The notes under the pieces were generated by a model that did not search any database, had not been told where the DNA came from, and worked only from the letters and a program-made list of their open reading frames with translations. 64,000 nucleotides of DNA from a plasmid: the sequence record NZ_CP084013.1; one strand, given 5' to 3'. Positions 1-64,000 of the stretch are shown in pieces. A program made the translations under genes and the position numbers. How positions within the stretch are numbered: position 1 is the stretch's first letter; each line of letters starts with the position of its first letter.

Positions 1-1
1 A

Positions 2-781
2 TCCACCCTCAACGGCTACGCCTTGGACGATGGGCGAATCGACCGCAACAAGGTGCCGGCCGGCTGGCACGCCTACTCCGTAATGGAAAGCGACGGCGAC
101 GAAGACGGGGAAACCACCCTGTCCATCGACCATGACGGGTACGTGAACCACAGGATGGACTTCATCACCACCGAAGACCTCAGCCAACGCATAGACAGCG
201 GCCAACTGACCGAAATCCACGGCGACGACTGGGGCTTCACCGACAACGACCTCGTGGACGATCTCGCCGAAAAATCCGGGGATGACGACTTCGACCTCGA
301 CACTGAACTGGAGGAGAAACGCCACGACATGATGGATTCCGCCATCCGAGACCAGATCTTCTTCAAACCCGACGAGGAGAACATGACCGCGTTGAAGGCC
401 GCCGCATGGCAGACCATCAACCACGACGAGCAGAACAAGGGCGAATCCACGATCGGCGACCTGCGCATAGCCCCATCCATCAACCCCCACGACCTGCATC
501 TGGAAGACATGAGCGAGGAACAGATCAAAGAGGCCCGCAAGTACGGTGGATGGGACCCCGACAAGCACAAGTACGTGCACTTCAACCAAGACGGCGACTT
601 GGAAGGCCTCACCGAGAAACAGGCTGACAAGCTGATCTGGGACAACCGGCAGCGCATCCTACAAGCAGTCCGTGACGACGATTCCGCGAACTTCAGCACC
701 GTCAACCTGCTGCATAACTGTTTCAACCGTGAACGACAGGTACGCGAACACGACTACACGACACCGGGCGACAAGCGATAA
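2..781 (+). CDS. Highly acidic hypothetical protein (D/E-rich). The reading frame is open to the window edge, so it is probably 5'-partial.
   Basis: ORF 23..781 starts at an alternative TTG. The frame has no stop back to position 2. The protein is extremely acidic (DGDEDGE, DDDFDLDTELEE). Confidence 0.5.
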   Translation, partial: STLNGYALDDGRIDRNKVPAGWHAYSVMESDGDEDGETTLSIDHDGYVNHRMDFITTEDLSQRIDSGQLTEIHGDDWGFTDNDLVDDLAEKSGDDDFDLDTELEEKRHDMMDSAIRDQIFFKPDEENMTALKAAAWQTINHDEQNKGESTIGDLRIAPSINPHDLHLEDMSEEQIKEARKYGGWDPDKHKYVHFNQDGDLEGLTEKQADKLIWDNRQRILQAVRDDDSANFSTVNLLHNCFNRERQVREHDYTTPGDKR

Positions 782-795
782 AGGAGAGATAGCAC

Positions 796-1458
796 ATGGC
801 AGAGGCCATCAACGAAATGGAACGTAGGCTCGCGGAATCAAACCCGCATGCCGGCCCGAACGCGAAGACCGAAGACTTCAACCAGCAACCACCCTCGGTG
901 AAACCAGCAGGGAAACGCCACCGCACATCACCGGCACCGAGAAAAACGGATGAGGACACGAAAACCGCTGCAGAAACCCCATCACAGCAGGCCGAAGAGA
1001 CCTGGCAGACTCAAACCGGAAGGCCGTTCTGCATCATTCCGAAACCCACATGGCAGGAGCTGGCCCATGCGGCACTCCCCCAGCTACTGCAAGCCGTCGG
1101 ACTACTCATCCTGGTCATCGTATCCCTGCTGGCAAGGCAAACCGCATTGGCGGTCATCTGCCTGCTCGCCCTGATCGCATTCGTCGGCTGGCGGCTTGCG
1201 ACCTACGGCTGGACTCCCATGGAAACCGTTCGTCGAACCATCGAACATGGTTACGGTGTGGCGGTCGTCCGTCTCCTGAACGCAGATGACATGAACCAGC
1301 CAGTCCGGGTCATCACCGAAGGCGGACAGTATGTCGCCTGGTATACGGACGGCAGGGAGAATCGCATCCACACCGCCATTCTCATAGTCAACAAGGGTCG
1401 AATCGCATTGACCACACCGGACATGGGCATCCTGCCCACCCTAGGGGCGACAATTTGA
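796..1458 (+). CDS. Hypothetical membrane protein
   Basis: Long hydrophobic stretch LLQAVGLLILVIVSLLARQTALAVICLLALIAFVGW. It is packed tightly in a same-strand gene array. Confidence 0.5.
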   Translation: MAEAINEMERRLAESNPHAGPNAKTEDFNQQPPSVKPAGKRHRTSPAPRKTDEDTKTAAETPSQQAEETWQTQTGRPFCIIPKPTWQELAHAALPQLLQAVGLLILVIVSLLARQTALAVICLLALIAFVGWRLATYGWTPMETVRRTIEHGYGVAVVRLLNADDMNQPVRVITEGGQYVAWYTDGRENRIHTAILIVNKGRIALTTPDMGILPTLGATI

Positions 1459-2222
1459 TGCGCACATTGTTCGTCGGCGACCTGCATGCGAAAGCAGACC
1501 TGTTGCCGCTAATCACCCGAGTCGCCAGACGAGAGCATGCGGAACGCATCGTGCTATTGGGCGACATCTGCGATGACTGGAACGTGTCGAACAACGGGCT
1601 GGTCCGGTTCTTCGATACGTTTGCCGCATGGTATCGGCGTGAATCCCTTGAACGTGAGGTGATTCCACTGCTCGGCAATCATGATGTGCCGTACTTCCTG
1701 AAGCAAGGCTCCTCCTCCTATGCGCGAGTGCGCGCACTGGCGCCCGGCTTCAAACCCGGCGCCCATCGCAAGGTGCATGAGCTGATGCAAAATATCCCAT
1801 TCCAACTGGCTTGGTCGGATGGGAACATTCTGGCCACGCACGCCGGGCTCACCCGTGCATGGGGGCGACGGCGGCTGGGCGCCGATTACATGGACATGCC
1901 GGTCGAGGAAGTCGCGGATCGCTTGAACCGAATGCTCCTCCATCCGGCCTCACTGGTCGTGCCCATGACGGACATCGGCCCGGCGCGCGGCGGCGCAGGA
2001 ACGCCTTCTCCCCTATGGTGCGATCGCGGCGAGTTCGCCGAAGACGGGGACATGCACCTGACTCAGGTGGTCGGGCATACGCCCGTACCGACCGTATTGC
2101 ATGAGCATGATGCGTGGTTCTGCGACACGTTTTCCACGATGAGCAACGGTACTCCCATTGGCGACGGGTCTCTGCTCATGTATTCGGAGAGCGGATTCTA
2201 TCCAGTGCCTCTTCTTGGCTGA
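1455..2222 (+). CDS. Metallophosphoesterase (calcineurin-like Ser/Thr phosphatase family)
   Basis: Motifs GDLH, GDICDDW, GNHD, ATHAG and GHTP follow the GDxHG/GDxxDRG/GNHE order. The start overlaps the upstream stop as ATGA. Confidence 0.7.
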   Translation: MMRTLFVGDLHAKADLLPLITRVARREHAERIVLLGDICDDWNVSNNGLVRFFDTFAAWYRRESLEREVIPLLGNHDVPYFLKQGSSSYARVRALAPGFKPGAHRKVHELMQNIPFQLAWSDGNILATHAGLTRAWGRRRLGADYMDMPVEEVADRLNRMLLHPASLVVPMTDIGPARGGAGTPSPLWCDRGEFAEDGDMHLTQVVGHTPVPTVLHEHDAWFCDTFSTMSNGTPIGDGSLLMYSESGFYPVPLLG

Positions 2223-2307
2223 TTTGCTTTCGTCCGGCCTGCTTCCTTTTTTCAAGGCGCGATTAGAATCAAAGACAAACAACACTCGTCGAAAGAACAC
2301 CAAAACA

Positions 2308-2991
2308 TTGACGACATCCAGCCGAACAGCACAAGCGAAACACCGGAGACGCACCCCAGACGGACGATTCGCAGACGAACTCAACAGCTTCGGCTTCCCC
2401 GACGCGGCAACACTAAGCGCATACGAGCAACAGACCTCGCAGATCCCAGTACTCCAGCGCCTGCAAAAGCACGGCAAAATCACCCCACCACCAATCACGC
2501 TGCCGGACGGATGGACGGAAGCCGGAACAAAACATGACGGCAACGCCGACGGATATGGCAGCTACCATGAGGACACACGCCGTTTCACAGGCCCCGACAA
2601 CAGCACCCTGACGGTCACGCACAGTTCGGGATTCGAAAAAGATTTCGGCCTATACGACTACCAGACCGTCGAATACCAGTCCGGCAACGTCACCATCAAA
2701 CGAATCATCCCACCCACCTCAAACCCTGACATCAACGAGCTGGAGGAAACAGGCCAACGGCTCGAACGGCAGCGCGCGGAACTCAACGCACACGCTTCCG
2801 GACGGTGGAGCGCTCCCATAACGCGGCTTACAGCATCCACCAGCGAGACAGGCTACACGTTCATCCTACCGGAATACGGGGAGCCGCCGAAGAAGCCGGT
2901 ACTCCCATGGAACCGAGCCGCATGGGACAAGGCACGAAAGCAGGAAAAAGAAAACAGAAAGTCTGGTGTGGCTGAGATTCCGCCCCGTTGA
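2308..2991 (+). CDS. Paralogous family member P1 (conserved N-terminal module S.QAK..R.P.GRF.DE...P....YEQQ, variable C-terminus)
   Basis: An in-frame TTG at 2308 gives MTTSSRTAQAKHRRRTPDGRFADE. This aligns with the N-termini of the genes at 17955, 18564 and 19108. Confidence 0.55.
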   Translation: MTTSSRTAQAKHRRRTPDGRFADELNSFGFPDAATLSAYEQQTSQIPVLQRLQKHGKITPPPITLPDGWTEAGTKHDGNADGYGSYHEDTRRFTGPDNSTLTVTHSSGFEKDFGLYDYQTVEYQSGNVTIKRIIPPTSNPDINELEETGQRLERQRAELNAHASGRWSAPITRLTASTSETGYTFILPEYGEPPKKPVLPWNRAAWDKARKQEKENRKSGVAEIPPR

Positions 2992-3357
2992 TCCGCTTCT
3001 CCTGCAATGCCGCGAACAGGCGCCCTGTCGCGCCGTTCCTGGACCAGCGGTTGAACAGTTGGCAGACGGTGACCCACTTGCCGCAGCACTCCGGCAGGTC
3101 CCTCCACGGGCTCCCGTGCGGCACATCCACGGCAGGGCGTTGACGAACGTGTGGTTGTCGACCGCCACGTTGCCGTGCTATCGCGGCAACGGATGCGCGA
3201 CCCTCATGAACCGGTCAGGCGTGATGTCATACCTCGGCGTACGCATACGACAATCATCACGCAAAACTTAAATAGGGTAAACACACCCCTAGTTTTTTTG
3301 ATATTCGCCGACCCGTTTCCTTTTTTTGGGGAGGCGGGTTTTGTCTTATCCTATTTG

Positions 3358-3384
3358 TCTGTTATACTGAATATGTCCACATAA
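3358..3384 (+). promoter_or_regulatory. Repeated promoter cassette, copy a (extended -10 TGnTATACT plus conserved box GAATATGTCCACATAA)
   Basis: tcTGtTATACTgaatatgtccacataa. It is followed by aaagagga and an ATG at 3402. Confidence 0.6.
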
Positions 3385-3401
3385 AAACGAAAGAGGAAAC
3401 C

Positions 3402-3593
3402 ATGAAGCGCTACGCCATCAACTATGAGGAAACCTACTCAGGCACCTTCACCGTCGAACTCGACGACGACTCCACCGAACAGGATGCCATCAACGAACTC
3501 CTCAACAACGCCGACGAATACCGTCTAGGCGAACAGGTCGAACTCAGCGACAGTGACGCACAGGTCATCAAGACCGAAAATGTGGAGGACTGA
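3402..3593 (+). CDS. Small very acidic protein (63 aa)
   Basis: The RBS aaagaggaaacc is followed by ATG. The gene lies directly downstream of repeat copy a. The sequence is D/E-rich. Confidence 0.6.
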   Translation: MKRYAINYEETYSGTFTVELDDDSTEQDAINELLNNADEYRLGEQVELSDSDAQVIKTENVED

Positions 3594-3693
3594 CTCATGA
3601 CGGACACTATGGAACAGGTCACGGAAGATGTACTCGACGCTTTCAAGCGGAACGGCTGGATTGTCGTCGCGCCGAAGAACTGGAACTGACGAA

Positions 3694-4239
3694 ATGAAAA
3701 CACGCGACATCCTCATCACCGTCACCCGCATACTGCCGGGCTGGCATGTGTACAACGACCACCAGTTCGGACGCATCACCGCATTCGACCCTCAAGCGGG
3801 ATACGAGGTCACCGTCAACATTCCCGACAGCGACACCATCCGCATCGTCCGCACGCGGTACGAGCTTGTCGAGGATAACACCGTCCTCGATACAGCCGAC
3901 ATGGGCGAGGAGCAGGCATTGGACGAACTGGCCCGCCTGCTGGCTTCGCCCATGCCGCGCACCGACCGTCTCATGCGGTTGAAAGACAAGTTCGAGAAGA
4001 CCGCCGAATGGTGCCGGGACACGCTTGGCGACGAACAGGAGGCGAAGGATGTGGAAGACATGGCCGAACACTACATGCATGTGTGCGAAGCCTGCAACAA
4101 CAAATACTCCGGCCGACATGACCCGGTGTCCGTGTTCGAGGGGTGGCTGCTGGGCGAGGAACTCGGCACCCCGTATGAGACGCGCCGTCAGGCCGCGTCG
4201 CGCATGCTGAGCAACGTGCACCGACTGGACAAGGAGTGA
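3694..4239 (+). CDS. Hypothetical protein
   Basis: Internal ATG of ORF 3628..4239 (MKTRDILITV...). It contains CEACNNKYSGRHD. Confidence 0.5.
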   Translation: MKTRDILITVTRILPGWHVYNDHQFGRITAFDPQAGYEVTVNIPDSDTIRIVRTRYELVEDNTVLDTADMGEEQALDELARLLASPMPRTDRLMRLKDKFEKTAEWCRDTLGDEQEAKDVEDMAEHYMHVCEACNNKYSGRHDPVSVFEGWLLGEELGTPYETRRQAASRMLSNVHRLDKE

Positions 4240-4242
4240 ACC

Positions 4243-4866
4243 ATGTTGGACATCGAGAAGACGCTGCAATCCGTCCGCGACCTATTGGACAGGCTGGGCA
4301 AGGAAGGCGTGGAGTTCGCTCTGGTCGAATCGGAATACTCCGACTACGTAGCGGACATCCGCAACCCTAACAAGGTGTACGTGTTCCTTGAATGCTCGAT
4401 TCGTCCGAACGGCACCTTCGTCTGGCGGGATTACGACCATCATAAAGGAGTCTGCGACTTCGACGAGTTCCGCGTGCGGATAATCACCCTCACAGCGAAC
4501 AAATACCTCGACAAGGCGAAAGACAAGCGCAAACAGTGGGCGAGCCTGTGCGAAGGTACAGATACGCCCATGCCGGAGTCGCTGGCCGTCACCGTATCCG
4601 ACATGGAAGACAAGGCCAACCGTCTGAAAGCGTTGCTGGAACCCGACGACCCGCCACTGTTGGACGGGCGGGACATCGCAATCCTGAAAGAGCTTAAACC
4701 GTATGGCGTGGTCAAACCGGCGGAGGAATCGCAACGACTACGTGAGCTGGGCGTGCTGGAACGCAGATACTACATCGACCAAGTGTTCGACGCGCTGACC
4801 GACAAGGGCGAGAAGGCATTGGAATTCGCGTCGCACGTAGAACGGACGAAAAGGAGAACATCATGA
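4243..4866 (+). CDS. Hypothetical protein
   Basis: Six-frame ORF. It lies on the same strand as its neighbours and the stop-start junctions overlap. Confidence 0.5.
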   Translation: MLDIEKTLQSVRDLLDRLGKEGVEFALVESEYSDYVADIRNPNKVYVFLECSIRPNGTFVWRDYDHHKGVCDFDEFRVRIITLTANKYLDKAKDKRKQWASLCEGTDTPMPESLAVTVSDMEDKANRLKALLEPDDPPLLDGRDIAILKELKPYGVVKPAEESQRLRELGVLERRYYIDQVFDALTDKGEKALEFASHVERTKRRTS

Positions 4867-5201
4867 AAACAGCATCTTTCCACACGACCGCCCGCAAGGC
4901 GATACTCGCTACACTGCAAGCCAACCGAGACGACCTGCGCGTGCGCGATACGCGCGAATGGCGCTTTCTTACTGACGAGGAATTCCGACGGCTCGGCCAT
5001 GCGAAGCCGTCGGACGTGTCGTATGCGGGCGATCTGGACGACTACGGCATGTTCGACGGCGCCTGGCGTGCGGCCGTGGATTGCGGCGACGCGTTGCCTC
5101 ATGCGAGCGAATACAGCATATCCGGCATGCTCATCGCATTCGACGACAAGACCGTATGGGAGACGGTATGCGCCGGACTTGACCTGTTAGGCAAGGAATG
5201 A
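4863..5201 (+). CDS. Hypothetical protein
   Basis: ATGA overlap with the upstream gene. Confidence 0.5.
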   Translation: MKTASFHTTARKAILATLQANRDDLRVRDTREWRFLTDEEFRRLGHAKPSDVSYAGDLDDYGMFDGAWRAAVDCGDALPHASEYSISGMLIAFDDKTVWETVCAGLDLLGKE

Positions 5202-5213
5202 AAAGGAACCATC

Positions 5214-5483
5214 ATGAACGCGAACGAAACCTGCGAAGATTCAATCCACGGCCCGTACGAGCCGGATGACGTGGCTGACCACTGCGGCGGTTGCGGCATA
5301 CCGTTGTGTGAGGAGCATGCGAGGAAATGCCCCTGTTGCGGGCGCGTCAACTGCACGGACTGCAGCGAGATATGTGAGGCCTGCTGGCGTCTGGTATGCC
5401 GTGAGCACGCCAAGTGGAATCCCGAATACGCGCAATACGAATGCCCCGCATGCTACGACCGTTGGGATTGCGGGGAAAGGTAG
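5214..5483 (+). CDS. Cysteine-rich small protein (multiple CxxC, probable zinc-binding)
   Basis: CGGCG..C..H..C.CCG..C.DC...CEAC..C..H....CPAC. Confidence 0.5.
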   Translation: MNANETCEDSIHGPYEPDDVADHCGGCGIPLCEEHARKCPCCGRVNCTDCSEICEACWRLVCREHAKWNPEYAQYECPACYDRWDCGER

Positions 5484-5491
5484 AGAGGACG

Positions 5492-6040
5492 ATGAATCCG
5501 GTTGACGAACGCTTCGAGCATCGGCTGCTCGACCGGTTCCATTACGACGATCGGCAGGACGGCGACGGCTATGGTCCGGATTCGCCGCGCGTCGGCGACA
5601 AGGGTTGGATCATCTGGCAGACCGCGTTCAACGAGTTGGACCGTCCGTTCGAGATTGTGCGCGACGAGGGGCGCGGCCGCACCGGCCTGCCCCTGCTGCT
5701 GGTCGGCATGGAGGACAACTACGGCGACGACTGGCATATCCGCGAAAACGATGACAGCCAATACATGAGCCTGCTGGAAGCCGGACTGGACGGCGCGAGC
5801 CTAACGCTCATGGAACGCAAGCACGGCATCGCACGATGGCGGTCGGAGCGGGGCGAGTCGAAACCGATCGAACTGACGGCGCCGGACGGGAAGCCGACGG
5901 ACACCGTATACGCCTACCAGTCCGAGCCCGACGAATGGCGGATATACGACAAGTATAGCGGGCGGTCGCTTGGCGGCGAACCGGGCGAAACCATCACGGA
6001 CGCGCTGCGCCACATCGGATACCAGTTGGAGGAATCATGA
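5492..6040 (+). CDS. Hypothetical protein
   Basis: Internal ATG with RBS gaaaggtagagagga (MNPVDERF...). Confidence 0.5.
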   Translation: MNPVDERFEHRLLDRFHYDDRQDGDGYGPDSPRVGDKGWIIWQTAFNELDRPFEIVRDEGRGRTGLPLLLVGMEDNYGDDWHIRENDDSQYMSLLEAGLDGASLTLMERKHGIARWRSERGESKPIELTAPDGKPTDTVYAYQSEPDEWRIYDKYSGRSLGGEPGETITDALRHIGYQLEES

Positions 6041-6456
6041 GTATCGAAACAAGCATCATATACACCACTTCGGATGGCAAGCAGTTCGATGACAGGCAGG
6101 AAGCGGAAACGCATGAGCAATGGCTGGCGGACGAACCGGAGGCGCGCGAGGCCGACAGGCAGCGCGGCTGGACCGACTACACACCGCCACAACCAGAATG
6201 GAAGCCGGAACCCAAACCGGCCACACCGGATATCACCGACCATGACGGACCGCGTTCGGTATCCGAAGCGGACTGGCTGGAATTCAATACGGAGGCCAAC
6301 GATTACGGGGTGCCCGACCGTGCGGGCCTGCAATCCGTCATCGATGTGATAGGCGAACACTACCTGCATCTCGCCCGCGAATGGGGTTGGAACGACACCG
6401 AGGTGCGCGACGCCATGTATGTGGAGACGAAACAGAGAGGATGGTGCAGGGAATGA
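6037..6456 (+). CDS. Hypothetical acidic protein
   Basis: ATGA overlap with the upstream gene. Confidence 0.5.
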   Translation: MSIETSIIYTTSDGKQFDDRQEAETHEQWLADEPEAREADRQRGWTDYTPPQPEWKPEPKPATPDITDHDGPRSVSEADWLEFNTEANDYGVPDRAGLQSVIDVIGEHYLHLAREWGWNDTEVRDAMYVETKQRGWCRE

Positions 6457-7241
6457 GCGTCGTCACGCCCGAGATTCGTTTCTTCGCAGACTGTCACTGG
6501 TTGATGGCCGACAACATCATTCTGCTCAGAATCACGCCGATGTTACCGTACGAATGGTCGAACCTGAGAAGACTGTTCGACTGCAAATCCACATTCGAAA
6601 CACGAAGCGGACCGTTCGACTACTGGCGCATTCGCCTTGAATTCGACGGGAACCTGATCCACTGGACGGTTTCCGACGGCTGGTGGCATCCGAAAACAAC
6701 GACCTTCGACACCGACTATGAGACGACCATGACGGTCCTGTTCGGCGTCGGATACGACCAGTGGCGCAAGGACCGCGGCATCATGGACGAGGCCGACAAG
6801 GCCGTGAAACGGTTGAACGATTCAGGTATCCCCGCCACGCGCTCTTCGGATCCGGACTATCTGGTGTTCGAGGTCGGCGAAAGCGTGTTCCGTGCGCTAT
6901 TGTCCGCCGATCCGACGCATGCGGCAAGTCGGCTGATCGAAGCGGTCAGAAATCGCGGGAAGATTCTCGATGACTACCGTGAGGCCGTCGTCGGTCTTGG
7001 CAGGGTCGAGGCGTTGGATGCGGATGACGTGTATTGGGATGACCTGTTCTCGAACGGCGACCCGGTCGAAATCGGCGCCGTCATCTTCCAGACCCAACGC
7101 GGGGAGGAGCATCCCGTCGGCCTGGACCTGCTGATCATGTCGGATGGCACATGGCGGCCGGACGGTTTCGACACCGGCAAGGAAGGCGCTGCCGGCGACG
7201 TGCGCGACTATCTGGCCCAATGGATGAAGGAGCAATCATGA
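6453..7241 (+). CDS. Hypothetical protein
   Basis: Internal ATG (MSVVTPEIRFF...). The start overlaps the stop of the previous gene. Confidence 0.5.
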   Translation: MSVVTPEIRFFADCHWLMADNIILLRITPMLPYEWSNLRRLFDCKSTFETRSGPFDYWRIRLEFDGNLIHWTVSDGWWHPKTTTFDTDYETTMTVLFGVGYDQWRKDRGIMDEADKAVKRLNDSGIPATRSSDPDYLVFEVGESVFRALLSADPTHAASRLIEAVRNRGKILDDYREAVVGLGRVEALDADDVYWDDLFSNGDPVEIGAVIFQTQRGEEHPVGLDLLIMSDGTWRPDGFDTGKEGAAGDVRDYLAQWMKEQS

Positions 7242-7894
7242 TTGAACGCATCACCGTGGAGACCAACGATGAGACCGGCAACAATCCGGTCGAATACGAT
7301 TGGGAGTTCGACCCGGACGGTGTCTGCCACATGACCGGTGACGGGGACATGCCCGCCGTCTTCGAGGGGTCCGCCGCCATCGTGGAGGCGTTCAACCATG
7401 TCGGCATGAGCATCGTGAGCGGGGAGCGGACACCGCTGAAGGACGGCGATCACGCACTGCTCGCCCTTCTTGCCGCCGTCCTCGCCACCCTCGTCCCGTT
7501 CGTGGAGGGGAAGGACGGCGACCAAGTGGGATTCATGATGGGCGATACATCGAACGGCTTCAACGTCAATATCACGTCGGCGGAGTTCCTGGCCTGCTGC
7601 CGCTCCATGTGGATCGGCGCAGATGTCCTCCGTGGATTCGGCCGATATCTGAACTTCCGTTGGAATACGGTCCGCGAGGCGTGGGTGGAAGCCGGTTCCG
7701 GTCTCGCGTTCATCGGGGCGGACAGTCAGGTGGCATACATGCTGGAGACCGCCACGTCGAAAGGCGACAGCATCCGCTTCGACCCCATGGAAGGCAAGGA
7801 GGAAACCGTCCAACTGTTCCGTCTCCTGTTGGAGACGGCGAAATGCGCGGACATCCCGGTCCGATTCGCAGGAGGCCTCCGACAAGGTGAATGA
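7238..7894 (+). CDS. Hypothetical protein
   Basis: ATGA overlap. RBS gaaggagcaatc precedes ATG (MIERITVE...). Confidence 0.5.
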   Translation: MIERITVETNDETGNNPVEYDWEFDPDGVCHMTGDGDMPAVFEGSAAIVEAFNHVGMSIVSGERTPLKDGDHALLALLAAVLATLVPFVEGKDGDQVGFMMGDTSNGFNVNITSAEFLACCRSMWIGADVLRGFGRYLNFRWNTVREAWVEAGSGLAFIGADSQVAYMLETATSKGDSIRFDPMEGKEETVQLFRLLLETAKCADIPVRFAGGLRQGE

Positions 7895-7989
7895 CGCACG
7901 AGATAACGACGATAGCATTCGTTCTAAGCAGCGAGACGGTAAAACGGAAGTTAGTCAACCAAACCGTATCCGGGAAGAAAGAAAGACTA

Positions 7990-9147
7990 ATGGGAAGACA
8001 TGCCGCCTCAAGACCCGGCCGACTCCGTCCTCAGCACAATACTGACGACATTTCGCTCCGGAATATTGAAGAGAACACCGTTCCTAAGAGAGAAGACAGA
8101 CAATCACAAGGAGTGGGTTACCGGCTGTTGCAATTGTTCGCAGGCATGTCGATTTTCCTCGCCATCATCCTAGTAATGCACGTCGGATGGGTATACATCG
8201 GCAACGGAATGGACCAGATCCACACCCAACAAACCATCGTCACCAACCAAGGATTCAAAACAGCCCAACCCACTAAAACCGACGGTTCAACCCGCATCGC
8301 CAAACCCCAAACCGGAGAACCACCCACCGAACCGGAACCCGAATACTCGACAGTGATCGGCTGGATGCGAATCCCCCGGTTCGGCACCGAATGGCAACGA
8401 GCCATCCAAGAAGGCACCGATCTGCAAGTCCTTGACAACTACGGTATCGGACACTATCAAGGAACCGTCATGCCCGGAAGCATCGGCAACAGCTCCTACG
8501 CCGGACACCGCACCCCCGGCGACCTAGGGCCGGCGGACACGTTGAAACCCGGGGATCCGATCATCATTCAGACAGCCGACCACTGGTACGTGTATGAAAT
8601 GCAATCATCTTGGATGACGACCCCCGATGATGCCGCCGTCATCGCCGACCAGACAGACCAAAAAGACGCGCGCCTCATCACGCTCACCACCTGTAAATAC
8701 TCGCTAGATGAACAGGACAGTCTGAGTGCTAGACTCATCGTCCGCGGACGGTTCAAATATTGGGCCAACACTGCTGACGGAATACCGCAAGAACTTGCCC
8801 CCAAACAATCAACTCCCATACAACAGGCAAAAGCCACCATCGCACGCAGTATCCAAAAAGCCAGCAAATACGCTCCAGTCAGCCAACTCCTGTTCACCGC
8901 AACACTAACAATCTGGTGCATCCTCACAGGCCTGTCATGGCTCATCTGGCACAAAGACCGCCAGAAGAAAACAACATCATGGAACCTCATGACACTAATC
9001 TGGCGCATCCAATCAGGCCCAATCATCCTACGCGCAACCACCTGCCTATTCTTCTGGGTAACGCTACTATTCGCCGAATGGGCATGGATCAGCCCACTAC
9101 TTTCCCAACCAATCACACTATCCACCGGTACCGCCACCCTAAACTAA
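7990..9147 (+). CDS. Class E-type sortase (transpeptidase) with an N-terminal TM segment and C-terminal hydrophobic segments
   Basis: The motifs AGHRT (conserved His), LITLTTCKY (TLxTC active-site Cys) and VRGRF (conserved Arg) occur in the canonical order. Confidence 0.6.
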   Translation: MGRHAASRPGRLRPQHNTDDISLRNIEENTVPKREDRQSQGVGYRLLQLFAGMSIFLAIILVMHVGWVYIGNGMDQIHTQQTIVTNQGFKTAQPTKTDGSTRIAKPQTGEPPTEPEPEYSTVIGWMRIPRFGTEWQRAIQEGTDLQVLDNYGIGHYQGTVMPGSIGNSSYAGHRTPGDLGPADTLKPGDPIIIQTADHWYVYEMQSSWMTTPDDAAVIADQTDQKDARLITLTTCKYSLDEQDSLSARLIVRGRFKYWANTADGIPQELAPKQSTPIQQAKATIARSIQKASKYAPVSQLLFTATLTIWCILTGLSWLIWHKDRQKKTTSWNLMTLIWRIQSGPIILRATTCLFFWVTLLFAEWAWISPLLSQPITLSTGTATLN

Positions 9148-9200
9148 AAACATCAGGCAATACGCAAAACCCGTACGCCAACAACAACCGGTGACAAAGA

Positions 9201-9252
9201 AGGGTCGACGCGCGTCGTTCGGACAGAGAACCGGAAAACGCGCACCGACCCT
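9201..9252. terminator. GC-rich inverted repeat between convergent genes (bidirectional terminator candidate)
   Basis: agggtcg ... cgaccct flanks internal palindromes. It lies between the sortase stop at 9147 and the stop of the minus-strand gene at 9274. Confidence 0.35.
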
Positions 9253-9273
9253 TTCCACACAGTATAGCGTGCC

Positions 9274-9984
9274 CTAGCCGAGCAGACGATAATATCCCAT
9301 GCCGGGCATGACGGCCGTGACCTTCGTGCCATCGACCGGGTTCATCGCATGGATCATCAGACCGTTGCCGATGTAAATGCCCGCATGCCCCGCGTTTGCC
9401 ATAAGATCACCCGGCTGCGGGTCAGTAACGGGCGTGCCGACCGTGGCCTGCATGCCGGACGGGTGCGGCAATTGGATGCCGAACCGCGCGTACACGTATT
9501 GGGTGAAACCACTGCAATCCCAGCCGGCAGGCGTATTGCCCCCGTACACGTATGGCGCGCCCTGGTATTGGAGCGCGTAGGAGACCAGGGCGGCGGCCGT
9601 ATCCGAGGCGGGTTTCTCCTTGTCACCTGTCGTCGGCGCCGATATGACCGGTGTGCGTGGTTCGGCGCGTGACGCAGCCTCCGACTGTCGCGCCTGTTCG
9701 GCTTGGATGCGCGTGGCCTGTTCCTCGGGGCTTTCCGTATGCGGCACGTCCAAGGTTTCGATGCCTCCCCATGAGCCGTCCACGTCGGTCGATACGGCCT
9801 CACTGAACGAACGATGCGGAACCAAGTGTTTCGGGAACGATCTGACACTGCTCGCCATGTGGATTGGAGCCGAATCGACGGCGTCCGCCCATGCCGGGAT
9901 CGTCGGCATGGCGAGCATGACGATTGGCAGGAGAACCGTCAGGACAATGGGAGCTCTTCTAATAGTGGATGTACTGGTATGCAT
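9274..9984 (-). CDS. Secreted NlpC/P60 family peptidoglycan endopeptidase
   Basis: N-terminal signal peptide. Catalytic Cys context GAPYVYGG..GWDCSGF. A downstream H and GIYIG.G are present. Confidence 0.7.
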   Translation of the reverse strand: MHTSTSTIRRAPIVLTVLLPIVMLAMPTIPAWADAVDSAPIHMASSVRSFPKHLVPHRSFSEAVSTDVDGSWGGIETLDVPHTESPEEQATRIQAEQARQSEAASRAEPRTPVISAPTTGDKEKPASDTAAALVSYALQYQGAPYVYGGNTPAGWDCSGFTQYVYARFGIQLPHPSGMQATVGTPVTDPQPGDLMANAGHAGIYIGNGLMIHAMNPVDGTKVTAVMPGMGYYRLLG

Positions 9985-10711
9985 GCGTCTGTTTCGCCTC
10001 GATGGTGCGTCGGAACGGGCCGACCTGCCCGTTCACATTGGCTTCGCTAATCTCGATGGAACCGTCGCCGTTGACCTTCTCCACGATGGCGACGTGCCCC
10101 CATGCGTTGTTGACCTGCGCCGGGCTGAACACGATCACATCCCCTTGTCGGGGAGTATCATCCACCCAATAGCCGAGCGCCTTGGCGGAATCGGCCCACA
10201 TGCCGCCATCCCCCAGATGGCTACCGACCGGCAATCCCAGTTGCGCGCGCCGCACATACGCCCACCATGTGCATTGCCCGTACGCGTACGCATTGCCCGT
10301 GTCGCCGGTCGCATGGTCCGGATTGAATCCGGTCGGAGTCTGATCCTCGTCGCGCCCGTTGATCAGGTCACGGACCACTGGATTGTCCGCGTGGATGATG
10401 GTGAGCTTGCGGTCCGGCTGGTCGCCCATATCCCATGTGCCGTCCGCCGTGAGGTCTCCCCTTTGACTGCTCCTGCTAGCCGCATCATCGATGCTTGATG
10501 CTGTCAACTGTTCCGTGGTTAATGCGGTGGACTGGTTGAAACGTTCACCTGCGTATGCGGTTTCATTATGCGGCAGAAAAAGACATGCCATTCCGCCTGA
10601 CAAAATCATTGCCGACATCAGACATAGGGCGACACGTCGTTGGAATCGGTTCTTCCTTCTTACGGCTGATCGGCTTACTGGTTGAACGGTCTTATGTGCT
10701 GCCCCGCTCAA
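9959..10711 (-). CDS. Secreted CHAP-domain peptidoglycan hydrolase
   Basis: Hydrophobic N-terminus. YGQCTWWAY (CHAP Cys) and GHVAIVEKV (CHAP His). Confidence 0.65.
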   Translation of the reverse strand: MSGAAHKTVQPVSRSAVRRKNRFQRRVALCLMSAMILSGGMACLFLPHNETAYAGERFNQSTALTTEQLTASSIDDAASRSSQRGDLTADGTWDMGDQPDRKLTIIHADNPVVRDLINGRDEDQTPTGFNPDHATGDTGNAYAYGQCTWWAYVRRAQLGLPVGSHLGDGGMWADSAKALGYWVDDTPRQGDVIVFSPAQVNNAWGHVAIVEKVNGDGSIEISEANVNGQVGPFRRTIEAKQTHAYQYIHY

Positions 10712-11019
10712 TCTGCACGCTCCTGAATAAATTCCGGAGAGGCGATGTTGTCGTCGAACCGGTAGGTGTCGGGTTGTCCGAGCATGCGTCGGAGAAGAGG
10801 CGAATGCCGGGTGACGAGCCGGTTGAACCAGCCTTTAGCCTGCCAGGTCACGTTGATTACACGCCCGTTCTCATTATCCACTGAGGCTTGATGCACGACT
10901 TGTTCACGACCTTGAGCTGTTTGACGGCCTGCTGGCAGGAAGATGAAAGCGATTTTCTGCCCGGCGTATATGTCTGCGGGAATAATGGTGTTATCGATGA
11001 ATATCTTAATTCTTCGCAT
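10708..11019 (-). CDS. Small hypothetical protein (first gene of the hydrolase operon)
   Basis: Internal ATG of ORF 10708..11166. The exact start is uncertain. Confidence 0.3.
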   Translation of the reverse strand: MRRIKIFIDNTIIPADIYAGQKIAFIFLPAGRQTAQGREQVVHQASVDNENGRVINVTWQAKGWFNRLVTRHSPLLRRMLGQPDTYRFDDNIASPEFIQERAD

Positions 11020-11241
11020 CGGCGCAGCATCCTTTTTTAAGACAACGTTCTGGAAGATTGACCGGCTTTTCCTGTTCCGAAGTTGGGTGGAGGAAAACCG
11101 GACGGATACTACGATTATCATTCGTTCAAAGAACGATTCTTGAAGAAAATCTGAAAACCGTGGCATTAACCCGCTTTAGGGCTGTTGCCTGTTACCGAAC
11201 TGTTTTGTTTTCTTAAGTAATCCTATGTTATAATAAATCCC

Positions 11242-11835
11242 ATGTTGGTAAAGGAATGGGCCAGACTGGAAGGATTGCATCCGCAGACCGTGTGGAAATG
11301 GTGCCGTCAGGGCACCATGCCCGTTCCTGTGGAACAGACGCCGACCGGCATGTGGCTCATCCACGACCCGAAATACGAGACCATGCCGCAATCGAAAAGC
11401 ATGGAACCCCGCACCGTCTGCTATGCGCGAGTATCCAGCGGCGACCAAAAGAACGACCTGCAACGTCAAGCCGACCGGTTGAAGGCGTTCGCTCTGAACA
11501 TGGGTGTCGAGCGGCCGGAGGTGGTCATGGAGACCGGTTCAGGCATGGACGACAGGCGGCGCAAGCTCAACCGGCTATTGTCCGACCCGACCGTGGGCAC
11601 GCTGATCGTGGAGCACAGGGACAGGCTCGCCCGCATGAACGCGGGACTGGTGGAGAGCGCGTTGAAGGCGCAGGGACGCCGAATCATCGTGGTGGACGAC
11701 ACGGAGCTGGACGACGATCTGGTGCGCGACATGACCGAGGTGCTGACCTCGTTCTGCGCGAGACTGTACGGACGCCGCGCGGCCAAGCATCGTGCGGAGA
11801 AGGCGTTGGAGGCGATGCGCGATGAGCGCGTATGA
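11242..11835 (+). CDS. tnpA: IS607-family transposase TnpA (small serine recombinase with N-terminal MerR-like HTH)
   Basis: The motif YARVSSGDQKNDLQRQ carries the catalytic Ser. GSGMDDRRRKLNRLL is also present. Confidence 0.8.
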   Translation: MLVKEWARLEGLHPQTVWKWCRQGTMPVPVEQTPTGMWLIHDPKYETMPQSKSMEPRTVCYARVSSGDQKNDLQRQADRLKAFALNMGVERPEVVMETGSGMDDRRRKLNRLLSDPTVGTLIVEHRDRLARMNAGLVESALKAQGRRIIVVDDTELDDDLVRDMTEVLTSFCARLYGRRAAKHRAEKALEAMRDERV

Positions 11836-13144
11836 GGCCGTTAGGATTCGGCTCGACCCAACCCCACGGCAGACACGGCTGTTGGAATCCCATGCGGGCG
11901 GCGCGCGTTTCGCATACAATCTGATGCTCGCTCACGTCCAGCGCCAAATCTCCTTGGGTGAGAAACCGGACTGGACGTTGTACGCGATGCGCCGCTGGTG
12001 GAACGAGTGGAAGGACGAAATCGCCCCGTGGTGGCGGGAGAACAGCAAGGAGGCGTACAACAGCGCGTTTGAATGGCTGTCCCAAGCGTTGAGGAACTGG
12101 TCGGACAGCAGGAAGGGCAGGCGCGCGGGCCGCAGGGTGGGCTGGCCGAAATACAAGTCGAAACGCTCCGGTGTCCCGCGTTTCGCATACACGACCGGCA
12201 GCTTCGGCCTTATCGAGGACGACCCGAAGGCGTTGAAACTGCCACGCATCGGACGCGTGCACTGCATGGAGAACGCCACCGAACGCGTCCACGGCAGACG
12301 AATCGTGCGCATGACCGTCAGTCGCCATGCGGGCTTCTGGTATGCGGCCCTCACCGTCGAACGTCCCACCGAAAGCGTTCCCGCGAAAAACAGAAAACAG
12401 AAGAACCGTAATCGTCAGGTCGGCGTGGATTTGGGCGTCAGGACCCTCGCCACCCTCTCGGATGGCACCACGTTCCCCAATCCACGCAACTACGTCCGCA
12501 TGCAACGGAAACTCCGCCACGCCCAACAGGCGTTAAGCCGCCGCGACAGGGGCATGAGCCATGGATGCGGGTCGAAACGGTACAACAGGGCGTTGGGGCG
12601 CGTGCGCCGAATCCACGCCCGCATAGCCGCCCAACGAGCCGACAACATCAGCAAGCTCACCACGTGGCTCGCCGACAATTATTCCGACATCAGCATCGAA
12701 GACCTCAACGTGCAAGGCATGAGCCATAACAGGAGGCTTGCCAAACACATACTGGACGCGGACTTCCACGAGTTCCGCCGCCAACTGGAATACAAGACCG
12801 CACGCGCCGGCACGAGGCTCCATGTCATCGACCGCTGGTATCCAAGCTCGAAGACCTGTTCGAACTGCGGGACGGTGAAAGCCAAACTGCCCCTGTCCGA
12901 ACGCGTCTACCATTGCGGCAAGTGCGGACTTGTCATCGACCGTGATGTGAACGCGGCCATCAACATCCAAGTCGCCGGGAGTGCCCCGGAGACGTTAAAC
13001 GCGCGTGGAGGAAGCGTAAGACAGACCCGCCTTGAGTGCGGGACAATGCGGCATCCGGCGAAACGCGAACCAAGCGGCGGCGACAGTCGCGTGAGACTTG
13101 GAGCTGGTCTCGGCAACGAGGCCATGCAGATGACTCCGCTCTAG
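11822..13144 (+). CDS. tnpB: TnpB (OrfB) RuvC-like RNA-guided endonuclease homolog
   Basis: VGVDLGV (RuvC-I). IEDLNVQGM (RuvC-II Glu). Zinc finger CSNCG...CGKCG. DRDVNAAINI (RuvC-III). Confidence 0.85.
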   Translation: MSAYEAVRIRLDPTPRQTRLLESHAGGARFAYNLMLAHVQRQISLGEKPDWTLYAMRRWWNEWKDEIAPWWRENSKEAYNSAFEWLSQALRNWSDSRKGRRAGRRVGWPKYKSKRSGVPRFAYTTGSFGLIEDDPKALKLPRIGRVHCMENATERVHGRRIVRMTVSRHAGFWYAALTVERPTESVPAKNRKQKNRNRQVGVDLGVRTLATLSDGTTFPNPRNYVRMQRKLRHAQQALSRRDRGMSHGCGSKRYNRALGRVRRIHARIAAQRADNISKLTTWLADNYSDISIEDLNVQGMSHNRRLAKHILDADFHEFRRQLEYKTARAGTRLHVIDRWYPSSKTCSNCGTVKAKLPLSERVYHCGKCGLVIDRDVNAAINIQVAGSAPETLNARGGSVRQTRLECGTMRHPAKREPSGGDSRVRLGAGLGNEAMQMTPL

Positions 13145-13162
13145 CGACAAGCTAAAACAAAG

Positions 13163-13441
13163 TCATCTACAACGGTGCAACATGTCCACTAGTTTCTGTG
13201 GTATTCCGTCCTCGATATCCCATTCGACGGTTTCGAACCGGCTGTTCGAGGCGGCGGCCCGATCGTCGCCAACCTCAATGCTCACATCGGAGCCGTCCGG
13301 GAAATACTTGATCAACGTCATAGTGCCGCGGCCGGGCGGAAAGCTCACGTGGAACCCGCCGCCCAATGCGGTGGCGATATCGACCGCATTGCATGCTGCC
13401 TCGCCGCTCACATAGGTCAGCCGTTCGCATTCATCCATCAT
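13163..13441 (-). CDS. Hypothetical protein (92 aa)
   Basis: Internal ATG (MMDECER...). It forms an ATGA overlap with the upstream membrane-protein gene. Confidence 0.45.
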   Translation of the reverse strand: MMDECERLTYVSGEAACNAVDIATALGGGFHVSFPPGRGTMTLIKYFPDGSDVSIEVGDDRAAASNSRFETVEWDIEDGIPQKLVDMLHRCR

Positions 13442-13932
13442 TCGCCGTCCCCGTTGTTCTTCCGATACTCTTCGCTGGCGATGTACGTGACCGCGAAGTC
13501 GGCTATCTGGTCGCGCAGCCTCGGAAACGCCTCCCTGCCCGCCTTCTGGCGCCGGTCCATGATCCATGCGAACAAGCCGAAAAGGATGCAGCCGCCCAGC
13601 AGCCCGTAGCAGTTCGCGTCGGCCGGCTGATGCGATGAAAGGGCCGCCAGGCCTGCCCACCAGCCGATGCCGAGCATGATGCCAAGCGCGTGCATGCCGA
13701 TCGCGAACGGGGTCTCGTCATCATCCACGATGTCCAGCCAGCATTGCAATCCAAGGACGACGAGCAGGAACGCGACAAGCCACAACGGCGAGTGGAGAAG
13801 TCCGACGAGCAGCGGCGTATGGTTCGCGGCCAGCCAGGCGAGGATCGGCCCGTGGTTGAATGCGAACACGATCGCCATAATAAATAGGACGATCGCCGTC
13901 CACGCGAGACGGCGCACGGCTTCCAGACTCAT
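13438..13932 (-). CDS. Hypothetical integral membrane protein (about 4 TM)
   Basis: Multiple long hydrophobic segments. Confidence 0.55.
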   Translation of the reverse strand: MSLEAVRRLAWTAIVLFIMAIVFAFNHGPILAWLAANHTPLLVGLLHSPLWLVAFLLVVLGLQCWLDIVDDDETPFAIGMHALGIMLGIGWWAGLAALSSHQPADANCYGLLGGCILFGLFAWIMDRRQKAGREAFPRLRDQIADFAVTYIASEEYRKNNGDGE

Positions 13933-14011
13933 GATTCCTCCCCCTGCTGCCTTCCTGTCCGATTCAGCCGATCATGCCGCAGTTCCGCGGCCCACCAATC
14001 GTATGTGTTCA

Positions 14012-14608
14012 TCATCGCCTGCCCTCCATCATCAAATCCAATATGACGGCCAATGGCACCACGTCATGACTGGCGTGGGCCTTACACACGGGACCGTACC
14101 AGCCGGTTTCGGGCATATCCTCACAGTCGGGGCCGTCCGTCCGCATCCAACGGCGGATCGCGACCACGGGTTTGCCGCAGGATTCGTAGTCGCCGTCGCG
14201 GGATACGCCGGCCGTGCATCCTAGACGCAGCCAGGACGGGTCGCATAAGGCGAAGACGCGCATCGGGTCGTATGGCCATACGCCCGATAGCGGTGGCATG
14301 AGCGACGGATCATGCTTCCAGCAGCCGGCATCGGCCACGGCCTTCAACACCTCCGATAGCGGGACGACATCATGGTTGGCATGCAGCTTGCACGCGGGTC
14401 CGTAGACGCCCTCCTTGGGTAAAAATTCGCTATCGTCGTACCCGTCGTCGCGTGTCCAACGGCGGATGGCGACCGGCGGCCTGCCGCACTGTTTGAAATT
14501 CTCGCCCTTCCAGCAGCCGGCCGCGCAGCCGAGCCGCAGGGCCAACGGGTTGCATCGTTCGGCGATGAGCTTCGGATCGTACGGCGTTGGTTTCTTGCAT
14601 TTGGTCAT
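14012..14608 (-). CDS. Cys/His-containing protein with an internal tandem duplication
   Basis: Two roughly 90-aa repeats (…GPACKLHANHDVVPL… and …GPVCKAHASHDVVPL…). A 27-codon ORF (13929..14012) bridges it to the next gene through ATGA overlaps. Confidence 0.5.
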   Translation of the reverse strand: MTKCKKPTPYDPKLIAERCNPLALRLGCAAGCWKGENFKQCGRPPVAIRRWTRDDGYDDSEFLPKEGVYGPACKLHANHDVVPLSEVLKAVADAGCWKHDPSLMPPLSGVWPYDPMRVFALCDPSWLRLGCTAGVSRDGDYESCGKPVVAIRRWMRTDGPDCEDMPETGWYGPVCKAHASHDVVPLAVILDLMMEGRR

Positions 14609-14679
14609 TGCTTTTTCTCGTTTCCGACTTTACTTTATATACCTTATATGGTATATTTATGGGTATGTGGCAGATAGAG

Positions 14680-15024
14680 ATGGAACCCATCAAGGACTGG
14701 CTTGACGGACTTGACAAACAGACCGCCTACCAGGTCTACGCGGCCCTTGACCTCCTTCGGGAACGCGGACCGAACCTCAAACGCCCCCTGGTGGGGAAAA
14801 TCGAGGGCTCCATCATCGGCTCCATGAAGGAACTGAGACCCGGTTCGACAGGTCGAAGCGAAGTCCGAATCCTGTTCGTCTTCGACCCGGAACGCAAAGC
14901 GGTCCTATTGGTCGGCGGAGACAAACAGAACAAATGGAACAAATGGTATAAGACAGCCATCCGCGAAGCCGAACGACGGTACATCCGGTGGCTGGAAGAA
15001 CAACATGGGAAGGACACGAAATGA
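14680..15024 (+). CDS. HigB-like toxin (phage Gp49-like / RelE-ParE superfamily)
   Basis: About 115 aa. SEVRILFVFDPERKAVLLVGGDKQNKWNKWYKTAIREAERRY resembles the Gp49/HigB family. The gene is followed by an overlapping HTH gene. Confidence 0.6.
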   Translation: MEPIKDWLDGLDKQTAYQVYAALDLLRERGPNLKRPLVGKIEGSIIGSMKELRPGSTGRSEVRILFVFDPERKAVLLVGGDKQNKWNKWYKTAIREAERRYIRWLEEQHGKDTK

Positions 15025-15329
15025 GCTACACGTTGGAGGACTTCAAGGCCGATCACGACCTTGACCAGAAGACCATCGACGAGCGCAAGGAACAGCTTCT
15101 TGAGGAGATGCGCCTGTATGAGCTGAAAGAAGCGCGCAAACAGCAGGACGTGACCCAGAAGCAGCTCGCCGAACGCATGGGCGTCAGCCAGAAGCGGGTC
15201 AGCAGTCTCGAATCCGGCGACGTCGACAAGACCGAAATCCGTACGCTGCGCCGCTATCTCGACGCCATCGGCGGCAGGCTTCAGGTCAACGCGATCATGC
15301 CGGACGGGCGCACCCTGCAACTGGTCTGA
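15021..15329 (+). CDS. HigA-like HTH (XRE family) antitoxin
   Basis: QKQLAERMGVSQKRVSSLESGD is a helix-turn-helix. There is an ATGA overlap with the toxin gene. Confidence 0.6.
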   Translation: MSYTLEDFKADHDLDQKTIDERKEQLLEEMRLYELKEARKQQDVTQKQLAERMGVSQKRVSSLESGDVDKTEIRTLRRYLDAIGGRLQVNAIMPDGRTLQLV

Positions 15330-15343
15330 GATCAGGTAACCCG

Positions 15344-15637
15344 TCATGCCACCGGCTTCCACCCCAGATTCGGTTTCCCCGCCTTCATCCACGCCTTGTA
15401 GTTGATGCGATGCCGGCGGGTCAGACCGTGGATGACGTATTTCAGTTCGGCGATGAAGCCGGATACCGTACGCGTACTGTCATCCTCGATGAGGGTCTCA
15501 TCGCAGGGAATGCAGGACAGGCCGCATGTCGGGTTCGGCCAATGCGGGACGAGGAGAAGGAAGCCCAACGCCAGAAGGCCGAATACGACGGGAAAAGTGA
15601 CGAATCCGGCGGCATATCCAATCCAGAACATGCTCAT
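15344..15637 (-). CDS. Small membrane protein
   Basis: MSMFWIGYAAGFVTFPVVFGLLALGFLLLV. There is an ATGA overlap with the upstream small gene. Confidence 0.45.
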   Translation of the reverse strand: MSMFWIGYAAGFVTFPVVFGLLALGFLLLVPHWPNPTCGLSCIPCDETLIEDDSTRTVSGFIAELKYVIHGLTRRHRINYKAWMKAGKPNLGWKPVA

Positions 15638-15801
15638 CGCGTCACGAAGTGGGTAATCATCAGTGTTCCTGAGGTTGCGAATCCGATTGATGCGATGACC
15701 ATTGCGAGCCCTGTGACTCTCCACATGAAGCATGCGCAGAGGACGCATGTTATGGCGAGTATGATGTTGGCGTTTTTTTCGAAGTTCTTGTACGTGTTCA
15801 T
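15634..15801 (-). CDS. Small membrane protein (55 aa)
   Basis: An ATG lies downstream of repeat copy b and a gaaagaaacc RBS. The sequence is hydrophobic. Confidence 0.45.
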   Translation of the reverse strand: MNTYKNFEKNANIILAITCVLCACFMWRVTGLAMVIASIGFATSGTLMITHFVTR

Positions 15802-15817
15802 TGTGGTTTCTTTCATT

Positions 15818-15843
15818 CTATGTGGACATATTCAGTATAACAT
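15818..15843 (-). promoter_or_regulatory. Repeated promoter cassette, copy b
   Basis: The reverse complement reads atgTTATACTGAATATGTCCACATAg. Confidence 0.6.
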
Positions 15844-16049
15844 ATAAATGAAAAAATTATGCAAGGTTTGAAATAAAAAATCCCCCGATGCCATACGGCG
15901 CCGGAGGATTATTTGTCCACATAGAATGACGTTTCATAGAAACCAATGATCCTACGACAGCAAAAGCTGCAAGACCCAAAGTAGGTGAACTACTGGACAT
16001 GCTCACACAAGATGCTATGGCGCGGAAAAATCACTCGCCGTCCATAATT

Positions 16050-17440
16050 TTTTAGGCAGGGTACCACGACCCTTGTGGTCGTGGGTGAATGCCTTTCCTT
16101 TCCACTAACATTATGATATAATGTTTTTTATTGGAGGTGAAGCATATGGTGGAACTCGCATTGACCATGAAAGTCAAGCTCACGACCAACAAACACGAGT
16201 CTGAAGCCCTTAACCGCCTATGTGACAATTACACCTCCTGTTGCAACGAAGTATCCGATTGGATTGGAGAACACCACACCCTCAGCCAGAGGAAAATCAA
16301 CGAGGCTGTCTATCACCCGCTACGCGACAAATACGGACTGTTGGCCCAGATGACCCAATCTTCGATACGGCGGGTCATCGCGTCCTACAAGGCAATTCAC
16401 TCGCGCATGGAACGCCGGAACGGAGAAAACCCCAAGAGAAAGAGGACGGCATACTATTCCACCAGACCAAAGTACTCGTCCGCCGGTGTTGACCTGCTGT
16501 GGAACCGCGACTACTCCTATTCGCCCATGACGGGAATGTTCAGCCTTCCCGTCATGGGCGGGAGAATCAAAGTGAAAGCCCAATGGAAGGGAACCCCGGA
16601 CGAATACCGTACGGCACGTTTCGGTACCGCCCGACTGATATCGAAACGAGGCAAATGGTACCTGCATATTCCCATCATCCTACAGGTTCCCGACCCAACC
16701 CCAAGCCCCAAAAACATAGTGGGCGTGGACTTGGGCATCCGAATGCTCGCCACCAGTTATGACGGCGAAACCACCGTCTTCCAACATGGAGGGGAGGTGA
16801 AAAGCAAGCGCGGCAAATACAAGCGGCTCCGTCAACAGTTGCAGAAACGCGGCACCCGAAGCGCTCGCAGACGACTCAAGACCATAGGCGACAGAGAAAA
16901 CCGTTGGATGACTGATGTGAACCATCAGGCGTCTAAGGCACTCGTCAACCATTACGACAGGGATACGATGTTCGTTCTCGAAGACCTTACGGGAATCCGC
17001 AATGCGACCGAACAGGTCAGGGTCAAGGACAGGTATGTTCAGGTCAGTTGGAGTTTCCACCAATTCCGGCAGATGGTCGAATACAAGGCGAAACGCAACG
17101 GTCAGAAAGTCGTGTTCGTTGACCCGGCCTACACAAGCCAGACCTGCCCGAAATGCGGGAAAATCCGCAAAGCCAACCGTGACAAGAAACGCCACCTGTA
17201 TGTCTGCCGCAACTGCGGATACCGGTCCAACGACGACCGGATAGCCGCGATGAACCTGCGACACAAAGGCTACGACCTTTTGAGCTCGCAGTACGCCGCC
17301 AGCATGACTGACGGCGTAAGGGTGCAGTCAACCACCCTATGATGTTCCGTCAATTAAAGGTAGGAGAACGGTTACAGCCGTTCACTGGCACTACCGGACA
17401 GGGACAAGCCGCAATGCTCGTCATTGCGGTCGTTGACATA
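16050..17440 (+). mobile_element. IS1341-type (IS200/IS605 family) element carrying only tnpB
   Basis: It is a solo tnpB. A candidate subterminal hairpin lies upstream (ccacgaccCTTGTggtcgtgg, about 16058-16078). A second lies downstream (ccgcaatgCTCGTcattgcgg, about 17403-17423). Boundaries are inferred. Confidence 0.45.
16131..17342 (+). CDS. tnpB: TnpB (OrfB) RuvC-like RNA-guided endonuclease homolog
   Basis: IVGVDLGIRMLAT, FVLEDLTGI, CPKCGKIRK...CRNCGYRS and NDDRIAAMNL. Confidence 0.85.
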   Translation: MEVKHMVELALTMKVKLTTNKHESEALNRLCDNYTSCCNEVSDWIGEHHTLSQRKINEAVYHPLRDKYGLLAQMTQSSIRRVIASYKAIHSRMERRNGENPKRKRTAYYSTRPKYSSAGVDLLWNRDYSYSPMTGMFSLPVMGGRIKVKAQWKGTPDEYRTARFGTARLISKRGKWYLHIPIILQVPDPTPSPKNIVGVDLGIRMLATSYDGETTVFQHGGEVKSKRGKYKRLRQQLQKRGTRSARRRLKTIGDRENRWMTDVNHQASKALVNHYDRDTMFVLEDLTGIRNATEQVRVKDRYVQVSWSFHQFRQMVEYKAKRNGQKVVFVDPAYTSQTCPKCGKIRKANRDKKRHLYVCRNCGYRSNDDRIAAMNLRHKGYDLLSSQYAASMTDGVRVQSTTL

Positions 17441-17507
17441 CAATTCCTCGTCCGCGATCTCCTCGCTTCCCTCGAACACGATCGCGCCTTCATCGTCACG
17501 ATGCTCG

Positions 17508-17801
17508 TCAAACCACGCTTTGGCCTCCTTTCCTGCTGGTCTTAGTAGGAGGGGTTTCTTTGAGCCACATCTCGAGGAGTTCTGGTGAGTTGATTTCGGC
17601 AGACAGCTTTTCGACGTATGCCTTGTCGCGCTTGTACTGGCAGTTGGGGCACCGTTGGCAGCGTTCCATCCAGCTTTTCTGGCAGGCGCTGATGTCCTCG
17701 TAGACGCGCTTGTGCCCGCAAATGAAGGTGACTTCGCGGGTGGCGAGGATGTCGTGGTCGAGGTCGTTGGTTTCGTGTTGTTCTTCGATGGTGAGTGCCA
17801 T
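17508..17801 (-). CDS. Small zinc-ribbon protein
   Basis: CGHKR...CQRCPNCQ. Its ATG is preceded by the RBS gaaagaggaaacc and by repeat copy c. Confidence 0.55.
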   Translation of the reverse strand: MALTIEEQHETNDLDHDILATREVTFICGHKRVYEDISACQKSWMERCQRCPNCQYKRDKAYVEKLSAEINSPELLEMWLKETPPTKTSRKGGQSVV

Positions 17802-17823
17802 TGGTTTCCTCTTTCATTATCTT

Positions 17824-17849
17824 TATGTGGACATACTCAGTATAACAGA
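17824..17849 (-). promoter_or_regulatory. Repeated promoter cassette, copy c
   Basis: The reverse complement reads ctgTTATACTGAgTATGTCCACATAA. Confidence 0.6.
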
Positions 17850-17954
17850 TATCTTGGTGGTGAGATAACGAAGAAACAGGAGAAAACCAGAAAACAATAG
17901 ATAACGTGGAACCAGAAAAACACGACAGCCCCTTCCAACGAAAAAAAAAACAAC

Positions 17955-18548
17955 ATGCCAGCCAACAAATCAATCCAAGCCCGCCAACAGCTGCGAGACC
18001 CCAACACCGGACGATTCCGAGACGAGCACCGTCAATCCGGTATGCCAACCGACGAATCCATACGAAAATACGAACAGCAACCCCGGCCGCCATTGCCTCC
18101 CCCCACCGAAGTACCCCTACCCCCAGCGAAAGCAAGACAAGCGAGCTCCAGAACCATTCCGGTGGACGGAAGACCAGGCTCCACGCTCACCGTGCAAGAC
18201 GTGCCGGACCAGACACACGGCATGAAACGTCACACGCAATTCCAATCCCCCACCACCTCCATCAGATTGGAAACGCCGATATCGAAAAATATCAACCTCC
18301 CGAAGATGGAAAAGGTCGCCGACGATCTGGAGACATGGCGAACCCGTTCCAATGAGAAACGTGGCGAATACGATGCGCCGATCGCGCGGATGGAGGCATC
18401 CGGAACCGGATTGAACCGGCTGACGGTACGCCCGGTATTCGGGACGCCTCCCCGTAGACCTTGGCAGCCATGGAAATGGAAAGCATGGCAAAAAGCGAGG
18501 GAGCGAGAGTCCCTGGCCTCGAATGGATTCGACTACATACACAATTAG
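17955..18548 (+). CDS. Paralogous family member P2 (conserved N-terminal module, proline-rich variable C-terminus)
   Basis: MPANKSIQARQQLRDPNTGRFRDEHRQSGMPTDESIRKYEQQ. Confidence 0.6.
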   Translation: MPANKSIQARQQLRDPNTGRFRDEHRQSGMPTDESIRKYEQQPRPPLPPPTEVPLPPAKARQASSRTIPVDGRPGSTLTVQDVPDQTHGMKRHTQFQSPTTSIRLETPISKNINLPKMEKVADDLETWRTRSNEKRGEYDAPIARMEASGTGLNRLTVRPVFGTPPRRPWQPWKWKAWQKARERESLASNGFDYIHN

Positions 18549-18563
18549 CAGAAAAGAGCAGAA

Positions 18564-19040
18564 ATGGTAGATACGGTCAGATCAGCGCAGGCGAGACGCC
18601 AACTGAGGGAACCCGAGAGCGGCCGGTTCAAGGACGAACACAAAAAAGCCGGGTTCCCGAATGCTGACGCCTTGGAAAAATATGAGCGGCAAACATCCGT
18701 CGTGTCTCCGCCCGCATCCTATTACGACGGGACCATGAGCGAAGAGAATCGTGAACTGTGGGCCGAAGGGATGGACGCACTCCAAGACAACTCCCCCTAT
18801 GTAGGTTTTTCCGGAGGATTCGACGAACAGGATGACGCATCAATCGACGGATGGCGCATACACCGAAGGAACACTCCGACAGGAAACACAGTGTACGAGT
18901 TTCGAGACGCGAAAAGCTCAACCCCAAACCGAGTGGCGTACCTGATCAAGCAATCGGATATTGACGCCGGTCATTCCCCCACATGGTTGGATGAACGGCA
19001 GCGGTCATTCTTCACCGTTCTGACAAACGGCAAAAGGTAA
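18564..19040 (+). CDS. Paralogous family member P3
   Basis: MVDTVRSAQARRQLREPESGRFKDEHKKAGFPNADALEKYERQ. Confidence 0.6.
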   Translation: MVDTVRSAQARRQLREPESGRFKDEHKKAGFPNADALEKYERQTSVVSPPASYYDGTMSEENRELWAEGMDALQDNSPYVGFSGGFDEQDDASIDGWRIHRRNTPTGNTVYEFRDAKSSTPNRVAYLIKQSDIDAGHSPTWLDERQRSFFTVLTNGKR

Positions 19041-19107
19041 GAGCTGCGGCAGACAGCTCGAAAACGTAAATAGACAACCTCCCTACACAAAATAGCAAGG
19101 AGAAACA

Positions 19108-19953
19108 ATGGTCGACTCCAGAAAATCAGCACAGGCAAAACAGCAACGTCGAAACCGTGACGGCACTTATGCGGATGAAGGCAAAACTAGTAGCATGCCG
19201 AGCGGGGACATCCTTGAACGTTTCGAACAACGTCAGCAAACCAATACTGGTGATGCGCCGGTTGAAACCTATGAGGCAGGCGTGAAGCGTATGCAGGAGC
19301 TGGATCAGAGGCTTATCGACATTGCCAACAAGGAGTATGAGGAACGTAAGTTCGGCCCGGACGATGAAGCGTATCGCGTGGAGTCGGGCATGTATGTCAG
19401 CAAGGAGGAGTTCGAGAAGCTGCCGGAATTGGATCGCAACCGGTATATCGCATGGGGCAACGACTGCATGGATGACAACGAGGATGCGTGGAACGATCCT
19501 CAAAGAATGGAAGAGCTTGCCCGAGAGTCAGCGGAGGATGATGATGCCGAAGTGTATTTGACCGAACCGGAGCTGACTTACACGGATGACATGGATTATT
19601 CCTTCGGAGAGTATCTGGAATCCAAGGGTTGCAACCCACAGTCGGCGGAGGAAGGCGCCAACATGGCGCTCCAAGGCCATCCCAATCTGGAAGTGACCGG
19701 CAACACGTATCCGCAGGTGTGGCCAACCGACACTGGCAACAACCATCGACGTGCGAAACTCTTCTACCTAGGTGGCAGCAAAGGATGGCGAGTCACCTTC
19801 TCGGACGGTCGCGGCGACGTGAACAAAACCGTCATCGACTATAAGAAAAGCGACATGGGCAGCGACTACTACGATCAGACCAACACCGCACGAGAAGCGT
19901 TCAAGACCGCATTCGACTGGGTGGACGGCGGAAACAAAAAGAAGAAGCACTGA
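19108..19953 (+). CDS. Paralogous family member P4 (acidic variable C-terminus)
   Basis: MVDSRKSAQAKQQRRNRDGTYADEGKTSSMPSGDILERFEQRQ. Confidence 0.6.
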   Translation: MVDSRKSAQAKQQRRNRDGTYADEGKTSSMPSGDILERFEQRQQTNTGDAPVETYEAGVKRMQELDQRLIDIANKEYEERKFGPDDEAYRVESGMYVSKEEFEKLPELDRNRYIAWGNDCMDDNEDAWNDPQRMEELARESAEDDDAEVYLTEPELTYTDDMDYSFGEYLESKGCNPQSAEEGANMALQGHPNLEVTGNTYPQVWPTDTGNNHRRAKLFYLGGSKGWRVTFSDGRGDVNKTVIDYKKSDMGSDYYDQTNTAREAFKTAFDWVDGGNKKKKH

Positions 19954-20037
19954 CATTCATGGGTTCTTGACCCGTATTTCTTCCGAAAGAAGTCCACGCC
20001 AAGAACCCGGTCTGCCTTTGCCAATATCTTGGGGAAT

Positions 20038-20394
20038 ATGCCTGATATTTCCTTGAACTGCACGAGACTCGATTCGAACGTAATCGAAATCGAGTTTGAT
20101 GATGGTCTGCTGCATTACCGTTTGAATCTGTCTTCGAATGCTGCACATACGCTGCTTACGCTTATCGACAGCGTGCTTAAGGAACCATCCGCGAACAAAC
20201 TAGAGAGAATAGAAGACCTGCGATTCGATGTTTGGGACGATGGAGGAAATCGTTATGGCATCAGGGTATCAAACCACGGTGCAAGCATAACCGGCCGTGT
20301 ATCGGCAATCGAATTGGATACATTCGCGGACAAGCTGGAACAATTCGAATTCGGCGTACAGACGGGAGTCGGCCTCAGCAAGCCAGAAGAATAG
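20038..20394 (+). CDS. Hypothetical protein
   Basis: ATG inside ORF 20029..20394. Confidence 0.4.
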   Translation: MPDISLNCTRLDSNVIEIEFDDGLLHYRLNLSSNAAHTLLTLIDSVLKEPSANKLERIEDLRFDVWDDGGNRYGIRVSNHGASITGRVSAIELDTFADKLEQFEFGVQTGVGLSKPEE

Positions 20395-20456
20395 AACAAT
20401 GTGGCCAGTCTTCCTTGATCCCCCGTACAAGACAGATAGGCCACATTGCAATGCAA

Positions 20457-20900
20457 TCAGTCCTGATTTTTTTGAAGCCAATCGACTAGATCGGCAGCGG
20501 TCAGATCAGACAGCCTTCTATTGGTTCTCAATTGTCGCGCAACTTCATAGTCGTGAAGAAAATCGCTGATTTCGGACGTGGTCCAATCCTTGTTTCTCAA
20601 ATGTCGTTTCAATCGTTCCAAAGGCCAGTAAATGCGATGAGCCTCCAACATCAGCTCTTCAGCGTCTCTTCTATCTGTATCCCATTCAAAGACGAGAAGA
20701 TTGATTGCCTTCTGCCTGTCAATACCTAATTCAGCGAATACACGAGCAATATGCTTCCTTTCCTGTTTCCGTTCGAAAGCTAACGCCTGATTGACTTCCT
20801 CATTGACATTGTCTATTGCATTATCCTGGGCCGCATCTAATGCGACTGAACCTATTTGACTAATGGTGTCTACGATTAGATTTTTGTCTACCACTGTCAC
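20457..20900 (-). CDS. Hypothetical protein co-transcribed downstream of the Type IIG RM gene
   Basis: ATGA overlap with the RM gene stop. Lower GC than its surroundings. Confidence 0.45.
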   Translation of the reverse strand: MTVVDKNLIVDTISQIGSVALDAAQDNAIDNVNEEVNQALAFERKQERKHIARVFAELGIDRQKAINLLVFEWDTDRRDAEELMLEAHRIYWPLERLKRHLRNKDWTTSEISDFLHDYEVARQLRTNRRLSDLTAADLVDWLQKNQD

Positions 20901-23686
20901 ACCTCACTGCTACCTGTCATACGAGTGTATGACTTAAACAACACTTGCAGGCGCGTATCGTCATCGTCCTTCAGCCATTTCCCCGCGCCGAACGCCACGT
21001 CCGCGATCTTGTCCAGCTCCAGGTGGGCGGCGCGTAGGTCGGTCGGCATGTAGTCGGGGTCGTACAGGTCTGCCAAAGACTGGCCGGGATGGTTCGCTCG
21101 CGCCGCCAGCACGTTCCTGCCGGCCTCGATCAATGCGGCGCGGGTGTCGTCGTCGAGGGCGGGCAGAGGCAGGTTGTTCCAAACCACCGTGTTGCTGAAA
21201 CGGTAGTCTGATTTCAGTCGTCCGCCGACCGCCGCCTGCCAGACAATGAACATACGCGATTCGATGACCGCGAACGCCAGTCCGTCCGGATCGGGGCTGG
21301 TATAGCAAAGGTCGCTCACGATTACATTGGGTTCCAACGACAGGCAGGTGGCGTACTCACGACGGCCGCTGAATACTTTGGGAAGGCAGAGAAAGCGACC
21401 GGTAGGCTGGTGGTTCTCGTCGAACAGCCATGAGGTCGTGGCCTTCGCACGGGTAGGGGCCTTCTTCGAGGCGAGTCTCATCTCCCTGACGGCATCCACG
21501 CGTCGACGAAGGAATGCGGAGTTCCTGATTTCGGCGGGCTCCACATCGACAAGCCACAGGCACCAGCGTTCGATCCCGTTGATGAGTTCGCGCGACCCTC
21601 GGAACGGCCTCACGTATTTTGCCGCGATTGGGTCGGATATCGCTTGGTCGTGCTCCTCCCGATTGTCGAGGATGAGGTTGCCGCCGTCCGTGGGCTGGGA
21701 TCCGCGTCCGGCCGGAGACAGTTCCGAACTGAGCGGTTTCATTCTTTTCTCCACGAACACGTTCGGATCGTCGAGCAGGTATCCGTTGATGTTGTCCACG
21801 GTGCGGGCGGCTGGTTCCCCGTCAATGTCCGTGTATTCGAACAGGATCGGCGCCGGTTCCGACGTTTTGTCCATGCCGACGATGACGACATGCACGTGCG
21901 CGTTGTCGGTGGACTGGGCGTCCCAGGCGAACGTGCGGTGCGCGAACCGGATGCGCCATCCCTCGTCGAACAGGGGTCGGAACAGGCTGGGCACGGGCTG
22001 GCCCTGACTGATGCTGTTCGTGGACACGAACGCGAACGCCGCCCCCGGTTTGGCCAGGTATTCACTGGCCTTGCGATGCCAGCCTGTCGCGTAGTCGAGA
22101 TACCCGTCATAGCCTTTGTCCCATATAAGCCTCATGTCCTCTTTTTGACTGTCGCTCATGAGGTATTGTCCGATGAACGGCGGGTTGCCCATCACATAGT
22201 CGCAGTGGTCGCCGGGTAATAGTTCGTTCCAGTCGAGGCGCAGCGCGTTGCCTTGCCGGATGTGTGCCGTATCGGTGAACGGGAGTCGGGGCAGGCCGCT
22301 GATGGTCGACTCGGTGTCGTCCAACGCCTGCTGTTCCGCGATCCAGAGCGCGGTTCTTGCTACGGCGCATGCGAATCCGTTGATTTCGATGCCATGGAAG
22401 TGGCTGATGCTGACTTTGACCGGGTTGATGTCGTCGCCGAGGTCGAGGGCGAGTTGTCCGTCCTTGTCCAAATCGGCGAGGATCCGATTCTCGATGCGGC
22501 GCAATTCCAGATACGTTTCGGTCAGGAAGTTGCCGGAACCGCAGGCGGGGTCGAGGAACCGGAGGCCGGCGATTTTGTCATGCAACTTGTTGAGCGCGTT
22601 GGTGCGGGAACCGCCTGCGACCGGCCTGGCCTCCGCCCCCTCGAGTTCGGCTTTCAAACCGTCGAGGAACAACGGGTCGATGAGCCTGTGGATGTTCTTG
22701 ACGGACGTGTAGTGCATGCCGCCTTTGCGTCGTTCGTCATGGCTGAGGGTTTCCTCCATGAGGGAACCGAAGATGACGGGGCTGATGCCGCTCCAGTCGA
22801 AGCCTTCGCTGATTTCCAGCAGAGCGTCACGCAGTTCCTCGGTTAAAGGTGGTACGTCGATTTGGTCGGCGAACAGGCCACCGTCCACGTAGGGGAACGC
22901 TTTCAACGGTTCCGGCAGGTAACGACGCCGCTTCTCGATTGGTGTGTCCAACGCTTCGAACAGGTCGTACAGGTCTTCGCCCAGACGTTCGGGCGTGGAT
23001 GCCGCCACATAGTCGCGGAGCGCGTCCGGTTTGAACAGGTTCGCGTCCTCCGCATACAGACAGAACACGAGGCGCACGGTCAGCATCGCCAGCGCGTCAT
23101 GTTCAGACGGGTCATCGGGATGTTCGAAGCATTTCGCCAGGGAATCATGCAGTCTGGCGACTCGTTGGCCTGCTTTGACGGACAGTTTCTCCTGTTGGAC
23201 GACACGGGAGTTCTCGTGCGCGAACAGACGGCCAATCTCGTTGATATGCTCCGGCAGTTCCGCAAGCGTGAACTCCGATTGCGGCGTACGGGCCAAAGGG
23301 TCGGCTTCCAGATCGTAGAGGCGGAACAATCCGAAATTGCAGGTGATGAGCACGGACGGGTGTTCCGATGGCGGCAGGCTGTCGGAATACCGTTTCGCCT
23401 GTTCCACCGGGGTGACCATGGTTCCCTGACGTGGTTCCGGCTTGTCCAAATCCACGCCGAGGCTCTTCTGCTCGACGAGCACACGGGCTTGGATCATCAG
23501 CGCGTCGATGAACCCGTCCAATGCGGTGCGCCGTTCGAACCAGAGCGTCTGCCTGTCGCTCGTGTTCGGGATGAGCAGCACCTTGTCCAACAGGTCACGC
23601 CAGTACTGTTGGGTCTCGGATTTCTCGTCGCCTCGTCCCGCCCATGATTCGGCGAACCTGGCCGCCCTGCTCTTCAGATCATCCAT
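20897..23686 (-). CDS. Type IIG restriction-modification enzyme, MmeI family (endonuclease plus N6-adenine methyltransferase plus specificity domain in one polypeptide)
   Basis: FLDPACGSGNFL (motif I). GNPPFIG (motif IV, NPPF). N-terminal D...EQK nuclease motif. Multiple blocks recall MmeI (FPYVDGGLF, ISPVIFGSL, HYTS, RWCLWL, AHLELDK). The start was chosen at MDDLKSRAARF. The ORF is open to 23977. Confidence 0.75.
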   Translation of the reverse strand: MDDLKSRAARFAESWAGRGDEKSETQQYWRDLLDKVLLIPNTSDRQTLWFERRTALDGFIDALMIQARVLVEQKSLGVDLDKPEPRQGTMVTPVEQAKRYSDSLPPSEHPSVLITCNFGLFRLYDLEADPLARTPQSEFTLAELPEHINEIGRLFAHENSRVVQQEKLSVKAGQRVARLHDSLAKCFEHPDDPSEHDALAMLTVRLVFCLYAEDANLFKPDALRDYVAASTPERLGEDLYDLFEALDTPIEKRRRYLPEPLKAFPYVDGGLFADQIDVPPLTEELRDALLEISEGFDWSGISPVIFGSLMEETLSHDERRKGGMHYTSVKNIHRLIDPLFLDGLKAELEGAEARPVAGGSRTNALNKLHDKIAGLRFLDPACGSGNFLTETYLELRRIENRILADLDKDGQLALDLGDDINPVKVSISHFHGIEINGFACAVARTALWIAEQQALDDTESTISGLPRLPFTDTAHIRQGNALRLDWNELLPGDHCDYVMGNPPFIGQYLMSDSQKEDMRLIWDKGYDGYLDYATGWHRKASEYLAKPGAAFAFVSTNSISQGQPVPSLFRPLFDEGWRIRFAHRTFAWDAQSTDNAHVHVVIVGMDKTSEPAPILFEYTDIDGEPAARTVDNINGYLLDDPNVFVEKRMKPLSSELSPAGRGSQPTDGGNLILDNREEHDQAISDPIAAKYVRPFRGSRELINGIERWCLWLVDVEPAEIRNSAFLRRRVDAVREMRLASKKAPTRAKATTSWLFDENHQPTGRFLCLPKVFSGRREYATCLSLEPNVIVSDLCYTSPDPDGLAFAVIESRMFIVWQAAVGGRLKSDYRFSNTVVWNNLPLPALDDDTRAALIEAGRNVLAARANHPGQSLADLYDPDYMPTDLRAAHLELDKIADVAFGAGKWLKDDDDTRLQVLFKSYTRMTGSSEV

Positions 23687-23711
23687 GATTCCCAATGGTA
23701 TCCGGTTTCCC

Positions 23712-24302
23712 TCATGCCGGTCGGATATCGACCACATCATGCGGCGTGATCGTCCATAGGCAGGCCTGGATCCACCGGTCCGGCAGCCGTTTCGGATCCG
23801 CGATCGCGTTCGCCCTGTACTGGAGCCGTTTCTTTTCGGCCAGATCGTCCCAATGCTCGTCCAGCCACCGGTCGTACTCCTCAGGCGGCCATGTGCCGGC
23901 ATCCAGCGGGGCGCACGGACACCGGTTGATGACGCAATGGTATTGGTCGAAATCCGTGCAAAGCACCCGGTTCTCATCGACCCGCAGATGCAGGAGCTCC
24001 AACCCGTCGTACTGGTTGCGGAAGCCCGGATACCGTCGGTCGGGACGCGTATGCGCCCTGCCTTTCGAATCGACCCAGCGCGCCCACGCCCACAAGGGGG
24101 CCGCGTCCGGGTCCGGACGCGGCATGCCCTTGTGCTCCATTTCGCCCATCATCCACTCATAGGCGGGGCTGATGCCGTCCCACCAGTCCGAATCCCCGTC
24201 CTCGGCAATGGATTTCGCGCGCGCGGCGCTCCATGATGGAGTGTACGAACCGGAACGGTCGAACGCGGCCCTGACATCCGGCCACCGCTGGAACGAATAC
24301 AA
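23712..24302 (-). CDS. Hypothetical protein (Trp-rich) upstream of the RM gene
   Basis: Same-strand ORF directly upstream. Confidence 0.4.
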   Translation of the reverse strand: MYSFQRWPDVRAAFDRSGSYTPSWSAARAKSIAEDGDSDWWDGISPAYEWMMGEMEHKGMPRPDPDAAPLWAWARWVDSKGRAHTRPDRRYPGFRNQYDGLELLHLRVDENRVLCTDFDQYHCVINRCPCAPLDAGTWPPEEYDRWLDEHWDDLAEKKRLQYRANAIADPKRLPDRWIQACLWTITPHDVVDIRPA

Positions 24303-24326
24303 ATCGATCAGAAAAACCTCCTTTAG

Positions 24327-24674
24327 TCAGCATTCCCACTTGACGCGGCGACGGTACAGCCGGGGATCATCCCAATCGTCGTCCATGAGGCCGGTGTTCG
24401 CCCCGCGCACGGCGATGCGGCAACGATCGCGAACCGTATGGCGGCCCACGTAATCCGGATACCAGTCATCCTCGTAGTCATGCCAGCCGTGCCAGCGATG
24501 CCCGGATGGGATGTGCTCTTTCCGTCCCCGCGAGTACGAGTATGCAGCCACATCTCCTTCGACGGTTGGCGGTTCGGTCGGGTGCATCCAGTTGTGTCGC
24601 AGGTACGTGTAGCCGTGTTCCAGCGCCTCGCGTTTGAGCACGCGGTACGGCTTGTCTTTGAACGTGCGGGACAT
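24327..24674 (-). CDS. Hypothetical protein (115 aa)
   Basis: Internal ATG (MSRTFKDKPYRV...). Confidence 0.35.
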   Translation of the reverse strand: MSRTFKDKPYRVLKREALEHGYTYLRHNWMHPTEPPTVEGDVAAYSYSRGRKEHIPSGHRWHGWHDYEDDWYPDYVGRHTVRDRCRIAVRGANTGLMDDDWDDPRLYRRRVKWEC

Positions 24675-24807
24675 TCGTTTTTCCCTTCCACTAGGTTTTA
24701 GTCCGCCTAATAGAAGTCGTGGGGTTGCAACATCGCTTTTCCTTTCCGATAGCCAACTATACAAAGAACAAACGAATAGTCTTTGATGCGTATCCAATGT
24801 ATTGATA

Positions 24808-24828
24808 TGTACGTCAAGTTGACGTACA
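24808..24828. promoter_or_regulatory. Perfect 21-bp palindrome upstream of the TacAT-like operon (operator candidate)
   Basis: TGTACGTCAAGTTGACGTACA lies 10 bp upstream of the antitoxin ATG. Confidence 0.5.
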
Positions 24829-24837
24829 ATATACGGT

Positions 24838-25116
24838 ATGACAAGCACTATTACGGAACCGGCACGCAGCTCACGCCTCAACATGCGCCTCACGCCAGAA
24901 CAGCGCCAAACCATAGATATAGCGGCCTCTCTCAAAGGCTCCTCCATAACTCAATGGGCCATCGACCATCTCGTCACCGACGCACGCCGGGATATCGAAG
25001 AGGAGACCGTCACCCGTCTACCCTCCAAGGCATTCGACGAATTTCTCAAGGCGCTTGACAGACCCATGCCGAAGGCCGCGAAGGATCTCATCGAAATGGA
25101 ACCCGACTGGATATGA
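24838..25116 (+). CDS. DUF1778/TacA-like ribbon-helix-helix antitoxin
   Basis: RLNMRLTPEQRQTIDIAASLKGSSITQWAI. It is coupled to a GNAT gene through an ATGA overlap. Confidence 0.65.
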   Translation: MTSTITEPARSSRLNMRLTPEQRQTIDIAASLKGSSITQWAIDHLVTDARRDIEEETVTRLPSKAFDEFLKALDRPMPKAAKDLIEMEPDWI

Positions 25117-25604
25117 GATTCACCACACCACGGCGCATAGAGTCCTCCGACATGCTCGATGGCTTTGACTGCGGCATTACGCTCATTGATGAATGGCTGT
25201 CCACGAGATCCCGTTCTGCCGAAAAACAGGGAACGGCCGTCGCGTACGTCACCTACGCCGAATCAGGGGAACTCGCCGGATTCTACTCTCTCAGCGCACA
25301 CGCGATGGAACGCTCCAATATCGCCGGTGGATGGCTACAGAGGAACGTTCCAGAGCGAGTGCCCATGATACTGCTCGGTATGCTCGGCGTGGACAGACGT
25401 TTCCAAGGCGAAGGCCTCGGCAGGAAACTGTTGCACGATGCGGTCATACGTTCCTTGAACATCAGCTCCGAACTCGGGGCGAGGGCCCTCATAGTGGATC
25501 CCGTGGATTCAGCCGCAGCTAGATTCTACGAGAACAACGGTTTCCAGCACATTCCGGAATCAGAACGAATGTTCCTCAAACTCGCGGGCAAGCATCTCGT
25601 CTAG
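25113..25604 (+). CDS. GNAT-family acetyltransferase toxin (TacT-like)
   Basis: FDCGITLIDEWL. The acetyl-CoA motif is RFQGEGLGRKLL. It is paired with a DUF1778-like antitoxin. Confidence 0.65.
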   Translation: MRFTTPRRIESSDMLDGFDCGITLIDEWLSTRSRSAEKQGTAVAYVTYAESGELAGFYSLSAHAMERSNIAGGWLQRNVPERVPMILLGMLGVDRRFQGEGLGRKLLHDAVIRSLNISSELGARALIVDPVDSAAARFYENNGFQHIPESERMFLKLAGKHLV

Positions 25605-26255
25605 CATTCTTGGCTTCCTCCATCCAGCAGATCGCGCAGCACCCACAGGGCGAACCGGGCGCCGTTCAGCGCATCCTCGGGAAGGCCGCACGGATATGAG
25701 ACCTCGACCCCCGCATGCACGTTCCCGTCCGCATCCACGCCATCCAGCATGGTGACGGCCAGGGTCAGGCATCGCAATCCGCGTTCGGGCGTCGCGTCCC
25801 CGCGGACGAGCAGCCAGACTGGCGGCATCGCCATCGGCTTGCCGGGATCGAACGAACGCGCCTCGTCGGCGACGATACCCGGTCCGAACGGTTCCCGCAG
25901 TTCCAGCCCGTACGTGATGTTCCCGGCACGATATTCGAGCTTGATGCGGGCCGTCGTGCCGGACGGTTCGGATGTTTCGGATTCGACGGCGTACAGCCGG
26001 TAGCGGATGGAATCAAGCATTATCCCCATGGTAGTCCGGGTGCGCGGTTCCTGTTCTCGTGGGGGCCGTCGCGTGCCGTCCGCGTTGAACTGGGCGAGCT
26101 GCCCGATCGCATTGCCCGTGTTCTGCAACGCGCCATTGAGTAGACGCACACGCTCCCCCCATATCGTTGGTCTCCAACGCGAGACGCAGCTGGCCGATGG
26201 CCGCGTTCACCTGATTGCGGTACGTGTAGTTATTGTTCTCGGATGGCGCCGTCAT
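25601..26255 (-). pseudogene. Hypothetical gene split by a frameshift at a C6/G6 homopolymer (26154-26159). This may be a pseudogene, a phase-variable gene or a sequencing error.
   Basis: ORFs 26013..26255 and 25601..26149 are offset by +1. Both halves contain the repeated peptide NA(A)IGQL(..)L, which indicates a single ancestral gene. Confidence 0.45.
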
Positions 26256-26295
26256 GCCATCCGCCTTCCTTTCGTCCTTAGAACTGATATGCGTT

Positions 26296-26865
26296 TCAGC
26301 GAATCAGCTCCAGAAGCCCTCGGTTCTCGTTCCTGCCGAACCGGTGCAGTCTTGAATATTCCTTGAGCGCGTGTTCGAGCCGGCCGGGCTCAGCCCAGTA
26401 TCGTTCCAGCCATGCGCGGCTTTTCACCTGCTTCATGCCCAGTTCTCTTTTGCAATAGTCGGAGGGCTTCAGCCGTTTGGAGCCGTTCGTGTATTTGCCG
26501 TACATGCCCTCGTTGATGATGACCAGCATTTCGATTTCGGGATGGGTTCGCAGGTTCACGACCTCGGCCGCATGCTCGTAGCCTCGAGGTATGCGCAGTA
26601 CATCCGAGTCCGAGTCGACTATACGTATGATCAGCAGCGGGTGTTTGCCGTATGACATGTTGAGGAACCGGTCGAGCATCCGCTTCGATTCCTTGCGGGT
26701 GAAATACCATGTGCCTCGCAGCTGATTAGGCACGATAAGCTCGTTCGGCACGGTCAGTTCGCCGCGTTCGATAAGGGTCGTGAGTATGTACTGTTCGGCC
26801 ACGCCCTCGCAGACGAACAGCACATACTGGCCTTCCGCATTAAGCATGCACGTACCTTTCCGCAT
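26296..26865 (-). CDS. TOPRIM/DUF4435-like nuclease (AriB/OLD-family-like partner of the ABC ATPase)
   Basis: N-terminal VLFVCEGVAE (TOPRIM Glu). IRIVDSDSD (DxD). It overlaps the upstream ATPase gene. Confidence 0.45.
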   Translation of the reverse strand: MRKGTCMLNAEGQYVLFVCEGVAEQYILTTLIERGELTVPNELIVPNQLRGTWYFTRKESKRMLDRFLNMSYGKHPLLIIRIVDSDSDVLRIPRGYEHAAEVVNLRTHPEIEMLVIINEGMYGKYTNGSKRLKPSDYCKRELGMKQVKSRAWLERYWAEPGRLEHALKEYSRLHRFGRNENRGLLELIR

Positions 26866-28021
26866 AATCCTGGAGGGCGCGGACGGCCGCGTATGAGGGC
26901 GCGGTACCGGGTACCCGGTTGGCGAAGAAGGAAACGCTCTTCTTCAAATCGGTGCGGCCCAGATATGCGCCCAGATTCCGGAGGGCGAAGCCTTTTCCAT
27001 CGCGGACGGCGAACCATATCGAATCCTTGCGGGTGAAATGATCCAGCAGCTCCGGATAGTGGGTGGAGAACAGGAGCGTGGCCCCATGCGGGTTCGTGAC
27101 CGGGGAGGCGAACAGGTCCATGATGGCGAATACGAGCTGCTTGTTGATGCTGTTCTCCAGTTCGTCCACAATCAGATAGCCACCCGCGCGCAGTGTCTCC
27201 AATGCTCGGCCGACCAGTGCGCCGCCTCTCAGGGTACCGGATGAGACCATGTTGACCAGCGAGTTCGGGGTGACCTCCCGCTCCTTGCCCTCATTGCGGA
27301 ATTTCAGATGGATTCCGTCCTTGTCGTAGTCGAGACGTTCGATGCTGGCATCGAACAGCGTCACGACGGGGCGGGCCGGGCTGACGGTGAGCGTCGGGGA
27401 CACCGGCAGCAGTTCGGTCGCGATGTCGGTGTCCTTGACGAAGGCCCCGCAAATACTCCGGTCGGGCGGCAGATACCGTTTCGCGTCGGCGGACAGTTCG
27501 CCCCGGACGCCGGGCCTGCCCACGTTGCGGGATGAGAGCACGGTCCACCGTTCCGGATCCAACGTGCCGTTCATGGCGGAGGCAAGCATTTTCTTGCTGA
27601 GCTTGCCATGGTGGATGCTCAGGGTCTCACGGATGAACCTCAACGGCGTGCGACCCTCGCCTGTCCGCTCGAGCAGGCTGTCGATGAGATGGAAGCGACC
27701 GTCCTGTTCGAACAGCGCGCGCACCCCGATCCGGTCGTCCATGGTGTCGTACAAAGGGAACAGGTCGGGGTTCAACGATCCCAGCGACATGCCGCCGGCG
27801 ACGGCGAGGGCGAGTTCGGTGACCCTCAACGCGGTGGTCTTGCCGGAGGCGTTGATGCCGGCGACGCCGATGGCCGTGTTGATGCTGATGTTGCGTGCGG
27901 CGCCGTCGAGCATGTGCGTGTATCCGGGTTCCCTTACGGCGTCGATGGCGTACAGGTCCATCCTGCATTCATGGTTTTCGTATAGGCGCAGGCCGCTGAT
28001 GGCGTAGCTCAACAACCTCAT
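26840..28021 (-). CDS. ABC-type ATPase (AAA_21/OLD-family-like; AriA-like)
   Basis: Walker A GINASGKTT. ABC-signature-like SSGTLRGG. Walker B YLIVDELENS. H-loop LLFSTHYPE. Start at ATG 28021 with RBS GGGAGAAAG. Confidence 0.6.
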   Translation of the reverse strand: MRLLSYAISGLRLYENHECRMDLYAIDAVREPGYTHMLDGAARNISINTAIGVAGINASGKTTALRVTELALAVAGGMSLGSLNPDLFPLYDTMDDRIGVRALFEQDGRFHLIDSLLERTGEGRTPLRFIRETLSIHHGKLSKKMLASAMNGTLDPERWTVLSSRNVGRPGVRGELSADAKRYLPPDRSICGAFVKDTDIATELLPVSPTLTVSPARPVVTLFDASIERLDYDKDGIHLKFRNEGKEREVTPNSLVNMVSSGTLRGGALVGRALETLRAGGYLIVDELENSINKQLVFAIMDLFASPVTNPHGATLLFSTHYPELLDHFTRKDSIWFAVRDGKGFALRNLGAYLGRTDLKKSVSFFANRVPGTAPSYAAVRALQDYAERYVHA

Positions 28022-29147
28022 GCTTTCTCCCTTGTAAACGTTTTTTCTGTATACATAGGCTATCACTGAATGGAGACCGTCGATACCCGGAAACCGTCAG
28101 ATCGCCTCCCCCCCCCCTGACTCCCAGGCAGCCGGGCGTCGCCGTCCGTTTCGGGTCGGGCATGAACTGAGCCGGATTATTCCCGATCGCCGTCAGCAAT
28201 GCGTCCATGTCGAGCGCGTACAGGCCGCTGTTCGACTGCGGGTTCAGCTCGATCACATGCGGCCGCCCGGCATCATCCAGATACAGGTCCATCACGTATG
28301 GGCCTTCGACTTCGCCGCGTATCGCATGCGCCGCCTCGTGCGCGAACGCCTCATACAACCGTGCGATGTCGGGATGCGATTCGATGCGCCCGCTGTTGCG
28401 CGTCTCCTCCATGCGCGGATCATACCGGTCACCCCGATTGTCGGCGGGCGTGAACCGTTCGATGCAGCCGGCGCCGCACACCGGTTTCCCGCCTATCACC
28501 TGCATCCGGTATTCGTAGCGCATGCGCGCCTTTTGCTGGACGAGCACCGCGTCCGGCTCGCCCTCGAACAGTGCGAGATCGTAGCCGGCCCACCGCCAGG
28601 CGGCGAACGGGATATGCTCCGGCTTCCCGCCATACTCGTCCGTCTGCATGAACGTGCCGTCCGGGTCGATGAACGCGAGCGGCAGGCGTTTCTCCCTGAG
28701 CATGAACTTGGCGACCACGCCCGAACCGGGATGCCGGTCGAGCATGCCCCGCGCCGCCACATCGATCGCATCCCCGTCGCAGGCGACGGATCGCGCGTCG
28801 CGCCCCAGAAACGGGCGCAGCGAGGGCATGAGATCCCACCGGTCGACGTTCGAGGCGGGCAACGTCAGCTGATCCATATACGGCCTGATTCTCACCACGC
28901 CGTAATGGGCTAGCGTCATCGGATCCGGCCCCCCGTACGATCGGCCGGCCACGCGCACATGCGGGTCCGGGAGGATACGTGCCGCGGCCTCCAGGCGCGC
29001 CGCCTGTTCGCGCCAATCCTCCGGATCCCCGTCGCCCGGCACAACCTCGCCGACGTATCGTCCCCATGCGGCGCGATACGCTTCCGGCGCGTCCATCACG
29101 TCGGACGGGCGTTCCGTGGGGATGATGTCGATAAGCCAGCCGGTCAA
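27969..29147 (-). CDS. ATP-grasp domain protein. The 3' end is uncertain because of the G10 tract.
   Basis: EYRMQVIGG. C-terminal VMDLYLDDAGRPHVIELNPQSNSGLY (ATP-grasp Mg-binding E/N). Confidence 0.5.
   Translation of the reverse strand: MTGWLIDIIPTERPSDVMDAPEAYRAAWGRYVGEVVPGDGDPEDWREQAARLEAAARILPDPHVRVAGRSYGGPDPMTLAHYGVVRIRPYMDQLTLPASNVDRWDLMPSLRPFLGRDARSVACDGDAIDVAARGMLDRHPGSGVVAKFMLREKRLPLAFIDPDGTFMQTDEYGGKPEHIPFAAWRWAGYDLALFEGEPDAVLVQQKARMRYEYRMQVIGGKPVCGAGCIERFTPADNRGDRYDPRMEETRNSGRIESHPDIARLYEAFAHEAAHAIRGEVEGPYVMDLYLDDAGRPHVIELNPQSNSGLYALDMDALLTAIGNNPAQFMPDPKRTATPGCLGVRGGGGDLTVSGYRRSPFSDSLCIQKKRLQGRKHEVVELRHQRPAPIRKP
28108..28117. repeat. Homopolymeric C10/G10 tract (simple-sequence contingency repeat candidate)
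   Basis: cctCCCCCCCCCCtga. It lies about 90 bp upstream of the ABC ATPase start and inside the 3' end of the upstream ATP-grasp ORF. Confidence 0.8.
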
Positions 29148-30571
29148 TGTTCTCCCTCCAGTTCGGGCATCCAGTTCTCCACCATCGGCCGACGCTTTCC
29201 TTTCGGCACCGTCCGTTCGTAGAAGGTGCTGCGTTCGGCGGGCGCCATGTCGATGAGCCAGTAGTCGTCGCCGTCGCGCATGATGTCAAGCGACCATTGG
29301 CCCGCCAGGTCGAGACCGGGCAGCAATCCGGCCACGTGCGTGGCGACCAGGTCCTTCGTGGCCTCGTATTCGCGCATGAGCGACGGTTCTCGCAGCTTGT
29401 AGGTGACCGCGTCGTGCCGCATGTGCGGGTTGTCGGAATCCGGCCAGTCGCGGAAACGATGGTTCATCACCTTGGGATCCCAGTACGGGTGGATGCCCAG
29501 CAGCTCATCCGTGTCGCAGTCGATGAAGCAACGGTATTCGCATCGCAGCGGCAGGCCCATGTAGATGGTCGGCAGGTCATGCGTATCGGGGATGTATTCG
29601 CGGACCACCATCTCGTTCGTCGTGGAAACCCCGTACGTGGCAGGTTGGCTCAACGGTCCGGCCATTTCGACCGCTTGGGATTGGAGGTACAACAGGTATT
29701 CGCCGATCTGCATGACCTCGTGCGGTTCGGTGACGTGCGCGTTGCGGAAATCATACTTGTTGCTGAACGTGCCGGTCTTGAGGAAATAAGATTCGTCCGG
29801 TTTCAGGCGGAACGCGGCCTGCGCCCACCGATCCACCACATCCAATGTGGCGGCGGTCAGCGACTCGTATTCGACGCGCGACAATTGCAACAGGGTCAAC
29901 GGCGCTTTGGCTATCGTGGTCTTCGGGATGCGGAAGAACGTCTTGCCTTCGTTCGCCTTGACCAATGCGGGCAGCCAATGGCCTATGCTCGCCGGGTTCA
30001 TGTCGAGCATTCGGTACATGACCGGATCCAGGTCGAGCAGGTCGAGGCCGGTGCGGAACATGCCGTACGCCTCATGCCGTTGCCTCGCGGAACGTTTCGG
30101 ATCCGTGGCGCGCCGCCACATATCCAACAGGAGCGGATAGTTCACCGCATCAATCTGACGGTGGATGAGCTCGCCCGCCAACTGGGGGCGCTCCCCCGTC
30201 TGCAGGGCATTCACGTCCGATTCCGTCACATACTTTTCCGGGACGGGAGCCAATGCCGGAATCGTGGTCAGACGTTCCCCGTCGAACCGGATGACGCCTG
30301 TATCCGACAGCAGTTCGCGCACGATGCGCGCATCCAACGCCAACGCCTCGTCCGACAGCCCGTGTCCGGAACGGGATTCGACAACGGTCTTCGCGTCCGG
30401 ACCCAATGGTCCCGTGGGCGCATTCTTCCGGTCGAGCACGTTCGCATGGTAGGAGCGTTCGAACTCGCGCAATAGTCCGGGCGTGGTGCTGAGCATGGCG
30501 GCCGCCGTGTCCACGTCCAACGGTTGCGGCTTATCCGCGTGCAGCAGCCGGTCGAGAAAGCCGGTCATGAT
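29144..30571 (-). CDS. Second ATP-grasp-like protein with an N-terminal extension
   Basis: VVREYIP...CEYRCFIDCD and SLDIMRDGDDYWLIDMAPAERS follow the ATP-grasp pattern. RBS GGAGGAA. Confidence 0.4.
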   Translation of the reverse strand: MMTGFLDRLLHADKPQPLDVDTAAAMLSTTPGLLREFERSYHANVLDRKNAPTGPLGPDAKTVVESRSGHGLSDEALALDARIVRELLSDTGVIRFDGERLTTIPALAPVPEKYVTESDVNALQTGERPQLAGELIHRQIDAVNYPLLLDMWRRATDPKRSARQRHEAYGMFRTGLDLLDLDPVMYRMLDMNPASIGHWLPALVKANEGKTFFRIPKTTIAKAPLTLLQLSRVEYESLTAATLDVVDRWAQAAFRLKPDESYFLKTGTFSNKYDFRNAHVTEPHEVMQIGEYLLYLQSQAVEMAGPLSQPATYGVSTTNEMVVREYIPDTHDLPTIYMGLPLRCEYRCFIDCDTDELLGIHPYWDPKVMNHRFRDWPDSDNPHMRHDAVTYKLREPSLMREYEATKDLVATHVAGLLPGLDLAGQWSLDIMRDGDDYWLIDMAPAERSTFYERTVPKGKRRPMVENWMPELEGEH

Positions 30572-31038
30572 TCCTCCAGATCCCTGATTTGTTGCTCCAG
30601 TTTCCCGCAGGTCTTCGCCTGACCCAACGCCTTGCGCAGCCGTGGCACCAGCTCCTCGCATGAAAGTTGCCGACTGTCCTGCGGTATCGCCTCCAACAGT
30701 TCCTGCAACGTGTCCAATCCGTCATCCAACAGGGCTTTCAAGGTATTCGTTTCCCGATTTCTCCTCAACACGTCGATCCACGCTTCGGCAAGGCGGCCGC
30801 CCTCGAACAGGCGTCCGCCATGCCATTTCGCAAACACCCTGCCTCCATCGAATGCGAGAATCGTACGTGTCCGGTCGTACCGTTCCACCGGCTCCCCGTT
30901 CATGTCCACGCGGCCCAGATACAATGCCGTCACATCATCGTCATCGGTGAACGACCAGACACGATAGTGCGGATCCTCGCGGCGCAACCGTTCCTCCGCC
31001 ATGCCGGCGAACCGGATTTCAGTATCGATTTTGTCCAT
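30565..31038 (-). CDS. Hypothetical protein (first gene of the ATP-grasp operon)
   Basis: Internal ATG (MDKIDTEIRF...). Its stop overlaps the next start. Confidence 0.4.
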   Translation of the reverse strand: MDKIDTEIRFAGMAEERLRREDPHYRVWSFTDDDDVTALYLGRVDMNGEPVERYDRTRTILAFDGGRVFAKWHGGRLFEGGRLAEAWIDVLRRNRETNTLKALLDDGLDTLQELLEAIPQDSRQLSCEELVPRLRKALGQAKTCGKLEQQIRDLEES

Positions 31039-31151
31039 CAGTTGTTCCTTTCCGCATCGGTTCCCGTATGCGTTCCACATTTCGATGCCGCCATCGGAAT
31101 GTTCCGGCTCTTCTCGGAAGGATGGTGGATATTACAAAATGGGTGTACATT

Positions 31152-31171
31152 TGTATACATATATGTATATA
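31152..31171. promoter_or_regulatory. AT-rich near-perfect palindrome in the divergent promoter region (operator candidate for the Phd/YafQ pair)
   Basis: TGTATACATATATGTATA(T)A lies 20 bp upstream of the antitoxin ATG. Confidence 0.45.
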
Positions 31172-31190
31172 TTCCTTTTGGAGGTTTGCG

Positions 31191-31475
31191 ATGGCAGCAG
31201 AAACGATCACCGTCCCATTGGACACGATTGTTCCGATCAGCAAATTCGGGCATGCGGGGGCAAGCAGCGAGTTCGCCAAGGTTGAGGACGATACACCTGT
31301 CACCGTGCTCCGCAACGGAGAACCCACCTATTTCATCATCAACGCGCACGACTACCGCATCTACCGGCAGGCGGTCATAGCTGCCGAAAACAGGCAGGCG
31401 AGACACGAGGCGCTGAACGGTATCGGCAAAAGGTTCGGCAGCGTGGACGATCTGATGGCGGACCTCGATGCTTAA
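31191..31475 (+). CDS. Phd/YefM-family antitoxin
   Basis: PISKFGHAGASSEFAKVEDDTPVTVLRNGEPTYFIINAHDYRIY. Confidence 0.65.
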   Translation: MAAETITVPLDTIVPISKFGHAGASSEFAKVEDDTPVTVLRNGEPTYFIINAHDYRIYRQAVIAAENRQARHEALNGIGKRFGSVDDLMADLDA

Positions 31476-31770
31476 CGACATATCCCGGACGCCTACCTTC
31501 GAACGAGACTGGAAACGTCTGAGACGGAAGCACTACGATTCCGCCAAACTGCGTAAGGCGATACAAACCCTGATGGCCGAAGACGCGGATACGCTGATCC
31601 ACACGTACCGGGATCACTCGCTGAAAGGCGAATGGGCGGGATTCCGCGAACTCCACATCGAGGGTGACTGGCTTCTTATCTACCGGATCGATCATGGCGA
31701 ACTGTGCCTCGTGCTCACCCGCACCGGCTCGCACGATGCCTTGTTTGGTCGTGGAGGGAAGAACTTCTGA
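31468..31770 (+). CDS. YafQ/RelE-family toxin
   Basis: DHSLKGEWAGFRELHIEGDWLLIYRIDHGELCLVLTRTGSHDALF. It overlaps the antitoxin stop. Confidence 0.65.
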   Translation: MLNDISRTPTFERDWKRLRRKHYDSAKLRKAIQTLMAEDADTLIHTYRDHSLKGEWAGFRELHIEGDWLLIYRIDHGELCLVLTRTGSHDALFGRGGKNF

Positions 31771-31775
31771 CCGGT

Positions 31776-32126
31776 TCACGACGACACTTCGACCAGGATC
31801 AGTCCGACAATCGCAAACGCGAGAATCCATACACCGAACAGCACGTACCGTGCGCAGCGCATGCCCGTCAGATACCGGTCGAACATGCGGTTCCGTTCGT
31901 CGAGCATCCGGCACCAAGCATCTTCGCACCGGTCGAAATCGGCCGGGCTCATACGGGTGCCGCCGTACGCTTCCAAATGCTCGCGCAGGGACGGCATGGG
32001 CGGAGCCGGCCACGGTTCAAACCGGAACGGGCGGAAGCACATCGCATCCCATGCGACACGCAATCCACGTCGGAAACCGGCCCTGAAGCCGCTGCCCATG
32101 TAGTCCATCAACCTCTCCTGTTCCAT
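31776..32126 (-). CDS. Hypothetical protein with a C-terminal TM segment
   Basis: Six-frame ORF convergent with the toxin gene. Confidence 0.35.
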   Translation of the reverse strand: MEQERLMDYMGSGFRAGFRRGLRVAWDAMCFRPFRFEPWPAPPMPSLREHLEAYGGTRMSPADFDRCEDAWCRMLDERNRMFDRYLTGMRCARYVLFGVWILAFAIVGLILVEVSS

Positions 32127-32220
32127 TTCTCGACCGCCGAATACAGGCAGGTGACACGGGTCTCGTAATTAGTTGCTTGTTTTCTAGTATTTTCTATACT
32201 TATATGGTATCATATTGTTT

Positions 32221-32808
32221 ATGAAGTTGTCGGAGTACGCGGCCAAGCATGGCATCCAGTATCGTGCCGCTTGGAACCGGTTCAAGGCGGGGAAGATTCC
32301 CGGCGCTTGGCAGGACGAGTCGGGGACGATAATCGTGCCCGACGAGACGCAGGCGCGCCTGAACGACGCCGCCGTGTACGCCCGTGTCTCCGACCCGTCG
32401 AAACGCAAGACCCAACTGCCCGCGCAGCAGAAGCGTGTGGAGGATTGGGCCATCGCCAATGGTTATCGGGTGGTCGCGTCCGTGTCCGAGGTCGGTTCTG
32501 GGGTGAACGACAAGCGTCGCCGTCTGTCCGCGTTGCTGAAGCGCGATGATTGGGGGACGCTCATCGTGGAGCACAAGGACAGGCTGACCCGGTTCGGGTT
32601 TGAATGGTTCCGTCTGTTCATCGAACAGCAGGGGCGTCGCATCGTGGTCATCAACGAGGCGGGCGACGACCGGGCGGACTTGGCGCAGGATTTGGTGAGC
32701 ATCATCTACTCGTTCAGCGCCCGCCTGTACGGGCAACGGCGTTCCAAACGCGCGGAGGCCATGGTCCGCATCGTGGAGGATGGTGAGCGCGATGCCGTCC
32801 AAGCGTAA
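32221..32808 (+). CDS. tnpA: IS607-family TnpA serine recombinase
   Basis: YARVSDPSKRKTQL. GSGVNDKRRRLSALL. MerR-like N-terminus. Confidence 0.75.
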   Translation: MKLSEYAAKHGIQYRAAWNRFKAGKIPGAWQDESGTIIVPDETQARLNDAAVYARVSDPSKRKTQLPAQQKRVEDWAIANGYRVVASVSEVGSGVNDKRRRLSALLKRDDWGTLIVEHKDRLTRFGFEWFRLFIEQQGRRIVVINEAGDDRADLAQDLVSIIYSFSARLYGQRRSKRAEAMVRIVEDGERDAVQA

Positions 32809-34243
32809 CGTCTCCTATCATGCGTACAACGCGGCCAGTCCGATGAACAATCGGAAGCTCGCGGAGTTCGACTGTCTGTTGCCGGTATGGCGTCGCGGCC
32901 TCGTGTTTGCAATGGGCGGTTGGACGCGCGTATTGACATCCGGCGGGGAGCTGCCCCGTTGGATGGATACTAAGAGTTTCCCCGGCTGGCTGTCCCAGCG
33001 CCAGTGGGATTCCGTGACGCGTCAGGCCAAAGGCGCGTTGGATTCTTGGATGGAACTCAGGGAGACCGAGTTTCGCCGCGTCGTCAACGGCAGTAGTCTA
33101 AGCCCGGACATGAAGCGGGAACTGTACGACATCAACCGGCGGCATGAATGGTGGAAGCCGGAGGATGATGAGGCTCACCGCATGGCGCGGCGCATCATCA
33201 AACACCTGCGCAAACAAGTCCCGTTCCCCCGCATGGGACGTTGCCGGACGATGAGCATGGACGGGAAGATAGCCCGAGTCGAGGATGCCATGAACGCCGT
33301 CCATTATCGTTGGTGGGTCACGGTCAGCACCTTGGACAGGGGGCGTCCGATTCGCATCCCGATAATCGCCGACCCCCGGTTGGAAGAGAATCTGGCGGTC
33401 AACAACGAGACCTTGGCGAATCATCTGCAAGCCACCCACACCCCGGAGGAGGGGTGGACGTTCCATGTGATGACCACCAGCCCGAAGGCCACGCCCAGAC
33501 GGACGGGCGAGATTATCGGCGTTGACTGGGGAGTGCAAAGCCTGTTCGCCACCAGCGACGGGCGACTCTTGGGACTCGGACTGTACGCATGGCTGTCGGA
33601 ACGCGACGTGGAACTCGAAACGCTCACCAAGGAGCTGAACCGTAGCCATATCCCCTGCCGGGAATCGAAACGTTACCGTCGGTTGAACAAACGAATACGC
33701 GACCATGTGACCAACGAGACCAACCGGCTGCTCAACCGGCTGGGCGAACAGGACATCAAGGAAATCGTCGTAGAGGAACTCGACTTCCGCCACGGCGGAC
33801 TCACCCGCAGGATGAACCGCATCGTCAGCCGTGCGGGACGCAACGCGGTCAAGCGCAAACTCCAAGACCTGCAAGACAACAAGGGCGTCACCGTCACCAA
33901 AGTCAACCCCGCATACACATCGCAGGAATGTCCGAACTGCGGATGCACCGACCCGCGCAACCGCAAAACCAGAGACCTGTTCCGCTGCATCTGCTGCGGA
34001 TACACGCTTCATGCCGACATCAACGCCAGCCGCAACATACGTGCGAGACGTTCTCGCAGGGATGGATGGCGTTTCATCGGCAGGAAGCAAATCCTCGCCA
34101 CGCTCCGCAACGAGCACGGTGAGCGATGCTCCCGCCCCGACCATCATCGGGACGGGAGACACGTCGCCAAGAGTGCGACTACCCCACGGAACGCGAAAAC
34201 GTCACCGGAGGTCAAAGCTCCTAACGGAATAAAAAACCATTAG
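32792..34243 (+). CDS. tnpB: TnpB RuvC-like RNA-guided endonuclease homolog
   Basis: IIGVDWGVQ. VVEELDF. CPNCGC...CICCGY. HADINASRNI. Confidence 0.8.
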   Translation: MPSKRNVSYHAYNAASPMNNRKLAEFDCLLPVWRRGLVFAMGGWTRVLTSGGELPRWMDTKSFPGWLSQRQWDSVTRQAKGALDSWMELRETEFRRVVNGSSLSPDMKRELYDINRRHEWWKPEDDEAHRMARRIIKHLRKQVPFPRMGRCRTMSMDGKIARVEDAMNAVHYRWWVTVSTLDRGRPIRIPIIADPRLEENLAVNNETLANHLQATHTPEEGWTFHVMTTSPKATPRRTGEIIGVDWGVQSLFATSDGRLLGLGLYAWLSERDVELETLTKELNRSHIPCRESKRYRRLNKRIRDHVTNETNRLLNRLGEQDIKEIVVEELDFRHGGLTRRMNRIVSRAGRNAVKRKLQDLQDNKGVTVTKVNPAYTSQECPNCGCTDPRNRKTRDLFRCICCGYTLHADINASRNIRARRSRRDGWRFIGRKQILATLRNEHGERCSRPDHHRDGRHVAKSATTPRNAKTSPEVKAPNGIKNH

Positions 34244-34454
34244 AAAGCACACTCTGGAACGATGGGTCGATCGGAACGTACCGGCCCGGCATGTTCCCGC
34301 CGCAGTCGCAGCGCACCGTGTACCGTTCCGTCGTATCGTCCACATCATCGTAGATTCGTGGCATGCCGCCGCAGAACGGGCATGGCTTCAACGTCTCGTG
34401 TTCGACCGTCGCATGCCTGTTGTTGCGGGAATCCCAGATTCCTGTGGCCTCCAT
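34221..34454 (-). CDS. Lar-family restriction alleviation protein (zinc ribbon)
   Basis: LKPCPFCGG....VRCDCGG. Confidence 0.6.
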   Translation of the reverse strand: MEATGIWDSRNNRHATVEHETLKPCPFCGGMPRIYDDVDDTTERYTVRCDCGGNMPGRYVPIDPSFQSVLSNGFLFR

Positions 34455-35461
34455 CAGAGCCTGCCCTTCCGCCTGTTTCGTTCCAGACAGTCATCCATCG
34501 CCCGTCCGACCTCCTCATCCGTGATGCCGAACGCCGTGATCAGGTTGCCGACCGTCTGCAACACGTCGGCCAGTTCGTCGAGCATGGCCTGGCGACGCTG
34601 GTCGCGCACATGGCCTATCCAGCCGGCCTTCGCCTTGTCCCGGTCGTCGCCAAGCTCGCCGCCCACGTTCACCCCGTAACAGGCGAGACAGTCCGCATGA
34701 TCGTCGAACTGGTCGCCGATGCCGCTCGGATCGGTCGGATCGCAGGCCTTCAGGTATTGCTTGCATGCCTCCACGAGTTCGGCCGACTCTTCGAGGTTCT
34801 TGACGGCCAGCCACTTGTCCCGTTCCAGACGGCCGAACGATCGGACATCCGGGAGATGCACGGTGCGGCTCCCCTCATGGATCGGAGTGGAATCATTGGA
34901 GGCCGGCTTCCATGGAATCTCTTCGACGGTTTGGAGCGAATACCGGGTGTACGGGCCGTGCGCGGACGGTTCCCCGGAATCGTCGTCAAGCTCTTCGGCC
35001 GTCCATCCGCGATCGGCGATCCACGGCTTGCACCAGTCAAAGTGAGTGCCTTCATCATCCATCGGCTCGAAGTCGCAGCGTGCCCACGGGCCCCATTCGT
35101 GGAGCATCCTCACGGTGATGCCGGAACAAGGCGCGCATTCCCATTCGCGGCCCTCTTCCTTCAGCCGGAAGATGTGCCCGTCGATCCCGTCGCCGCCTGT
35201 GATGAGCCAGAGCGTGCCGTTCGCGTCGCTCCAGCATCCCGCCGTGTCGGGCATGGCGGAGAACCCGGCCCTGGTCAGGTCTATCCCCTTCCATTCGGTT
35301 CGCTGGAACGGTGCGGCCTGTTCCAGCTGTCCCGCGGACAGGATCTCGCCGGTGTCCGCATCCCGTATCGCGAGCTCGCCGGATTCCATGCAGGCCACGA
35401 CCGTTTTCTCGTTCGCATCCCGCCACAGTCCGGGCGCATCCGGTTTCTCGCGGCCGCTCAT
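34454..35461 (-). CDS. Protein with a C-terminal MazG-like NTP pyrophosphohydrolase domain
   Basis: NLEESAELVEA...DELADVLQTVGNLITAFGITDEEV. RBS GGGAGAGG. Confidence 0.5.
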   Translation of the reverse strand: MSGREKPDAPGLWRDANEKTVVACMESGELAIRDADTGEILSAGQLEQAAPFQRTEWKGIDLTRAGFSAMPDTAGCWSDANGTLWLITGGDGIDGHIFRLKEEGREWECAPCSGITVRMLHEWGPWARCDFEPMDDEGTHFDWCKPWIADRGWTAEELDDDSGEPSAHGPYTRYSLQTVEEIPWKPASNDSTPIHEGSRTVHLPDVRSFGRLERDKWLAVKNLEESAELVEACKQYLKACDPTDPSGIGDQFDDHADCLACYGVNVGGELGDDRDKAKAGWIGHVRDQRRQAMLDELADVLQTVGNLITAFGITDEEVGRAMDDCLERNRRKGRL

Positions 35462-35685
35462 TCGGCCTCTCCCATCTGTTCGTCCAGCCATTTTTCGGCC
35501 TCGTTCAGGGTCGAGCATTGCCTGCGAATACTGTTCTCCACGCCGTTCGGCTGGCGGACGAGCAGTATCGCCGTATATCCGCCGACCATGCTCGCCACGA
35601 CGCCGCCGCGCCGGGTGCGGGTGCGTCTGGGATGCTCCCACATGCGCGGCAGTCCGACTCGCGCCTCATGCTCGATCAACATCAT
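35458..35685 (-). CDS. Small hypothetical protein
   Basis: ATGA overlaps on both sides. Confidence 0.4.
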   Translation of the reverse strand: MMLIEHEARVGLPRMWEHPRRTRTRRGGVVASMVGGYTAILLVRQPNGVENSIRRQCSTLNEAEKWLDEQMGEAE

Positions 35686-36149
35686 GCGTCCCCCTCTTCC
35701 TTCGGATAGTCGGCTCCGTCACGGTCGAGATACTTGCAATGCAGTCGCGTGGATTCGCGTATGGGCAGGGAGTCCACCCAATGCTCGATTGTGGCCCTTT
35801 TCGCCCGGTTCAGCCATGTCTCATACGCATCCGACGCCTCGCCCGACGTCAATCCGACCGCGTCGCGCAGCATGGCCGTGACCGCCATGCAGACCATGTC
35901 GTCGGTCAGCGGGAGACCGCCCTCCACATGCTTGGGGCCGATATCCACCGATAGGACGCCATCAGGCATCGAACCGTCAGGCAGGAGCGCCGTTTTGAAG
36001 AATTCGTTGGGAATCCTGACTCCAACTGTCCCGTCCTGTAGGGTGACGGCCTTTCCGGTCAGCTCCGTGCCGTTCTCGTAATGGATGGTGGCAATAGGAT
36101 TCTCGTCTGGTTCCGTCTCGTCTGTGACTTGCCTTTTTCCATCGTTCAT
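35682..36149 (-). CDS. Hypothetical protein, paralog of the gene at 40995..41405
   Basis: Shares VDIGPKHVEGGLPLTDDMV with VDIRPSHVGYGLPLTDDMA. Confidence 0.5.
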   Translation of the reverse strand: MNDGKRQVTDETEPDENPIATIHYENGTELTGKAVTLQDGTVGVRIPNEFFKTALLPDGSMPDGVLSVDIGPKHVEGGLPLTDDMVCMAVTAMLRDAVGLTSGEASDAYETWLNRAKRATIEHWVDSLPIRESTRLHCKYLDRDGADYPKEEGDA

Positions 36150-36838
36150 CTTGTTTGTCCTTTCGATTCGATTGAGTTCAGATCGTACGATTGTTCGCCA
36201 ATCAGTTCGCGCAGCTCATACATCTTGTTTTCGATATCATGCCGTCGGGCTTCCATTCGGCTGGCATCCTCTTTGCTGAAACGCGGTAGCCGAGAAAATG
36301 ATTGGGTTAGTAGATTCTCCGTCTCGGCGAGCTGACGGCGGGCCACGCGCAGCAAGGTCCGGGATTCGATGAGACGGGAGGCGTTGATGGCCGGCACCGG
36401 TTCGTCCGGCTGGTCTTCCACAGGTTTGACCTTGACGAAGCTCGGTTGGGCGAACCGGTAGCCGGAATCGCCGAACACGTATTCCAGGCCACGGCCGCCG
36501 GCCCGGATGCCCAATACGCCGTCAAACGGTTCCAGCGGCCCCTCGAACGCCCCACGCCGTCCCCCGAATTCGACGCGCACCCGGACTCCTTCCAGCTCGT
36601 CCAGAAAACGACCCTGCCAGAACGGCTCCTCGGGACGCAGACGCACATGGTCGACTTCTTCCATGAGCCGCACGCCATCGCCCTTGTCCTTCCGTGTGAA
36701 GACGCATGTATCGTCTACCGTCAGATAATCCCCAAAACGGACGAACGGGCCGATATGCCGGCTGCCGTCCGAGGTCACGGCCGCGGCCTCCAACCCAATC
36801 AGATCGTCGAACAGGTAACGGTCCCACCATTCAGACAT
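36146..36838 (-). CDS. Hypothetical protein
   Basis: Six-frame ORF. ATGA coupling. Confidence 0.45.
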   Translation of the reverse strand: MSEWWDRYLFDDLIGLEAAAVTSDGSRHIGPFVRFGDYLTVDDTCVFTRKDKGDGVRLMEEVDHVRLRPEEPFWQGRFLDELEGVRVRVEFGGRRGAFEGPLEPFDGVLGIRAGGRGLEYVFGDSGYRFAQPSFVKVKPVEDQPDEPVPAINASRLIESRTLLRVARRQLAETENLLTQSFSRLPRFSKEDASRMEARRHDIENKMYELRELIGEQSYDLNSIESKGQTR

Positions 36839-37046
36839 GATCCTGCCTTTCCTCCTCCCTGTGGCGCCATGCGTCGCAGGCGGCGCATCTGTCGTTTTCG
36901 CCCAAGGCCGCGTATGCGCCGCAATCCGTGCAGAATCCTCTGTGCATCAGCGAATCTCCTTGAGTTCGGCCTTCAACCTGCGGACGACGAGCAGGCCGTG
37001 CCCGCCGTCCCATTCCACCGGCCATTCCCCGTCGCGGCCGTCGCAA
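36831..37046 (-). CDS. Small Cys-rich protein
   Basis: CTDCGAY....CAACDAW. Confidence 0.4.
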   Translation of the reverse strand: MRRPRRGMAGGMGRRARPARRPQVEGRTQGDSLMHRGFCTDCGAYAALGENDRCAACDAWRHREEERQDHV

Positions 37047-37330
37047 GGTTCGGCCGGTCCGACAATCCTCAATTCAGGCAATTGACTTCCTCCCCACGGC
37101 TGAAGCCGGTGGTCTTACGGCGCGATTCGATAAGTCCATCAGAAAAATCCTTCCAAAACGGATAGGCCGAGGAACAACAGCCACGAGACCAGCTCCGAGA
37201 ACATGATCGTGAACGCGATGGCCGCATGCAATCGTCCTAACCTCAGGTCTTTCGATCTGAGCAGCGGCGCCAGAGGAATGAGTGCGAGAAGATTGGCTCC
37301 GACCCACATGATTCGAACATAGCCCATTGC

Positions 37331-38191
37331 TTAATCCCATTTCGGTTTGATGGTGGCGACGTGGCGGGCGACGAGGCCGGTCGGGTCGATGATGGTCACG
37401 TCCAGGGCGGTCCGGTTGTCTTTCAGGTATTTCCCGTAACGGACGGCGAACCGTTCGAGTATCTTCGGATGGTCCGCGAACATGGTCAGATCCACGAAGA
37501 ACCGTCCGTGCGGCAGCCGGCCGAGCGTACGCGCGGTGATCGCCCACAGTTCGCGTCCCGACCGTTCCAATGCGCCGGTCCCGTTGGCGACGACGGGGCG
37601 CAACGGGAGGAACCCCGGATGCCGGTCCGCCCGGTCGAGCAGGCCGAGCCGGTCGGGGAACCGCATGCCGGTCAGGTTCACGCCATAATCGACGGGCCTG
37701 TCGAGCCGGCTATGGTAGGCGAACAGGAATTGGGTGCCGAGCAGGCGGATGCCGGTCGCATCCAGGAGAACATCGCCTGTCAGGGCGTTCAGCGTGTTCG
37801 CGAGACGTTTCGCCGTGTTCTCGCCCGGCGTCGGCTCCGACGGGATGATGAGGACCCCATCCGGGGTCTCCGCGATGAAGCAGGCGCATCCTTTGGCCAT
37901 CTCCATGGGTTTCATGCCGTCGGCGATCGGGTTCGGCTCCCACTTGTCGCCATCCGTGAGATGACGTGCGCAGGATTCCAGATCCGAGAGGAGCGCGTCC
38001 GCGTTCATGTACGTGTCGTACAGGCGTCGCCAATGAGCGCGAACCTGTTCCATGATCTTCGGATCGTCGCAGGACAGATGGCCTATCCCGTTCTCCGCGT
38101 CGTTGATGGCGGCGGCGAGCCCGCGGCGGGCGACCGCCAGCATCATCCTCGCCTCGGTGTTCTGTTCGAGCGTGAAATCATGACCGTTCAT
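37331..38191 (-). CDS. Hypothetical protein
   Basis: 286-aa ORF in the same operon. Confidence 0.45.
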   Translation of the reverse strand: MNGHDFTLEQNTEARMMLAVARRGLAAAINDAENGIGHLSCDDPKIMEQVRAHWRRLYDTYMNADALLSDLESCARHLTDGDKWEPNPIADGMKPMEMAKGCACFIAETPDGVLIIPSEPTPGENTAKRLANTLNALTGDVLLDATGIRLLGTQFLFAYHSRLDRPVDYGVNLTGMRFPDRLGLLDRADRHPGFLPLRPVVANGTGALERSGRELWAITARTLGRLPHGRFFVDLTMFADHPKILERFAVRYGKYLKDNRTALDVTIIDPTGLVARHVATIKPKWD

Positions 38192-38489
38192 TCGGGATCT
38201 CCTCCTTGATGCATTCGGGGCATTGCCCGTCCTTCCAGCCGGCCGGATCGATCATGATGTTCGTGCAGGTCGAGCATTCGGGCAGCCGGTGCGCCGGGCA
38301 GTAGTGCATGTCGCGTTCCAATTCGGGATGCTCGTCCTTGTACAGGATCTGCCAGCCGTCATCCTTCGCGTCGAACAGCAGATCGTCCTCGTACGCATAC
38401 CAGTCGTTGATCCGTTGTTCGCAGTTGTGGTCGTCGCATTCGAGCCTGAACCAAGCGCGGCTGTCAAACGTTTCTTTGATTCTTGCCAT
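38178..38489 (-). CDS. Small Cys-rich (zinc-finger) protein
   Basis: Internal ATG with a GGAGG RBS. CDDHNC...CPAH..CSTC..CPEC. Confidence 0.45.
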   Translation of the reverse strand: MARIKETFDSRAWFRLECDDHNCEQRINDWYAYEDDLLFDAKDDGWQILYKDEHPELERDMHYCPAHRLPECSTCTNIMIDPAGWKDGQCPECIKEEIPNERS

Positions 38490-40251
38490 CAAGCCTCCGT
38501 TCCTTTGCGTGCGTCCGACGGTATGCGTCGCTCGGCGAGACGTCGGGAGTCGCCGGGCCTTCGACGGCCAGCAAGTCGCCGACATATTCCATATCCACGT
38601 CGCGTTCGTTGAACGCCTTGCGCGTGTACACAAGACGGTTCATGTTGGCGTGGGACAGTACCCAACGCGCTTTCTCCGCGCGTTCGGAATGGTCGTTGTC
38701 GGCAATCGGCCTATCATGCAGGACGGTACGCTTCAACATGGTTCTCAAGCTTTTGACCTCAAGATAATAGTCGGATTTCAGCTTGAACATGTACCCGTCG
38801 GCGTCATACACCACAACGCCCTCACGTGTGGAATCATGACGCTCCTCGTCCAACATGCTCCACAGTGCCTCCCGCTCCTCGTCGGATTGGAAGACGCCCA
38901 ACACCTCCGGCCGGGCGAAGAACCCGTCCATGTCAATCAGCTTGTCGGCGTCATGGTCGATATGGAAGTCCACCGTGTTCCCGATGGCGTGCAGGAACAC
39001 GAGCTGAGACGTATCATACTTGACGATGTGACGGTCGGACTCTTGGTCGATGACCTCGAACGCCAACGTCACGTCGGCATCATGGACGATGTTCCACAAC
39101 GCCTGTTCCTGACCGCCGTCCAACGTCTCCTTGAAGAGCCGTTGTATGAGATACGAGTAGTCGGTCTGTCCGCTCTTCGACCAGAAACGCCACGAACCGT
39201 CTCCGCGTGCGGACACCAAGCCGAGGAACCCGTTCTCCTTGCGTTCCACGCGCACCGGGAACTTGAGACGCTTGTCGATGTTCTCGCGGGTGGTCTGCTC
39301 GTTCTCCCCGAGGTTGAAGAACTTCTCGAATCCTCGTGCCACGACCCTGCCGTTCCCGTCGAGGAACAGGCCGCGCGCCTTGCTGGAATACTCGTCCCAA
39401 CGCTGGTTCTTGAACGCGTCACGACTGAAGTTGCAGGCGTACACGTCGGTCTCGCCTTTGACCGGACGGACGTGTACGTTGTCGGAGTCGCGCATGATGT
39501 CAAGCAGGTTGCTCCCGTCGGCGGAGAAGTCGGCGAACCCGTCTTCGGTCGTATGCGCACCCTGTTCCAGCCACTTCGAGTAACGGTCCAGTGTCCACTT
39601 CACGCCATCCTTGAGCGACGGCATGTCCAAACGGACGGTACCGGTCGCATCACGCCCATTGCTTGAGGCCGCAGTGTAACCCATTTCGGCGTCGTCCACG
39701 GTGCGGGCATTGCCGTCCCACAGCAGTCCCACGTCAACCATCACCGTCTCCCCCATTGGGTTCATACGGTACACGCCGTCCGTCTTCATGACGCGAACGT
39801 TGACCCAACGGCTGTCACGTTCAAGGCACCCATGCCAAGTCTCATACTGGGTGCGCAGATACTTCTCCGGCACACGGTCGCTCTCGACGCGGATCCTGTT
39901 GCGTTCCAGCAGTTCGTCCAACGGCGTGTTGAATGTGAAAGTCTCAACATGCGCCTTGTGACGGACGGCAATCTGCACCTCGTCCACGCAGAAACGCGGG
40001 TTGACATGCTGGGAGTCGCTGATGACATTCACGCCTTTGGCGAGCAGGTCGCTGATGATGGTATGCGCCTGACGGACGAGAATCCTGTTCAACTGTGGAT
40101 TCATGGTTTCATGCCATGCCTGACGGCCTCCCGCCATCATTTCACGCAAACCGTCCAAGCTGACGATTACCGTATTCGAATCGACATGCTTCCGCGCCCA
40201 AGTGCTCTTTCCCGAGCCGGGCAGTCCTCTAAGAATGGTCAAAGTGGTCAA
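38464..40251 (-). CDS. Bifunctional polynucleotide kinase (P-loop) and RNA ligase fusion (T4 Pnk/Rnl-like RNA repair enzyme)
   Basis: N-terminal ILRGLPGSGKST. C-terminal nucleotidyltransferase motif I VERKENGFLG (KxNG). Later VVVYDADGYMFKLK. TTG start. Confidence 0.65.
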   Translation of the reverse strand: MTTLTILRGLPGSGKSTWARKHVDSNTVIVSLDGLREMMAGGRQAWHETMNPQLNRILVRQAHTIISDLLAKGVNVISDSQHVNPRFCVDEVQIAVRHKAHVETFTFNTPLDELLERNRIRVESDRVPEKYLRTQYETWHGCLERDSRWVNVRVMKTDGVYRMNPMGETVMVDVGLLWDGNARTVDDAEMGYTAASSNGRDATGTVRLDMPSLKDGVKWTLDRYSKWLEQGAHTTEDGFADFSADGSNLLDIMRDSDNVHVRPVKGETDVYACNFSRDAFKNQRWDEYSSKARGLFLDGNGRVVARGFEKFFNLGENEQTTRENIDKRLKFPVRVERKENGFLGLVSARGDGSWRFWSKSGQTDYSYLIQRLFKETLDGGQEQALWNIVHDADVTLAFEVIDQESDRHIVKYDTSQLVFLHAIGNTVDFHIDHDADKLIDMDGFFARPEVLGVFQSDEEREALWSMLDEERHDSTREGVVVYDADGYMFKLKSDYYLEVKSLRTMLKRTVLHDRPIADNDHSERAEKARWVLSHANMNRLVYTRKAFNERDVDMEYVGDLLAVEGPATPDVSPSDAYRRTHAKERRLDGKNQRNV

Positions 40252-40271
40252 TTTCGAAGCCTTTCTTTACT

Positions 40272-40970
40272 TCAGTTCTCCTGAAACATGCGAACAAGTT
40301 CCACTTCGGACACGGGGCGCATGTTCCACGCGTCCAATCCCACGTTGATTTCGTTACGGTTCTTGAACTCATGGGGAGTGTTCGCATGGGTGTGACCGTG
40401 CAGCAATCGCATGCTCTCCCCCACTTGAGGAATCGCATACCGTCGAAGCTCCGACTTCGCCCAATTGGAAGCCACGTCATCCGCTGCCGGTAGGTCGAAG
40501 TCCTCACGCCATTGGAAATGGCAGAGGAACACGGTCATAATGGTTTCGCCGTCCGTGATGTCCGTCATGCCGATACGCCCGATTTCACCGAACGCCTCGG
40601 TCAAATCCTTGAAGCCCTTGCTCTTCCCGTACAGCACGTCGTCATGGTTTCCGAGAATCAGATGACGGTTATTGCGAGGACAGCGCAAGCTTTTGACATG
40701 CATAAGCGCCTGTTGAAGACTCCAAGCGCCTCCGCTGCATAGGTCCCCAAGAATGTAGAGTTCATCATTCGGACCTACGATTTCGTTGATATGGTCGGTC
40801 ACGTCCATGTCATGCCGGTACCAGTTGACGCAATCCTTGACCTGCATGTGGGCTTCGTTAGCCTGTTGCTTGATGGTATTGTCCGACGTGAATCCGGTTT
40901 TCGCATATCCCCGCAATGCGGCCACGAACGGGTGGGCGAAGTGGGTGTCGGAGGTGAAGTATTTAGTCAT
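40272..40970 (-). CDS. Metallophosphoesterase (candidate 3'-phosphatase / 2',3'-cyclic phosphodiesterase partner of the kinase-ligase)
   Basis: YFTSDTHFAH, GDLCSGG, GNHDD and GHTHAN. Confidence 0.65.
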   Translation of the reverse strand: MTKYFTSDTHFAHPFVAALRGYAKTGFTSDNTIKQQANEAHMQVKDCVNWYRHDMDVTDHINEIVGPNDELYILGDLCSGGAWSLQQALMHVKSLRCPRNNRHLILGNHDDVLYGKSKGFKDLTEAFGEIGRIGMTDITDGETIMTVFLCHFQWREDFDLPAADDVASNWAKSELRRYAIPQVGESMRLLHGHTHANTPHEFKNRNEINVGLDAWNMRPVSEVELVRMFQEN

Positions 40971-40994
40971 TGTCTTTTTCCTTTGAAAAGAAAG

Positions 40995-41405
40995 CTAGGG
41001 GAATAGGGGCTGTTCCCATCCCTTGGAATTCCGGACTACTTGATGGGGATGGGAACGGCCACCGCTTTCTTCAGGCCGTCCCGGTCTATCTGCCGCAGAT
41101 CCGTTTTCCTCGTCATCATCGTCAATCCTTTCTAAGCCTTTTCCTTCTCCTCGTTCGTGATCGATCATGTACGCCATGTCGTCGGTCAGCGGCAGCCCGT
41201 ATCCCACATGACTAGGCCGTATATCCACGAAGGTGATGTGCGGCGGCAGACTACCATCCGCGCGTTGCACAAGCATGGAAGCGGCGCCGCCCAACGAAAC
41301 AAGCAAGGCTCCCTCGTCGGTGATGACAGCCGGACCCGCGAGTTCGGCTCCGCTGTCATACCGGACCCGCAGCATCAGGTCTCCGTTTTTCTTCGGATTG
41401 GTCAA
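40995..41405 (-). CDS. Hypothetical protein, paralog of 35682..36149
   Basis: TTG start 5 nt after RBS aaagaggagga, directly downstream of the left arm of the repeat pair. Confidence 0.45.
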   Translation of the reverse strand: MTNPKKNGDLMLRVRYDSGAELAGPAVITDEGALLVSLGGAASMLVQRADGSLPPHITFVDIRPSHVGYGLPLTDDMAYMIDHERGEGKGLERIDDDDEENGSAADRPGRPEESGGRSHPHQVVRNSKGWEQPLFP

Positions 41406-41418
41406 CGCTCCTCCTCTT

Positions 41419-41444
41419 TTTATGTGGACTTCTTCAGTATAACA
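41419..41444 (-). promoter_or_regulatory. Repeated promoter cassette, copy d-left (left arm of the divergent inverted pair)
   Basis: The reverse complement reads ttgTTATACTGAAgaaGTCCACATAA. Confidence 0.55.
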
Positions 41445-41461
41445 ACCATATTGTATTTTAC

Positions 41462-41487
41462 ATGTTATACTGAATATGTCCACATAA
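41462..41487 (+). promoter_or_regulatory. Repeated promoter cassette, copy d-right (right arm of the divergent inverted pair)
   Basis: atgTTATACTGAATATGTCCACATAA. It is separated from the left arm by 17 bp. Confidence 0.6.
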
Positions 41488-41515
41488 AAAGATTGAAAGA
41501 GAAAACCAAAGGAAA

Positions 41516-42001
41516 ATGCAACCCATACAAGACGTCACAGACGCACGAAAGACCTACACCCTATACGAGTGTGAAAAATGCGGAAGCCTGCGACTCGAAA
41601 GATCCGGCAAGCCCATCACCAAGTGCGCCTACTGCGACAACCTCTCCCTAAAACAGAGATTCCTCTCCGCACTGATCTCCATCGTCCACGAAGCCACATA
41701 TAAAATCCCAAACCCAAACAACACCGGAATCGTCCAAAACAAGGCAGACACAAAACTGCCCGGGAGTGTCGTCCAAGTCTTCGTGGATAACCCGGAAACC
41801 TACTGCACAACGAAAATTCAGCTCGGAACCACATCCATCGACTACTCCTATGATTGCACATCAGGGGACATTCGTATCGTTGCGAAAAATTGGGATCCAT
41901 TCGACTTGGAAAATGCCGACCTCGGTACGGGATGGCATATCCGACTGCTGGTGCAGACATGGCGCAACGAAATTGCCAAGCGAATGGAACTGACGGCGTG
42001 A
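41516..42001 (+). CDS. Hypothetical protein with an N-terminal zinc ribbon
   Basis: YECEKCGS.....CAYCDN. The RBS gaaaaccaaaggaaa precedes the ATG. Confidence 0.5.
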   Translation: MQPIQDVTDARKTYTLYECEKCGSLRLERSGKPITKCAYCDNLSLKQRFLSALISIVHEATYKIPNPNNTGIVQNKADTKLPGSVVQVFVDNPETYCTTKIQLGTTSIDYSYDCTSGDIRIVAKNWDPFDLENADLGTGWHIRLLVQTWRNEIAKRMELTA

Positions 42002-42783
42002 ACAACATCGACAGCATCGAAAACGCACTGGAGCAATTCCCCCAGCAACGCATCATTTCCGCATGGATAGAAGGAGACTACGCGCATGGTTTAGCGGCGA
42101 AGGACAACAAGCCCTCGCTTTGCGTCATCACGATGCCGCAGCCTTGGGAGATACTGCTCGGCGAAGCTCGAACGACTCAGAACATGCGTGATCTCGATAT
42201 CAGAATCCTCACACCTCTTTCTTATATCGACGGACTGCTCGACGGCCATCGTAGCCTGTTGGAATCGTTGACATTGCCAACCGAATGCTTTCTGCTGGAC
42301 GCCGGCTTCATTCGCGCCATCGAGCCTTTCGCCCATCGGTTGACCACCAGCAATGTCGTCAAGACGGCTTTGGATGACGCTCGCGGGAACCTGTCCGTTT
42401 TGCGGCACTGGCCGGGCATGAAGAGCGCGAAACGCAATAAATCCATGGCCGAGACCGCACGATTGCTGAACGGAGTACGTCATATCCAGTCAGGAACGGA
42501 AGCCTGGCCGTGTCTGCTGGATGCGGATGAAATCACGCTGCTCCGTCGCATCCGATTGCAGGGAATGAATCTTGCCGATCTGGAAAGAGACTATGGCCTT
42601 CTTGCAGATACCCGCAAAACGCCCCCTCTCCCCCCGTTGGAGCCTTATGTCCGCAGACAGATCGAAGACGTAGTTCTCGGATTGAATCGTCGAATCGTCA
42701 ACCGCGAGGCGGAATCATTTTCCGTCAAGAATCTGATACATGCCCTGCATGGTTTCGGAGACGGGATTACGGCTGATGCCTAA
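41998..42783 (+). CDS. Hypothetical protein
   Basis: GTG start overlapping the upstream stop (GTGA). Confidence 0.4.
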   Translation: MNNIDSIENALEQFPQQRIISAWIEGDYAHGLAAKDNKPSLCVITMPQPWEILLGEARTTQNMRDLDIRILTPLSYIDGLLDGHRSLLESLTLPTECFLLDAGFIRAIEPFAHRLTTSNVVKTALDDARGNLSVLRHWPGMKSAKRNKSMAETARLLNGVRHIQSGTEAWPCLLDADEITLLRRIRLQGMNLADLERDYGLLADTRKTPPLPPLEPYVRRQIEDVVLGLNRRIVNREAESFSVKNLIHALHGFGDGITADA

Positions 42784-42942
42784 CCGAAAAGACTGGCAGC
42801 CCGAGGACACGCAAGTGGAGACCGCGGCTATGGCGCTACGTGCCCAGCAAATGCGCCTGTGGAATCTCGTCGAGGACAGTGCGACTGTCGACCGCTGCTG
42901 GCAGCAGAAACGGATTAAGGAATCGTTGAAAGGTCAGGACAA

Positions 42943-43143
42943 TTGATTGTCGAGCTGAATGATGATGTGTTGACCAAGCCCGCTGGATGCTTTCTTTGCG
43001 GAAGCACGATGGGTTTGGTGCCGAGCATGTATGGTCCGGTTTGCATGGAATGCGTGTTGTCCGACAAACAGGTTGGCCCGAATCGCGCGAGTCTGCTTTT
43101 CACGTTGTTTGGCGACGGTCGCGGTCGGAAGGTTCCTGCCTGA
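42943..43143 (+). CDS. Small Cys-containing hypothetical protein
   Basis: CFLCGS....CMEC. A weak ORF. Confidence 0.3.
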   Translation: MIVELNDDVLTKPAGCFLCGSTMGLVPSMYGPVCMECVLSDKQVGPNRASLLFTLFGDGRGRKVPA

Positions 43144-43154
43144 CATCGATTTGT

Positions 43155-43180
43155 CTGCTATACTGAATATGTCCACATAA
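43155..43180 (+). promoter_or_regulatory. Repeated promoter cassette, copy e
   Basis: cTGcTATACTGAATATGTCCACATAA. It lies 24 bp upstream of the exonuclease ATG. Confidence 0.6.
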
Positions 43181-43204
43181 TCTTAGAGAACACAGGAACA
43201 CCCA

Positions 43205-43795
43205 ATGAGCTACTGGGACAAATACCGAAGCGACGATCCACGACGCATCCCGCCGCTGGAGGCGCCATTGCTCGACTACATCGTGCTCGACACCGAAACC
43301 ACCGGCCTCAACCCGGAAGATGGCGCGAAACTCATCGAAATCGGCGCCGTGAAAGTCAAGAACGGACGAATCGTCGACACCTACAGCCAACTCATCAACC
43401 CGCAAATGATCGTCCCGCCACACATCACGCAATTGACGGGAATCACCACTTACGACGTGAGCGGCAAACCGACTGTCAAGCATGCGATGAAAGAGTTCGA
43501 ACGGTGGCTGGGATTCGAAACGCCCTTCCTCGCACACAACGCGACGTTCGATTTGAAATTCCTCGACTGGGCCACGGCGGAAACCTGGCCGAATCGCCCC
43601 CTGTTCGACCACCCATTCCTGGATACCTTGGAAATGAGCCGTGACATCCATCCGGAAATTCGCCATCACAAGGTCGCGGATCTGATCAAACGCTATCACG
43701 TGGCAGACGTGGAACAGCATCGAGCTCTTTCCGACGCAATGCAAGAGCAAGCCTTGTACCAGATTATGTGCAAGGAGTATTTCCTCGGAGCCTGA
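43205..43795 (+). CDS. DEDDh 3'-5' exonuclease (DnaQ / Pol III epsilon-like)
   Basis: VLDTETTGL (Exo I), FLAHNATFDLKFL (Exo II) and HRALSDA (Exo III). Confidence 0.75.
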   Translation: MSYWDKYRSDDPRRIPPLEAPLLDYIVLDTETTGLNPEDGAKLIEIGAVKVKNGRIVDTYSQLINPQMIVPPHITQLTGITTYDVSGKPTVKHAMKEFERWLGFETPFLAHNATFDLKFLDWATAETWPNRPLFDHPFLDTLEMSRDIHPEIRHHKVADLIKRYHVADVEQHRALSDAMQEQALYQIMCKEYFLGA

Positions 43796-43867
43796 TTTGC
43801 AGTTGTTGTGTTTGCGGTCGAATGCGGCTATAATTTATTTTACATATTATGATTGGAGGTGTTTGGT

Positions 43868-44491
43868 ATGCGCACGTATCTTCGGAGGGCCGAGGCGGCG
43901 AACCGTCTGCACATATCGACCACCGCGTTCAAAACGCTCGTAGCCGAGGGGAAAATCAAATACGAGCTGTCGCCCGGCGGGCAGAAGGTGTATGACCCGA
44001 AGGAAATCGACCGTTTCGCCGCCCGCGTTCAGGGTAGGGAGCCGGCGGAAGGCGTTCTCGTGTTCTACGTGCGGGACAGCGAGGGCAACACGACGCGAAT
44101 GAGAAATCAGGAGGAGCGGCTAGAGAAGGCGTATGGCGCTCCGTCAAAAGTGTACCGCGACCGCGCCTCCGGATTGAATGAGAACCGCAAGGGACTGGCA
44201 CGACTGCTCGACGACGCGGAGGAGGGACGTTTCGACCGGGTGGCCGTCACCGCCAAAGACAGGTTGAGCAGGTTCGGCGCATCTTATCTACAACGGCATC
44301 TCGCGTTCCTCGGCATCGACCTGATTGTGTTGGACGGGGAACGGGAGAAGGGGATGATGGACGAACTCATGGACGACTTCATGGCTTTGCTCGCCTCGTT
44401 CTCCGGACGGTTCTACAAGCTGCGCAGCATCGAACATGAGAAACTGCTGCTCGACCGGGCGCGCGAAAGACTGGAGGAGCGTGGAGCATGA
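43868..44491 (+). CDS. tnpA: IS607-like TnpA (serine recombinase family, divergent catalytic region)
   Basis: VLVFYVRDSEGN. RASGLNENRKGLARLL matches GSGxxxxRxxLxxLL of the other two TnpA. GGAGGT RBS. Confidence 0.55.
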   Translation: MRTYLRRAEAANRLHISTTAFKTLVAEGKIKYELSPGGQKVYDPKEIDRFAARVQGREPAEGVLVFYVRDSEGNTTRMRNQEERLEKAYGAPSKVYRDRASGLNENRKGLARLLDDAEEGRFDRVAVTAKDRLSRFGASYLQRHLAFLGIDLIVLDGEREKGMMDELMDDFMALLASFSGRFYKLRSIEHEKLLLDRARERLEERGA

Positions 44492-46146
44492 AAACCGGTG
44501 AAATCGCCTGCGCTGTTCCAGACCTGCACGACTACCGTCTATACGACCACAGGACAGGCGAACCGTTGGACCCGGTGGAGGCCGAAACGCTGCTCTGGCT
44601 GCACTTGGACCATTGCCGGCAATGCCAGAACCGGATGATTCACGACCCGAGGAACCGGAATCTCAAACGGGGCGGAAATGCTGGGAGAGGCAACGAATGG
44701 GCGAGGAAGAACGTCGCCTGCACAAGCCTGCCCTCCAAGTTCAGAAACCTCTCCCATCAGAACCGCGTCAATCAGACCGAGGCCGCCCGACTGCTCCTCG
44801 CATGGCGGGAACGCGAGGACATCGCCACCGCAATCGACGCCATCGGCTGGGAGAAGGCCACCTACGGGAACGTGCAGAAACGTTTGAGCCGGGACATCGA
44901 CCGTGAACTGTTCACGAACGTGCTCAACAGCGGCGGTCATCCAAGCCTGCCCACCGTGGAGCGCACGCAGTTCCCCTACGCGTACTCGAACAACAACTCC
45001 TGCGGCATGTACGTCATCGACCAGCCCGCCGGGGTCATCCGATACGAGCGGATGGCCGTCTACGACAGGTTCGTGGACGTTGAGATATACGCGCCGCACA
45101 TCATGCGCCTGCATCCGAACCTGACGAAGGTGTCCCGGCCCACGCTACGGTGGAACGGGGACTGCGTGACATGGGATGTCATCGTCTTCGAACCAAAACC
45201 CCGCAAAGAGGATGTGAACAAGGTGAGCCACGTCGTCGGCTTCGACCTGAACGCCGACTGGCATGGTGGCATCAGCGGGGCGCGACTCTCCTACAACGGG
45301 ACGGTGAGCCGAGAACTCGTAGCCGGCATCGACACACGCCGCCAGCAAACCGTGTTGGAGGAGCTGTATGTCCAATACCAGCGGTGTTTGAAGAAGCTCG
45401 ACCGGCTCATGCCATGGCAGCGGCCACACGACCCGGACGACCCGCAGCAAGTGGCAGCCCACCCCGAATGGCGGCGACTCTACGAACAGTCGCTCAACCT
45501 CCGGGATAAGATGTACCGCATCAAAACCCTGTTGGACTGGCGGTACGCGCACGACATCACCGACCATGCCAAACCCGGCGAACTCATCGCCGTGGAGAAA
45601 CTTTCCCCGTTCGATGCGGCAGGACGCGTCGAGTTCCGGCACGGCAGCCAACTGGAAAAACTGGAACACGTCGCCTCCAAGACCGGACAGCGCGTGGTGC
45701 AGGTCAACCCGGCGCACACGTCCGCCACCTGCCCGTGGTGCGATACCGTCAACAAGGTCGGCAAAGCCAGACAATACCGGTGCGCAGGATGCAGACGTGA
45801 CATCCCCCGCGACTACGGGTCTGGCGTCAACATCGCCAAACGCGGCGCACGCTATCTCGGACACAAAAACGTCCGACCTACCCCGCCGAAGGGACACGCC
45901 ACACCCAAACGTCCACCGGTCAGACACAAACGACCGGACGAAAAAACACGAGAACTTCTCACACAGATAACGTCAGGAACCGGCAAGGGGCCGGAATCCT
46001 TATGGGCCAAGACCACTCCACTGGAATGGCACATCCCATCGACGGCGACTATCGAGAATACAAGGAACCGACTAGCCCTCGCAAACCAGCGAGACCGGGC
46101 AGCAACGGGGTTACGGCAGAAACCGCAACCACCCCATTCTCGATAA
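44488..46146 (+). CDS. tnpB: TnpB-like RuvC nuclease (552 aa)
   Basis: VVGFDLNAD. LIAVEKLS. CPWCD...CAGC. RDYGSGVNIA. Confidence 0.7.
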   Translation: MKTGEIACAVPDLHDYRLYDHRTGEPLDPVEAETLLWLHLDHCRQCQNRMIHDPRNRNLKRGGNAGRGNEWARKNVACTSLPSKFRNLSHQNRVNQTEAARLLLAWREREDIATAIDAIGWEKATYGNVQKRLSRDIDRELFTNVLNSGGHPSLPTVERTQFPYAYSNNNSCGMYVIDQPAGVIRYERMAVYDRFVDVEIYAPHIMRLHPNLTKVSRPTLRWNGDCVTWDVIVFEPKPRKEDVNKVSHVVGFDLNADWHGGISGARLSYNGTVSRELVAGIDTRRQQTVLEELYVQYQRCLKKLDRLMPWQRPHDPDDPQQVAAHPEWRRLYEQSLNLRDKMYRIKTLLDWRYAHDITDHAKPGELIAVEKLSPFDAAGRVEFRHGSQLEKLEHVASKTGQRVVQVNPAHTSATCPWCDTVNKVGKARQYRCAGCRRDIPRDYGSGVNIAKRGARYLGHKNVRPTPPKGHATPKRPPVRHKRPDEKTRELLTQITSGTGKGPESLWAKTTPLEWHIPSTATIENTRNRLALANQRDRAATGLRQKPQPPHSR

Positions 46147-46191
46147 CCCTAATCCCGGGCATACTGGATTCTATTCTTTCCTGATATTTTG

Positions 46192-46218
46192 CTTGTTAAA
46201 CTGAATATGTCCACATAA
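46192..46218 (+). promoter_or_regulatory. Repeated promoter cassette, copy f
   Basis: cTTGTTAAACTGAATATGTCCACATAA. It lies immediately after the tnpB stop. Confidence 0.55.
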
Positions 46219-46246
46219 CACCAGAGCAGAAAGGCATGACCTTGAA

Positions 46247-46576
46247 GTGTGCGAAAAACTAACAGTACACGTGCGACTCATTCCCTACGGTAACCTGCGA
46301 GATGCGGCAAAGCTCCACCATTACGAGCTGCGTCGCAGAAACATGGTCAGGGATGCCGGCAAGGAGCCAAATCCATTCGTCTTGGAACGCTGGATGGTCA
46401 ATTATGCCCGGCATGCGTTGACCGATTACGACCAGCAGTGCCATGACTTGGATCAAGATAGGTATGTCGAGCTTCGGACGGCGACATTGGACGCCATAGC
46501 CGACACGTATCCGCCATTGAGACATGAATGCGAACGTCAGAAAAGAATCCAGAATCCAGAAAAGGAGCCCGAGTGA
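46247..46576 (+). CDS. Hypothetical protein. The start is uncertain.
   Basis: ORF downstream of copy f. GTG start at 46247, or a later ATG. Confidence 0.35.
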   Translation: MCEKLTVHVRLIPYGNLRDAAKLHHYELRRRNMVRDAGKEPNPFVLERWMVNYARHALTDYDQQCHDLDQDRYVELRTATLDAIADTYPPLRHECERQKRIQNPEKEPE

Positions 46577-46902
46577 GTAAGGAAAACAGCGCCGGCGAAA
46601 CCATCGGGGCGACTACGACGATCATTCTGGAACCGGCTCGAATCAGTGGCAGTACCGTCGAACCGTCGCGGCGCGAAATAGCGAGAAAGCGTCGGAAGGA
46701 ACGACGTTTGAACTGGGCTCTCGTGCTGGGAATGCTGGTTTTCGCGGTGTTCTGGCTGTTGGGGATGCAGTTGGTTTCCTGGCTTGCGGTTGGGGTGCCT
46801 TTGATGTGGAGGCTCGTACTGACGGTGTCTTCGCTTGTTTTTGCGGCCGCGTCCATGGTCCCCTCTTTGGTATATGCGTTTCGTCGAGAAAGGAAAAATT
46901 AG
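46573..46902 (+). CDS. Small membrane protein (2 TM)
   Basis: GTG start overlapping the upstream stop. LVLGMLVFAVFWLLGMQLVSWLAVGVPLMWRLVLTVSSLVFAAA. Confidence 0.4.
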   Translation: MSKENSAGETIGATTTIILEPARISGSTVEPSRREIARKRRKERRLNWALVLGMLVFAVFWLLGMQLVSWLAVGVPLMWRLVLTVSSLVFAAASMVPSLVYAFRRERKN

Positions 46903-47175
46903 TTGGGTGTCGGGTTGGCTGATGTGGCCGCTGAATATGTCCGATTGCACCGGGTCGAGCGGCAGTCTTTGCAGATTCGCAGTGTTAATCGCGTCGAGTT
47001 GACTGTGATACAGAATTTGTGGGCGGATAGGGTCGGGAAAGCTCGATTGGATATCCGTTCCGCTCCGGAGGTGGTGATGCGTGCGATCGAGCGGTCGAAG
47101 CGTGGTCACGAGCTTTTCGGTCGGGTTCGTGAGACTCCCGTATTGGTTGTGTACGAACTGAAGACACTTACCTGA
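46903..47175 (+). CDS. Hypothetical protein (TTG start)
   Basis: 90-aa ORF in the same orientation. Confidence 0.3.
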   Translation: MGVGLADVAAEYVRLHRVERQSLQIRSVNRVELTVIQNLWADRVGKARLDIRSAPEVVMRAIERSKRGHELFGRVRETPVLVVYELKTLT

Positions 47176-47199
47176 CATACTGAATATATTCACATGTGG
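47171..47199 (+). promoter_or_regulatory. Repeated promoter cassette, degenerate copy g
   Basis: ccTGaCATACTGAATATaTtCACATgtgg. It lies 13 bp upstream of the ATG at 47212. Confidence 0.45.
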
Positions 47200-47211
47200 T
47201 AAGATTGTTCC

Positions 47212-47694
47212 ATGACATCGCAAACTGAACCCTTCAAGATAGACGGACTTACCTTGATGCTACGAATAGGCCACGCCCCACGAGGGCGAATCTCCTATTT
47301 TAGCCCGCAAACCACCATCGAAGAATTCCTCCGTCATGCCGCCGAGCACGAGGGAAGACTGCTGTTCGTCGGCAACTTTAAATCATTGCGAAACAAAATA
47401 GGCTTTAATTATTTGCTGCTCTGGTCACCCCAAAGCGCAATCAAACTCGTTGGAACGGTGACCAATTTCGGAGAGGCATACAATCCAAAAACCTGGAATC
47501 CGAAATCCCACTATCAGGCACCATTCCCATGGGGAAGAACGCCTGCCAACTACTGGTTGGCGTTGGACAATGTGCAGCAATTGGGAGATTTCGATCCGGA
47601 CAAGTTCGAGAGATTGGGCTACAACGCCAAAAAGATATCGCTGGCGGATGAGATGGAAACAAATGCAGCCACGTTCATAATCCGCCCTATTTAA
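47212..47694 (+). CDS. Hypothetical protein
   Basis: 160-aa ORF downstream of copy g. Confidence 0.45.
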   Translation: MTSQTEPFKIDGLTLMLRIGHAPRGRISYFSPQTTIEEFLRHAAEHEGRLLFVGNFKSLRNKIGFNYLLLWSPQSAIKLVGTVTNFGEAYNPKTWNPKSHYQAPFPWGRTPANYWLALDNVQQLGDFDPDKFERLGYNAKKISLADEMETNAATFIIRPI

Positions 47695-47801
47695 CCTTCC
47701 TCGCCAAGGATTCCCCCGCCTCTAAGCGAAGCGTAGGCGGGGGATGAATTGGCGTATCTATATATGTTATACTGTAATCAGTCGTATATGTTATAAACGA
47801 G

Positions 47802-48209
47802 GTGATTGCAGTGGAATTGGAGTCGAATCATCATTCGGTGTTCCTGTTGTATTATCATCTCGTGCTCGTCGTGAAATACCGTCGCAAGGTGTTCGACGAC
47901 ATCGTTTCGGCGCGTGCGCGTGAGATATTCGAGTACATCGCACCCAAGTATGGGATAACCGTTGAGGAATGGAACCACGACATGGACCACGTGCACGTAT
48001 TGTTCCGTGCCCAGCCGAAGAGCGAGTTGAGCAAGTTCATCAACGCTTACAAGAGCGCGTCGAGTCGTCTGCTCAAGCAGGAGTTTCCGCAGATTCGGCA
48101 GAAACTGTGGAAGGAGTATTTCTGGAGCCGCAGCTTCTGCCTACTGACCACAGGAGGCGCGCCAATCGAAGTCATCCGCAAATACATCGAGAACCAAGGC
48201 AGGAAGTAA
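47802..48209 (+). CDS. tnpA: IS200/IS605 TnpA (Y1 HUH transposase)
   Basis: YHLVLVVKYRRKVF. HUH motif HDMDHVHVLF. Catalytic Tyr region KSASSRLLKQEF...YFWSRSF. Confidence 0.8.
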   Translation: MIAVELESNHHSVFLLYYHLVLVVKYRRKVFDDIVSARAREIFEYIAPKYGITVEEWNHDMDHVHVLFRAQPKSELSKFINAYKSASSRLLKQEFPQIRQKLWKEYFWSRSFCLLTTGGAPIEVIRKYIENQGRK

Positions 48210-48223
48210 GGAGGTGAACCATC

Positions 48224-49345
48224 ATGCAGGTGAAACGTCATTGCGCGGTCAAGTACCGCATGTACCCGAACAGGGCTCAGGCGGCATTGATTGACCGCAC
48301 CATCGGTTGTGCGAGGTTCATCTACAATCAGATGCTTGAAACCCGCATCGGCACCTATAAGGCTACGGGTAAGTCGTGCAATCCGACTCCCGCCCAGTAC
48401 AAGGACAGGTATCCGTTCCTGCGTGAGGTGGACAGCCTCGCACTGTGCAACGCCCAATTGAACGTGGCGAAGGCGTACAGGAACTTCTTCCGCGACCCCA
48501 AGCACATCGGCTTCCCGAAGTACAAGGCGAAGCATCGCAATCGTCAGACCTACACGACGAACAACAGCAATAACAACGTCACCCTCGATGAAGGAGGCAG
48601 GCATCTCAAACTACCGAAAGTAGGGATTGTGCGCGTCCGCCAGCATAAACGCATACCCGAAGACTGGAAACTGAAGAGCGTGACCATCGAGCATTGCAAA
48701 AACGGCGAATACACGGCGACGATACTGTTCGAGTACGAGACCCAAGCACTCGAACCCGTCCGACCCGTGCATATCGTCGGATTGGATTACTCCTCCCACG
48801 GCCTGTACGTGTCCAGCGACGGCGAACGAGCCGACTATTCGCGTTTCTACCGGCGGATGGAGCCACGGCTGATGCGCGAGCAACGTAGACTCAGCCACAT
48901 GGTAAAAGGGTCCGGTAATTGGGTGAAACAGAAGCGGCGCATCGCCAAGCTCGCCGCCAAGGTCGGGAACCAGCGAGCCGACTTCCTGCATAAGACGGCC
49001 AACCGGCTCGCCGCCCGATATGATTGCGTCGGCGTGGAGGACTTGGACATGAAGAACATGAGCCAATCCCTCACACTCGGCAAAAGCACGATGGACAACG
49101 GGTACGGCATGTTCCGCACCATGCTCGCATACAAGCTCGAACGGCAAGGCAAGCAGCTGGTCACGGTAGACAGGTTCTACCCGTCCAGTCAACTATGCTC
49201 CGATTGCGGATACCGCAATAAGGATACGAAGGACCTGCATATCCGCGAATGGACATGCCCTGACTGTGGCGTTTGGCATGACAGGGACGTGAACGCCGCG
49301 ACCAACATCATGCACGAAACACGACGACTCATGCAGGAACGATAA
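48224..49345 (+). CDS. tnpB: TnpB RuvC-like RNA-guided endonuclease homolog
   Basis: IVGLDYSS. GVEDLDMKNM. CSDCGYRN...CPDCGVWH. DRDVNAATNI. Confidence 0.85.
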   Translation: MQVKRHCAVKYRMYPNRAQAALIDRTIGCARFIYNQMLETRIGTYKATGKSCNPTPAQYKDRYPFLREVDSLALCNAQLNVAKAYRNFFRDPKHIGFPKYKAKHRNRQTYTTNNSNNNVTLDEGGRHLKLPKVGIVRVRQHKRIPEDWKLKSVTIEHCKNGEYTATILFEYETQALEPVRPVHIVGLDYSSHGLYVSSDGERADYSRFYRRMEPRLMREQRRLSHMVKGSGNWVKQKRRIAKLAAKVGNQRADFLHKTANRLAARYDCVGVEDLDMKNMSQSLTLGKSTMDNGYGMFRTMLAYKLERQGKQLVTVDRFYPSSQLCSDCGYRNKDTKDLHIREWTCPDCGVWHDRDVNAATNIMHETRRLMQER

Positions 49346-49480
49346 CAAAAAACTTACGAGAACCGTGGGGCGCACGGGAATAGCCTGTAGACACTGACTC
49401 GGATACGAGCCTTGAGCAGGAAGCCCCCACCTCAGATCGCGAAGCGGTCAGGTGGCGGGAGCACGTCACCCTCTGTCGTG

Positions 49481-49510
49481 GCTGTTATACTGAAAACATC
49501 TGCATAAAAG
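49481..49510 (+). promoter_or_regulatory. Repeated promoter cassette, degenerate copy h
   Basis: gcTGTTATACTGAAaAcaTCtgCATAAAAG. It lies 9 bp upstream of the ATG at 49519. Confidence 0.45.
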
Positions 49511-49518
49511 GAAGACTT

Positions 49519-50049
49519 ATGGCAACACTATACGATCGACGAGCGCTCTTCGTGCGCTACAAGAAACAGTCATCCTATCCAGGACGGCAATCGGTCAAAC
49601 TCGCCGACGGAATCACCTGCCGGTATAACTGGGATCTGGATAAAACCATTCTGGATTACATAGAGGAGCATGCCGAGAAATCCGACGGGAAAGTGCTGTT
49701 CCCTCTCAAGTTCAACGTGTCCGATTTGACCGTCAACACATGTAAAAAAGCGTTCTTATGGATGACGGATGACACTTACATTGAGGCCGACATTCATGAT
49801 TCAGGCGCATATTACGCTTACGGCATGAATGACTATGACGGGTTCACAGCGCCGCCAAGCCTCACCATCCCCGAAGCGCGGTGCTGGGTGAAACTCGAGC
49901 ACGTATCGAAAATAAAAACCAAGTTCCCCATCGACGATTACAGCATCCAAGCATATAAGGGCGGAGGCGTCGTCAAAGAAACCCCTCTGCGCGAAATCCT
50001 GAAAACCACTCACATGAATTGCATGTACATCACCCGAAACGAGGGTTAA
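49519..50049 (+). CDS. Hypothetical protein
   Basis: 176-aa ORF downstream of copy h. Confidence 0.45.
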   Translation: MATLYDRRALFVRYKKQSSYPGRQSVKLADGITCRYNWDLDKTILDYIEEHAEKSDGKVLFPLKFNVSDLTVNTCKKAFLWMTDDTYIEADIHDSGAYYAYGMNDYDGFTAPPSLTIPEARCWVKLEHVSKIKTKFPIDDYSIQAYKGGGVVKETPLREILKTTHMNCMYITRNEG

Positions 50050-50051
50050 TC

Positions 50052-50378
50052 ATGTCGAAAATCATATCCAGCATCCCAAGCATCCGATACACGGCGGACG
50101 TGGCATATCAGTTGGAACCAAACATCACCGTCCAAGGGACACTGAAATATGCGGGGGGACGTCGCGAGCTGACCGCAAGGACCCTGTTCGTCCACTTGGA
50201 CCGTGACGACAAGGGCAAGATGACGGTGACCAACGTCGCGGTCAGCGCCAGTCGTAAATCCAACGGCAACTCGGCCTTCTACCGTACCGATGACTTCGAC
50301 ATGACACCGGAACTGCAGCGGGCCGTCGATCACGTGCGTGAACTAGTCAACCAGGACTGCGTCGGCGTGGACGACTAA
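50052..50378 (+). CDS. Hypothetical protein
   Basis: ATG 3 nt after the previous stop. Confidence 0.45.
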   Translation: MSKIISSIPSIRYTADVAYQLEPNITVQGTLKYAGGRRELTARTLFVHLDRDDKGKMTVTNVAVSASRKSNGNSAFYRTDDFDMTPELQRAVDHVRELVNQDCVGVDD

Positions 50379-50398
50379 CCGGCAACCTTTCCTAATCT

Positions 50399-50428
50399 CC
50401 CGACCATTGCGGTCGGGATATTTTTTTT
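50399..50428 (+). terminator. Rho-independent terminator
   Basis: cccgacc ATTGC ggtcggg followed by atatTTTTTTTT. Confidence 0.7.
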
Positions 50429-50470
50429 GGATATCGCCACCAACCGAAAAACGGGTATTTTCAATAGAAT

Positions 50471-50500
50471 ATCGGTTAATAACAACATCAAAATCTATCG
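50471..50500 (+). promoter_or_regulatory. Conserved ATCGGTTAATAACAA element upstream of the transfer ATPase gene
   Basis: The same 15-mer recurs at 62582 upstream of the large membrane-protein gene, and a partial copy lies at 62560. Confidence 0.35.
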
Positions 50501-50508
50501 TGGAATAT

Positions 50509-53500
50509 ATGCCACGAGGAAACTTCTACCGTCCAGAAAGCTTTATAAGCCCGGCCAGCGAATACGGGCTGCTCCGTTCTGCCACGCCGGATCGCACCGT
50601 ATGGCTGTACGCGCGCATCCCCTGGAGCACTGCATTGCTGGATGGAGCCAACGACCGGAAACGCAACGATGCCGCGCAACAGCTGATGGCGTTCTTCGAC
50701 GGCCTCGCCAATCAGGTCACGGTTGCCGGTATGCGCTACCGTTACATGCTTCAAAGCGAATATCGCGAATTCCATCTACTCACCGGATCCATGCCCGTCC
50801 GATACAGTCCGCCGGCCAGCATGAGGGACACCGACCTCGGACGATACCAGGCGCAGTACTACCGTAGCCAGAAGGTATGCAAGCAGTTCGCGGTCATCGG
50901 CGTTCCTTTGAAACTGGTCGGGGATCATAGCAACAATCGCAAGCCCGGCATGCTGCAACGCGCCCTGACATGGTACGACCGCATGTGCTATTCGGTGGCA
51001 AACGGATGCCCAATGTTCGAAGAGTATCTGCCAGACGCGCATAATATCGAACGAATCATGCTCAACGCCGGGCTGGAACCATTCACCATCATGGATGAGC
51101 AGGAACGCGAACAGCTGGTCGCCATGATGGAATCATGGTGGGTGGGGCGCGCCAACTCGTCGGCCCTGCCTATCCTGGCGGAGAACGCACACGTGCATTT
51201 CTTCCCGGATAACGCGACCTGCGCCCACGCCAAAAACCTGTACGACAATGGCGTGGACTGCACCGAGTGGAATATCGACGAAGAATACCCGGCCAGCATC
51301 TGCTTCGCACGCACGGCGGATTTCAACCAAAGCAGCATCACGGATCCAAACAACCTGTGGATTGCTAGACTCATGGAAGTCGGACGAGCCGGCGGAGCCA
51401 ATGCGGTCGCCACAAGCATCCGAGGCAAAGTCGAACCGGCGAAAGTCACCGCCGACCAGATTCGACGCAACAGCCGCACCATCGACGAAAGCATTAAGGA
51501 ACGGTACGAGAAAGGCCATGAAGCCCCCGGTGATATGACCGAAATCAAGGAGCGTTTGGATTATAAGAAGGCAATCTACAATACTCCGGACATGCCGCCC
51601 AGCATCATTGATCTGAGCGTCGCCACCTGCGTGGCGGGCAACGAGCAGATGGCCATCGACGCTTTGGGGTGTATCCCCAACATCGAGTTCGTCAATCTGA
51701 CGACGGCTAGCGAACAGTTGATGGCGTTCAAAAGCATGCAGGCCTGTTCGAACGTACGCATGACCCCCTATGAGATCCACTGGGCCGCAACATGCGTCGC
51801 GGGAGGAGGCGTGAGCAGTTTCGCCAAAGCAGGCGACAGGGACGGAGCTCTTGTCGGATTGTCCGAAGCCAACAGGCAACCGGTGTATATCGGGACAACA
51901 ACCGTGCAGGACAAGGACAGGCGTCCAATTTTGGCTATTATCGGAGATACAGGAAGCGGGAAGGCCGTTCACATTTCCTCCACAATTCCGGTTCCCCCTC
52001 AGGCTAGCTTCCCCCATGGAAAAATGGCTAAGATCAGCGATTTGCATGAGGGAGACCTCGTCTACGGGCGGGACGGAAAACCTTATCCACTCCTCAAGCT
52101 TCATCCGATTCACACGGAAGATCTTTACGAAGTCACCCTCAGTGACGGTCAAACGATAAAAGCCAGCGGGAACCACCAGTGGATCGTCTCCGATTTCAAA
52201 GATCGAAACAAATTCAGAAAACCAAAACATTTGAAATCCCAACAGCGTAAGAACATGCTGTCGGAGACATACGATGAGCTATGTCGGATGTCTGATGCGC
52301 TACCGGCCCAATCAACCATGAGCGTGAACGAGCTTGCAGAGTTTGTCCATCCAGTAACGAGTCGTTGGTGGAGCGGAGAGAGCAATGCCAAGACCATTGC
52401 CGCAGCGCTGCGATTTATGGGAGTTGAATCTCATCAAGAACAGCGAGACCGCGCGATAGCGGATACAAAAAAACCTTTTAAGACTCGGCAGAACTGTAGG
52501 CGCTATAACACGCAGGAAGCTCTTCGGGCTTTGATTGCACATTATGATGGCGTGGCGCAGCATGCGAAAAGATGGAACGATCTCGCCAGGGAGCGTGCGG
52601 ATGTCCTAAGAAAGCATTTGGAAGATAACTATCCGAAGGGCATCAGCATCACTGACATACAGAAGATGCTCGAGGATCGTTCACCAAGCCGTTCCTCTAT
52701 CGCATCTGTCATAAAAACGCTCAATCCAATCAGTGAGTGGGATACGGAAGAACGAATTCACTCCGACAGAATGCGTCATGATTCGGTATCCGTATACAAC
52801 GTTCGAGAAGCATGCAGAGCCATAGGGCAACGCATGATGCTTCGTTATGAGGGGGCCTTCAACGAGACCAATTCCCTTGGATATTGTGAACAGGTTGTGA
52901 CTACGCGAGACATGCTTGCGTCTGGTCTAAAGGATTCAGGCAATCGTGCGCAATGGGCAATCCGAGCCGCGATGCCTGTTGCCAACCCGCAAGCCGACCT
53001 GCCACTTGACCCATGGGTTTTAGGGGCTTGGTTAGCCGACGGTAGTATCGGCACTGGAATCATCGCTTCAGATAACAGGAATGGTGATTTGCAGCATGTG
53101 AAGTCCTGTCTCACCTCTGCGGGATTTTCTCTAGGAAGCATCAATACGCCGATGGTCGTGAATGTGAAGGGGCTTGTCTCCATTCTTCGCGATATGGGGA
53201 TACTCCGCGAAAAACGCATTCCTGAGATCTACTTCTCGGCGAGCATCGAGCAAAGACTCTCCCTCGTGCAGGGGTTGCTGGATCAGGATGGGACCATCTC
53301 CTCAAATGGGAATATAGAGTTCACCCAGTCCGCCGATCATCTGCCGATTGTCCGAGGAATGGTGCGCCTGCTGAGATCTCTGGGAATCGTCGTTCACGAA
53401 CCCCATCTCAACAAAGCAGGATACACGGCTGATGGTGTGCGTCACGAGGCTCAGGATCGTTATCGCATCACCTTCACGACGGATCTGCCGGTATTCTCTT

Positions 53501-54828
53501 TGCAACGCAAAGCGGCTTTAATCCCTACGACGTTGAGACAAACCCAGCAATGGCTATACGTCAAAGACATCAGGAAGATATCCAACGCGCCTCATCGTTG
53601 TCTGACCGTTGGAAGCCCTGACCATTCGTTCCTCATCGCTGATTACGTGCCGACCCATAATACGATGGCGGCGTTCAGCCTGTTTCTGCAATGGTCGAAG
53701 ATTGACGCGCGTGACGGTAAAGGCAAGACCCCGTGCATTTACATTAATCCGAAGGCCGGTAATGATTTGGAGGATGCGACCCGTTCGCAGGGTGGTACGG
53801 TCATCCGGTTGGATTCCGATGTGGCCAACGGCACGTTCGACCCGTTCAACGTGATTCCGAATGTGGAGGAGGCCAAGGAAATCGCCGTCCTGATGATGAC
53901 GAACATTCTTGGCGGTGACACAAAGATGGAATCCGCCATGACAGCCATGCTGGATTACGGCGTCAAACACGGGGCGCGTTACGTAGGCCGGGCTCTGCTT
54001 GTCGCCGCCCAAGCTGTTGCGAAGACCATCAAAGCGGGGAACACGGCGGAGTCCATTGGGTTGCCTTCCAACACCCTCGAGGTGTTTTCGACAATCAGCA
54101 TGAACCTGAAGGCGAACCAGGGACTACGTCTTATCTTCGGCACCGATAATGACACCAAGCCGTTGACGATCAGCCAAAACCTGACCCTCATCAATGCCGG
54201 AGACCGTTCACTCATCCCCGAAGGCCAAGATGATTCCATGACCGCTCGCATCCGCCAGTGGACGTTGCGAATGGTCGTCATGGGAGCCGGCACCGCCGTT
54301 CGAGGCCGCGATGGCATGGTAGGTGTCGATGAGGCATGGGTGTTCATGGGCAAGGACAAGGGAGCTTCCCGAACCTTCGAACAATGGGTGCGTATGGCCC
54401 GTTCGCAACGATTCACGCCTGTCATCATCAGCCAGAAAGTGCAGGAGTTCATCGATGCCGACTTGACCGGAGGTATCAGCCGCGCCCTCCTTCTGGCGTT
54501 GGACAACCCGGAAGAAGCCAATGGCACGGTCAGTCCGGCCAAATCAGCGGAACGACTCCTAGGCATCGAAGACCCCAATGGTCGGATCTTGCAGCGCATG
54601 GGAGCCGATGATACTTTGGACAACGGTCAGCCGAACCCGAACAGTCTGAAGCGCCTGGTAAGCGCATCGACGAGGAAGACCGTTCGCGGAGCCGTCGCCT
54701 ATTTCAAAGACGGGTCCAAGCAGCCTATTCCAGTGGAAATCGTGATTCCTCCGGCATTGTTGAAGGAAATCAGCACCACTGCCACGGACAAGATCGCACG
54801 AGAACAACGAAAGAACAAGGAGCAGTGA
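50509..54828 (+). CDS. VirB4/TraC-like conjugative transfer ATPase interrupted by an intein
   Basis: P-loop GDTGSGK|...|TMAAF. Walker B VGVDEAWVF. The roughly 566-aa insertion has Hint and LAGLIDADG features. The mature protein would be about 873 aa. Confidence 0.6.
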   Translation: MPRGNFYRPESFISPASEYGLLRSATPDRTVWLYARIPWSTALLDGANDRKRNDAAQQLMAFFDGLANQVTVAGMRYRYMLQSEYREFHLLTGSMPVRYSPPASMRDTDLGRYQAQYYRSQKVCKQFAVIGVPLKLVGDHSNNRKPGMLQRALTWYDRMCYSVANGCPMFEEYLPDAHNIERIMLNAGLEPFTIMDEQEREQLVAMMESWWVGRANSSALPILAENAHVHFFPDNATCAHAKNLYDNGVDCTEWNIDEEYPASICFARTADFNQSSITDPNNLWIARLMEVGRAGGANAVATSIRGKVEPAKVTADQIRRNSRTIDESIKERYEKGHEAPGDMTEIKERLDYKKAIYNTPDMPPSIIDLSVATCVAGNEQMAIDALGCIPNIEFVNLTTASEQLMAFKSMQACSNVRMTPYEIHWAATCVAGGGVSSFAKAGDRDGALVGLSEANRQPVYIGTTTVQDKDRRPILAIIGDTGSGKAVHISSTIPVPPQASFPHGKMAKISDLHEGDLVYGRDGKPYPLLKLHPIHTEDLYEVTLSDGQTIKASGNHQWIVSDFKDRNKFRKPKHLKSQQRKNMLSETYDELCRMSDALPAQSTMSVNELAEFVHPVTSRWWSGESNAKTIAAALRFMGVESHQEQRDRAIADTKKPFKTRQNCRRYNTQEALRALIAHYDGVAQHAKRWNDLARERADVLRKHLEDNYPKGISITDIQKMLEDRSPSRSSIASVIKTLNPISEWDTEERIHSDRMRHDSVSVYNVREACRAIGQRMMLRYEGAFNETNSLGYCEQVVTTRDMLASGLKDSGNRAQWAIRAAMPVANPQADLPLDPWVLGAWLADGSIGTGIIASDNRNGDLQHVKSCLTSAGFSLGSINTPMVVNVKGLVSILRDMGILREKRIPEIYFSASIEQRLSLVQGLLDQDGTISSNGNIEFTQSADHLPIVRGMVRLLRSLGIVVHEPHLNKAGYTADGVRHEAQDRYRITFTTDLPVFSLQRKAALIPTTLRQTQQWLYVKDIRKISNAPHRCLTVGSPDHSFLIADYVPTHNTMAAFSLFLQWSKIDARDGKGKTPCIYINPKAGNDLEDATRSQGGTVIRLDSDVANGTFDPFNVIPNVEEAKEIAVLMMTNILGGDTKMESAMTAMLDYGVKHGARYVGRALLVAAQAVAKTIKAGNTAESIGLPSNTLEVFSTISMNLKANQGLRLIFGTDNDTKPLTISQNLTLINAGDRSLIPEGQDDSMTARIRQWTLRMVVMGAGTAVRGRDGMVGVDEAWVFMGKDKGASRTFEQWVRMARSQRFTPVIISQKVQEFIDADLTGGISRALLLALDNPEEANGTVSPAKSAERLLGIEDPNGRILQRMGADDTLDNGQPNPNSLKRLVSASTRKTVRGAVAYFKDGSKQPIPVEIVIPPALLKEISTTATDKIAREQRKNKEQ
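51964..53661 (+). other. Intein with a LAGLIDADG homing-endonuclease domain, inserted in the P-loop of the transfer ATPase
   Basis: Block B SGNHQW. Two LAGLIDADG motifs (LGAWLADGSIG and LVQGLLDQDGTIS). C-terminal block FLIADYVPTHN followed by extein Thr. Lower GC than the host gene. The N-terminal boundary (Ala after GSGK) is tentative. Confidence 0.6.
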
Positions 54829-54834
54829 CCCCTT

Positions 54835-55596
54835 ATGGGATACAAAGACATATTCGATGACTCATTTTCCACACCGGCTTCCGACAAGTCGGAGGAATCA
54901 TCTGCCGTTACCCCTTTGACCCCGGAGCCGGAGGAACAGCAGCAGTCGAAACCATTGCTGTTCCCTGGTTTCGGTAGCGGACGTCCTCTCCTATTGGAAC
55001 GCCCCAGCAGATATATCCAACGTCTCAGCGATACCGCATCCAAAGTGTATGCGGTACCTGACGGAGACCCATACGGAGGAGTGGAAAACCGTATCCTGTA
55101 CTCCCCCGTGATCAGCCTCCCCGTATTTCTGCTTCAGGGGAATGAGCTGTTCGCGAATCATGACGTGCTCAAGTATCCTTTGCTGAATCCTCCACTGAAT
55201 CACGCTTGGGATGGAAGCGACATCAGCGTGTACATGCTCACCATCATCGCCGCATATACTTCAGCGGGCATCCTGCATGAGGATGTAGACGGTGATGTGC
55301 TTGCGTACGATGTCGAATATCCCCTCTCCGTTGCAGACGAGCTTTGGAATGCGGCATCCGATTGGGCTTCCGAAGCGGCTCCGCTGTTGAAGGATCTGAA
55401 CACCGCACGGCTTTTGGGATTCGCGTTGAAGAGTCCCAACGAGGAAACCGATGCTTTGAGGGCTTTGTTTGAATCATGGGATGAGAATCGTTCTTCAGGT
55501 GAGATCATCGAGGCGGGGAAACATGCCGCGAATCTTCTTCGAGACGATTACAACGTGTTCGTCGACGTGGAATTCCGACCATTCCAAGAACGGTAA
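54835..55596 (+). CDS. Hypothetical protein (transfer operon)
   Basis: ATG 7 nt after the ATPase stop. Confidence 0.45.
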   Translation: MGYKDIFDDSFSTPASDKSEESSAVTPLTPEPEEQQQSKPLLFPGFGSGRPLLLERPSRYIQRLSDTASKVYAVPDGDPYGGVENRILYSPVISLPVFLLQGNELFANHDVLKYPLLNPPLNHAWDGSDISVYMLTIIAAYTSAGILHEDVDGDVLAYDVEYPLSVADELWNAASDWASEAAPLLKDLNTARLLGFALKSPNEETDALRALFESWDENRSSGEIIEAGKHAANLLRDDYNVFVDVEFRPFQER

Positions 55597-55661
55597 TTCA
55601 CCGAATCATTCAAAGTCGGTAAATTTTTACCGACTTTTGCCTTCCGTAAGGGGGTCATCCT

Positions 55662-56963
55662 TTGAAAACCAGTACAAAACTCATGGCTGCGGGAGCCGCA
55701 TTGCTGGTGGGGTTGAACGGTCTTATCGTCATGAACGTGGTGAGTGCCGTTTCCGGCAGTGTCGCGGCCCTTACCAGCAACGTCGGAAAGTCATTATCAG
55801 CCGCAGAATATGATTGCGGCACCTCATCAGATGATGATTCGACAACCGGGACCACATCGATAGCCCCCAACAAGGTCGCGGTGGCCATAGCCGAGGCATT
55901 CGCCAAAGCCGGGTATTCGAAAGCCAGCACGGCAGGCGCTCTTGGTGTGATCCAATTCGAATCTGGGATGAATCCGGAACAGGAGCAGATAGGAGAGACC
56001 AATCCCGCATTGCGTGGCTTCGGTCTGAATCAGTGGACACCGCGCAGCAAAATCCAAGCATGGATGGATCAGCATAACGTGTCTGGCAAAGACTCTGATG
56101 CCGACGTGCAGATAAAAATGCTGGTTGACACGTCCGAATCCGATTGGAACAACTTCTATCTGGATAACATCGAGGCCGAAGGGTACAACGTCACCGACCA
56201 TGACCTGCACAAATGGTGGCTGCATGCGGATAATCCGGAGGACGCCTCAATCGCATGGCTTGCCGGGTATGGGCGCGGAGCGTGGAACGATCGGCATGAA
56301 GAGGAACGTAAGAAATATGCGCGCTCCTACTATGATTCACCGGAGATTAGTGCGATCGAGTTCACTGGGAAGGCAAGCGACGATTCCCGTGGTTCCGACA
56401 ATGTCGTTCAAGCTTCCTGCTCATCCGACGACGATGGTGATGGAGGCAGTGCCGTCGTAGGTTCTGTGGGCGGGGCTCCTATAGGCAAAACCCGTAATTT
56501 TGGCTGGCTGTGCGATACGGATGCAAAAGTGTGTCACGACGGGGACTACGGACCATTCACTTCCTTCGCCAGCGGCGGACATTACCAGTGCTACTGGTAT
56601 GCACTTGTCAGACTATGGGTGATTCACCATCATGACGTGGCAAACTGGAACACCCCCGTGGGTGGTGACGTCCATGTGCATCTCGCCTCCGACCCTGCAT
56701 ACACAGTCGATTCCAGTCCACACCCGGGGGATGGCGTCAGTCAGTTCGGCGGTGCTTTGGGAGGTGATATGAGCTCCGGGCATATCGCCGTGGTCGAAGA
56801 AGTCAAGCAGGACGCAAACGGATGGAGAATCCGAATCAGCGAGGGAAACTACGGCACGAACGGAAGCGGCCCATGGGAGGGGTACAACAGTCGCTGGCTC
56901 ACGCAAAAGCAGTTCGATGGCGCCGGCAACGTGTTCTTCCGGAAGAAAAGCTGGAAGAACTAG
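55662..56963 (+). CDS. Bifunctional secreted cell-wall hydrolase: N-terminal lysozyme-like domain plus C-terminal CHAP domain (TcpG/VirB1-like)
   Basis: Signal/TM segment. STAGALGVIQFESGMNPEQE...GFGLNQWTP (phage-tail-lysozyme-like). C-terminal HYQCYWYAL (CHAP Cys) and SGHIAVVEEV (CHAP His). Confidence 0.55.
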   Translation: MKTSTKLMAAGAALLVGLNGLIVMNVVSAVSGSVAALTSNVGKSLSAAEYDCGTSSDDDSTTGTTSIAPNKVAVAIAEAFAKAGYSKASTAGALGVIQFESGMNPEQEQIGETNPALRGFGLNQWTPRSKIQAWMDQHNVSGKDSDADVQIKMLVDTSESDWNNFYLDNIEAEGYNVTDHDLHKWWLHADNPEDASIAWLAGYGRGAWNDRHEEERKKYARSYYDSPEISAIEFTGKASDDSRGSDNVVQASCSSDDDGDGGSAVVGSVGGAPIGKTRNFGWLCDTDAKVCHDGDYGPFTSFASGGHYQCYWYALVRLWVIHHHDVANWNTPVGGDVHVHLASDPAYTVDSSPHPGDGVSQFGGALGGDMSSGHIAVVEEVKQDANGWRIRISEGNYGTNGSGPWEGYNSRWLTQKQFDGAGNVFFRKKSWKN

Positions 56964-57907
56964 CCGCAGTATCCCGGATTCTGGCAGCCTCCTCCAACCG
57001 ATGCCATGGGAATGCTATCCCAAAGATGCCAGTCAACCTTGCCATCCAAGTCCGACTGCGTGACAGGTCCCTTAAGGATGGGCGTCATGCTGGAATGGGC
57101 GAGGCCCATCTCGGGATCGCCTTTCACTGGGATGGCTATTCTGGTTCCCTCGCTCAAATCGTCGGCCATGTTATTGTCCCAGCGTGTCAGCCAAGGATTA
57201 ATCCACCAAGGGTTGTCGCCGTTGATGTTCATGCCGCTGATTTTCCCGTTTGCGATGGTGAGTTCATCGTTGATGTCGTAGTCTCTCCAAGCTGGAGTCA
57301 ATGCCCAGATGCTCCCATTGTTGAAGGAATCACCGTCCTGCAAAAGCATGGATTCGACCTTTCCTGTGACCGTGACCGTTCGGTCTTCGTTGACCGTCAC
57401 GTGAGGTCCGTCCGTCCACCGGCTGCCGGTCGCCAACGCCTCACTGTTCCACCATGCTTTCATTGTCGGATACGCTTTACAAGCGTTTTCATATTCCTCT
57501 TCGCATGGATAGCTGACGGCATCAGGCCCATCGTTCTTATCCGCTGGGATAGCGCTCAGAGCGGGTAGAGGATTGCTTCCGATGTCCGGTGTCCGCAACT
57601 GGTCGATTACCTGTTGAGCATCATGTTGGCTGAGTGAGTCCAAATTGATCGTGGGGTCACTCCCCCAGTTGCGGGCTGCCTGTTCGAATTGGATGGCCAG
57701 ATCCGTGTACTGTTGTTTCTCCTCATCGGTCAGCTGATTTGCGGCAGCCTCAGCGGCTTTCTTGCGTTCCTCCGACTTATGTTTTTTCAACTGTTGGGCC
57801 TGCACCTGCTGGCGTTCCTCAGCGGTGACTTTTTTACGCCACGTACTCCAAGCCAGGATGCCAGCGACGAGAACCACCACTGTAATAACACTGGCGAGTA
57901 TTTTCAT
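56960..57907 (-). CDS. Membrane-anchored secreted hypothetical protein
   Basis: N-terminal TM segment ILASVITVVVLVAGILAW. Its stop is adjacent to the hydrolase stop. Confidence 0.45.
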   Translation of the reverse strand: MKILASVITVVVLVAGILAWSTWRKKVTAEERQQVQAQQLKKHKSEERKKAAEAAANQLTDEEKQQYTDLAIQFEQAARNWGSDPTINLDSLSQHDAQQVIDQLRTPDIGSNPLPALSAIPADKNDGPDAVSYPCEEEYENACKAYPTMKAWWNSEALATGSRWTDGPHVTVNEDRTVTVTGKVESMLLQDGDSFNNGSIWALTPAWRDYDINDELTIANGKISGMNINGDNPWWINPWLTRWDNNMADDLSEGTRIAIPVKGDPEMGLAHSSMTPILKGPVTQSDLDGKVDWHLWDSIPMASVGGGCQNPGYCG

Positions 57908-58056
57908 AGGCCTGCTGAATGTTCCGTGCATCCTCAACTCCTAATCCAAAAAAAACGTGTGGTTCCAGCGTATCCTTCCCAGAAAAGCGAATGCCTCCGA
58001 TTATCCGAATCGGAGGCATTCTGTCCACTGAGAGATAGTTTTTTTCGGGCGAAGGA

Positions 58057-58524
58057 TCAATCAACCTTCGAATTCTTGTTTTCCTTGATCTCCTCAAGCT
58101 TGACGTACACGTTCAAACCCAGGTTGTACAAGGCCGGCAATGCGAAGATAAGAACACACAGGACACCAGCCCACCGATACTCCAAGCCCCAGGCCGTGAA
58201 GAAGAACGCAGGAATCGGGATGAGAACAATCAGTTCGATGATCATTTGGACGATCAACGGGAGCGCAGATTCCAACATCCTCTCGCTGACGAAGAACCAG
58301 ATAACGGCTTGTACTGCGAAAGCCGCAAACAGGATGATGAGCATGACCCCAACGGTCACCAGATCAGCGATCCCAGTGGAAGTCGCATAGTTGAACACGT
58401 TCACGAACATGCCGCCCATGTCGCTGCTGAAGAACATTCCCATCAACAGGACTATCACCAATCCCAGAACGAGAAGAAAAAGTCCAATCATTGCCAGCAA
58501 GGTAAGCATTGCGACCACCTCCAA
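58057..58524 (-). CDS. Integral membrane protein (about 4 TM)
   Basis: Strongly hydrophobic. Lower GC than its surroundings. Confidence 0.5.
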   Translation of the reverse strand: MEVVAMLTLLAMIGLFLLVLGLVIVLLMGMFFSSDMGGMFVNVFNYATSTGIADLVTVGVMLIILFAAFAVQAVIWFFVSERMLESALPLIVQMIIELIVLIPIPAFFFTAWGLEYRWAGVLCVLIFALPALYNLGLNVYVKLEEIKENKNSKVD

Positions 58525-58634
58525 TCCATGCTCAGCGTTCTGTTATATGCAGTTGCATTGCTTCGTTTGCCTGACCTTATTCTGTGACAGAATTCATCGA
58601 CAAGCAAATCAACACCAGCAGTGGCCGCATTGTC

Positions 58635-59945
58635 CTATCTGGATGGTTTGCGCCGCCAATAGTCATGCACCGGATGCCCATCACGATCGTGGGAGACGAC
58701 ATGCACCATGCCATTGTCGGGAAGGACGAAGCGTTGAGGACTTGGCATGCCACTGTTCGCGACACGAATCTTGTCCAACAGCTTGGCCTGCAGTTCCGGG
58801 GCCAGATCCATATACGCAGTATGCGCATTCAACCGGACCAAGTCGCTGATGCGGATAGCCTCGTCTCGTGCAGTGTCGGAATCGAATCCACAATAATCAG
58901 CCAACCTCGCATAATGGTCCGGCGTCACTTCACTGGCATGCTCCGCTCCTGAGAATGGCATCGCGAGCTTGTCCGTCAACCCCGGCCATACAGTCGTGGT
59001 CATCACATCGTATGCTGGGCTTAGTTTCCAGGACTCACCATCCAGCGAAGTAGGCATGACTGAATAGTTACGGGCATGCGCATCGCAATTATCGACAGCC
59101 ACGTTGAAGGCCAATCGTCGCAGCCACTCCTCCCCCAGTCTGCCGGACGGATCCATCTTCCGTAGGGTGGTCAGCGTATCGACGGCACTCACCTTGTACT
59201 TCTCGGATGATGGTAGGCCCAATGCCTGCACCATATCCTCCATCGGCAGACGAACCGGCATACCATTTTCGATACGACGATCGAACCGTTCCACGATATA
59301 GGTCTGCTGGCCGTTGAATTCCTGGATATCCGACTCCGGGGTTTCGATGCCGACCATCTTGGAAAGCATCATGGTCGCATGTTCTACTTCATCAGCGTCA
59401 TAAATGCCGGCCGGTTTAAGAATATGAGTCGACGGAACGGCGCCATTGGGCCACACCCATTCATCGCCTACACGGGACAAGGAGAATTTGCCTTGAGCTC
59501 CTGCCAAGGAAAATCTGGCACCTTTGTTCCTGACGAACCATGAATCAGGCGTCCGTTTGACGGCGGCAATACGTGTCGCGATTTCGTCATCGGTTGCTTC
59601 TGCAGGAGGCACACTGGCAATAGTCGGCATCTCATCGTTCCGAGAGAACACCAGCGCACCAGCTGAATCCACGTTTTCCAGCAAGTCGAAGGATTCCTGA
59701 GATTTCGCGCCGACTGCCTGCATCATGGCATACTTGGCGGCACCTGATTCCGGGAGTAAATTTTCTAGAAAATTCTCCGGTGCATCCTCGCGCCACTCTC
59801 CATCTTTCGGGAGGCTGAAACTTATCCGTGGAGCATTCCAATCATACTCAAACGCGACTCCTCGTTTGAGAGAGGTGAACACGCCAACGTGGGAGCCGTT
59901 CATCCAGACGTTTAGCCGATCACCTTTTCTCATGCCACCACGCAT
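58635..59945 (-). CDS. hipA: HipA-family Ser/Thr kinase toxin
   Basis: FSLAGAQGKFSL. VERFDRR. Catalytic DNCDAHARNYSVM. The true start may be Met5 (59933). Confidence 0.7.
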   Translation of the reverse strand: MRGGMRKGDRLNVWMNGSHVGVFTSLKRGVAFEYDWNAPRISFSLPKDGEWREDAPENFLENLLPESGAAKYAMMQAVGAKSQESFDLLENVDSAGALVFSRNDEMPTIASVPPAEATDDEIATRIAAVKRTPDSWFVRNKGARFSLAGAQGKFSLSRVGDEWVWPNGAVPSTHILKPAGIYDADEVEHATMMLSKMVGIETPESDIQEFNGQQTYIVERFDRRIENGMPVRLPMEDMVQALGLPSSEKYKVSAVDTLTTLRKMDPSGRLGEEWLRRLAFNVAVDNCDAHARNYSVMPTSLDGESWKLSPAYDVMTTTVWPGLTDKLAMPFSGAEHASEVTPDHYARLADYCGFDSDTARDEAIRISDLVRLNAHTAYMDLAPELQAKLLDKIRVANSGMPSPQRFVLPDNGMVHVVSHDRDGHPVHDYWRRKPSR

Positions 59946-60226
59946 TCCGCAGGCAAGGCAGTGGCATCCACTCCAAGAACCTTCATTATCCGTCGAGTCG
60001 GAAGATATGGTGCAACGCCGGTGTCAATCAGCCGTTGCACCACGCTTGAATCGACTCGTGCTTTCTCGGCCACTTCATCGACGGTACGGTGCTGCATGAA
60101 CTCGGCCATGACCCTGCGCATACGTTCCGGTGATTCGATGAATCTCACGTTGCTGGCGGTTTTCGGCATGGCCTGCTTGATGCGCTGACGGTACTCGTCG
60201 CTAACCTGCCATTTCTCGTATATCAT
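59930..60226 (-). CDS. hipB: HipB-like HTH (XRE family) antitoxin
   Basis: HRTVDEVAEKARVDSSVVQRLIDTG. It overlaps the hipA start. Confidence 0.6.
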   Translation of the reverse strand: MIYEKWQVSDEYRQRIKQAMPKTASNVRFIESPERMRRVMAEFMQHRTVDEVAEKARVDSSVVQRLIDTGVAPYLPTRRIMKVLGVDATALPAECVVA

Positions 60227-60234
60227 TTTTTTGC

Positions 60235-60516
60235 CTATGCATTAGTAAGGTGTCTGCGAATGTATTCGCTACGACTGATGTGGTACCGCTTCGCGGCGGC
60301 AGTGACCTGTTCGAGCTGGCTTTCGGGCATCTTTATGGTGACGGTGACCATGCGCTCGTCCCGTTTCGGCAGCATGTGGAGACCGTAGTAGATAGGGCCG
60401 GTGATACCGTGGCCGGCGTCCTCGCTTTCCATTCGTTCCACGTCACTGCTGACCTGCTCCTCGGTCATTCCGAATTTCTCCAGCAGTTCCTTGTCTCGTT
60501 CGTTGAAATCGCTCAT
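60235..60516 (-). CDS. Ribbon-helix-helix (CopG/BrnA-like) antitoxin candidate
   Basis: C-terminal AAAKRYHISRSEYIRRHL. It lies downstream of a small toxin-like gene. Confidence 0.4.
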   Translation of the reverse strand: MSDFNERDKELLEKFGMTEEQVSSDVERMESEDAGHGITGPIYYGLHMLPKRDERMVTVTIKMPESQLEQVTAAAKRYHISRSEYIRRHLTNA

Positions 60517-60782
60517 CGTTCACCTCTTTTGCCTTCCAGCTGATTAATTTCCTTTAGTGTTTTCTTCGTCGGAGGTGTCATCACGTGGTAGATCAGTACG
60601 CTGTCGTTCAACTGCTTGTAGACCATCTCCACGTCACGGCCATGTCCGTCAAGACCTATTGCCACCCAAGTGCCATCCGCCCTACGCGCGTCTTTCATGA
60701 CACTTCGAAAGGCCGTCAGCACGTCCTCTGATGTCAGCTCCGGATGCCGTTCATGCACGCGCGACAGCACGTAGATTTTCAA
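60513..60782 (-). CDS. Small toxin candidate (BrnT/RelE-like)
   Basis: About 90 aa from the TTG start. It overlaps the RHH gene start. Confidence 0.3.
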   Translation of the reverse strand: MKIYVLSRVHERHPELTSEDVLTAFRSVMKDARRADGTWVAIGLDGHGRDVEMVYKQLNDSVLIYHVMTPPTKKTLKEINQLEGKRGER

Positions 60783-60895
60783 AAAGCAACCTCCACTCCT
60801 CTTGACGAAACTATTATAACACGCAGGTAATACCAATAGAATACCGCAGAAATGATACATGCCAGCAGAAGCCACAAAAAAACCGAGCCGCCTAA

Positions 60896-61945
60896 TCAGC
60901 CCAACAAAACCCGCGACACCGCCCCCTCATCAGGCAACCCGGAATCCAACAATTCAGCCAAACGCGACGCAACACGATCGGCATCAACACCGGTGAACAT
61001 GCCACCCATCCATTCGGACATCAGCGTCCGGACATGCTCGCAGTCGGCGGAATGCACGTGACGTGCGGGACCTTTGCTCTCATCCACTACTTCAGCCTCA
61101 AGGGGAATATCAGCCGACTCGCTCTGCGCAGTCTGTCGCGTTGGAGCATCGGTGCGAGGATAATACTTGATCCCATGCCTGAACGGTTCGGCCCTCAAAT
61201 TCGGAGCCGCCTCCAAGACATTCGACAACGCCTGTTTGAACCTGCGCCGGAAGTCCTTCATCGGCAGGCCGGTGCCCTCGAACTGGTCATACAGTTGACG
61301 CCATGAAACGTAGGCGACGTGGTCGAGCCGGTATGTGCGGTACGTCAACCATATATAGACGTCCAACGCCCGCGCCGATTTGCCCAGACGCGAGATGACA
61401 TCCATGCTGAGTGGGACGCTTGGCTTCGACAGCTCGGCCCACATCTCGTCCGTGAACTGGATTGACGCGATGATGTCCTGTTCTGGCCTGAACTGTGTAC
61501 GGCCTTTTCTGGCGACGGTGAACGGCGTGCATTCGCCTTTGTTCTCACGACTCTCGTCGGTGTTCATGATGGAGATCGAGGTTCGCGCCAAGTTCATCAG
61601 CGTGTCCTCCGTCTCTTTCTGACAGCCGGAGTGGTTGGATATTCCGGTGTTGTCGCAGAATTCCTGGAAGCTGCCACGAAAGACAACAGTGTGGGTGTCC
61701 TGATCCACGTCGGGATTGTTCTTCATGCGAATCATGGACTGCACGTAGAGGAATATCAGTCGCGGGGTTTTCCCGTAGACCCATTCCTCGGGGCGACTGG
61801 GGGTTATGCGGACTGTTTCCCGACCGTTCGTTCTCTCTATGTAGGATGAGCTTGGTTTCGACACGGGGAAGAGGGCGAGTTTCGCCATGAGCGGCGGTGC
61901 GCCCGTGTTCATTTTCGTTGTGGCGATGGCGTTATTATTGGTCAT
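60896..61945 (-). CDS. rep: Plasmid-type replication initiator protein (RepA-like)
   Basis: Winged-helix-like region SMDVISRLGKSARALDVYIWLTYRTYRL. The gene lies directly downstream of an iteron array. Confidence 0.6.
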   Translation of the reverse strand: MTNNNAIATTKMNTGAPPLMAKLALFPVSKPSSSYIERTNGRETVRITPSRPEEWVYGKTPRLIFLYVQSMIRMKNNPDVDQDTHTVVFRGSFQEFCDNTGISNHSGCQKETEDTLMNLARTSISIMNTDESRENKGECTPFTVARKGRTQFRPEQDIIASIQFTDEMWAELSKPSVPLSMDVISRLGKSARALDVYIWLTYRTYRLDHVAYVSWRQLYDQFEGTGLPMKDFRRRFKQALSNVLEAAPNLRAEPFRHGIKYYPRTDAPTRQTAQSESADIPLEAEVVDESKGPARHVHSADCEHVRTLMSEWMGGMFTGVDADRVASRLAELLDSGLPDEGAVSRVLLG

Positions 61946-62036
61946 GTGGTCGCTCCGTTTCAGCGATTGCCAGATACCCGGCCGGTACGAACGGTGCGGG
62001 TATCTTTTTTCTTTTCGTCGTTATTTTATCGCGTTT

Positions 62037-62275
62037 TTCTTAGAATTTTGACACCTTTCTTAGAATTCTGACACCAAATTTAGAATTTGGACACCATTTT
62101 TAGAATTATGACACCTTTCTTAGAATTTTGACACCATCTCTGCGAATGCCATCGAACCACACCCCGATTGCCTACGATCAGAGCGGTCACAGCCTTAGAA
62201 TTTTGACACCCTCGCTTAGAATTTTGACACCGACTCTTAGAATTTTGACACCCGTTCTTAGAATTTTGACACCGA
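62037..62275. repeat. Iteron array: nine copies of a 22-bp direct repeat (TCTTAGAATTTTGACACC core) in two blocks (5+4). This is the probable origin and Rep-binding site.
   Basis: Copies begin at about 62037, 62059, 62081, 62103, 62125, 62195, 62217, 62239 and 62261. They lie upstream of the rep start. Confidence 0.75.
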
Positions 62276-62581
62276 CATGGCCTCTCAGCCCTTATGGCAG
62301 TAGGGCTAAGCGGCACCCCCAAGTGATATTACAAGTGATATTACAAGTGAATATACAAACTCTCTCTTAATCTCTCTCCACTTCGACCCGCGATCCACCG
62401 GGATGCCGCTGACGCGGCAAATGCCACACGCTCTCCTGCACCTGTTTCGACCTCGGAAAAGAAGAATCCAGTCGGTTCGCTTGGCAGCGAACCTCAGAGC
62501 AAACAAAAAAAAAGACTGAATCTCGGACGAACAGGATTGCCGTACTCGTTCTTTCTAGTATCGGTTAATTTCAATAAATCT

Positions 62582-62619
62582 TCGGTTAATAACAAAACTC
62601 GAAGATAGATTGACAATCA
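62582..62619 (+). promoter_or_regulatory. Second copy of the TCGGTTAATAACAA element immediately upstream of a large gene
   Basis: tcggttaataacaaaactcgaagatagattgacaatcATG. Confidence 0.35.
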
Positions 62620-64000
62620 TGGCAAGCAGAAACAGCAGGAGCAGAACACAGACCCGTCCTATATCGAGTGGCGTCTGGTTTTCGCTGTTTCTTGTCTTTG
62701 GAATTATCCTCTGGTTCTTTTGGCGCCTGCCCTTGGTCCCGTTCCTTTGGCTTGGCATGCTCGCCGGAGGAATCACACAACAGTATCCGGTCAACGCTTC
62801 CGGAAGCCGCAAGGATCCCCCATCCGACAAGCAGATGATGGTCTACCACCGTTGGAAGGACATGCTTGCCGGTCTTATTCCGAATGCGGATTGGCTGGAG
62901 ATTCGTCGTGTTTCCTGGTGGATGGGCTGGATGGGCGGCATGCTGCTGGGATTGAACGGTGCCGTCTGGATTGCCCTGGTGGATGGCCTGTTCGGTTTCA
63001 TGCTCGCCCAAGGCTGGTCGCATTACAGGAATCGGCGCGTTGACCGTAGGCATGTCTACAAGGGCGTCAGTATTCCGGCGTTCCTGACCAAATCGCCCGC
63101 CTGGGCGCGGCTTTTGTCCGTCTCCATGGCGTTGCTGGTTTTCGCCGGGGTCCTGGTTTTCGTGTTGGCGGGATACATGAGCTGGCTGAGCGCTGTGACG
63201 CTTCCGGGGTTCGTGTTCCTGCTACTCGTATGGATGTTGGGGCGCAAACCGCAGTCCCGGTACTGGCGTGAGCTGGTCGAAGGGCAACAGCTGCTTGATG
63301 GTTGGCTTGCCGGGGACGATTTGCAGAAGGCATGGTCGGGAGCCTATCTGACGCAGGTCAACAAAATCGGTTCTTCGGATAATCCTCTGATCGTCTACCG
63401 GATTCGTCTGCAGGGGTCGGACGGTAAGCCTCGCTCGAACGAAGGAGTTTTCAAGCTCGGCGTGGAAGCGTTGCGGGCGCCGGCATTGGCGGACGGATAC
63501 CGTTTCGTGTGTCTACTGTCCGCCAAGCAGAAGAAGAAAGGGGCGGAACAGTTCGACCCGTCCAGTGTCCGTCTGGCGCTTGGCATGGACGAATCCTGCA
63601 TCCCCTCCATCGCGGAGAGAAAGGCCGGCGAAGGTCTTGCCTCTCTCGTCGCCGACATCGCCTATGCGCAAACCGCTTTCATCTGGCATAAACGCGCCCC
63701 GTTGACGTTGGCTCATGATGTGAGCGCCGACGAGAGCAAAGCCGCCTGGCTGTTGGAGATCATCACTCCCCCGCAGGGCGGGGATTCCATCGACCGCATC
63801 AGCTTCGACTGGCTGGAGGGAGAAGGATCTCCTGCCGAGACTCTGCGGATGCCGGTGTTCGCCGACCTGCAGGACAAGTTCCACCTGGTTGCATTCGACG
63901 ATGCGAAACTATCCGACAAGGGCAACAAGTGGCGGCCGGACGGCATGACCCACAAGAAAGCCTTTGACGATTACATCACCATTTCCAAACGGTTCAAAAG
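62620..64000 (+). CDS. Large polytopic membrane protein, 3'-partial (runs off the window). The ORF is absent from the supplied track because it has no stop.
   Basis: Manual translation from ATG 62620 shows no stop through 64000 (460 or more codons). Multiple TM segments are present (WFSLFLVFGIILWFFW, WMGWMGGMLLGLNGAVWIALVDGLFGFML, LLVFAGVLVFVLAGY...). Confidence 0.55.

Follow-up and report, generated by a model that had tools for sequence, protein, structure and literature searches.

T4 Pnkp and Rnl1, which repair tRNA in the face of the anticodon nuclease PrrC, form a mobile-element-borne system of three chemistries in which the kinase is joined to a DxDxT/HAD phosphatase domain. The Pnkp-Hen1 system (Clostridium thermocellum Pnkp, CthPnkp) likewise unites a kinase, a lambda-phosphatase-like metallophosphoesterase and an ATP-dependent ligase. 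The fungal and plant tRNA ligases (Trl1/RNL) are kinase-ligase fusions of domain order ligase-kinase-CPD that heal and seal 2',3'-cyclic-phosphate/5'-OH breaks; their 3' healing relies on a 2H cyclic phosphodiesterase, which leaves the 2'-phosphate needed by their ligase. A further family consists of uncharacterised kinase-Metallophos-Rnl1 trifunctional proteins of ~700–770 aa, exemplified by Buchananella hordeovulneris WP_124912754 (annotated 'RNA ligase') and phrog_8238, with a PPP-like phosphatase between kinase and ligase.

We analysed a 64-kb window of NZ_CP084013.1, which belongs to a Bifidobacterium conjugative megaplasmid of the pMP7017 family, in agreement with a reading of the sequence alone that had placed it on a mobile element of a high-GC Gram-positive host. 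The window carries a two-gene cassette (38464–40970, minus strand) comprising a stand-alone metallophosphoesterase (MPE) and a kinase-RNA ligase fusion. We suggest, with a probability of roughly 0.55 for the statement as a whole, that this is a mobile cassette for healing and sealing broken RNA that serves in counter-defence. It would represent a new domain and gene arrangement of already known repair chemistry.

Comparison with described repair systems

The cassette combines the same three chemistries as the T4 pair. Its kinase has the P-loop and Asp-x-x-Arg of T4 Pnk, and its Rnl1-type ligase retains all essential motif residues. It differs from T4 in that the kinase is joined to the ligase, a binuclear metallophosphoesterase encoded by its own gene takes the place of the phosphatase domain, the module may be plasmid-borne or chromosomal, and the score against the T4 RnlA equivalog is 44 bits (cut-off 242). 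The module is not known to have a cognate nuclease. The CthPnkp trio, with its homologous kinase, is here split over two genes, and fused relatives have the order phosphoesterase-kinase-ligase; the ligase is of Rnl1/Trl1 type (TIGR04075 29.5 bits versus a cut-off of 750, kinase part only), the phosphoesterase is aq_1665-like, and no Hen1 methyltransferase partner lies close to the cassette.

The nearest sequence family is that of the trifunctional proteins, which share a homologous kinase and a 35% identical ligase, including its distinctive N-terminal extension. In the Bifidobacterium clade, however, either nothing or an unrelated insert of 100 aa lies between kinase and ligase, and the upstream gene supplies a metallophosphoesterase of an unrelated clade. 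Among structures and PDB sequences alike, Trl1/RNL enzymes match the cassette ligase best, but their domain order is not the kinase-ligase order seen here.

The kinase-RNA ligase fusion

The fusion (595 aa; 38464..40251, minus strand) has a TTG start with an SD-like AAAGG upstream. It matches AAA_33 over residues 4–137 (E 1e–20) and RNA_lig_T4_1 over residues 291–496 (E 4e–34), so that the sequence-only identification of a Pnk-RNA ligase fusion with a KxNG motif holds. In Foldseek searches its AF2 model (mean pLDDT 84.4) matched Trl1-LIG 6n0t (E 8e–15; 335–361 columns of Trl1-LIG spanned by the ligase fold match), T4 Rnl1 2c5u (E 5e–13) and T4 Pnk 1ly1 (TM-score 0.83, target-length normalised), with CthPnk among the top matches. 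Catalytic residues of both domains are invariant across 14 homologs.

The 5'-OH polynucleotide kinase domain (residues 1–143; 39823..40251, minus strand) finds T4 Pnk and Clostridium thermocellum Pnk as PDB sequence matches. Its invariants are the P-loop G9-x4-G14-K15-S16, D33 and R36, which by spacing occupy the positions of T4 Pnk D35 and R38, and R117-N118-x2-R121. A variable beta-rich insert (residues 144–245; 39517..39822, minus strand), delimited by alignment and AF2 secondary structure, is missing from the 460–480-aa chromosomal forms and does not align with the phosphatase in the middle of the trifunctional proteins.

The Rnl1/Trl1-type ATP-dependent RNA ligase follows (residues 246–562; 38566..39516, minus strand). 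Its invariants are R293, K310, F312, K338-x-N340-G341, K359, E399, E477-G478 and K490-x-K492, which we take to correspond to T4 Rnl1 R54, K75, F77, K99/G102, K119, E159, E227/G228 and K240/K242. The motif I lysine, whose absence the sequence-only reading had named as grounds for its own refutation, is K338 (codon 39238–39240; K338-E-N-G341 in the window protein); since it is invariant, that objection falls. Kinases of the T4 Pnk and CthPnk types act on both DNA and RNA, and the fold matches include a structure of CthPnk bound to DNA. One could imagine that the cassette cleans 5'-OH/3'-phosphate DNA ends and seals nicks during conjugative processing or repair, and a 3'-5' exonuclease gene is close by (43205–43795). 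Yet the ligase falls with the RNA-specific Rnl1/Trl1 clade in both sequence and fold, with DNA ligases only as distant matches, and we regard a role in DNA-end processing as highly improbable.

Residues 563–595 (38467..38565, minus strand) form a recombination-junction tail whose source is the 3'-terminal part of a backbone ORF. These 33 aa are the sole part of the fusion that matches sibling plasmid p1 (94%); homologs stop at about residue 562–567, pLDDT is below 50 over residues 566–595, and locus L038 provides an unfused intermediate. The tail is probably not functional.

The metallophosphoesterase and the predicted repair pathway

The sequence-only reading had also noted a separate calcineurin-like phosphoesterase, and the MPE (232 aa; 40272..40970, minus strand) indeed matches Pfam PF00149 (E 6.8e–8) and, over its full length, the phrog_547 phosphoesterase (E 1.2e–32). 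Its metal-ligand motifs D8-x-H10, G75-D76, G107-N108-H109, H151, G192-H193 and H195 are invariant in nine homologs. Among solved structures, Aquifex aq_1665 (1xm7, E 4e–8) comes closest, which places the MPE in the aq_1665-like clade and not in the lambda-phosphatase/CthPnkp clade, for which cyclic-phosphodiesterase activity is documented. We predict that the MPE is a 2',3'-cyclic phosphodiesterase/3'-phosphatase; a part in 3'-end healing is suggested by its linkage to, and fusion with, the kinase-ligase.

In about 45 independent loci (15 from assemblies or genomes and 31 from IMG/VR), the phosphoesterase gene is the immediate upstream neighbour of the kinase-ligase gene and shares its strand. 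Moreover, P0083 (752 aa) and P0055 (826 aa) are triple fusions with the phosphoesterase at the N-terminus. Computation establishes the domain identities, the intact catalytic residues, the fold, the gene linkage and the gene fusion. From these we infer three activities that would act in order on RNA, probably tRNA. The metallophosphoesterase would open and remove the cyclic phosphate to leave a 3'-OH, the N-terminal T4-Pnk-like domain would phosphorylate the 5'-OH, and the C-terminal ligase, adenylylated on K338, would transfer AMP to the 5'-phosphate and seal the break. That the cassette heals and seals 2',3'-cyclic-phosphate/5'-OH RNA breaks by T4-like logic, as had been proposed from the sequence, is probable and well supported by the intact catalytic residues, the fold matches, the adjacency in some 45 loci, the triple fusions and the ~740-aa kinase-phosphatase-Rnl1 trifunctional kin.

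The kinase-ligase fusion recurs in Bifidobacterium and Collinsella. Its pairing with a split phosphatase, earlier described as unusual, is a lineage-typical variant of the large kinase-phosphatase-Rnl1 family.

Insertion and distribution of the cassette

Both genes are carried on a variable segment of 2.6 kb (38564..41165) that takes the place of a 1050-bp stretch in B. longum plasmid p1 (blastn breakpoints versus NZ_CP146883). GC content is 0.562 in the segment versus 0.619 in the downstream backbone, and the two-gene cassette is absent from all five sequenced sibling megaplasmids in PLSDB. The cassette is a later insertion into the head of the array rather than a founding member, and looks like a self-contained, horizontally mobile and swappable unit.

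Related loci carry other ligases. The equivalent operon of pMP7017 has an Rnl5-type ligase adjoining a HAD phosphatase, and at a B. pseudolongum locus both ligase types stand side by side with AbiEii adjoining. The cassette may be one of several interchangeable RNA-ligase payloads in this plasmid family, beside a tRNA array and tmRNA; pMP7017 has 20 tRNA genes and a tmRNA (PMC10832533). Such an array, together with the inclusion of fungal and plant tRNA-splicing ligases in the Rnl1/Trl1 family, might point to programmed RNA processing. The cassette could, for example, join or circularise one particular RNA of the plasmid or the host, or help plasmid tRNAs or tmRNA to mature. We consider this very unlikely: the 64-kb window is free of tRNA genes, tmRNA and intron-like RNA, the sibling plasmids with the tRNA array are without the cassette, and the module is found in genomes without such arrays.

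The module or the triple fusion is also chromosomal in many Bifidobacterium species and in Collinsella. P0083 has lepA and rpsT as chromosomal neighbours, and P0053 has DHO_dh and a cation-efflux gene. Since the module also occurs on chromosomes beside ordinary genes, it is not specific to mobile elements. This distribution would suit a general host-beneficial repair function that mends RNAs after cleavage by interbacterial RNase toxins, stress endoribonucleases or type II toxins, possibly including the plasmid's own YafQ/RelE-type toxins, so that any carrier cell would gain, whether the module is chromosomal or plasmid-borne. In line with this, YafQ and RelE/ParE toxin genes occupy the same plasmid region in siblings, and a PIN-domain toxin-antitoxin pair lies near a chromosomal triple fusion. 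On the other hand, the genes flanking the module mostly differ from locus to locus and are non-syntenic between species, as one would expect of mobile accessory DNA but not of housekeeping genes, and the plasmid copies repeatedly adjoin anti-restriction or anti-RecBCD-type genes. General host repair seems to us rather unlikely, though its enzymology is identical to that expected in counter-defence and the current data fit both.

We prefer a counter-defence role, in which the cassette would shield translation, in cells that carry or receive the plasmid, from defence or toxin systems that cut RNA, and would therefore be a conflict payload. This is plausible but tentative, at somewhat less than even odds, and builds on association: Lar in the array, the alternative RNA ligases of siblings, and another megaplasmid variant, where genes for a pentapeptide-repeat protein and for a protein with a T7 gp5.9 RecBCD-inhibitor domain (E 2.7e–12) come after the cassette. 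We identified no anticodon nuclease or other RNase as the threat.

The minus-strand array

Plasmid leading-region anti-defence islands (Samuel et al. 2024, PMC11541004) are a further point of comparison. The array in the window resembles them as a long one-directional run of small, closely packed genes that adjoins the conjugation module and has an anti-restriction homolog, with the RecBCD-inhibitor domain in a sibling plasmid; it differs in also holding defence genes. A term count over the full text of that paper finds no mention of 'RNA ligase'.

Genes are tightly packed on the minus strand from 40970 to 34221, as described before, with 11–12 ORFs instead of the 13 first counted. Three ATGA overlaps (g7/g8, g8/g9 and g9/g10) are joined by one TGATG overlap (g10/Lar) and by overlaps of 8, 14 and 26 nt. 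Past the cassette lie the minus-strand backbone genes g3 (38178–38489), g4 (37331–38191), g5 (37139–37327), g6 (one or possibly two small ORFs, 36831–37081), g7 (36146–36838), g8 (35682–36149), g9 (35458–35685) and g10 (34454–35461). This translationally coupled block (34454..38489) is 94% identical in nucleotide sequence to B. longum plasmid p1. No family match was found for g3–g9, 7–8 of the 11–12 ORFs, in Pfam, PHROG, NCBIfam or PADLOC.

The proposed MazG-domain protein is g10, in which two E = 0.01 matches to NTP pyrophosphatases, limited to the C-terminus, and an EExxE...ExxD motif were recovered; as MazG it failed profile and structure tests. The Lar-type zinc-ribbon gene (77 aa; 34221..34454, minus strand) is an ortholog of annotated Lar proteins (85–88% identity by alignment; the name of the pMP7017 gene is a PGAP annotation) and matches phrog_599 (E 1.4e–7), but falls short of the curated cut-offs (Pfam 25.7 versus 28.6; TIGR03655 28.3 versus 39.6). 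It is truncated at its 3' end and diverges past residue 67. Compared with intact 84–92-aa orthologs, it has lost 17 conserved C-terminal residues (TRVTCLHSAVEKWNRRG) through insertion of a TnpB-only IS element (32780..34243, plus strand; Cas12f1-like_TNB E 1.8e–17, OrfB_IS605), the end of which truncates the gene; homology to sibling plasmids resumes at 34253, past the IS.

The whole of 34221–40970 had been taken for a single dedicated counter-defence operon. Tight translational coupling, the Lar ortholog, the weak MazG-like motif and the repair cassette itself speak for such an operon with every gene directed against immunity. We nevertheless judge it improbable, and the idea of one coherent operon is only partly supported: most ORFs are without a detectable family, Lar is truncated, g10 is at most a putative MazG protein, gene content downstream of g3 varies between otherwise identical plasmids, the cassette arrived later and also exists on chromosomes, and the array extends into genes for an AbiLi-like ATPase and a restriction-modification enzyme of MmeI type. 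Given the truncated Lar and these defence genes, the neighbourhood is better described as a mixed conflict island than as a pure anti-defence operon.

The leading gene of the array, u162 (~126 aa; 40995..41375, minus strand), is a g8 paralog with 39–55% identity to g8 copies (tblastn) and no match in a family search. A promoter-like TGGACA-16-TAAAAT (41455..41482, minus strand) at the head of the leftward array is suggestive only as its promoter, the number of such sites found being that expected by chance.

Kinase-RNA ligase fusion

The larger gene of the cassette (38464–40251, minus strand) encodes a 595-aa protein in which an AAA_33 kinase domain (E 1e–20) is fused to an RNA_lig_T4_1 domain (E 4e–34). 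PF09511 matches the ligase at 118.9 bits (cut-off 28.3) and is covered over its full length (model 1–227). We aligned the protein with 14 homologs (40–74% identity) and found the catalytic residues of both halves to be invariant. In the kinase these are the P-loop (G9...G14-K15-S16), D33, R36 and R117/N118/R121, with D33 and R36 forming the Asp-x-x-Arg pair of T4 Pnk. In the ligase they are R293, K310, F312, K338-E-N340-G341 (motif I), K359, E399 (motif III), E477-G478 (motif IV) and K490-x-K492 (motif V). We take R293, K310, F312 and K359 to be the positions of T4 Rnl1 R54, K75, F77 and K119, and the invariant ligase set is presumably the full list of essential residues in the T4 Rnl1 mutational literature. 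A reading of this DNA from sequence alone (the sequence-only reading) had proposed an RNA ligase with a motif I lysine. This is borne out: because K338 and the other ligase residues are invariant, the objection that the lysine might be missing falls.

Fold comparisons agree with the alignment. The AlphaFold model has a mean pLDDT of 84.4. From residue ~246 on, a stretch that includes the C-terminal helical domain, the top solved-structure matches in Foldseek are fungal Trl1 ligase domains (E 8e–15, 335–361 columns), and the T4 Rnl1 structure is matched as well (E 5e–13). The kinase N-terminus superimposes on T4 Pnk 1ly1 with a TM-score of 0.83 (normalised to target length; rmsd 2.3) and also matches C. 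thermocellum Pnk by fold; its sequence matches in the PDB are T4 Pnk, CthPnk and Pnkp1. Overall, the fusion belongs to the Rnl1/Trl1 ligase and T4-Pnk kinase families, with every tested feature of sequence and fold present. It is not an equivalog of T4 RnlA, for which TIGR02308 scored 44.4 bits against a cut-off of 242. Residues 144–245 form a variable beta-rich insert that is missing from 460–480-aa forms of the protein. A decayed copy of the phosphatase that trifunctional relatives carry at mid-chain was considered as the origin of this 100-aa insert but found no support, as nothing aligned.

Phosphoesterase

The second gene (40272–40970, minus strand) encodes a Metallophos protein (Pfam E 6.8e–8; PF00149 33.6 bits versus a cut-off of 21.5) that also matches phrog_547 (E 1.2e–32). 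All six binuclear metal motifs (DxH, GD, GNH(D/E), H, GH and GHxH) are invariant in nine homologs, the metal ligands being D8, H10, D76, N108-H109, H151, H193 and H195. Judged by these motifs, the protein is a calcineurin-like member of the metallophosphoesterase superfamily. With family HMMs above cut-off and catalytic and metal residues invariant, the Pnk-RNA ligase fusion and the phosphoesterase of the sequence-only reading are both real.

The nearest solved protein in a profile search is the uncharacterised Aquifex aq_1665 (1xm7, E 4e–8). We rejected membership of the lambda-phosphatase/CthPnkp-phosphatase clade, for which RNA 2′,3′-cyclic phosphodiesterase activity is documented (lambda phosphatase 1g5b, E 0.78 in the profile search), and of the clade that holds the mid-chain phosphatase of those trifunctional proteins (hhalign probability 4.5%). 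Its part in healing RNA 3′ ends is therefore suggested by gene context and not by kinship with a characterised clade of RNA phosphoesterases.

Linkage of the two genes and related architectures

Assemblies and reference genomes supply 15 loci in which the phosphoesterase gene directly precedes the kinase-ligase gene on its strand. Their hosts include B. hapali, B. leontopitheci, B. saguinibicoloris, B. reuteri, B. margollesii, B. aerophilum, B. colobi, B. callitrichidarum, B. pseudolongum and Collinsella MAGs. Thirty-one IMG/VR contigs share this arrangement. The neighbours of the cassette are mostly unrelated from locus to locus. Housekeeping-type vertical inheritance of the chromosomal copies was rejected, since flanks are common only to a few closely related species.

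In two homologs, P0083 (752 aa) and P0055 (826 aa), phosphoesterase, kinase and ligase are joined in one chain. An exhaustive search of 1.84 billion representatives returned 254 matches at E ≤1e–30, and most of the top 150 of these 254 are ~700–770 aa proteins with the order kinase-Metallophos-Rnl1, such as Buchananella hordeovulneris WP_124912754, annotated merely as "RNA ligase". This trifunctional family is clearly homologous to the cassette protein, with 35% identity in the ligase and 22% in the kinase (hhalign E 9e–50). Its phosphatase is central and PPP-like, whereas in the cassette an upstream gene of another clade takes that place. On the simplest reading, the Bifidobacterium/Collinsella kinase-ligase lacks an internal phosphatase, and the upstream non-orthologous metallophosphoesterase supplies the function, having been re-fused N-terminally in some lineages. 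The reverse domain order, ligase then kinase, occurs in jumbo-phage-like contigs and in Actinoplanes. A tblastn search of phages yielded only separate Pnk and Rnl genes, in Streptomyces phages, and no fusion at ≥80% coverage, and megablast of the region against phage genomes gave no match. One metagenomic trifunctional relative, P0293, is 1069 aa long versus the usual ~740 aa; its residues 259–562, overlapping the phosphatase region, match an intein-splicing domain below threshold (25.2 bits versus 35.8).

Heal-and-seal repair of RNA has well-understood examples in phage T4, in bacterial Pnkp-Hen1 and RtcAB, and in eukaryotic tRNA splicing. The predicted working of the cassette is like that of T4 Pnkp/Rnl1 and of bacterial Pnkp. 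However, Pnkp-Hen1 has a single kinase-phosphatase-ligase chain with a Pnkp-type ligase, whereas the cassette consists of two genes and has an Rnl1-type ligase. TIGR04075 (Pnkp) scored 29.5 bits against a cut-off of 750 and matched residues 3–136 only, and no Hen1 or methyltransferase was found among the scanned neighbours or in related loci. Given the ligase type, the split genes, the TIGR04075 score and the lack of Hen1, we rejected membership of the Pnkp-Hen1 family. The architecture varies a known type of system and does not amount to a new type. Literature searches found no paper on this architecture or on its occurrence in bifidobacterial plasmids, and those that paired Bifidobacterium with RNA ligase and kinase gave nothing relevant; the architecture may be listed in the principal survey of RNA repair systems (Burroughs and Aravind 2016, NAR 44:8525), which lay outside the search.

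The cassette as an insertion in a conjugative megaplasmid family

By megablast, the region and both its flanks match Bifidobacterium megaplasmids of the pMP7017 family: p1 of B. longum DS1566 (NZ_CP146883; 94–99% identity), B. breve pMP7017 (KM406416) and three others. Conjugation and replication genes lie to the right of the cassette (a VirB4-like ATPase, a cell-wall hydrolase, HipA, RepA and an FtsK/SpoIIIE protein), and the array that the cassette heads is ~9 kb from the VirB4-like ATPase gene (50407–54828). pMP7017 is conjugative by experiment and carries 20 tRNA genes and a tmRNA (PMC10832533). MOB-suite classes these plasmids as non-mobilizable, and neither a relaxase nor an oriT was identified in the family. 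Scans of the window for tRNAs and Rfam families found no tRNA and no tmRNA.

The cassette genes are missing from all five sequenced megaplasmids in PLSDB. Homology to p1 stops at 38563 and restarts at 41166; therefore, a 2.6-kb segment (GC 0.56) replaces 1050 bp (two small ORFs) of p1. The last 33 codons of the kinase-ligase gene (38467–38565) derive from the 3′-terminal part of an unrelated backbone ORF and give the protein a chimeric tail. This tail, residues 563–595, is a junction artefact: it is the sole part of the protein that matches p1 (at 94%), it is disordered in the AlphaFold model, and homologs stop at ~562–567. A metagenomic locus, L038, keeps the unfused intermediate, with the backbone tail placed behind the native stop.

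The exact 595-aa protein is common in gut metagenomes (379 blocks of a public assembly index). Among the contigs that carry it, the gene content varies 3′ of g3 (we call the array genes 3′ of the cassette g3 to g10), and in most other plasmid-like contigs the cassette stands in a different neighbourhood and has its native C-terminus. The cassette was also seen at 83–98% identity in many IMG/VR UViGs of 100–217 kb classed as viral (L036–L064), of which L036 carries the backbone genes g3 to Lar as well. Their sizes reach that of the ~190-kb megaplasmids, and they are probably misclassified plasmids. On chromosomes, the triple fusion P0083 is encoded beside lepA and rpsT, and the short form of the kinase-ligase beside DHO_dh and a cation-efflux gene. 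At L029 6477–7835, the P0083 gene has divergent flanking genes, one for a canonical MazG (PF03819) and one that is UDG-like; this MazG echoes, possibly by coincidence, a MazG-like motif in the plasmid array.

Gene array downstream of the cassette

The minus strand from 40970 to 34221 holds 11–12 packed ORFs, most with an SD-like upstream sequence. At the junctions, gaps (20 and 3 nt) and overlaps (26, 14 and 8 nt) occur together with ATGA overlaps at three places (g7/g8, g8/g9 and g9/g10) and a TGATG overlap at one (g10/Lar). A promoter-like site was seen at 41482–41455, 5′ of the gene u162 (40995–41375), in a promoter/terminator scan that was not above chance. The genes g3 to g9 gave no match in Pfam, PHROGs, NCBIfam or PADLOC. 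The gene u162, directly 5′ of the cassette, and g8 (35682–36149) are paralogs in the same array (39–55% identity).

A MazG-domain protein had been proposed, for which g10 (34454–35461, minus strand) is the candidate; no significance test that was applied backed the call. The acidic motif EExxE...ExxD (E224-E225-x2-E228, E296-x2-D299) is invariant, and PRA-PH and phrog_4856 are matched at E 0.01 each. However, hhalign against true MazG gave a probability of 0.9%, and a PDB profile search gave no match. No Pfam domain is recorded for 120 g10 homologs; the AF2 model (pLDDT 46.7), with a C-terminus predicted to be helical, is too poor for a fold search. Within the family (P0121–P0240), a C-terminal helical module of ~140 aa is near-invariant, while the N-terminal half has been exchanged, duplicated or lost from homolog to homolog. 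Such a polymorphic layout recalls conflict proteins. Module homologs lie ~4.5 kb from the chromosomal kinase-ligase in L010–L012.

The last gene of the array (34221–34454, minus strand) had been read as a Lar-type restriction-alleviation zinc ribbon. It is 85–88% identical to intact orthologs, of which the pMP7017 one is named Lar family by PGAP and the remaining ones carry Pfam Lar matches, and its zinc-ribbon cysteines (C25, C28, C49 and C51) are present. The window copy itself, however, scores below cut-off with Pfam (25.7 bits versus 28.6) and TIGR03655 (28.3 versus 39.6), and its C-terminus is lost. It diverges past residue 67, where the conserved C-terminal 17 residues TRVTCLHSAVEKWNRRG are replaced by IS-derived ones; a TnpB-only IS element (32780–34243, plus strand) abuts and truncates it. 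In p1, a TnpA+TnpB element (L001 7948–10040) splits Lar between residues 37 and 38, and IS200/IS605-family elements have thus struck the gene independently in the two plasmids. Lar may contain a site favoured for insertion, or selection on it may be relaxed.

Further downstream on the same strand are a complete MmeI-type type IIL restriction-modification enzyme with five MmeI domains (20897–23977) and an AbiLi/AriA-like AAA_21 ATPase (26840–28066; PADLOC E 1.4e–28), which places defence genes in one array with an anti-restriction homolog. An unassigned 189-aa ORF is the partner gene of the ATPase, the pair spanning 26296–28066.

Possible role of the cassette

RNA repair is, to our knowledge, undemonstrated both as a means of plasmid anti-defence and, more widely, in conjugative plasmids. 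The predicted heal-and-seal enzymology of the cassette is well supported. A counter-defence role, suggested by association, is reasonable but unproven. Several of these associations connect the cassette or its plasmid family with genetic conflict. A Lar ortholog stands within the array. Another megaplasmid variant has, behind the cassette, genes for a pentapeptide-repeat protein and for one with a T7 gp5.9 RecBCD-inhibitor domain (E 2.7e–12); a third variant has Fic and DUF3846 proteins ahead of it. The equivalent operon of pMP7017 has a different RNA ligase (PHA02142 OB-fold + PF09414, Deinococcus Rnl5-like) beside a HAD phosphatase, and at one B. pseudolongum locus the two ligase types are neighbours, close to AbiEii. 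RNA ligation thus resembles a payload that recurs and can be exchanged. The pMP7017 phosphatase-ligase pair, which itself looks like an alternative RNA-repair payload, lies at L002 12322–14010 (record 126895–128583), a few kb from the tRNA array and tmRNA. These last two belong to the plasmid family, and in jumbo phages such elements are combined with RNA ligases (PMC7824862). PADLOC returned no match for the phosphoesterase, kinase-ligase, g4, g7 or g10, and the cassette is therefore not a known defence-system component.

We tentatively suggest, with a probability of roughly 0.3, that the cassette is a plasmid counter-defence device which, while the plasmid enters by conjugation or afterwards, re-ligates tRNAs or other RNAs cut by abortive-infection or anticodon-nuclease systems of the recipient. 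It would do for the plasmid what Pnkp/Rnl1 does for T4 against PrrC, and would be one module of a swappable translation-protection toolkit that on Bifidobacterium megaplasmids would comprise the cassette, alternative RNA ligases, the 20-gene tRNA array and tmRNA. Its split architecture would be new, with the aq_1665-type phosphoesterase acting in trans to the Pnk-Rnl1 fusion. The 13-gene counter-defence operon of the sequence-only reading is overstated, and several observations speak against a purely counter-defence role: the array continues into the MmeI-type enzyme and the AbiLi/AriA-like ATPase, Lar is truncated in the window, the module is also chromosomal (lepA/rpsT; DHO_dh/cation-efflux), and no cognate nuclease was identified. 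A general role, the repair of RNA damaged by toxins (interbacterial RNases or those of toxin-antitoxin pairs), accords with the same data.

The cassette, with its two genes, is a compact candidate open to test, and its plasmid family is abundant in the human gut. Should it protect against tRNA-cleaving immunity, RNA repair would have to be counted among the anti-defence means of plasmids, counter-defence might account for the tRNA array and tmRNA better than codon adaptation does, and the obstacles that bifidobacteria present to genetic manipulation and to plasmid transfer might be explained in part. As enzymology, it would define a new assembly of the kinase/phosphatase/ligase trio, with the phosphatase brought in by non-orthologous displacement.

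Other mobile-element features

The sole Rfam match in the window is a Transposase-2 RNA (RF03015, 84.8 bits) at 13060–13128, which overlaps the 3′ end of a 450-aa ORF (11792–13144). An IS607-type element (43853–46146), composed of a 212-aa ORF read by eye as a serine-recombinase-type TnpA and a 552-aa TnpB, sits between a 3′-5′ exonuclease gene (43205–43795) and the backbone, at a position where p1 is without it.

Follow-up and report, generated by a model that had tools for sequence, protein, structure and literature searches.

An unannotated insert of 566 in-frame codons interrupts the P-loop of a VirB4-like ATPase gene in the window, i.e., the 64,000 nt stretch of plasmid DNA analyzed here. 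With a probability of about 0.85, it represents a class 3 intein that is full-length, carries a LAGLIDADG homing endonuclease and separates the Walker A Lys from the Thr in an ATPase encoded by a pMP7017-family megaplasmid of Bifidobacterium longum. The features are compiled in Table 1.

Table 1. Features of the VirB4-like gene, its intein and the neighboring genes (window coordinates).
Feature	Coordinates	Strand	Basis
Precursor of the VirB4-like, putatively conjugative ATPase (1439 aa with intein)	50509..54828	+	ORF, Pfam AAA_10, predicted fold
N-extein, 485 aa, ending in the Walker A residues GDTGSGK	50509..51963	+	Alignment with intein-free homologues
Class 3 intein as assigned from sequence, 566 aa, Ala1...Asn566	51964..53661	+	Alignment, conserved residues
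Hint N-terminal half, residues 1-84, with His71 and class 3 Trp73	51964..52215	+	Alignment to 6rix and 6bs8
Block B, SGNHQW	52165-52182	+
Lineage-specific middle region, intein residues 85-308	52216..52887	+
LAGLIDADG homing endonuclease domain (predicted)	52981..53538	+
LAGLIDADG motif 1, VLGAWLADG, Asp359	53017-53043	+
LAGLIDADG motif 2, VQGLLDQDG, Asp442	53266-53292	+
C-terminal Hint part	53539..53661	+	Aligned to PVRCVEV...MVPTHN of MchDnaB-1 and MsmDnaBi1
Block F, RCLTV, with putative class 3 nucleophile Cys546	53599-53601 (Cys546)	+
Block G, VPTHN, with Thr564, His565 and Asn566	53647-53661	+
C-extein, 388 aa plus stop, starting with Thr+1 (53662-53664)	53662..54828	+	Alignment with intein-free homologues
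Walker B Asp-Glu	54328-54333	+
Cell-wall hydrolase, lysozyme-like and CHAP	55662..56963	+	Pfam Phage_lysozyme2 1e-22, CHAP 3e-9
FtsK/SpoIIIE-family ATPase gene, 5' part, coupling-protein-like, running past the window end	62754..64000	+	RefSeq annotation of the 99.5%-identical plasmid, translation

Insertion Site and Junctions

The insert (AVHISS...YVPTHN) was found exactly where the first-pass annotation had placed it: GDTGSGK (51943-51963) directly precedes it, and TMAAF follows from 53662 onwards. The insertion bond lies between the Lys and Thr of Walker A (GDTGSGK↓...VPTHN↓T; arrows mark the junctions). Eight intein-free homologues of 850-909 aa showed an uninterrupted GxTGSGK[S/T]M in the alignment, and this fixed the precise extein junction as K↓[S/T]M, while 12 other homologues carried an insert at the identical bond (K↓...N↓T). 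In a second alignment, the Walker A motif was continuous in 35 homologues of 850-909 aa lacking the insert. A blastn comparison with an intein-free locus ended at 51953 and restarted at 53671, i.e., it broke within about 10 nt of the insert ends. The lower GC content noted previously was also borne out, with 51.2% (GC3 54.6%) for the insert as compared to 57.3% and 56.8% (GC3 70% and 69%) for the two exteins.

A native accessory domain of the ATPase family was considered and rejected outright. Besides the 35 homologues with a continuous Walker A motif, the experimentally conjugative plasmid pMP7017 carries an intein-free orthologue, the composition of the insert is unlike that of the host gene, and its nearest relatives sit inside unrelated ATPases. 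The in-frame position of the insert was the sole point for this reading.

Splicing Domain and Class 3 Assignment

The splicing blocks aligned residue by residue with those of MchDnaB-1 (6rix) and MsmDnaBi1 (6bs8), two class 3 inteins of known structure (E 1e-8). The N-terminal Hint part was 27-31% identical to these DnaB inteins, with HQW falling on HQW, and the block F region reads RCLTV...SFLIA. As described in the first-pass annotation, block B, both LAGLIDADG motifs and VPTHN followed by Thr were present; the Hint and LAGLIDADG signatures were recovered by sequence and by predicted fold, the latter assigning a Hint fold to the insert. The Pfam model Intein_splicing scored only 16 bits (cut-off 35.8). 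Across 12 alleles, H71, W73, C546, the penultimate H565 and the C-terminal N566 were invariant, T564 was kept in 11 and replaced by Ser in the remaining one, and the nucleophilic Thr+1 occurred in all 12. Even alleles with as little as 42% intein identity kept all splice residues. C546 was the only one of the six intein Cys residues to be invariant.

In class 3 inteins, an obligate block F Cys forms a thiol-labile branched intermediate; class 2 inteins have no residue-1 nucleophile, and their +1 Cys attacks directly. Class 3 inteins are defined by the WCT triplet, i.e., Trp in block B (position 12), Cys in block F (position 4) and Thr in block G (position 5), and their residue 1 is not a nucleophile (Cys, Ser or Thr) (Tori et al. 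2010; PMC2807308). Here, W73, C546 and T564 aligned to the W, C and T of 6rix and 6bs8. The Ala that had been suspected at the N-terminal junction is indeed intein residue 1, since the boundary is fixed by the intein-free homologues, and this position is non-nucleophilic and variable (A/L/H/E across alleles). With a conserved triplet, a conserved Thr+1 and a residue 1 that is variable and non-nucleophilic, the insert is, as judged from its sequence, a class 3 intein. Thus, the earlier assignment to 'class 2/3' held for class 3. It did not hold for class 2 (KlbA-like), which is defined by the absence of the triplet (PMC2807308), as the triplet is present here and the +1 residue is Thr rather than Cys.

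Host Gene and Plasmid Context

The open reading frame spans 4.3 kb, and RefSeq labels the host gene merely as 'ATP-binding protein'. An upstream TTG (50407) was considered as gene start, but ATG 50509 is likelier, as in RefSeq WP_338715536.1 and in the homologue P0001, which comprises 1439 aa and is 100% identical to the host protein. The sole family match was the generic Pfam AAA_10 (E 1.6e-8). Neither an NCBIfam scan of the whole precursor nor a PDB sequence search with a profile of the intein-free homologues matched VirB4 or related ATPase families. For the fold comparison, the AF2 model (pLDDT 86.5) of the intein-free homologue P0017 was used, which is 74% and 85% identical to the N- and C-extein, respectively. 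Its best PDB matches were full-length TrwK/VirB4 of R388 (E 3e-21, about 950 aligned columns) and the VirB4 C-terminal domain 4ag6 of T. pseudethanolicus (TM 0.71); both outranked DndH, HerA and FtsK. The model comprises an N-terminal domain and a C-terminal RecA-like ATPase domain, as in VirB4. Splicing would restore the Walker A sequence GDTGSGK-T, in which Thr+1 would double as splice nucleophile and Walker A Ser/Thr, and the DE of the Walker B sequence VGVDEAW was invariant. Fold and generic Pfam family support the host proposed earlier, a VirB4-like ATPase; in view of the missing curated-family match, the protein is termed 'VirB4-like' rather than filed as a VirB4 member.

Megaplasmids of B. 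longum belonging to the pMP7017 family share 99.5% identity with the window; within this family, pMP7017 is the only member experimentally shown to be conjugative. MOB-suite types these plasmids as non-mobilizable. The cell-wall hydrolase gene downstream of the ATPase gene was syntenic across all related loci; lysozyme-like and CHAP hydrolases are typical of Gram-positive conjugation modules. Pfam FtsK_SpoIIIE matched the full-length orthologue of the gene at the window end. The VirB4-like protein would serve as an ATPase in plasmid transfer. Public assemblies contain many intein-bearing alleles (3027 member sequences in the P0001 cluster), and intein-free alleles are common as well.

Endonuclease Domain, Mobility and Selection

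The insert carries two LAGLIDADG motifs, each with a catalytic acidic residue. D359 and D442 aligned to the motif Asp residues of PI-SceI (phmmer alignment), and both were kept in 11 of 12 alleles, the exception being allele P0019, which lacks both. Pfam Hom_end matched with E 3e-5, passing its cut-off, and the predicted fold showed the alpha-beta-beta-alpha-beta-beta-alpha arrangement of a PI-SceI-like LAGLIDADG domain. The middle region of about 220 aa is mostly helical, is deleted in part in several alleles, and relatives of it were detected only within these VirB4 inteins. This orphan insert could slow or compromise intein folding.

Two pairwise comparisons, evaluated by a simple Nei-Gojobori estimate, bear on mobility. 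Relative to one related plasmid (L009), the exteins were 96.6% and 97.4% identical and the intein only 58.3%, with identity falling off exactly at the intein ends. Mismatches were dense just outside the intein (13/46 nt upstream and 3/12 nt downstream; background about 2.5%) and look like co-conversion tracts. The reverse was seen with a second plasmid (L013): extein identities of 80.8% and 80.5% (dS 1.2-1.3, near saturation) compared with 89.2% for the intein (dS 0.42). Judged from these alignments, the intein demonstrably moves independently of its host gene, and members of its lineage have recently moved between divergent host alleles. The patterns support horizontal intein movement with short flanking conversion tracts, of which the endonuclease is not necessarily the agent; in principle, the mosaics could also stem from general recombination instead of homing driven by the endonuclease.

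The dN/dS ratio (Nei-Gojobori) of the intein was 0.11 overall, with 0.05 for Hint-N, 0.09 for the endonuclease, 0.06 for Hint-C and 0.19 for the middle region. In the intein-bearing alleles, the exteins showed 0.05-0.06. By this estimate, every part of the intein is under purifying selection.

Proposed Splicing Route and Alternative Explanations

The route proposed here is modeled on four inteins for which the class 3 pathway has been established: MP-Be DnaB, Dra Snf2, Msm DnaB-1 and Bvi IcmO. Translation would yield a 1439-aa precursor, which should be ATPase-dead since its P-loop is split. Cys546 (block F position 4), with the help of the block B residues Trp73 and His71, would attack the Lys(-1)-Ala1 bond to form a thioester branched intermediate. 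After transfer of the N-extein to the Thr+1 hydroxyl, cyclization of Asn566 would free the intein, and an O-to-N acyl shift would generate the intact Walker A GDTGSGK-T in an 873-aa VirB4-like protein. The freed 63-kDa intein would then act as a site-specific endonuclease and cut intein-free alleles of the host gene, e.g., when two megaplasmids meet after conjugation, and repair would copy the intein in (homing). That this intein splices and cleaves DNA is inferred, and so is the dependence of plasmid transfer on splicing suggested in the first-pass annotation.

That the insert belongs to class 1 or class 2 and has slightly shifted boundaries, for instance a start at Ser5 or Ser6 within AVHISS, or that it uses direct +1 attack, is hardly credible. 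Ser residues do lie near the N-terminal junction and Ala1 inteins of class 2 (KlbA) are known (PMC2807308), but the intein-free homologues fix the boundaries as K↓A...N↓T, a later start would leave 4-5 surplus residues within the P-loop, and residues 1-6 vary across alleles that conserve the WCT triplet and Thr+1. A decaying or splicing-dead insertion also appears very improbable. The VirB4-like ATPase would then be inactive, the B. longum megaplasmids no longer self-transmissible, and the intein a fossil comparable to the pseudo-intein Arth_1007 of Arthrobacter. Decay does occur in the intein lineage, as the losses in P0019 and in the middle region indicate, and the sole plasmid of the family shown to be conjugative is intein-free. 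However, the reading frame is open over its entire length, the splice residues persist in diverged alleles, the lineage spread recently between host alleles, and the exteins and the Hint domain (dN/dS 0.05-0.06 each) are under strong purifying selection; such constraint on the exteins of intein-bearing alleles is not expected of a dead host protein.

It is less improbable, although still unlikely, that the intein has been domesticated as a switch, as has been proposed for the class 3 intein in the P-loop of DnaB from mycobacteria. Conditional splicing, blocked for example by oxidants or metal ions at Cys546, might keep the intein in place and gate the assembly of the transfer machinery post-translationally in the plasmid of an anaerobe. 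Splicing of MsmDnaBi1, which shares insertion bond and class with the intein described here, is reversibly inhibited by oxidative stress via its block F Cys (PMC6195587); the purifying selection on the whole intein and the abundance of intein-bearing alleles would also fit. On the other hand, no partner Cys is conserved, and intein-free alleles are common, including a functional one in pMP7017. Moreover, the endonuclease is intact and the intein mobile, so that selfish persistence alone suffices as explanation.

Relation to Known Inteins

Class 3 inteins are normally inserted in P-loops. The non-allelic relatives of the full-length class 3 intein described here lie behind the P-loop GK of terminases, DnaB, PhoH, FtsK, RuvB and Snf2, all with H-x-W, Cys and THN↓T/S; the nearest are found in terminase large subunits, FtsK, DnaB and PhoH. 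The mycobacterial DnaB inteins (MsmDnaBi1, 6bs8; MchDnaB-1, 6rix; Mle DnaB) share class, triplet, a non-nucleophilic residue 1, Ser/Thr at +1 and the insertion bond (FGVGK↓STLGL there, GSGK↓TMAAF here), and their blocks HQW, RC.xV and VPTHN are near-identical. They are mini-inteins of about 130-145 aa without endonuclease in a chromosomal replicative helicase, whereas the present intein measures 566 aa, includes an intact LAGLIDADG endonuclease as well as the orphan insert, and interrupts a VirB4-like ATPase encoded on a plasmid. MsmDnaBi1 has a redox partner, Cys48, for which no conserved equivalent occurs in the intein described here.

The DnaB intein of mycobacteriophage Bethlehem is the class 3 prototype, and a phage origin has been proposed. 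Like the intein described here, this intein and the terminase and Cas4 inteins of actinobacteriophages belong to class 3, are full-length, carry LAGLIDADG endonucleases and occupy ATPase P-loops in mobile elements of Actinomycetota (PMC2807308; bioRxiv 10.1101/2025.01.02.630785), but their hosts are phage proteins rather than a conjugation ATPase. With 566 aa, the present intein is far larger than characterized class 3 inteins (225-359 aa in an actinobacteriophage survey), and its middle region is absent from the relatives. PI-SceI, the yeast VMA1 intein, is a class 1 intein (Cys1, Cys+1) of a eukaryotic V-ATPase and only 14-22% identical.

Inteins had already been counted in type IV secretion and conjugation ATPases: five in VirB4 (COG3451) of Firmicutes and Proteobacteria in a 2016 survey (PMC4760082), archaeal VirB11, and IcmO of Burkholderia vietnamiensis, whose intein, of class 3 and encoded on a plasmid, has proved active in experiments (PMC5222942). 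Thus, the rarity claimed for conjugation ATPases stands in the sense of uncommon, not of unprecedented. None of these earlier VirB4, VirB11 and IcmO inteins was reported from Actinomycetota or Bifidobacterium. The IcmO intein is a 142-aa mini-intein with Cys+1 in a different ATPase, a coupling protein, and its flanks (ARSLGF↓CITFA) differ from the GK↓S/T P-loop junction found here. The intein in the VirB4-like ATPase is a new example of a known element type.

Insertion point and gene structure

The first-pass annotation had placed an intein in the P-loop of a VirB4-like conjugation ATPase. A long open reading frame (50407-54828, + strand) holds this stretch, and translation of 51904-53721 gave ...ILAIIGDTGSGK / AVHISSTIPV ... 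ADYVPTHN / TMAAFSLFLQ... (slashes mark splice junctions), confirming an insert of exactly 566 codons at 51964-53661. All motifs that had been named, i.e., SGNHQW, two LAGLIDADG motifs and VPTHN followed by Thr, were present (see table). The lower GC content attributed to the insert was also observed, with 51.2% GC (GC3 54.6%) for the intein vs. 57.3% and 56.8% (GC3 about 70%) for the N- and C-exteins, the two halves of the host protein. The gene probably starts at ATG 50509, which yields 1439 aa, the same as the homologue P0001 and RefSeq WP_338715536.1. The frame can be extended by 34 codons upstream to a TTG (50407-50508); ATG 50509 is the start used in both the homologues and RefSeq, and this extension is probably left untranslated.

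Homologues returned by a whole-protein database search were either long (about 1330-1470 aa) or short (about 850-910 aa). Nearly all source-named homologues and genome loci belonged to Bifidobacterium and related Actinomycetota. In an alignment of 20 sequences, the Walker A motif was uninterrupted, GxTGSGK-[S/T]-M, in all eight short proteins, and the break fell exactly at the K-[S/T] bond in all 12 long ones; short homologues aligned in all numbered 35. The residue following the Walker A Lys was Thr in each of the 12 intein-bearing alleles, and Ser in six of the eight intein-free alleles, among them P0018, an ATP-binding-protein allele of B. breve. In DNA, the alignment of the window with the intein-free locus L010 stopped at 51953 and restarted at 53671. 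Since the short homologues run through the Walker A motif and the DNA alignment breaks at the insert, the extein junction is exact and the alternative of a native accessory domain is refuted. A shifted N-terminal boundary of the intein was rejected on the same exact junction.

Coordinates of intein motifs (all verified), neighbouring genes and mobile-element features in the window
Feature	Coordinates	Strand
SGNHQW	52165-52182	+
VLGAWLADG	53017-53043	+
VQGLLDQDG	53266-53292	+
RCLTV, Cys546	53599-53601 (Cys546)	+
VPTHN	53647-53661	+
Thr+1	53662-53664	+
Lysozyme-plus-CHAP hydrolase gene	55662-56963	
HipA-family kinase toxin gene	58635-59945	-
RepA_C-family replication protein gene	60896-61945	-
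FtsK/SpoIIIE ATPase gene	starts near 62754	
TnpB-like ORF	32780-34243	
TnpB-like ORF	43853-46146 (including the serine-resolvase gene)	
Serine-resolvase gene	43853-44491	
TnpB-like ORF	48224-49345	
'Transposase-2' RNA motif RF03015	13060-13128	

Splicing class

Class 3 inteins are defined by a non-nucleophilic first residue, by a Trp, a Cys and a Thr that co-vary (at block B position 12, block F position 4 and block G position 5, respectively), and by Ser or Thr at +1; ATPase P-loops are the site of most of them (Tori et al., PMC2807308). Residue 1 is Ala in the window and A, L, H or E among the alleles. His71, Trp73, Cys546, His565 and Asn566 were invariant in the 12 alleles, at intein identities down to 42%, and Thr564 was kept in 11. 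A 'mini' intein consisting of the N- and C-terminal Hint parts only matched MchDnaB-1 (6rix; E 1.2e-8) and MsmDnaBi1 (6bs8; E 2.5e-6). These alignments to solved class 3 inteins paired SDGQTIKASGNHQW with SDGTVIVADAAHQW, PHRCLTVGSPDHSFLIA with PVRCVEVDNPAHLYLAG and YVPTHN with MVPTHN. The Msm DnaB-1 intein, with native flanks FGVGK/STLGL (PMC5222942), and the window intein occupy the same insertion bond, Lys-Ser/Thr of Walker A.

From the apparent Ala1, the intein had been tentatively placed in 'class 2/3'. Class 2 is defined by absence of the Trp/Cys/Thr triplet and is excluded, since the triplet is present here. With a non-nucleophilic, variable residue 1, the triplet and Thr+1, the intein is class 3 on every point of the sequence definition. 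The Pfam Intein_splicing and LAGLIDADG_3 models scored below their own cut-offs on the window protein. In view of the clear direct alignments with solved class 3 inteins, these scores were treated as poor coverage of class 3 by the two models and not as counter-evidence.

Endonuclease and middle region

The intein was modelled with AlphaFold2 from the 12-allele alignment (mean pLDDT 86.8). The top PDB matches of this model in Foldseek were PI-SceI structures (E about 1e-14, target TM about 0.62), and its N-terminal 75 residues matched class 3 DnaB inteins at 27-31% identity. In a phmmer alignment, Asp359 and Asp442 fell on the Asp of both PI-SceI LAGLIDADG motifs, the catalytic D218 and D326. 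Both were kept in 11 of the 12 alleles, the exception being P0019 (1328 aa). This allele has lost both catalytic Asp (AWIASG, DVNG) and much of the middle region, and retains HLW, RCLTV and VPTHN/T; it looks like an intein becoming a mini-intein. With both Asp gone from P0019, endonuclease decay does occur in the VirB4-intein lineage.

The middle region, intein residues about 85-308 (52216-52887), was specific to VirB4 inteins; matches of non-allelic relatives were confined to about 17-90 and about 308-565 in the profile. It had no Pfam or PDB match, and a search of 1.84 billion representative proteins returned only its own alleles. It was modelled confidently as largely helical with a few hairpins and is partly deleted in the alleles P0007, P0012, P0019 and P0021. 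Its dN/dS of 0.19 (see below) suggests that it is functional. Since it sits at the position of the PI-SceI DNA-recognition region, an accessory DNA-binding role is a reasonable guess.

Mobility and selection

Scanning a genome collection with a single-protein query yielded no loci, and an alignment-based rescan yielded eight. Locus L009, from a gut metagenome, was syntenic with the window. Its N- and C-exteins were 96.6% and 97.4% identical to those of the window in pairwise DNA comparison, vs. only 58.3% for the intein (protein identity 50%). Scored in 60-nt steps, most of the extein sequence was 93-100% identical and most of the intein 35-68%, and the drop lay around both intein boundaries. 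Against a background extein mismatch of about 2.5%, mismatches clustered at the junctions, affecting 13 of the 46 nt immediately upstream and three of the 12 nt immediately downstream. This is the pattern that co-conversion of flanking markers in double-strand-break repair would produce.

Locus L013 showed the reverse relation: its exteins were 80.8% and 80.5% identical to those of the window (dS 1.22 and 1.29, near saturation), vs. 89.2% for the intein (dS 0.42). Judged from these pairwise comparisons, the intein is mobile independently of its host gene. By a simple dN/dS method applied to the same pair, Hint-N and Hint-C had values of 0.05 and 0.06, the endonuclease part 0.09 and the middle region 0.19, with the exteins at 0.05-0.06, which indicates purifying constraint on every part of the intein. 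A different intein in L009, the same intein in L013 and this constraint together argue for a splicing-competent intein with a homing endonuclease that is functional or was so very recently. Recombination proceeding without endonuclease action could, formally, also have produced such intein/extein mosaics.

Related inteins and a second insertion site

A search with the intein only returned first the alleles in the same ATPase family, then inteins in terminase large subunits, FtsK, DnaB, PhoH, RuvB and Snf2-type helicases, as well as in a PD-(D/E)XK nuclease family and Cpn60. Nearly all non-allelic relatives had H-x-W in block B, a block F Cys and a THN preceding Thr/Ser, and those with a visible N-terminal junction started directly after the P-loop 'GK'. 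By these shared motifs, the window intein belongs to a broad, already described class 3 family of P-loops, phages and mobile elements.

A homologous VirB4-like ATPase in a Cellulomonas MAG (L004, 10001-15388) carried a class 3 intein in the P-loop (GATGSGK/LLKL...PTHN/T) and another of this class 42 residues downstream, after a conserved 'IIIDPK' (/AVTLD...IPTHN/TDSDH). Isoptericola croceus (L008, 4996-8874) had the second-site intein only, with an intact P-loop, and an Actinotalea MAG (L005, 10001-14035) the P-loop intein only. The window protein reads INPK/AGND at the second site, with no intein. The VirB4-like ATPase of other Actinomycetota is an intein hot spot with two sites.

Host protein and plasmid context

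The C-extein matched Pfam AAA_10 above threshold. The host ATPase had no curated VirB4 family match and nothing useful in NCBIfam, and a profile of the 35 intein-free homologues found no relative among PDB sequences; the VirB4 assignment therefore rests on predicted fold. The intein-free homologue P0017, 74% and 85% identical to the window N- and C-exteins, was modelled as a proxy (pLDDT 86.5). Two structures were its best PDB matches: TrwK/VirB4 of R388 in full length (E 3e-21, over about 950 alignment columns) and, from T. pseudethanolicus, the C-terminal domain of VirB4 (TM 0.71); both ranked above DndH, HerA and FtsK. R388 is a plasmid. The label 'VirB4-like conjugation ATPase' is thus supported by modelled fold and gene context rather than by genetics. 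RefSeq names the intein-bearing gene only 'ATP-binding protein', and the B. callitrichidarum allele P0014 is annotated whole as 'LAGLIDADG family homing endonuclease'.

Four B. longum plasmids (184-198 kb) matched region 49400-57000 at 98.9-99.6% identity. The region is also related to pMP7017, an experimentally conjugative megaplasmid from B. breve JCM 7017. Among 375 sequenced B. longum strains, 43 (roughly one in nine) were reported to carry relatives of pMP7017 (PMC10832533). B7017_RS00550, the pMP7017 orthologue of the host gene, encodes 885 aa, is intein-free and lies in conserved gene order. Since 33 of 72 nt around the site differ between pMP7017 and the window's spliced site, pMP7017 may be a poor homing target for this intein. 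MOB-suite typing in PLSDB was 'non-mobilizable' for all five of NZ_CP146883.1, NZ_CP065398.1, NZ_CP065396.1, NZ_CP143940.1 and NZ_KM406416.1, in contrast to the experimental conjugation of pMP7017; automated typing and naming overlooks both transfer system and intein.

Genes for a HipA-family kinase and a RepA_C-family protein separate the transfer genes from the FtsK-like gene; PMC8313286 names RepB, not RepA, as the functional pMP7017 replicase. The window is dense in IS200/IS605- and IS607-type elements, with TnpB-like ORFs at three places, one of which follows a serine-resolvase gene. The TnpB gene nearest to the ATPase gene lies 1.2 kb upstream of it, in the gene order of plasmid NZ_CP146883.1. 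Rfam placed a 'Transposase-2' RNA motif at 84.8 bits, and no tRNA genes were found within the 64,000 nt.

Proposed splicing pathway and significance

Following the established class 3 pathway, Cys546 would attack the Lys-Ala1 bond, the N-extein would be transferred to Thr+1, Asn566 would cyclise, and a final acyl shift would restore GDTGSGKT, with the predicted ligated junction ...IIGDTGSGK-TMAAFSLFLQWSK. By analogy with a P-loop RadA intein (cited in PMC6195587), the unspliced precursor would be inactive as an ATPase, so transfer of intein-bearing plasmids would depend on splicing. The endonuclease would target intein-free alleles.

It is improbable that the intein is more than a parasite, with redox- or metal-conditional splicing through the exposed catalytic Cys546 and a middle region of about 220 aa acting as an undescribed DNA-recognition module. 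If so, permissive conditions would be needed to turn on the ATPase and, through it, megaplasmid transfer in a strictly anaerobic gut host, and the module would extend endonuclease target specificity for a plasmid gene. Regulation through conditional splicing is possible; since no second Cys is conserved, it has no specific support here.

No conjugative plasmids other than the pMP7017-type megaplasmids are known from bifidobacteria. In many of these megaplasmids, the key transfer ATPase would need protein splicing before ATP binding. This requirement has so far been overlooked, given the RefSeq name and a searched megaplasmid literature without an intein. Plasmid lineage and recombination can be followed by means of this intein, which may also be a control or failure point where megaplasmids serve as genetic tools. 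It provides a clean example of intein turnover in nature, with two 58%-identical lineages at the same bond in 97%-identical genes, and what appears to be a natural class 3 intein tolerating a very large insert; related Actinomycetota add the second site in the same protein. Current understanding of inteins is unchanged, and the case, not surprising in principle, is relevant to specialists in inteins and bifidobacterial plasmids.

Comparison with known systems

Literature searches found no paper linking class 3 inteins with conjugative elements, no report of an intein in Bifidobacterium, and no intein mention in the searched papers on the pMP7017 family, including the main transcriptome paper. 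Inteins of T4SS ATPases have been counted earlier, with five in VirB4 of Firmicutes and Proteobacteria and 21 in archaeal VirB11 (PMC4760082), and splicing was demonstrated for the class 3 mini-intein of a plasmid-borne IcmO (PMC5222942). Class 3 inteins in an actinobacteriophage survey measured 225-359 aa, whereas the window intein is far larger at 566 aa. Class 3 P-loop inteins are known and well characterised (PMC2807308, PMC5222942, PMC6195587, PMC7664689); new is the well-supported case in Bifidobacterium and the pMP7017 family, atypically large and with ongoing mobility.
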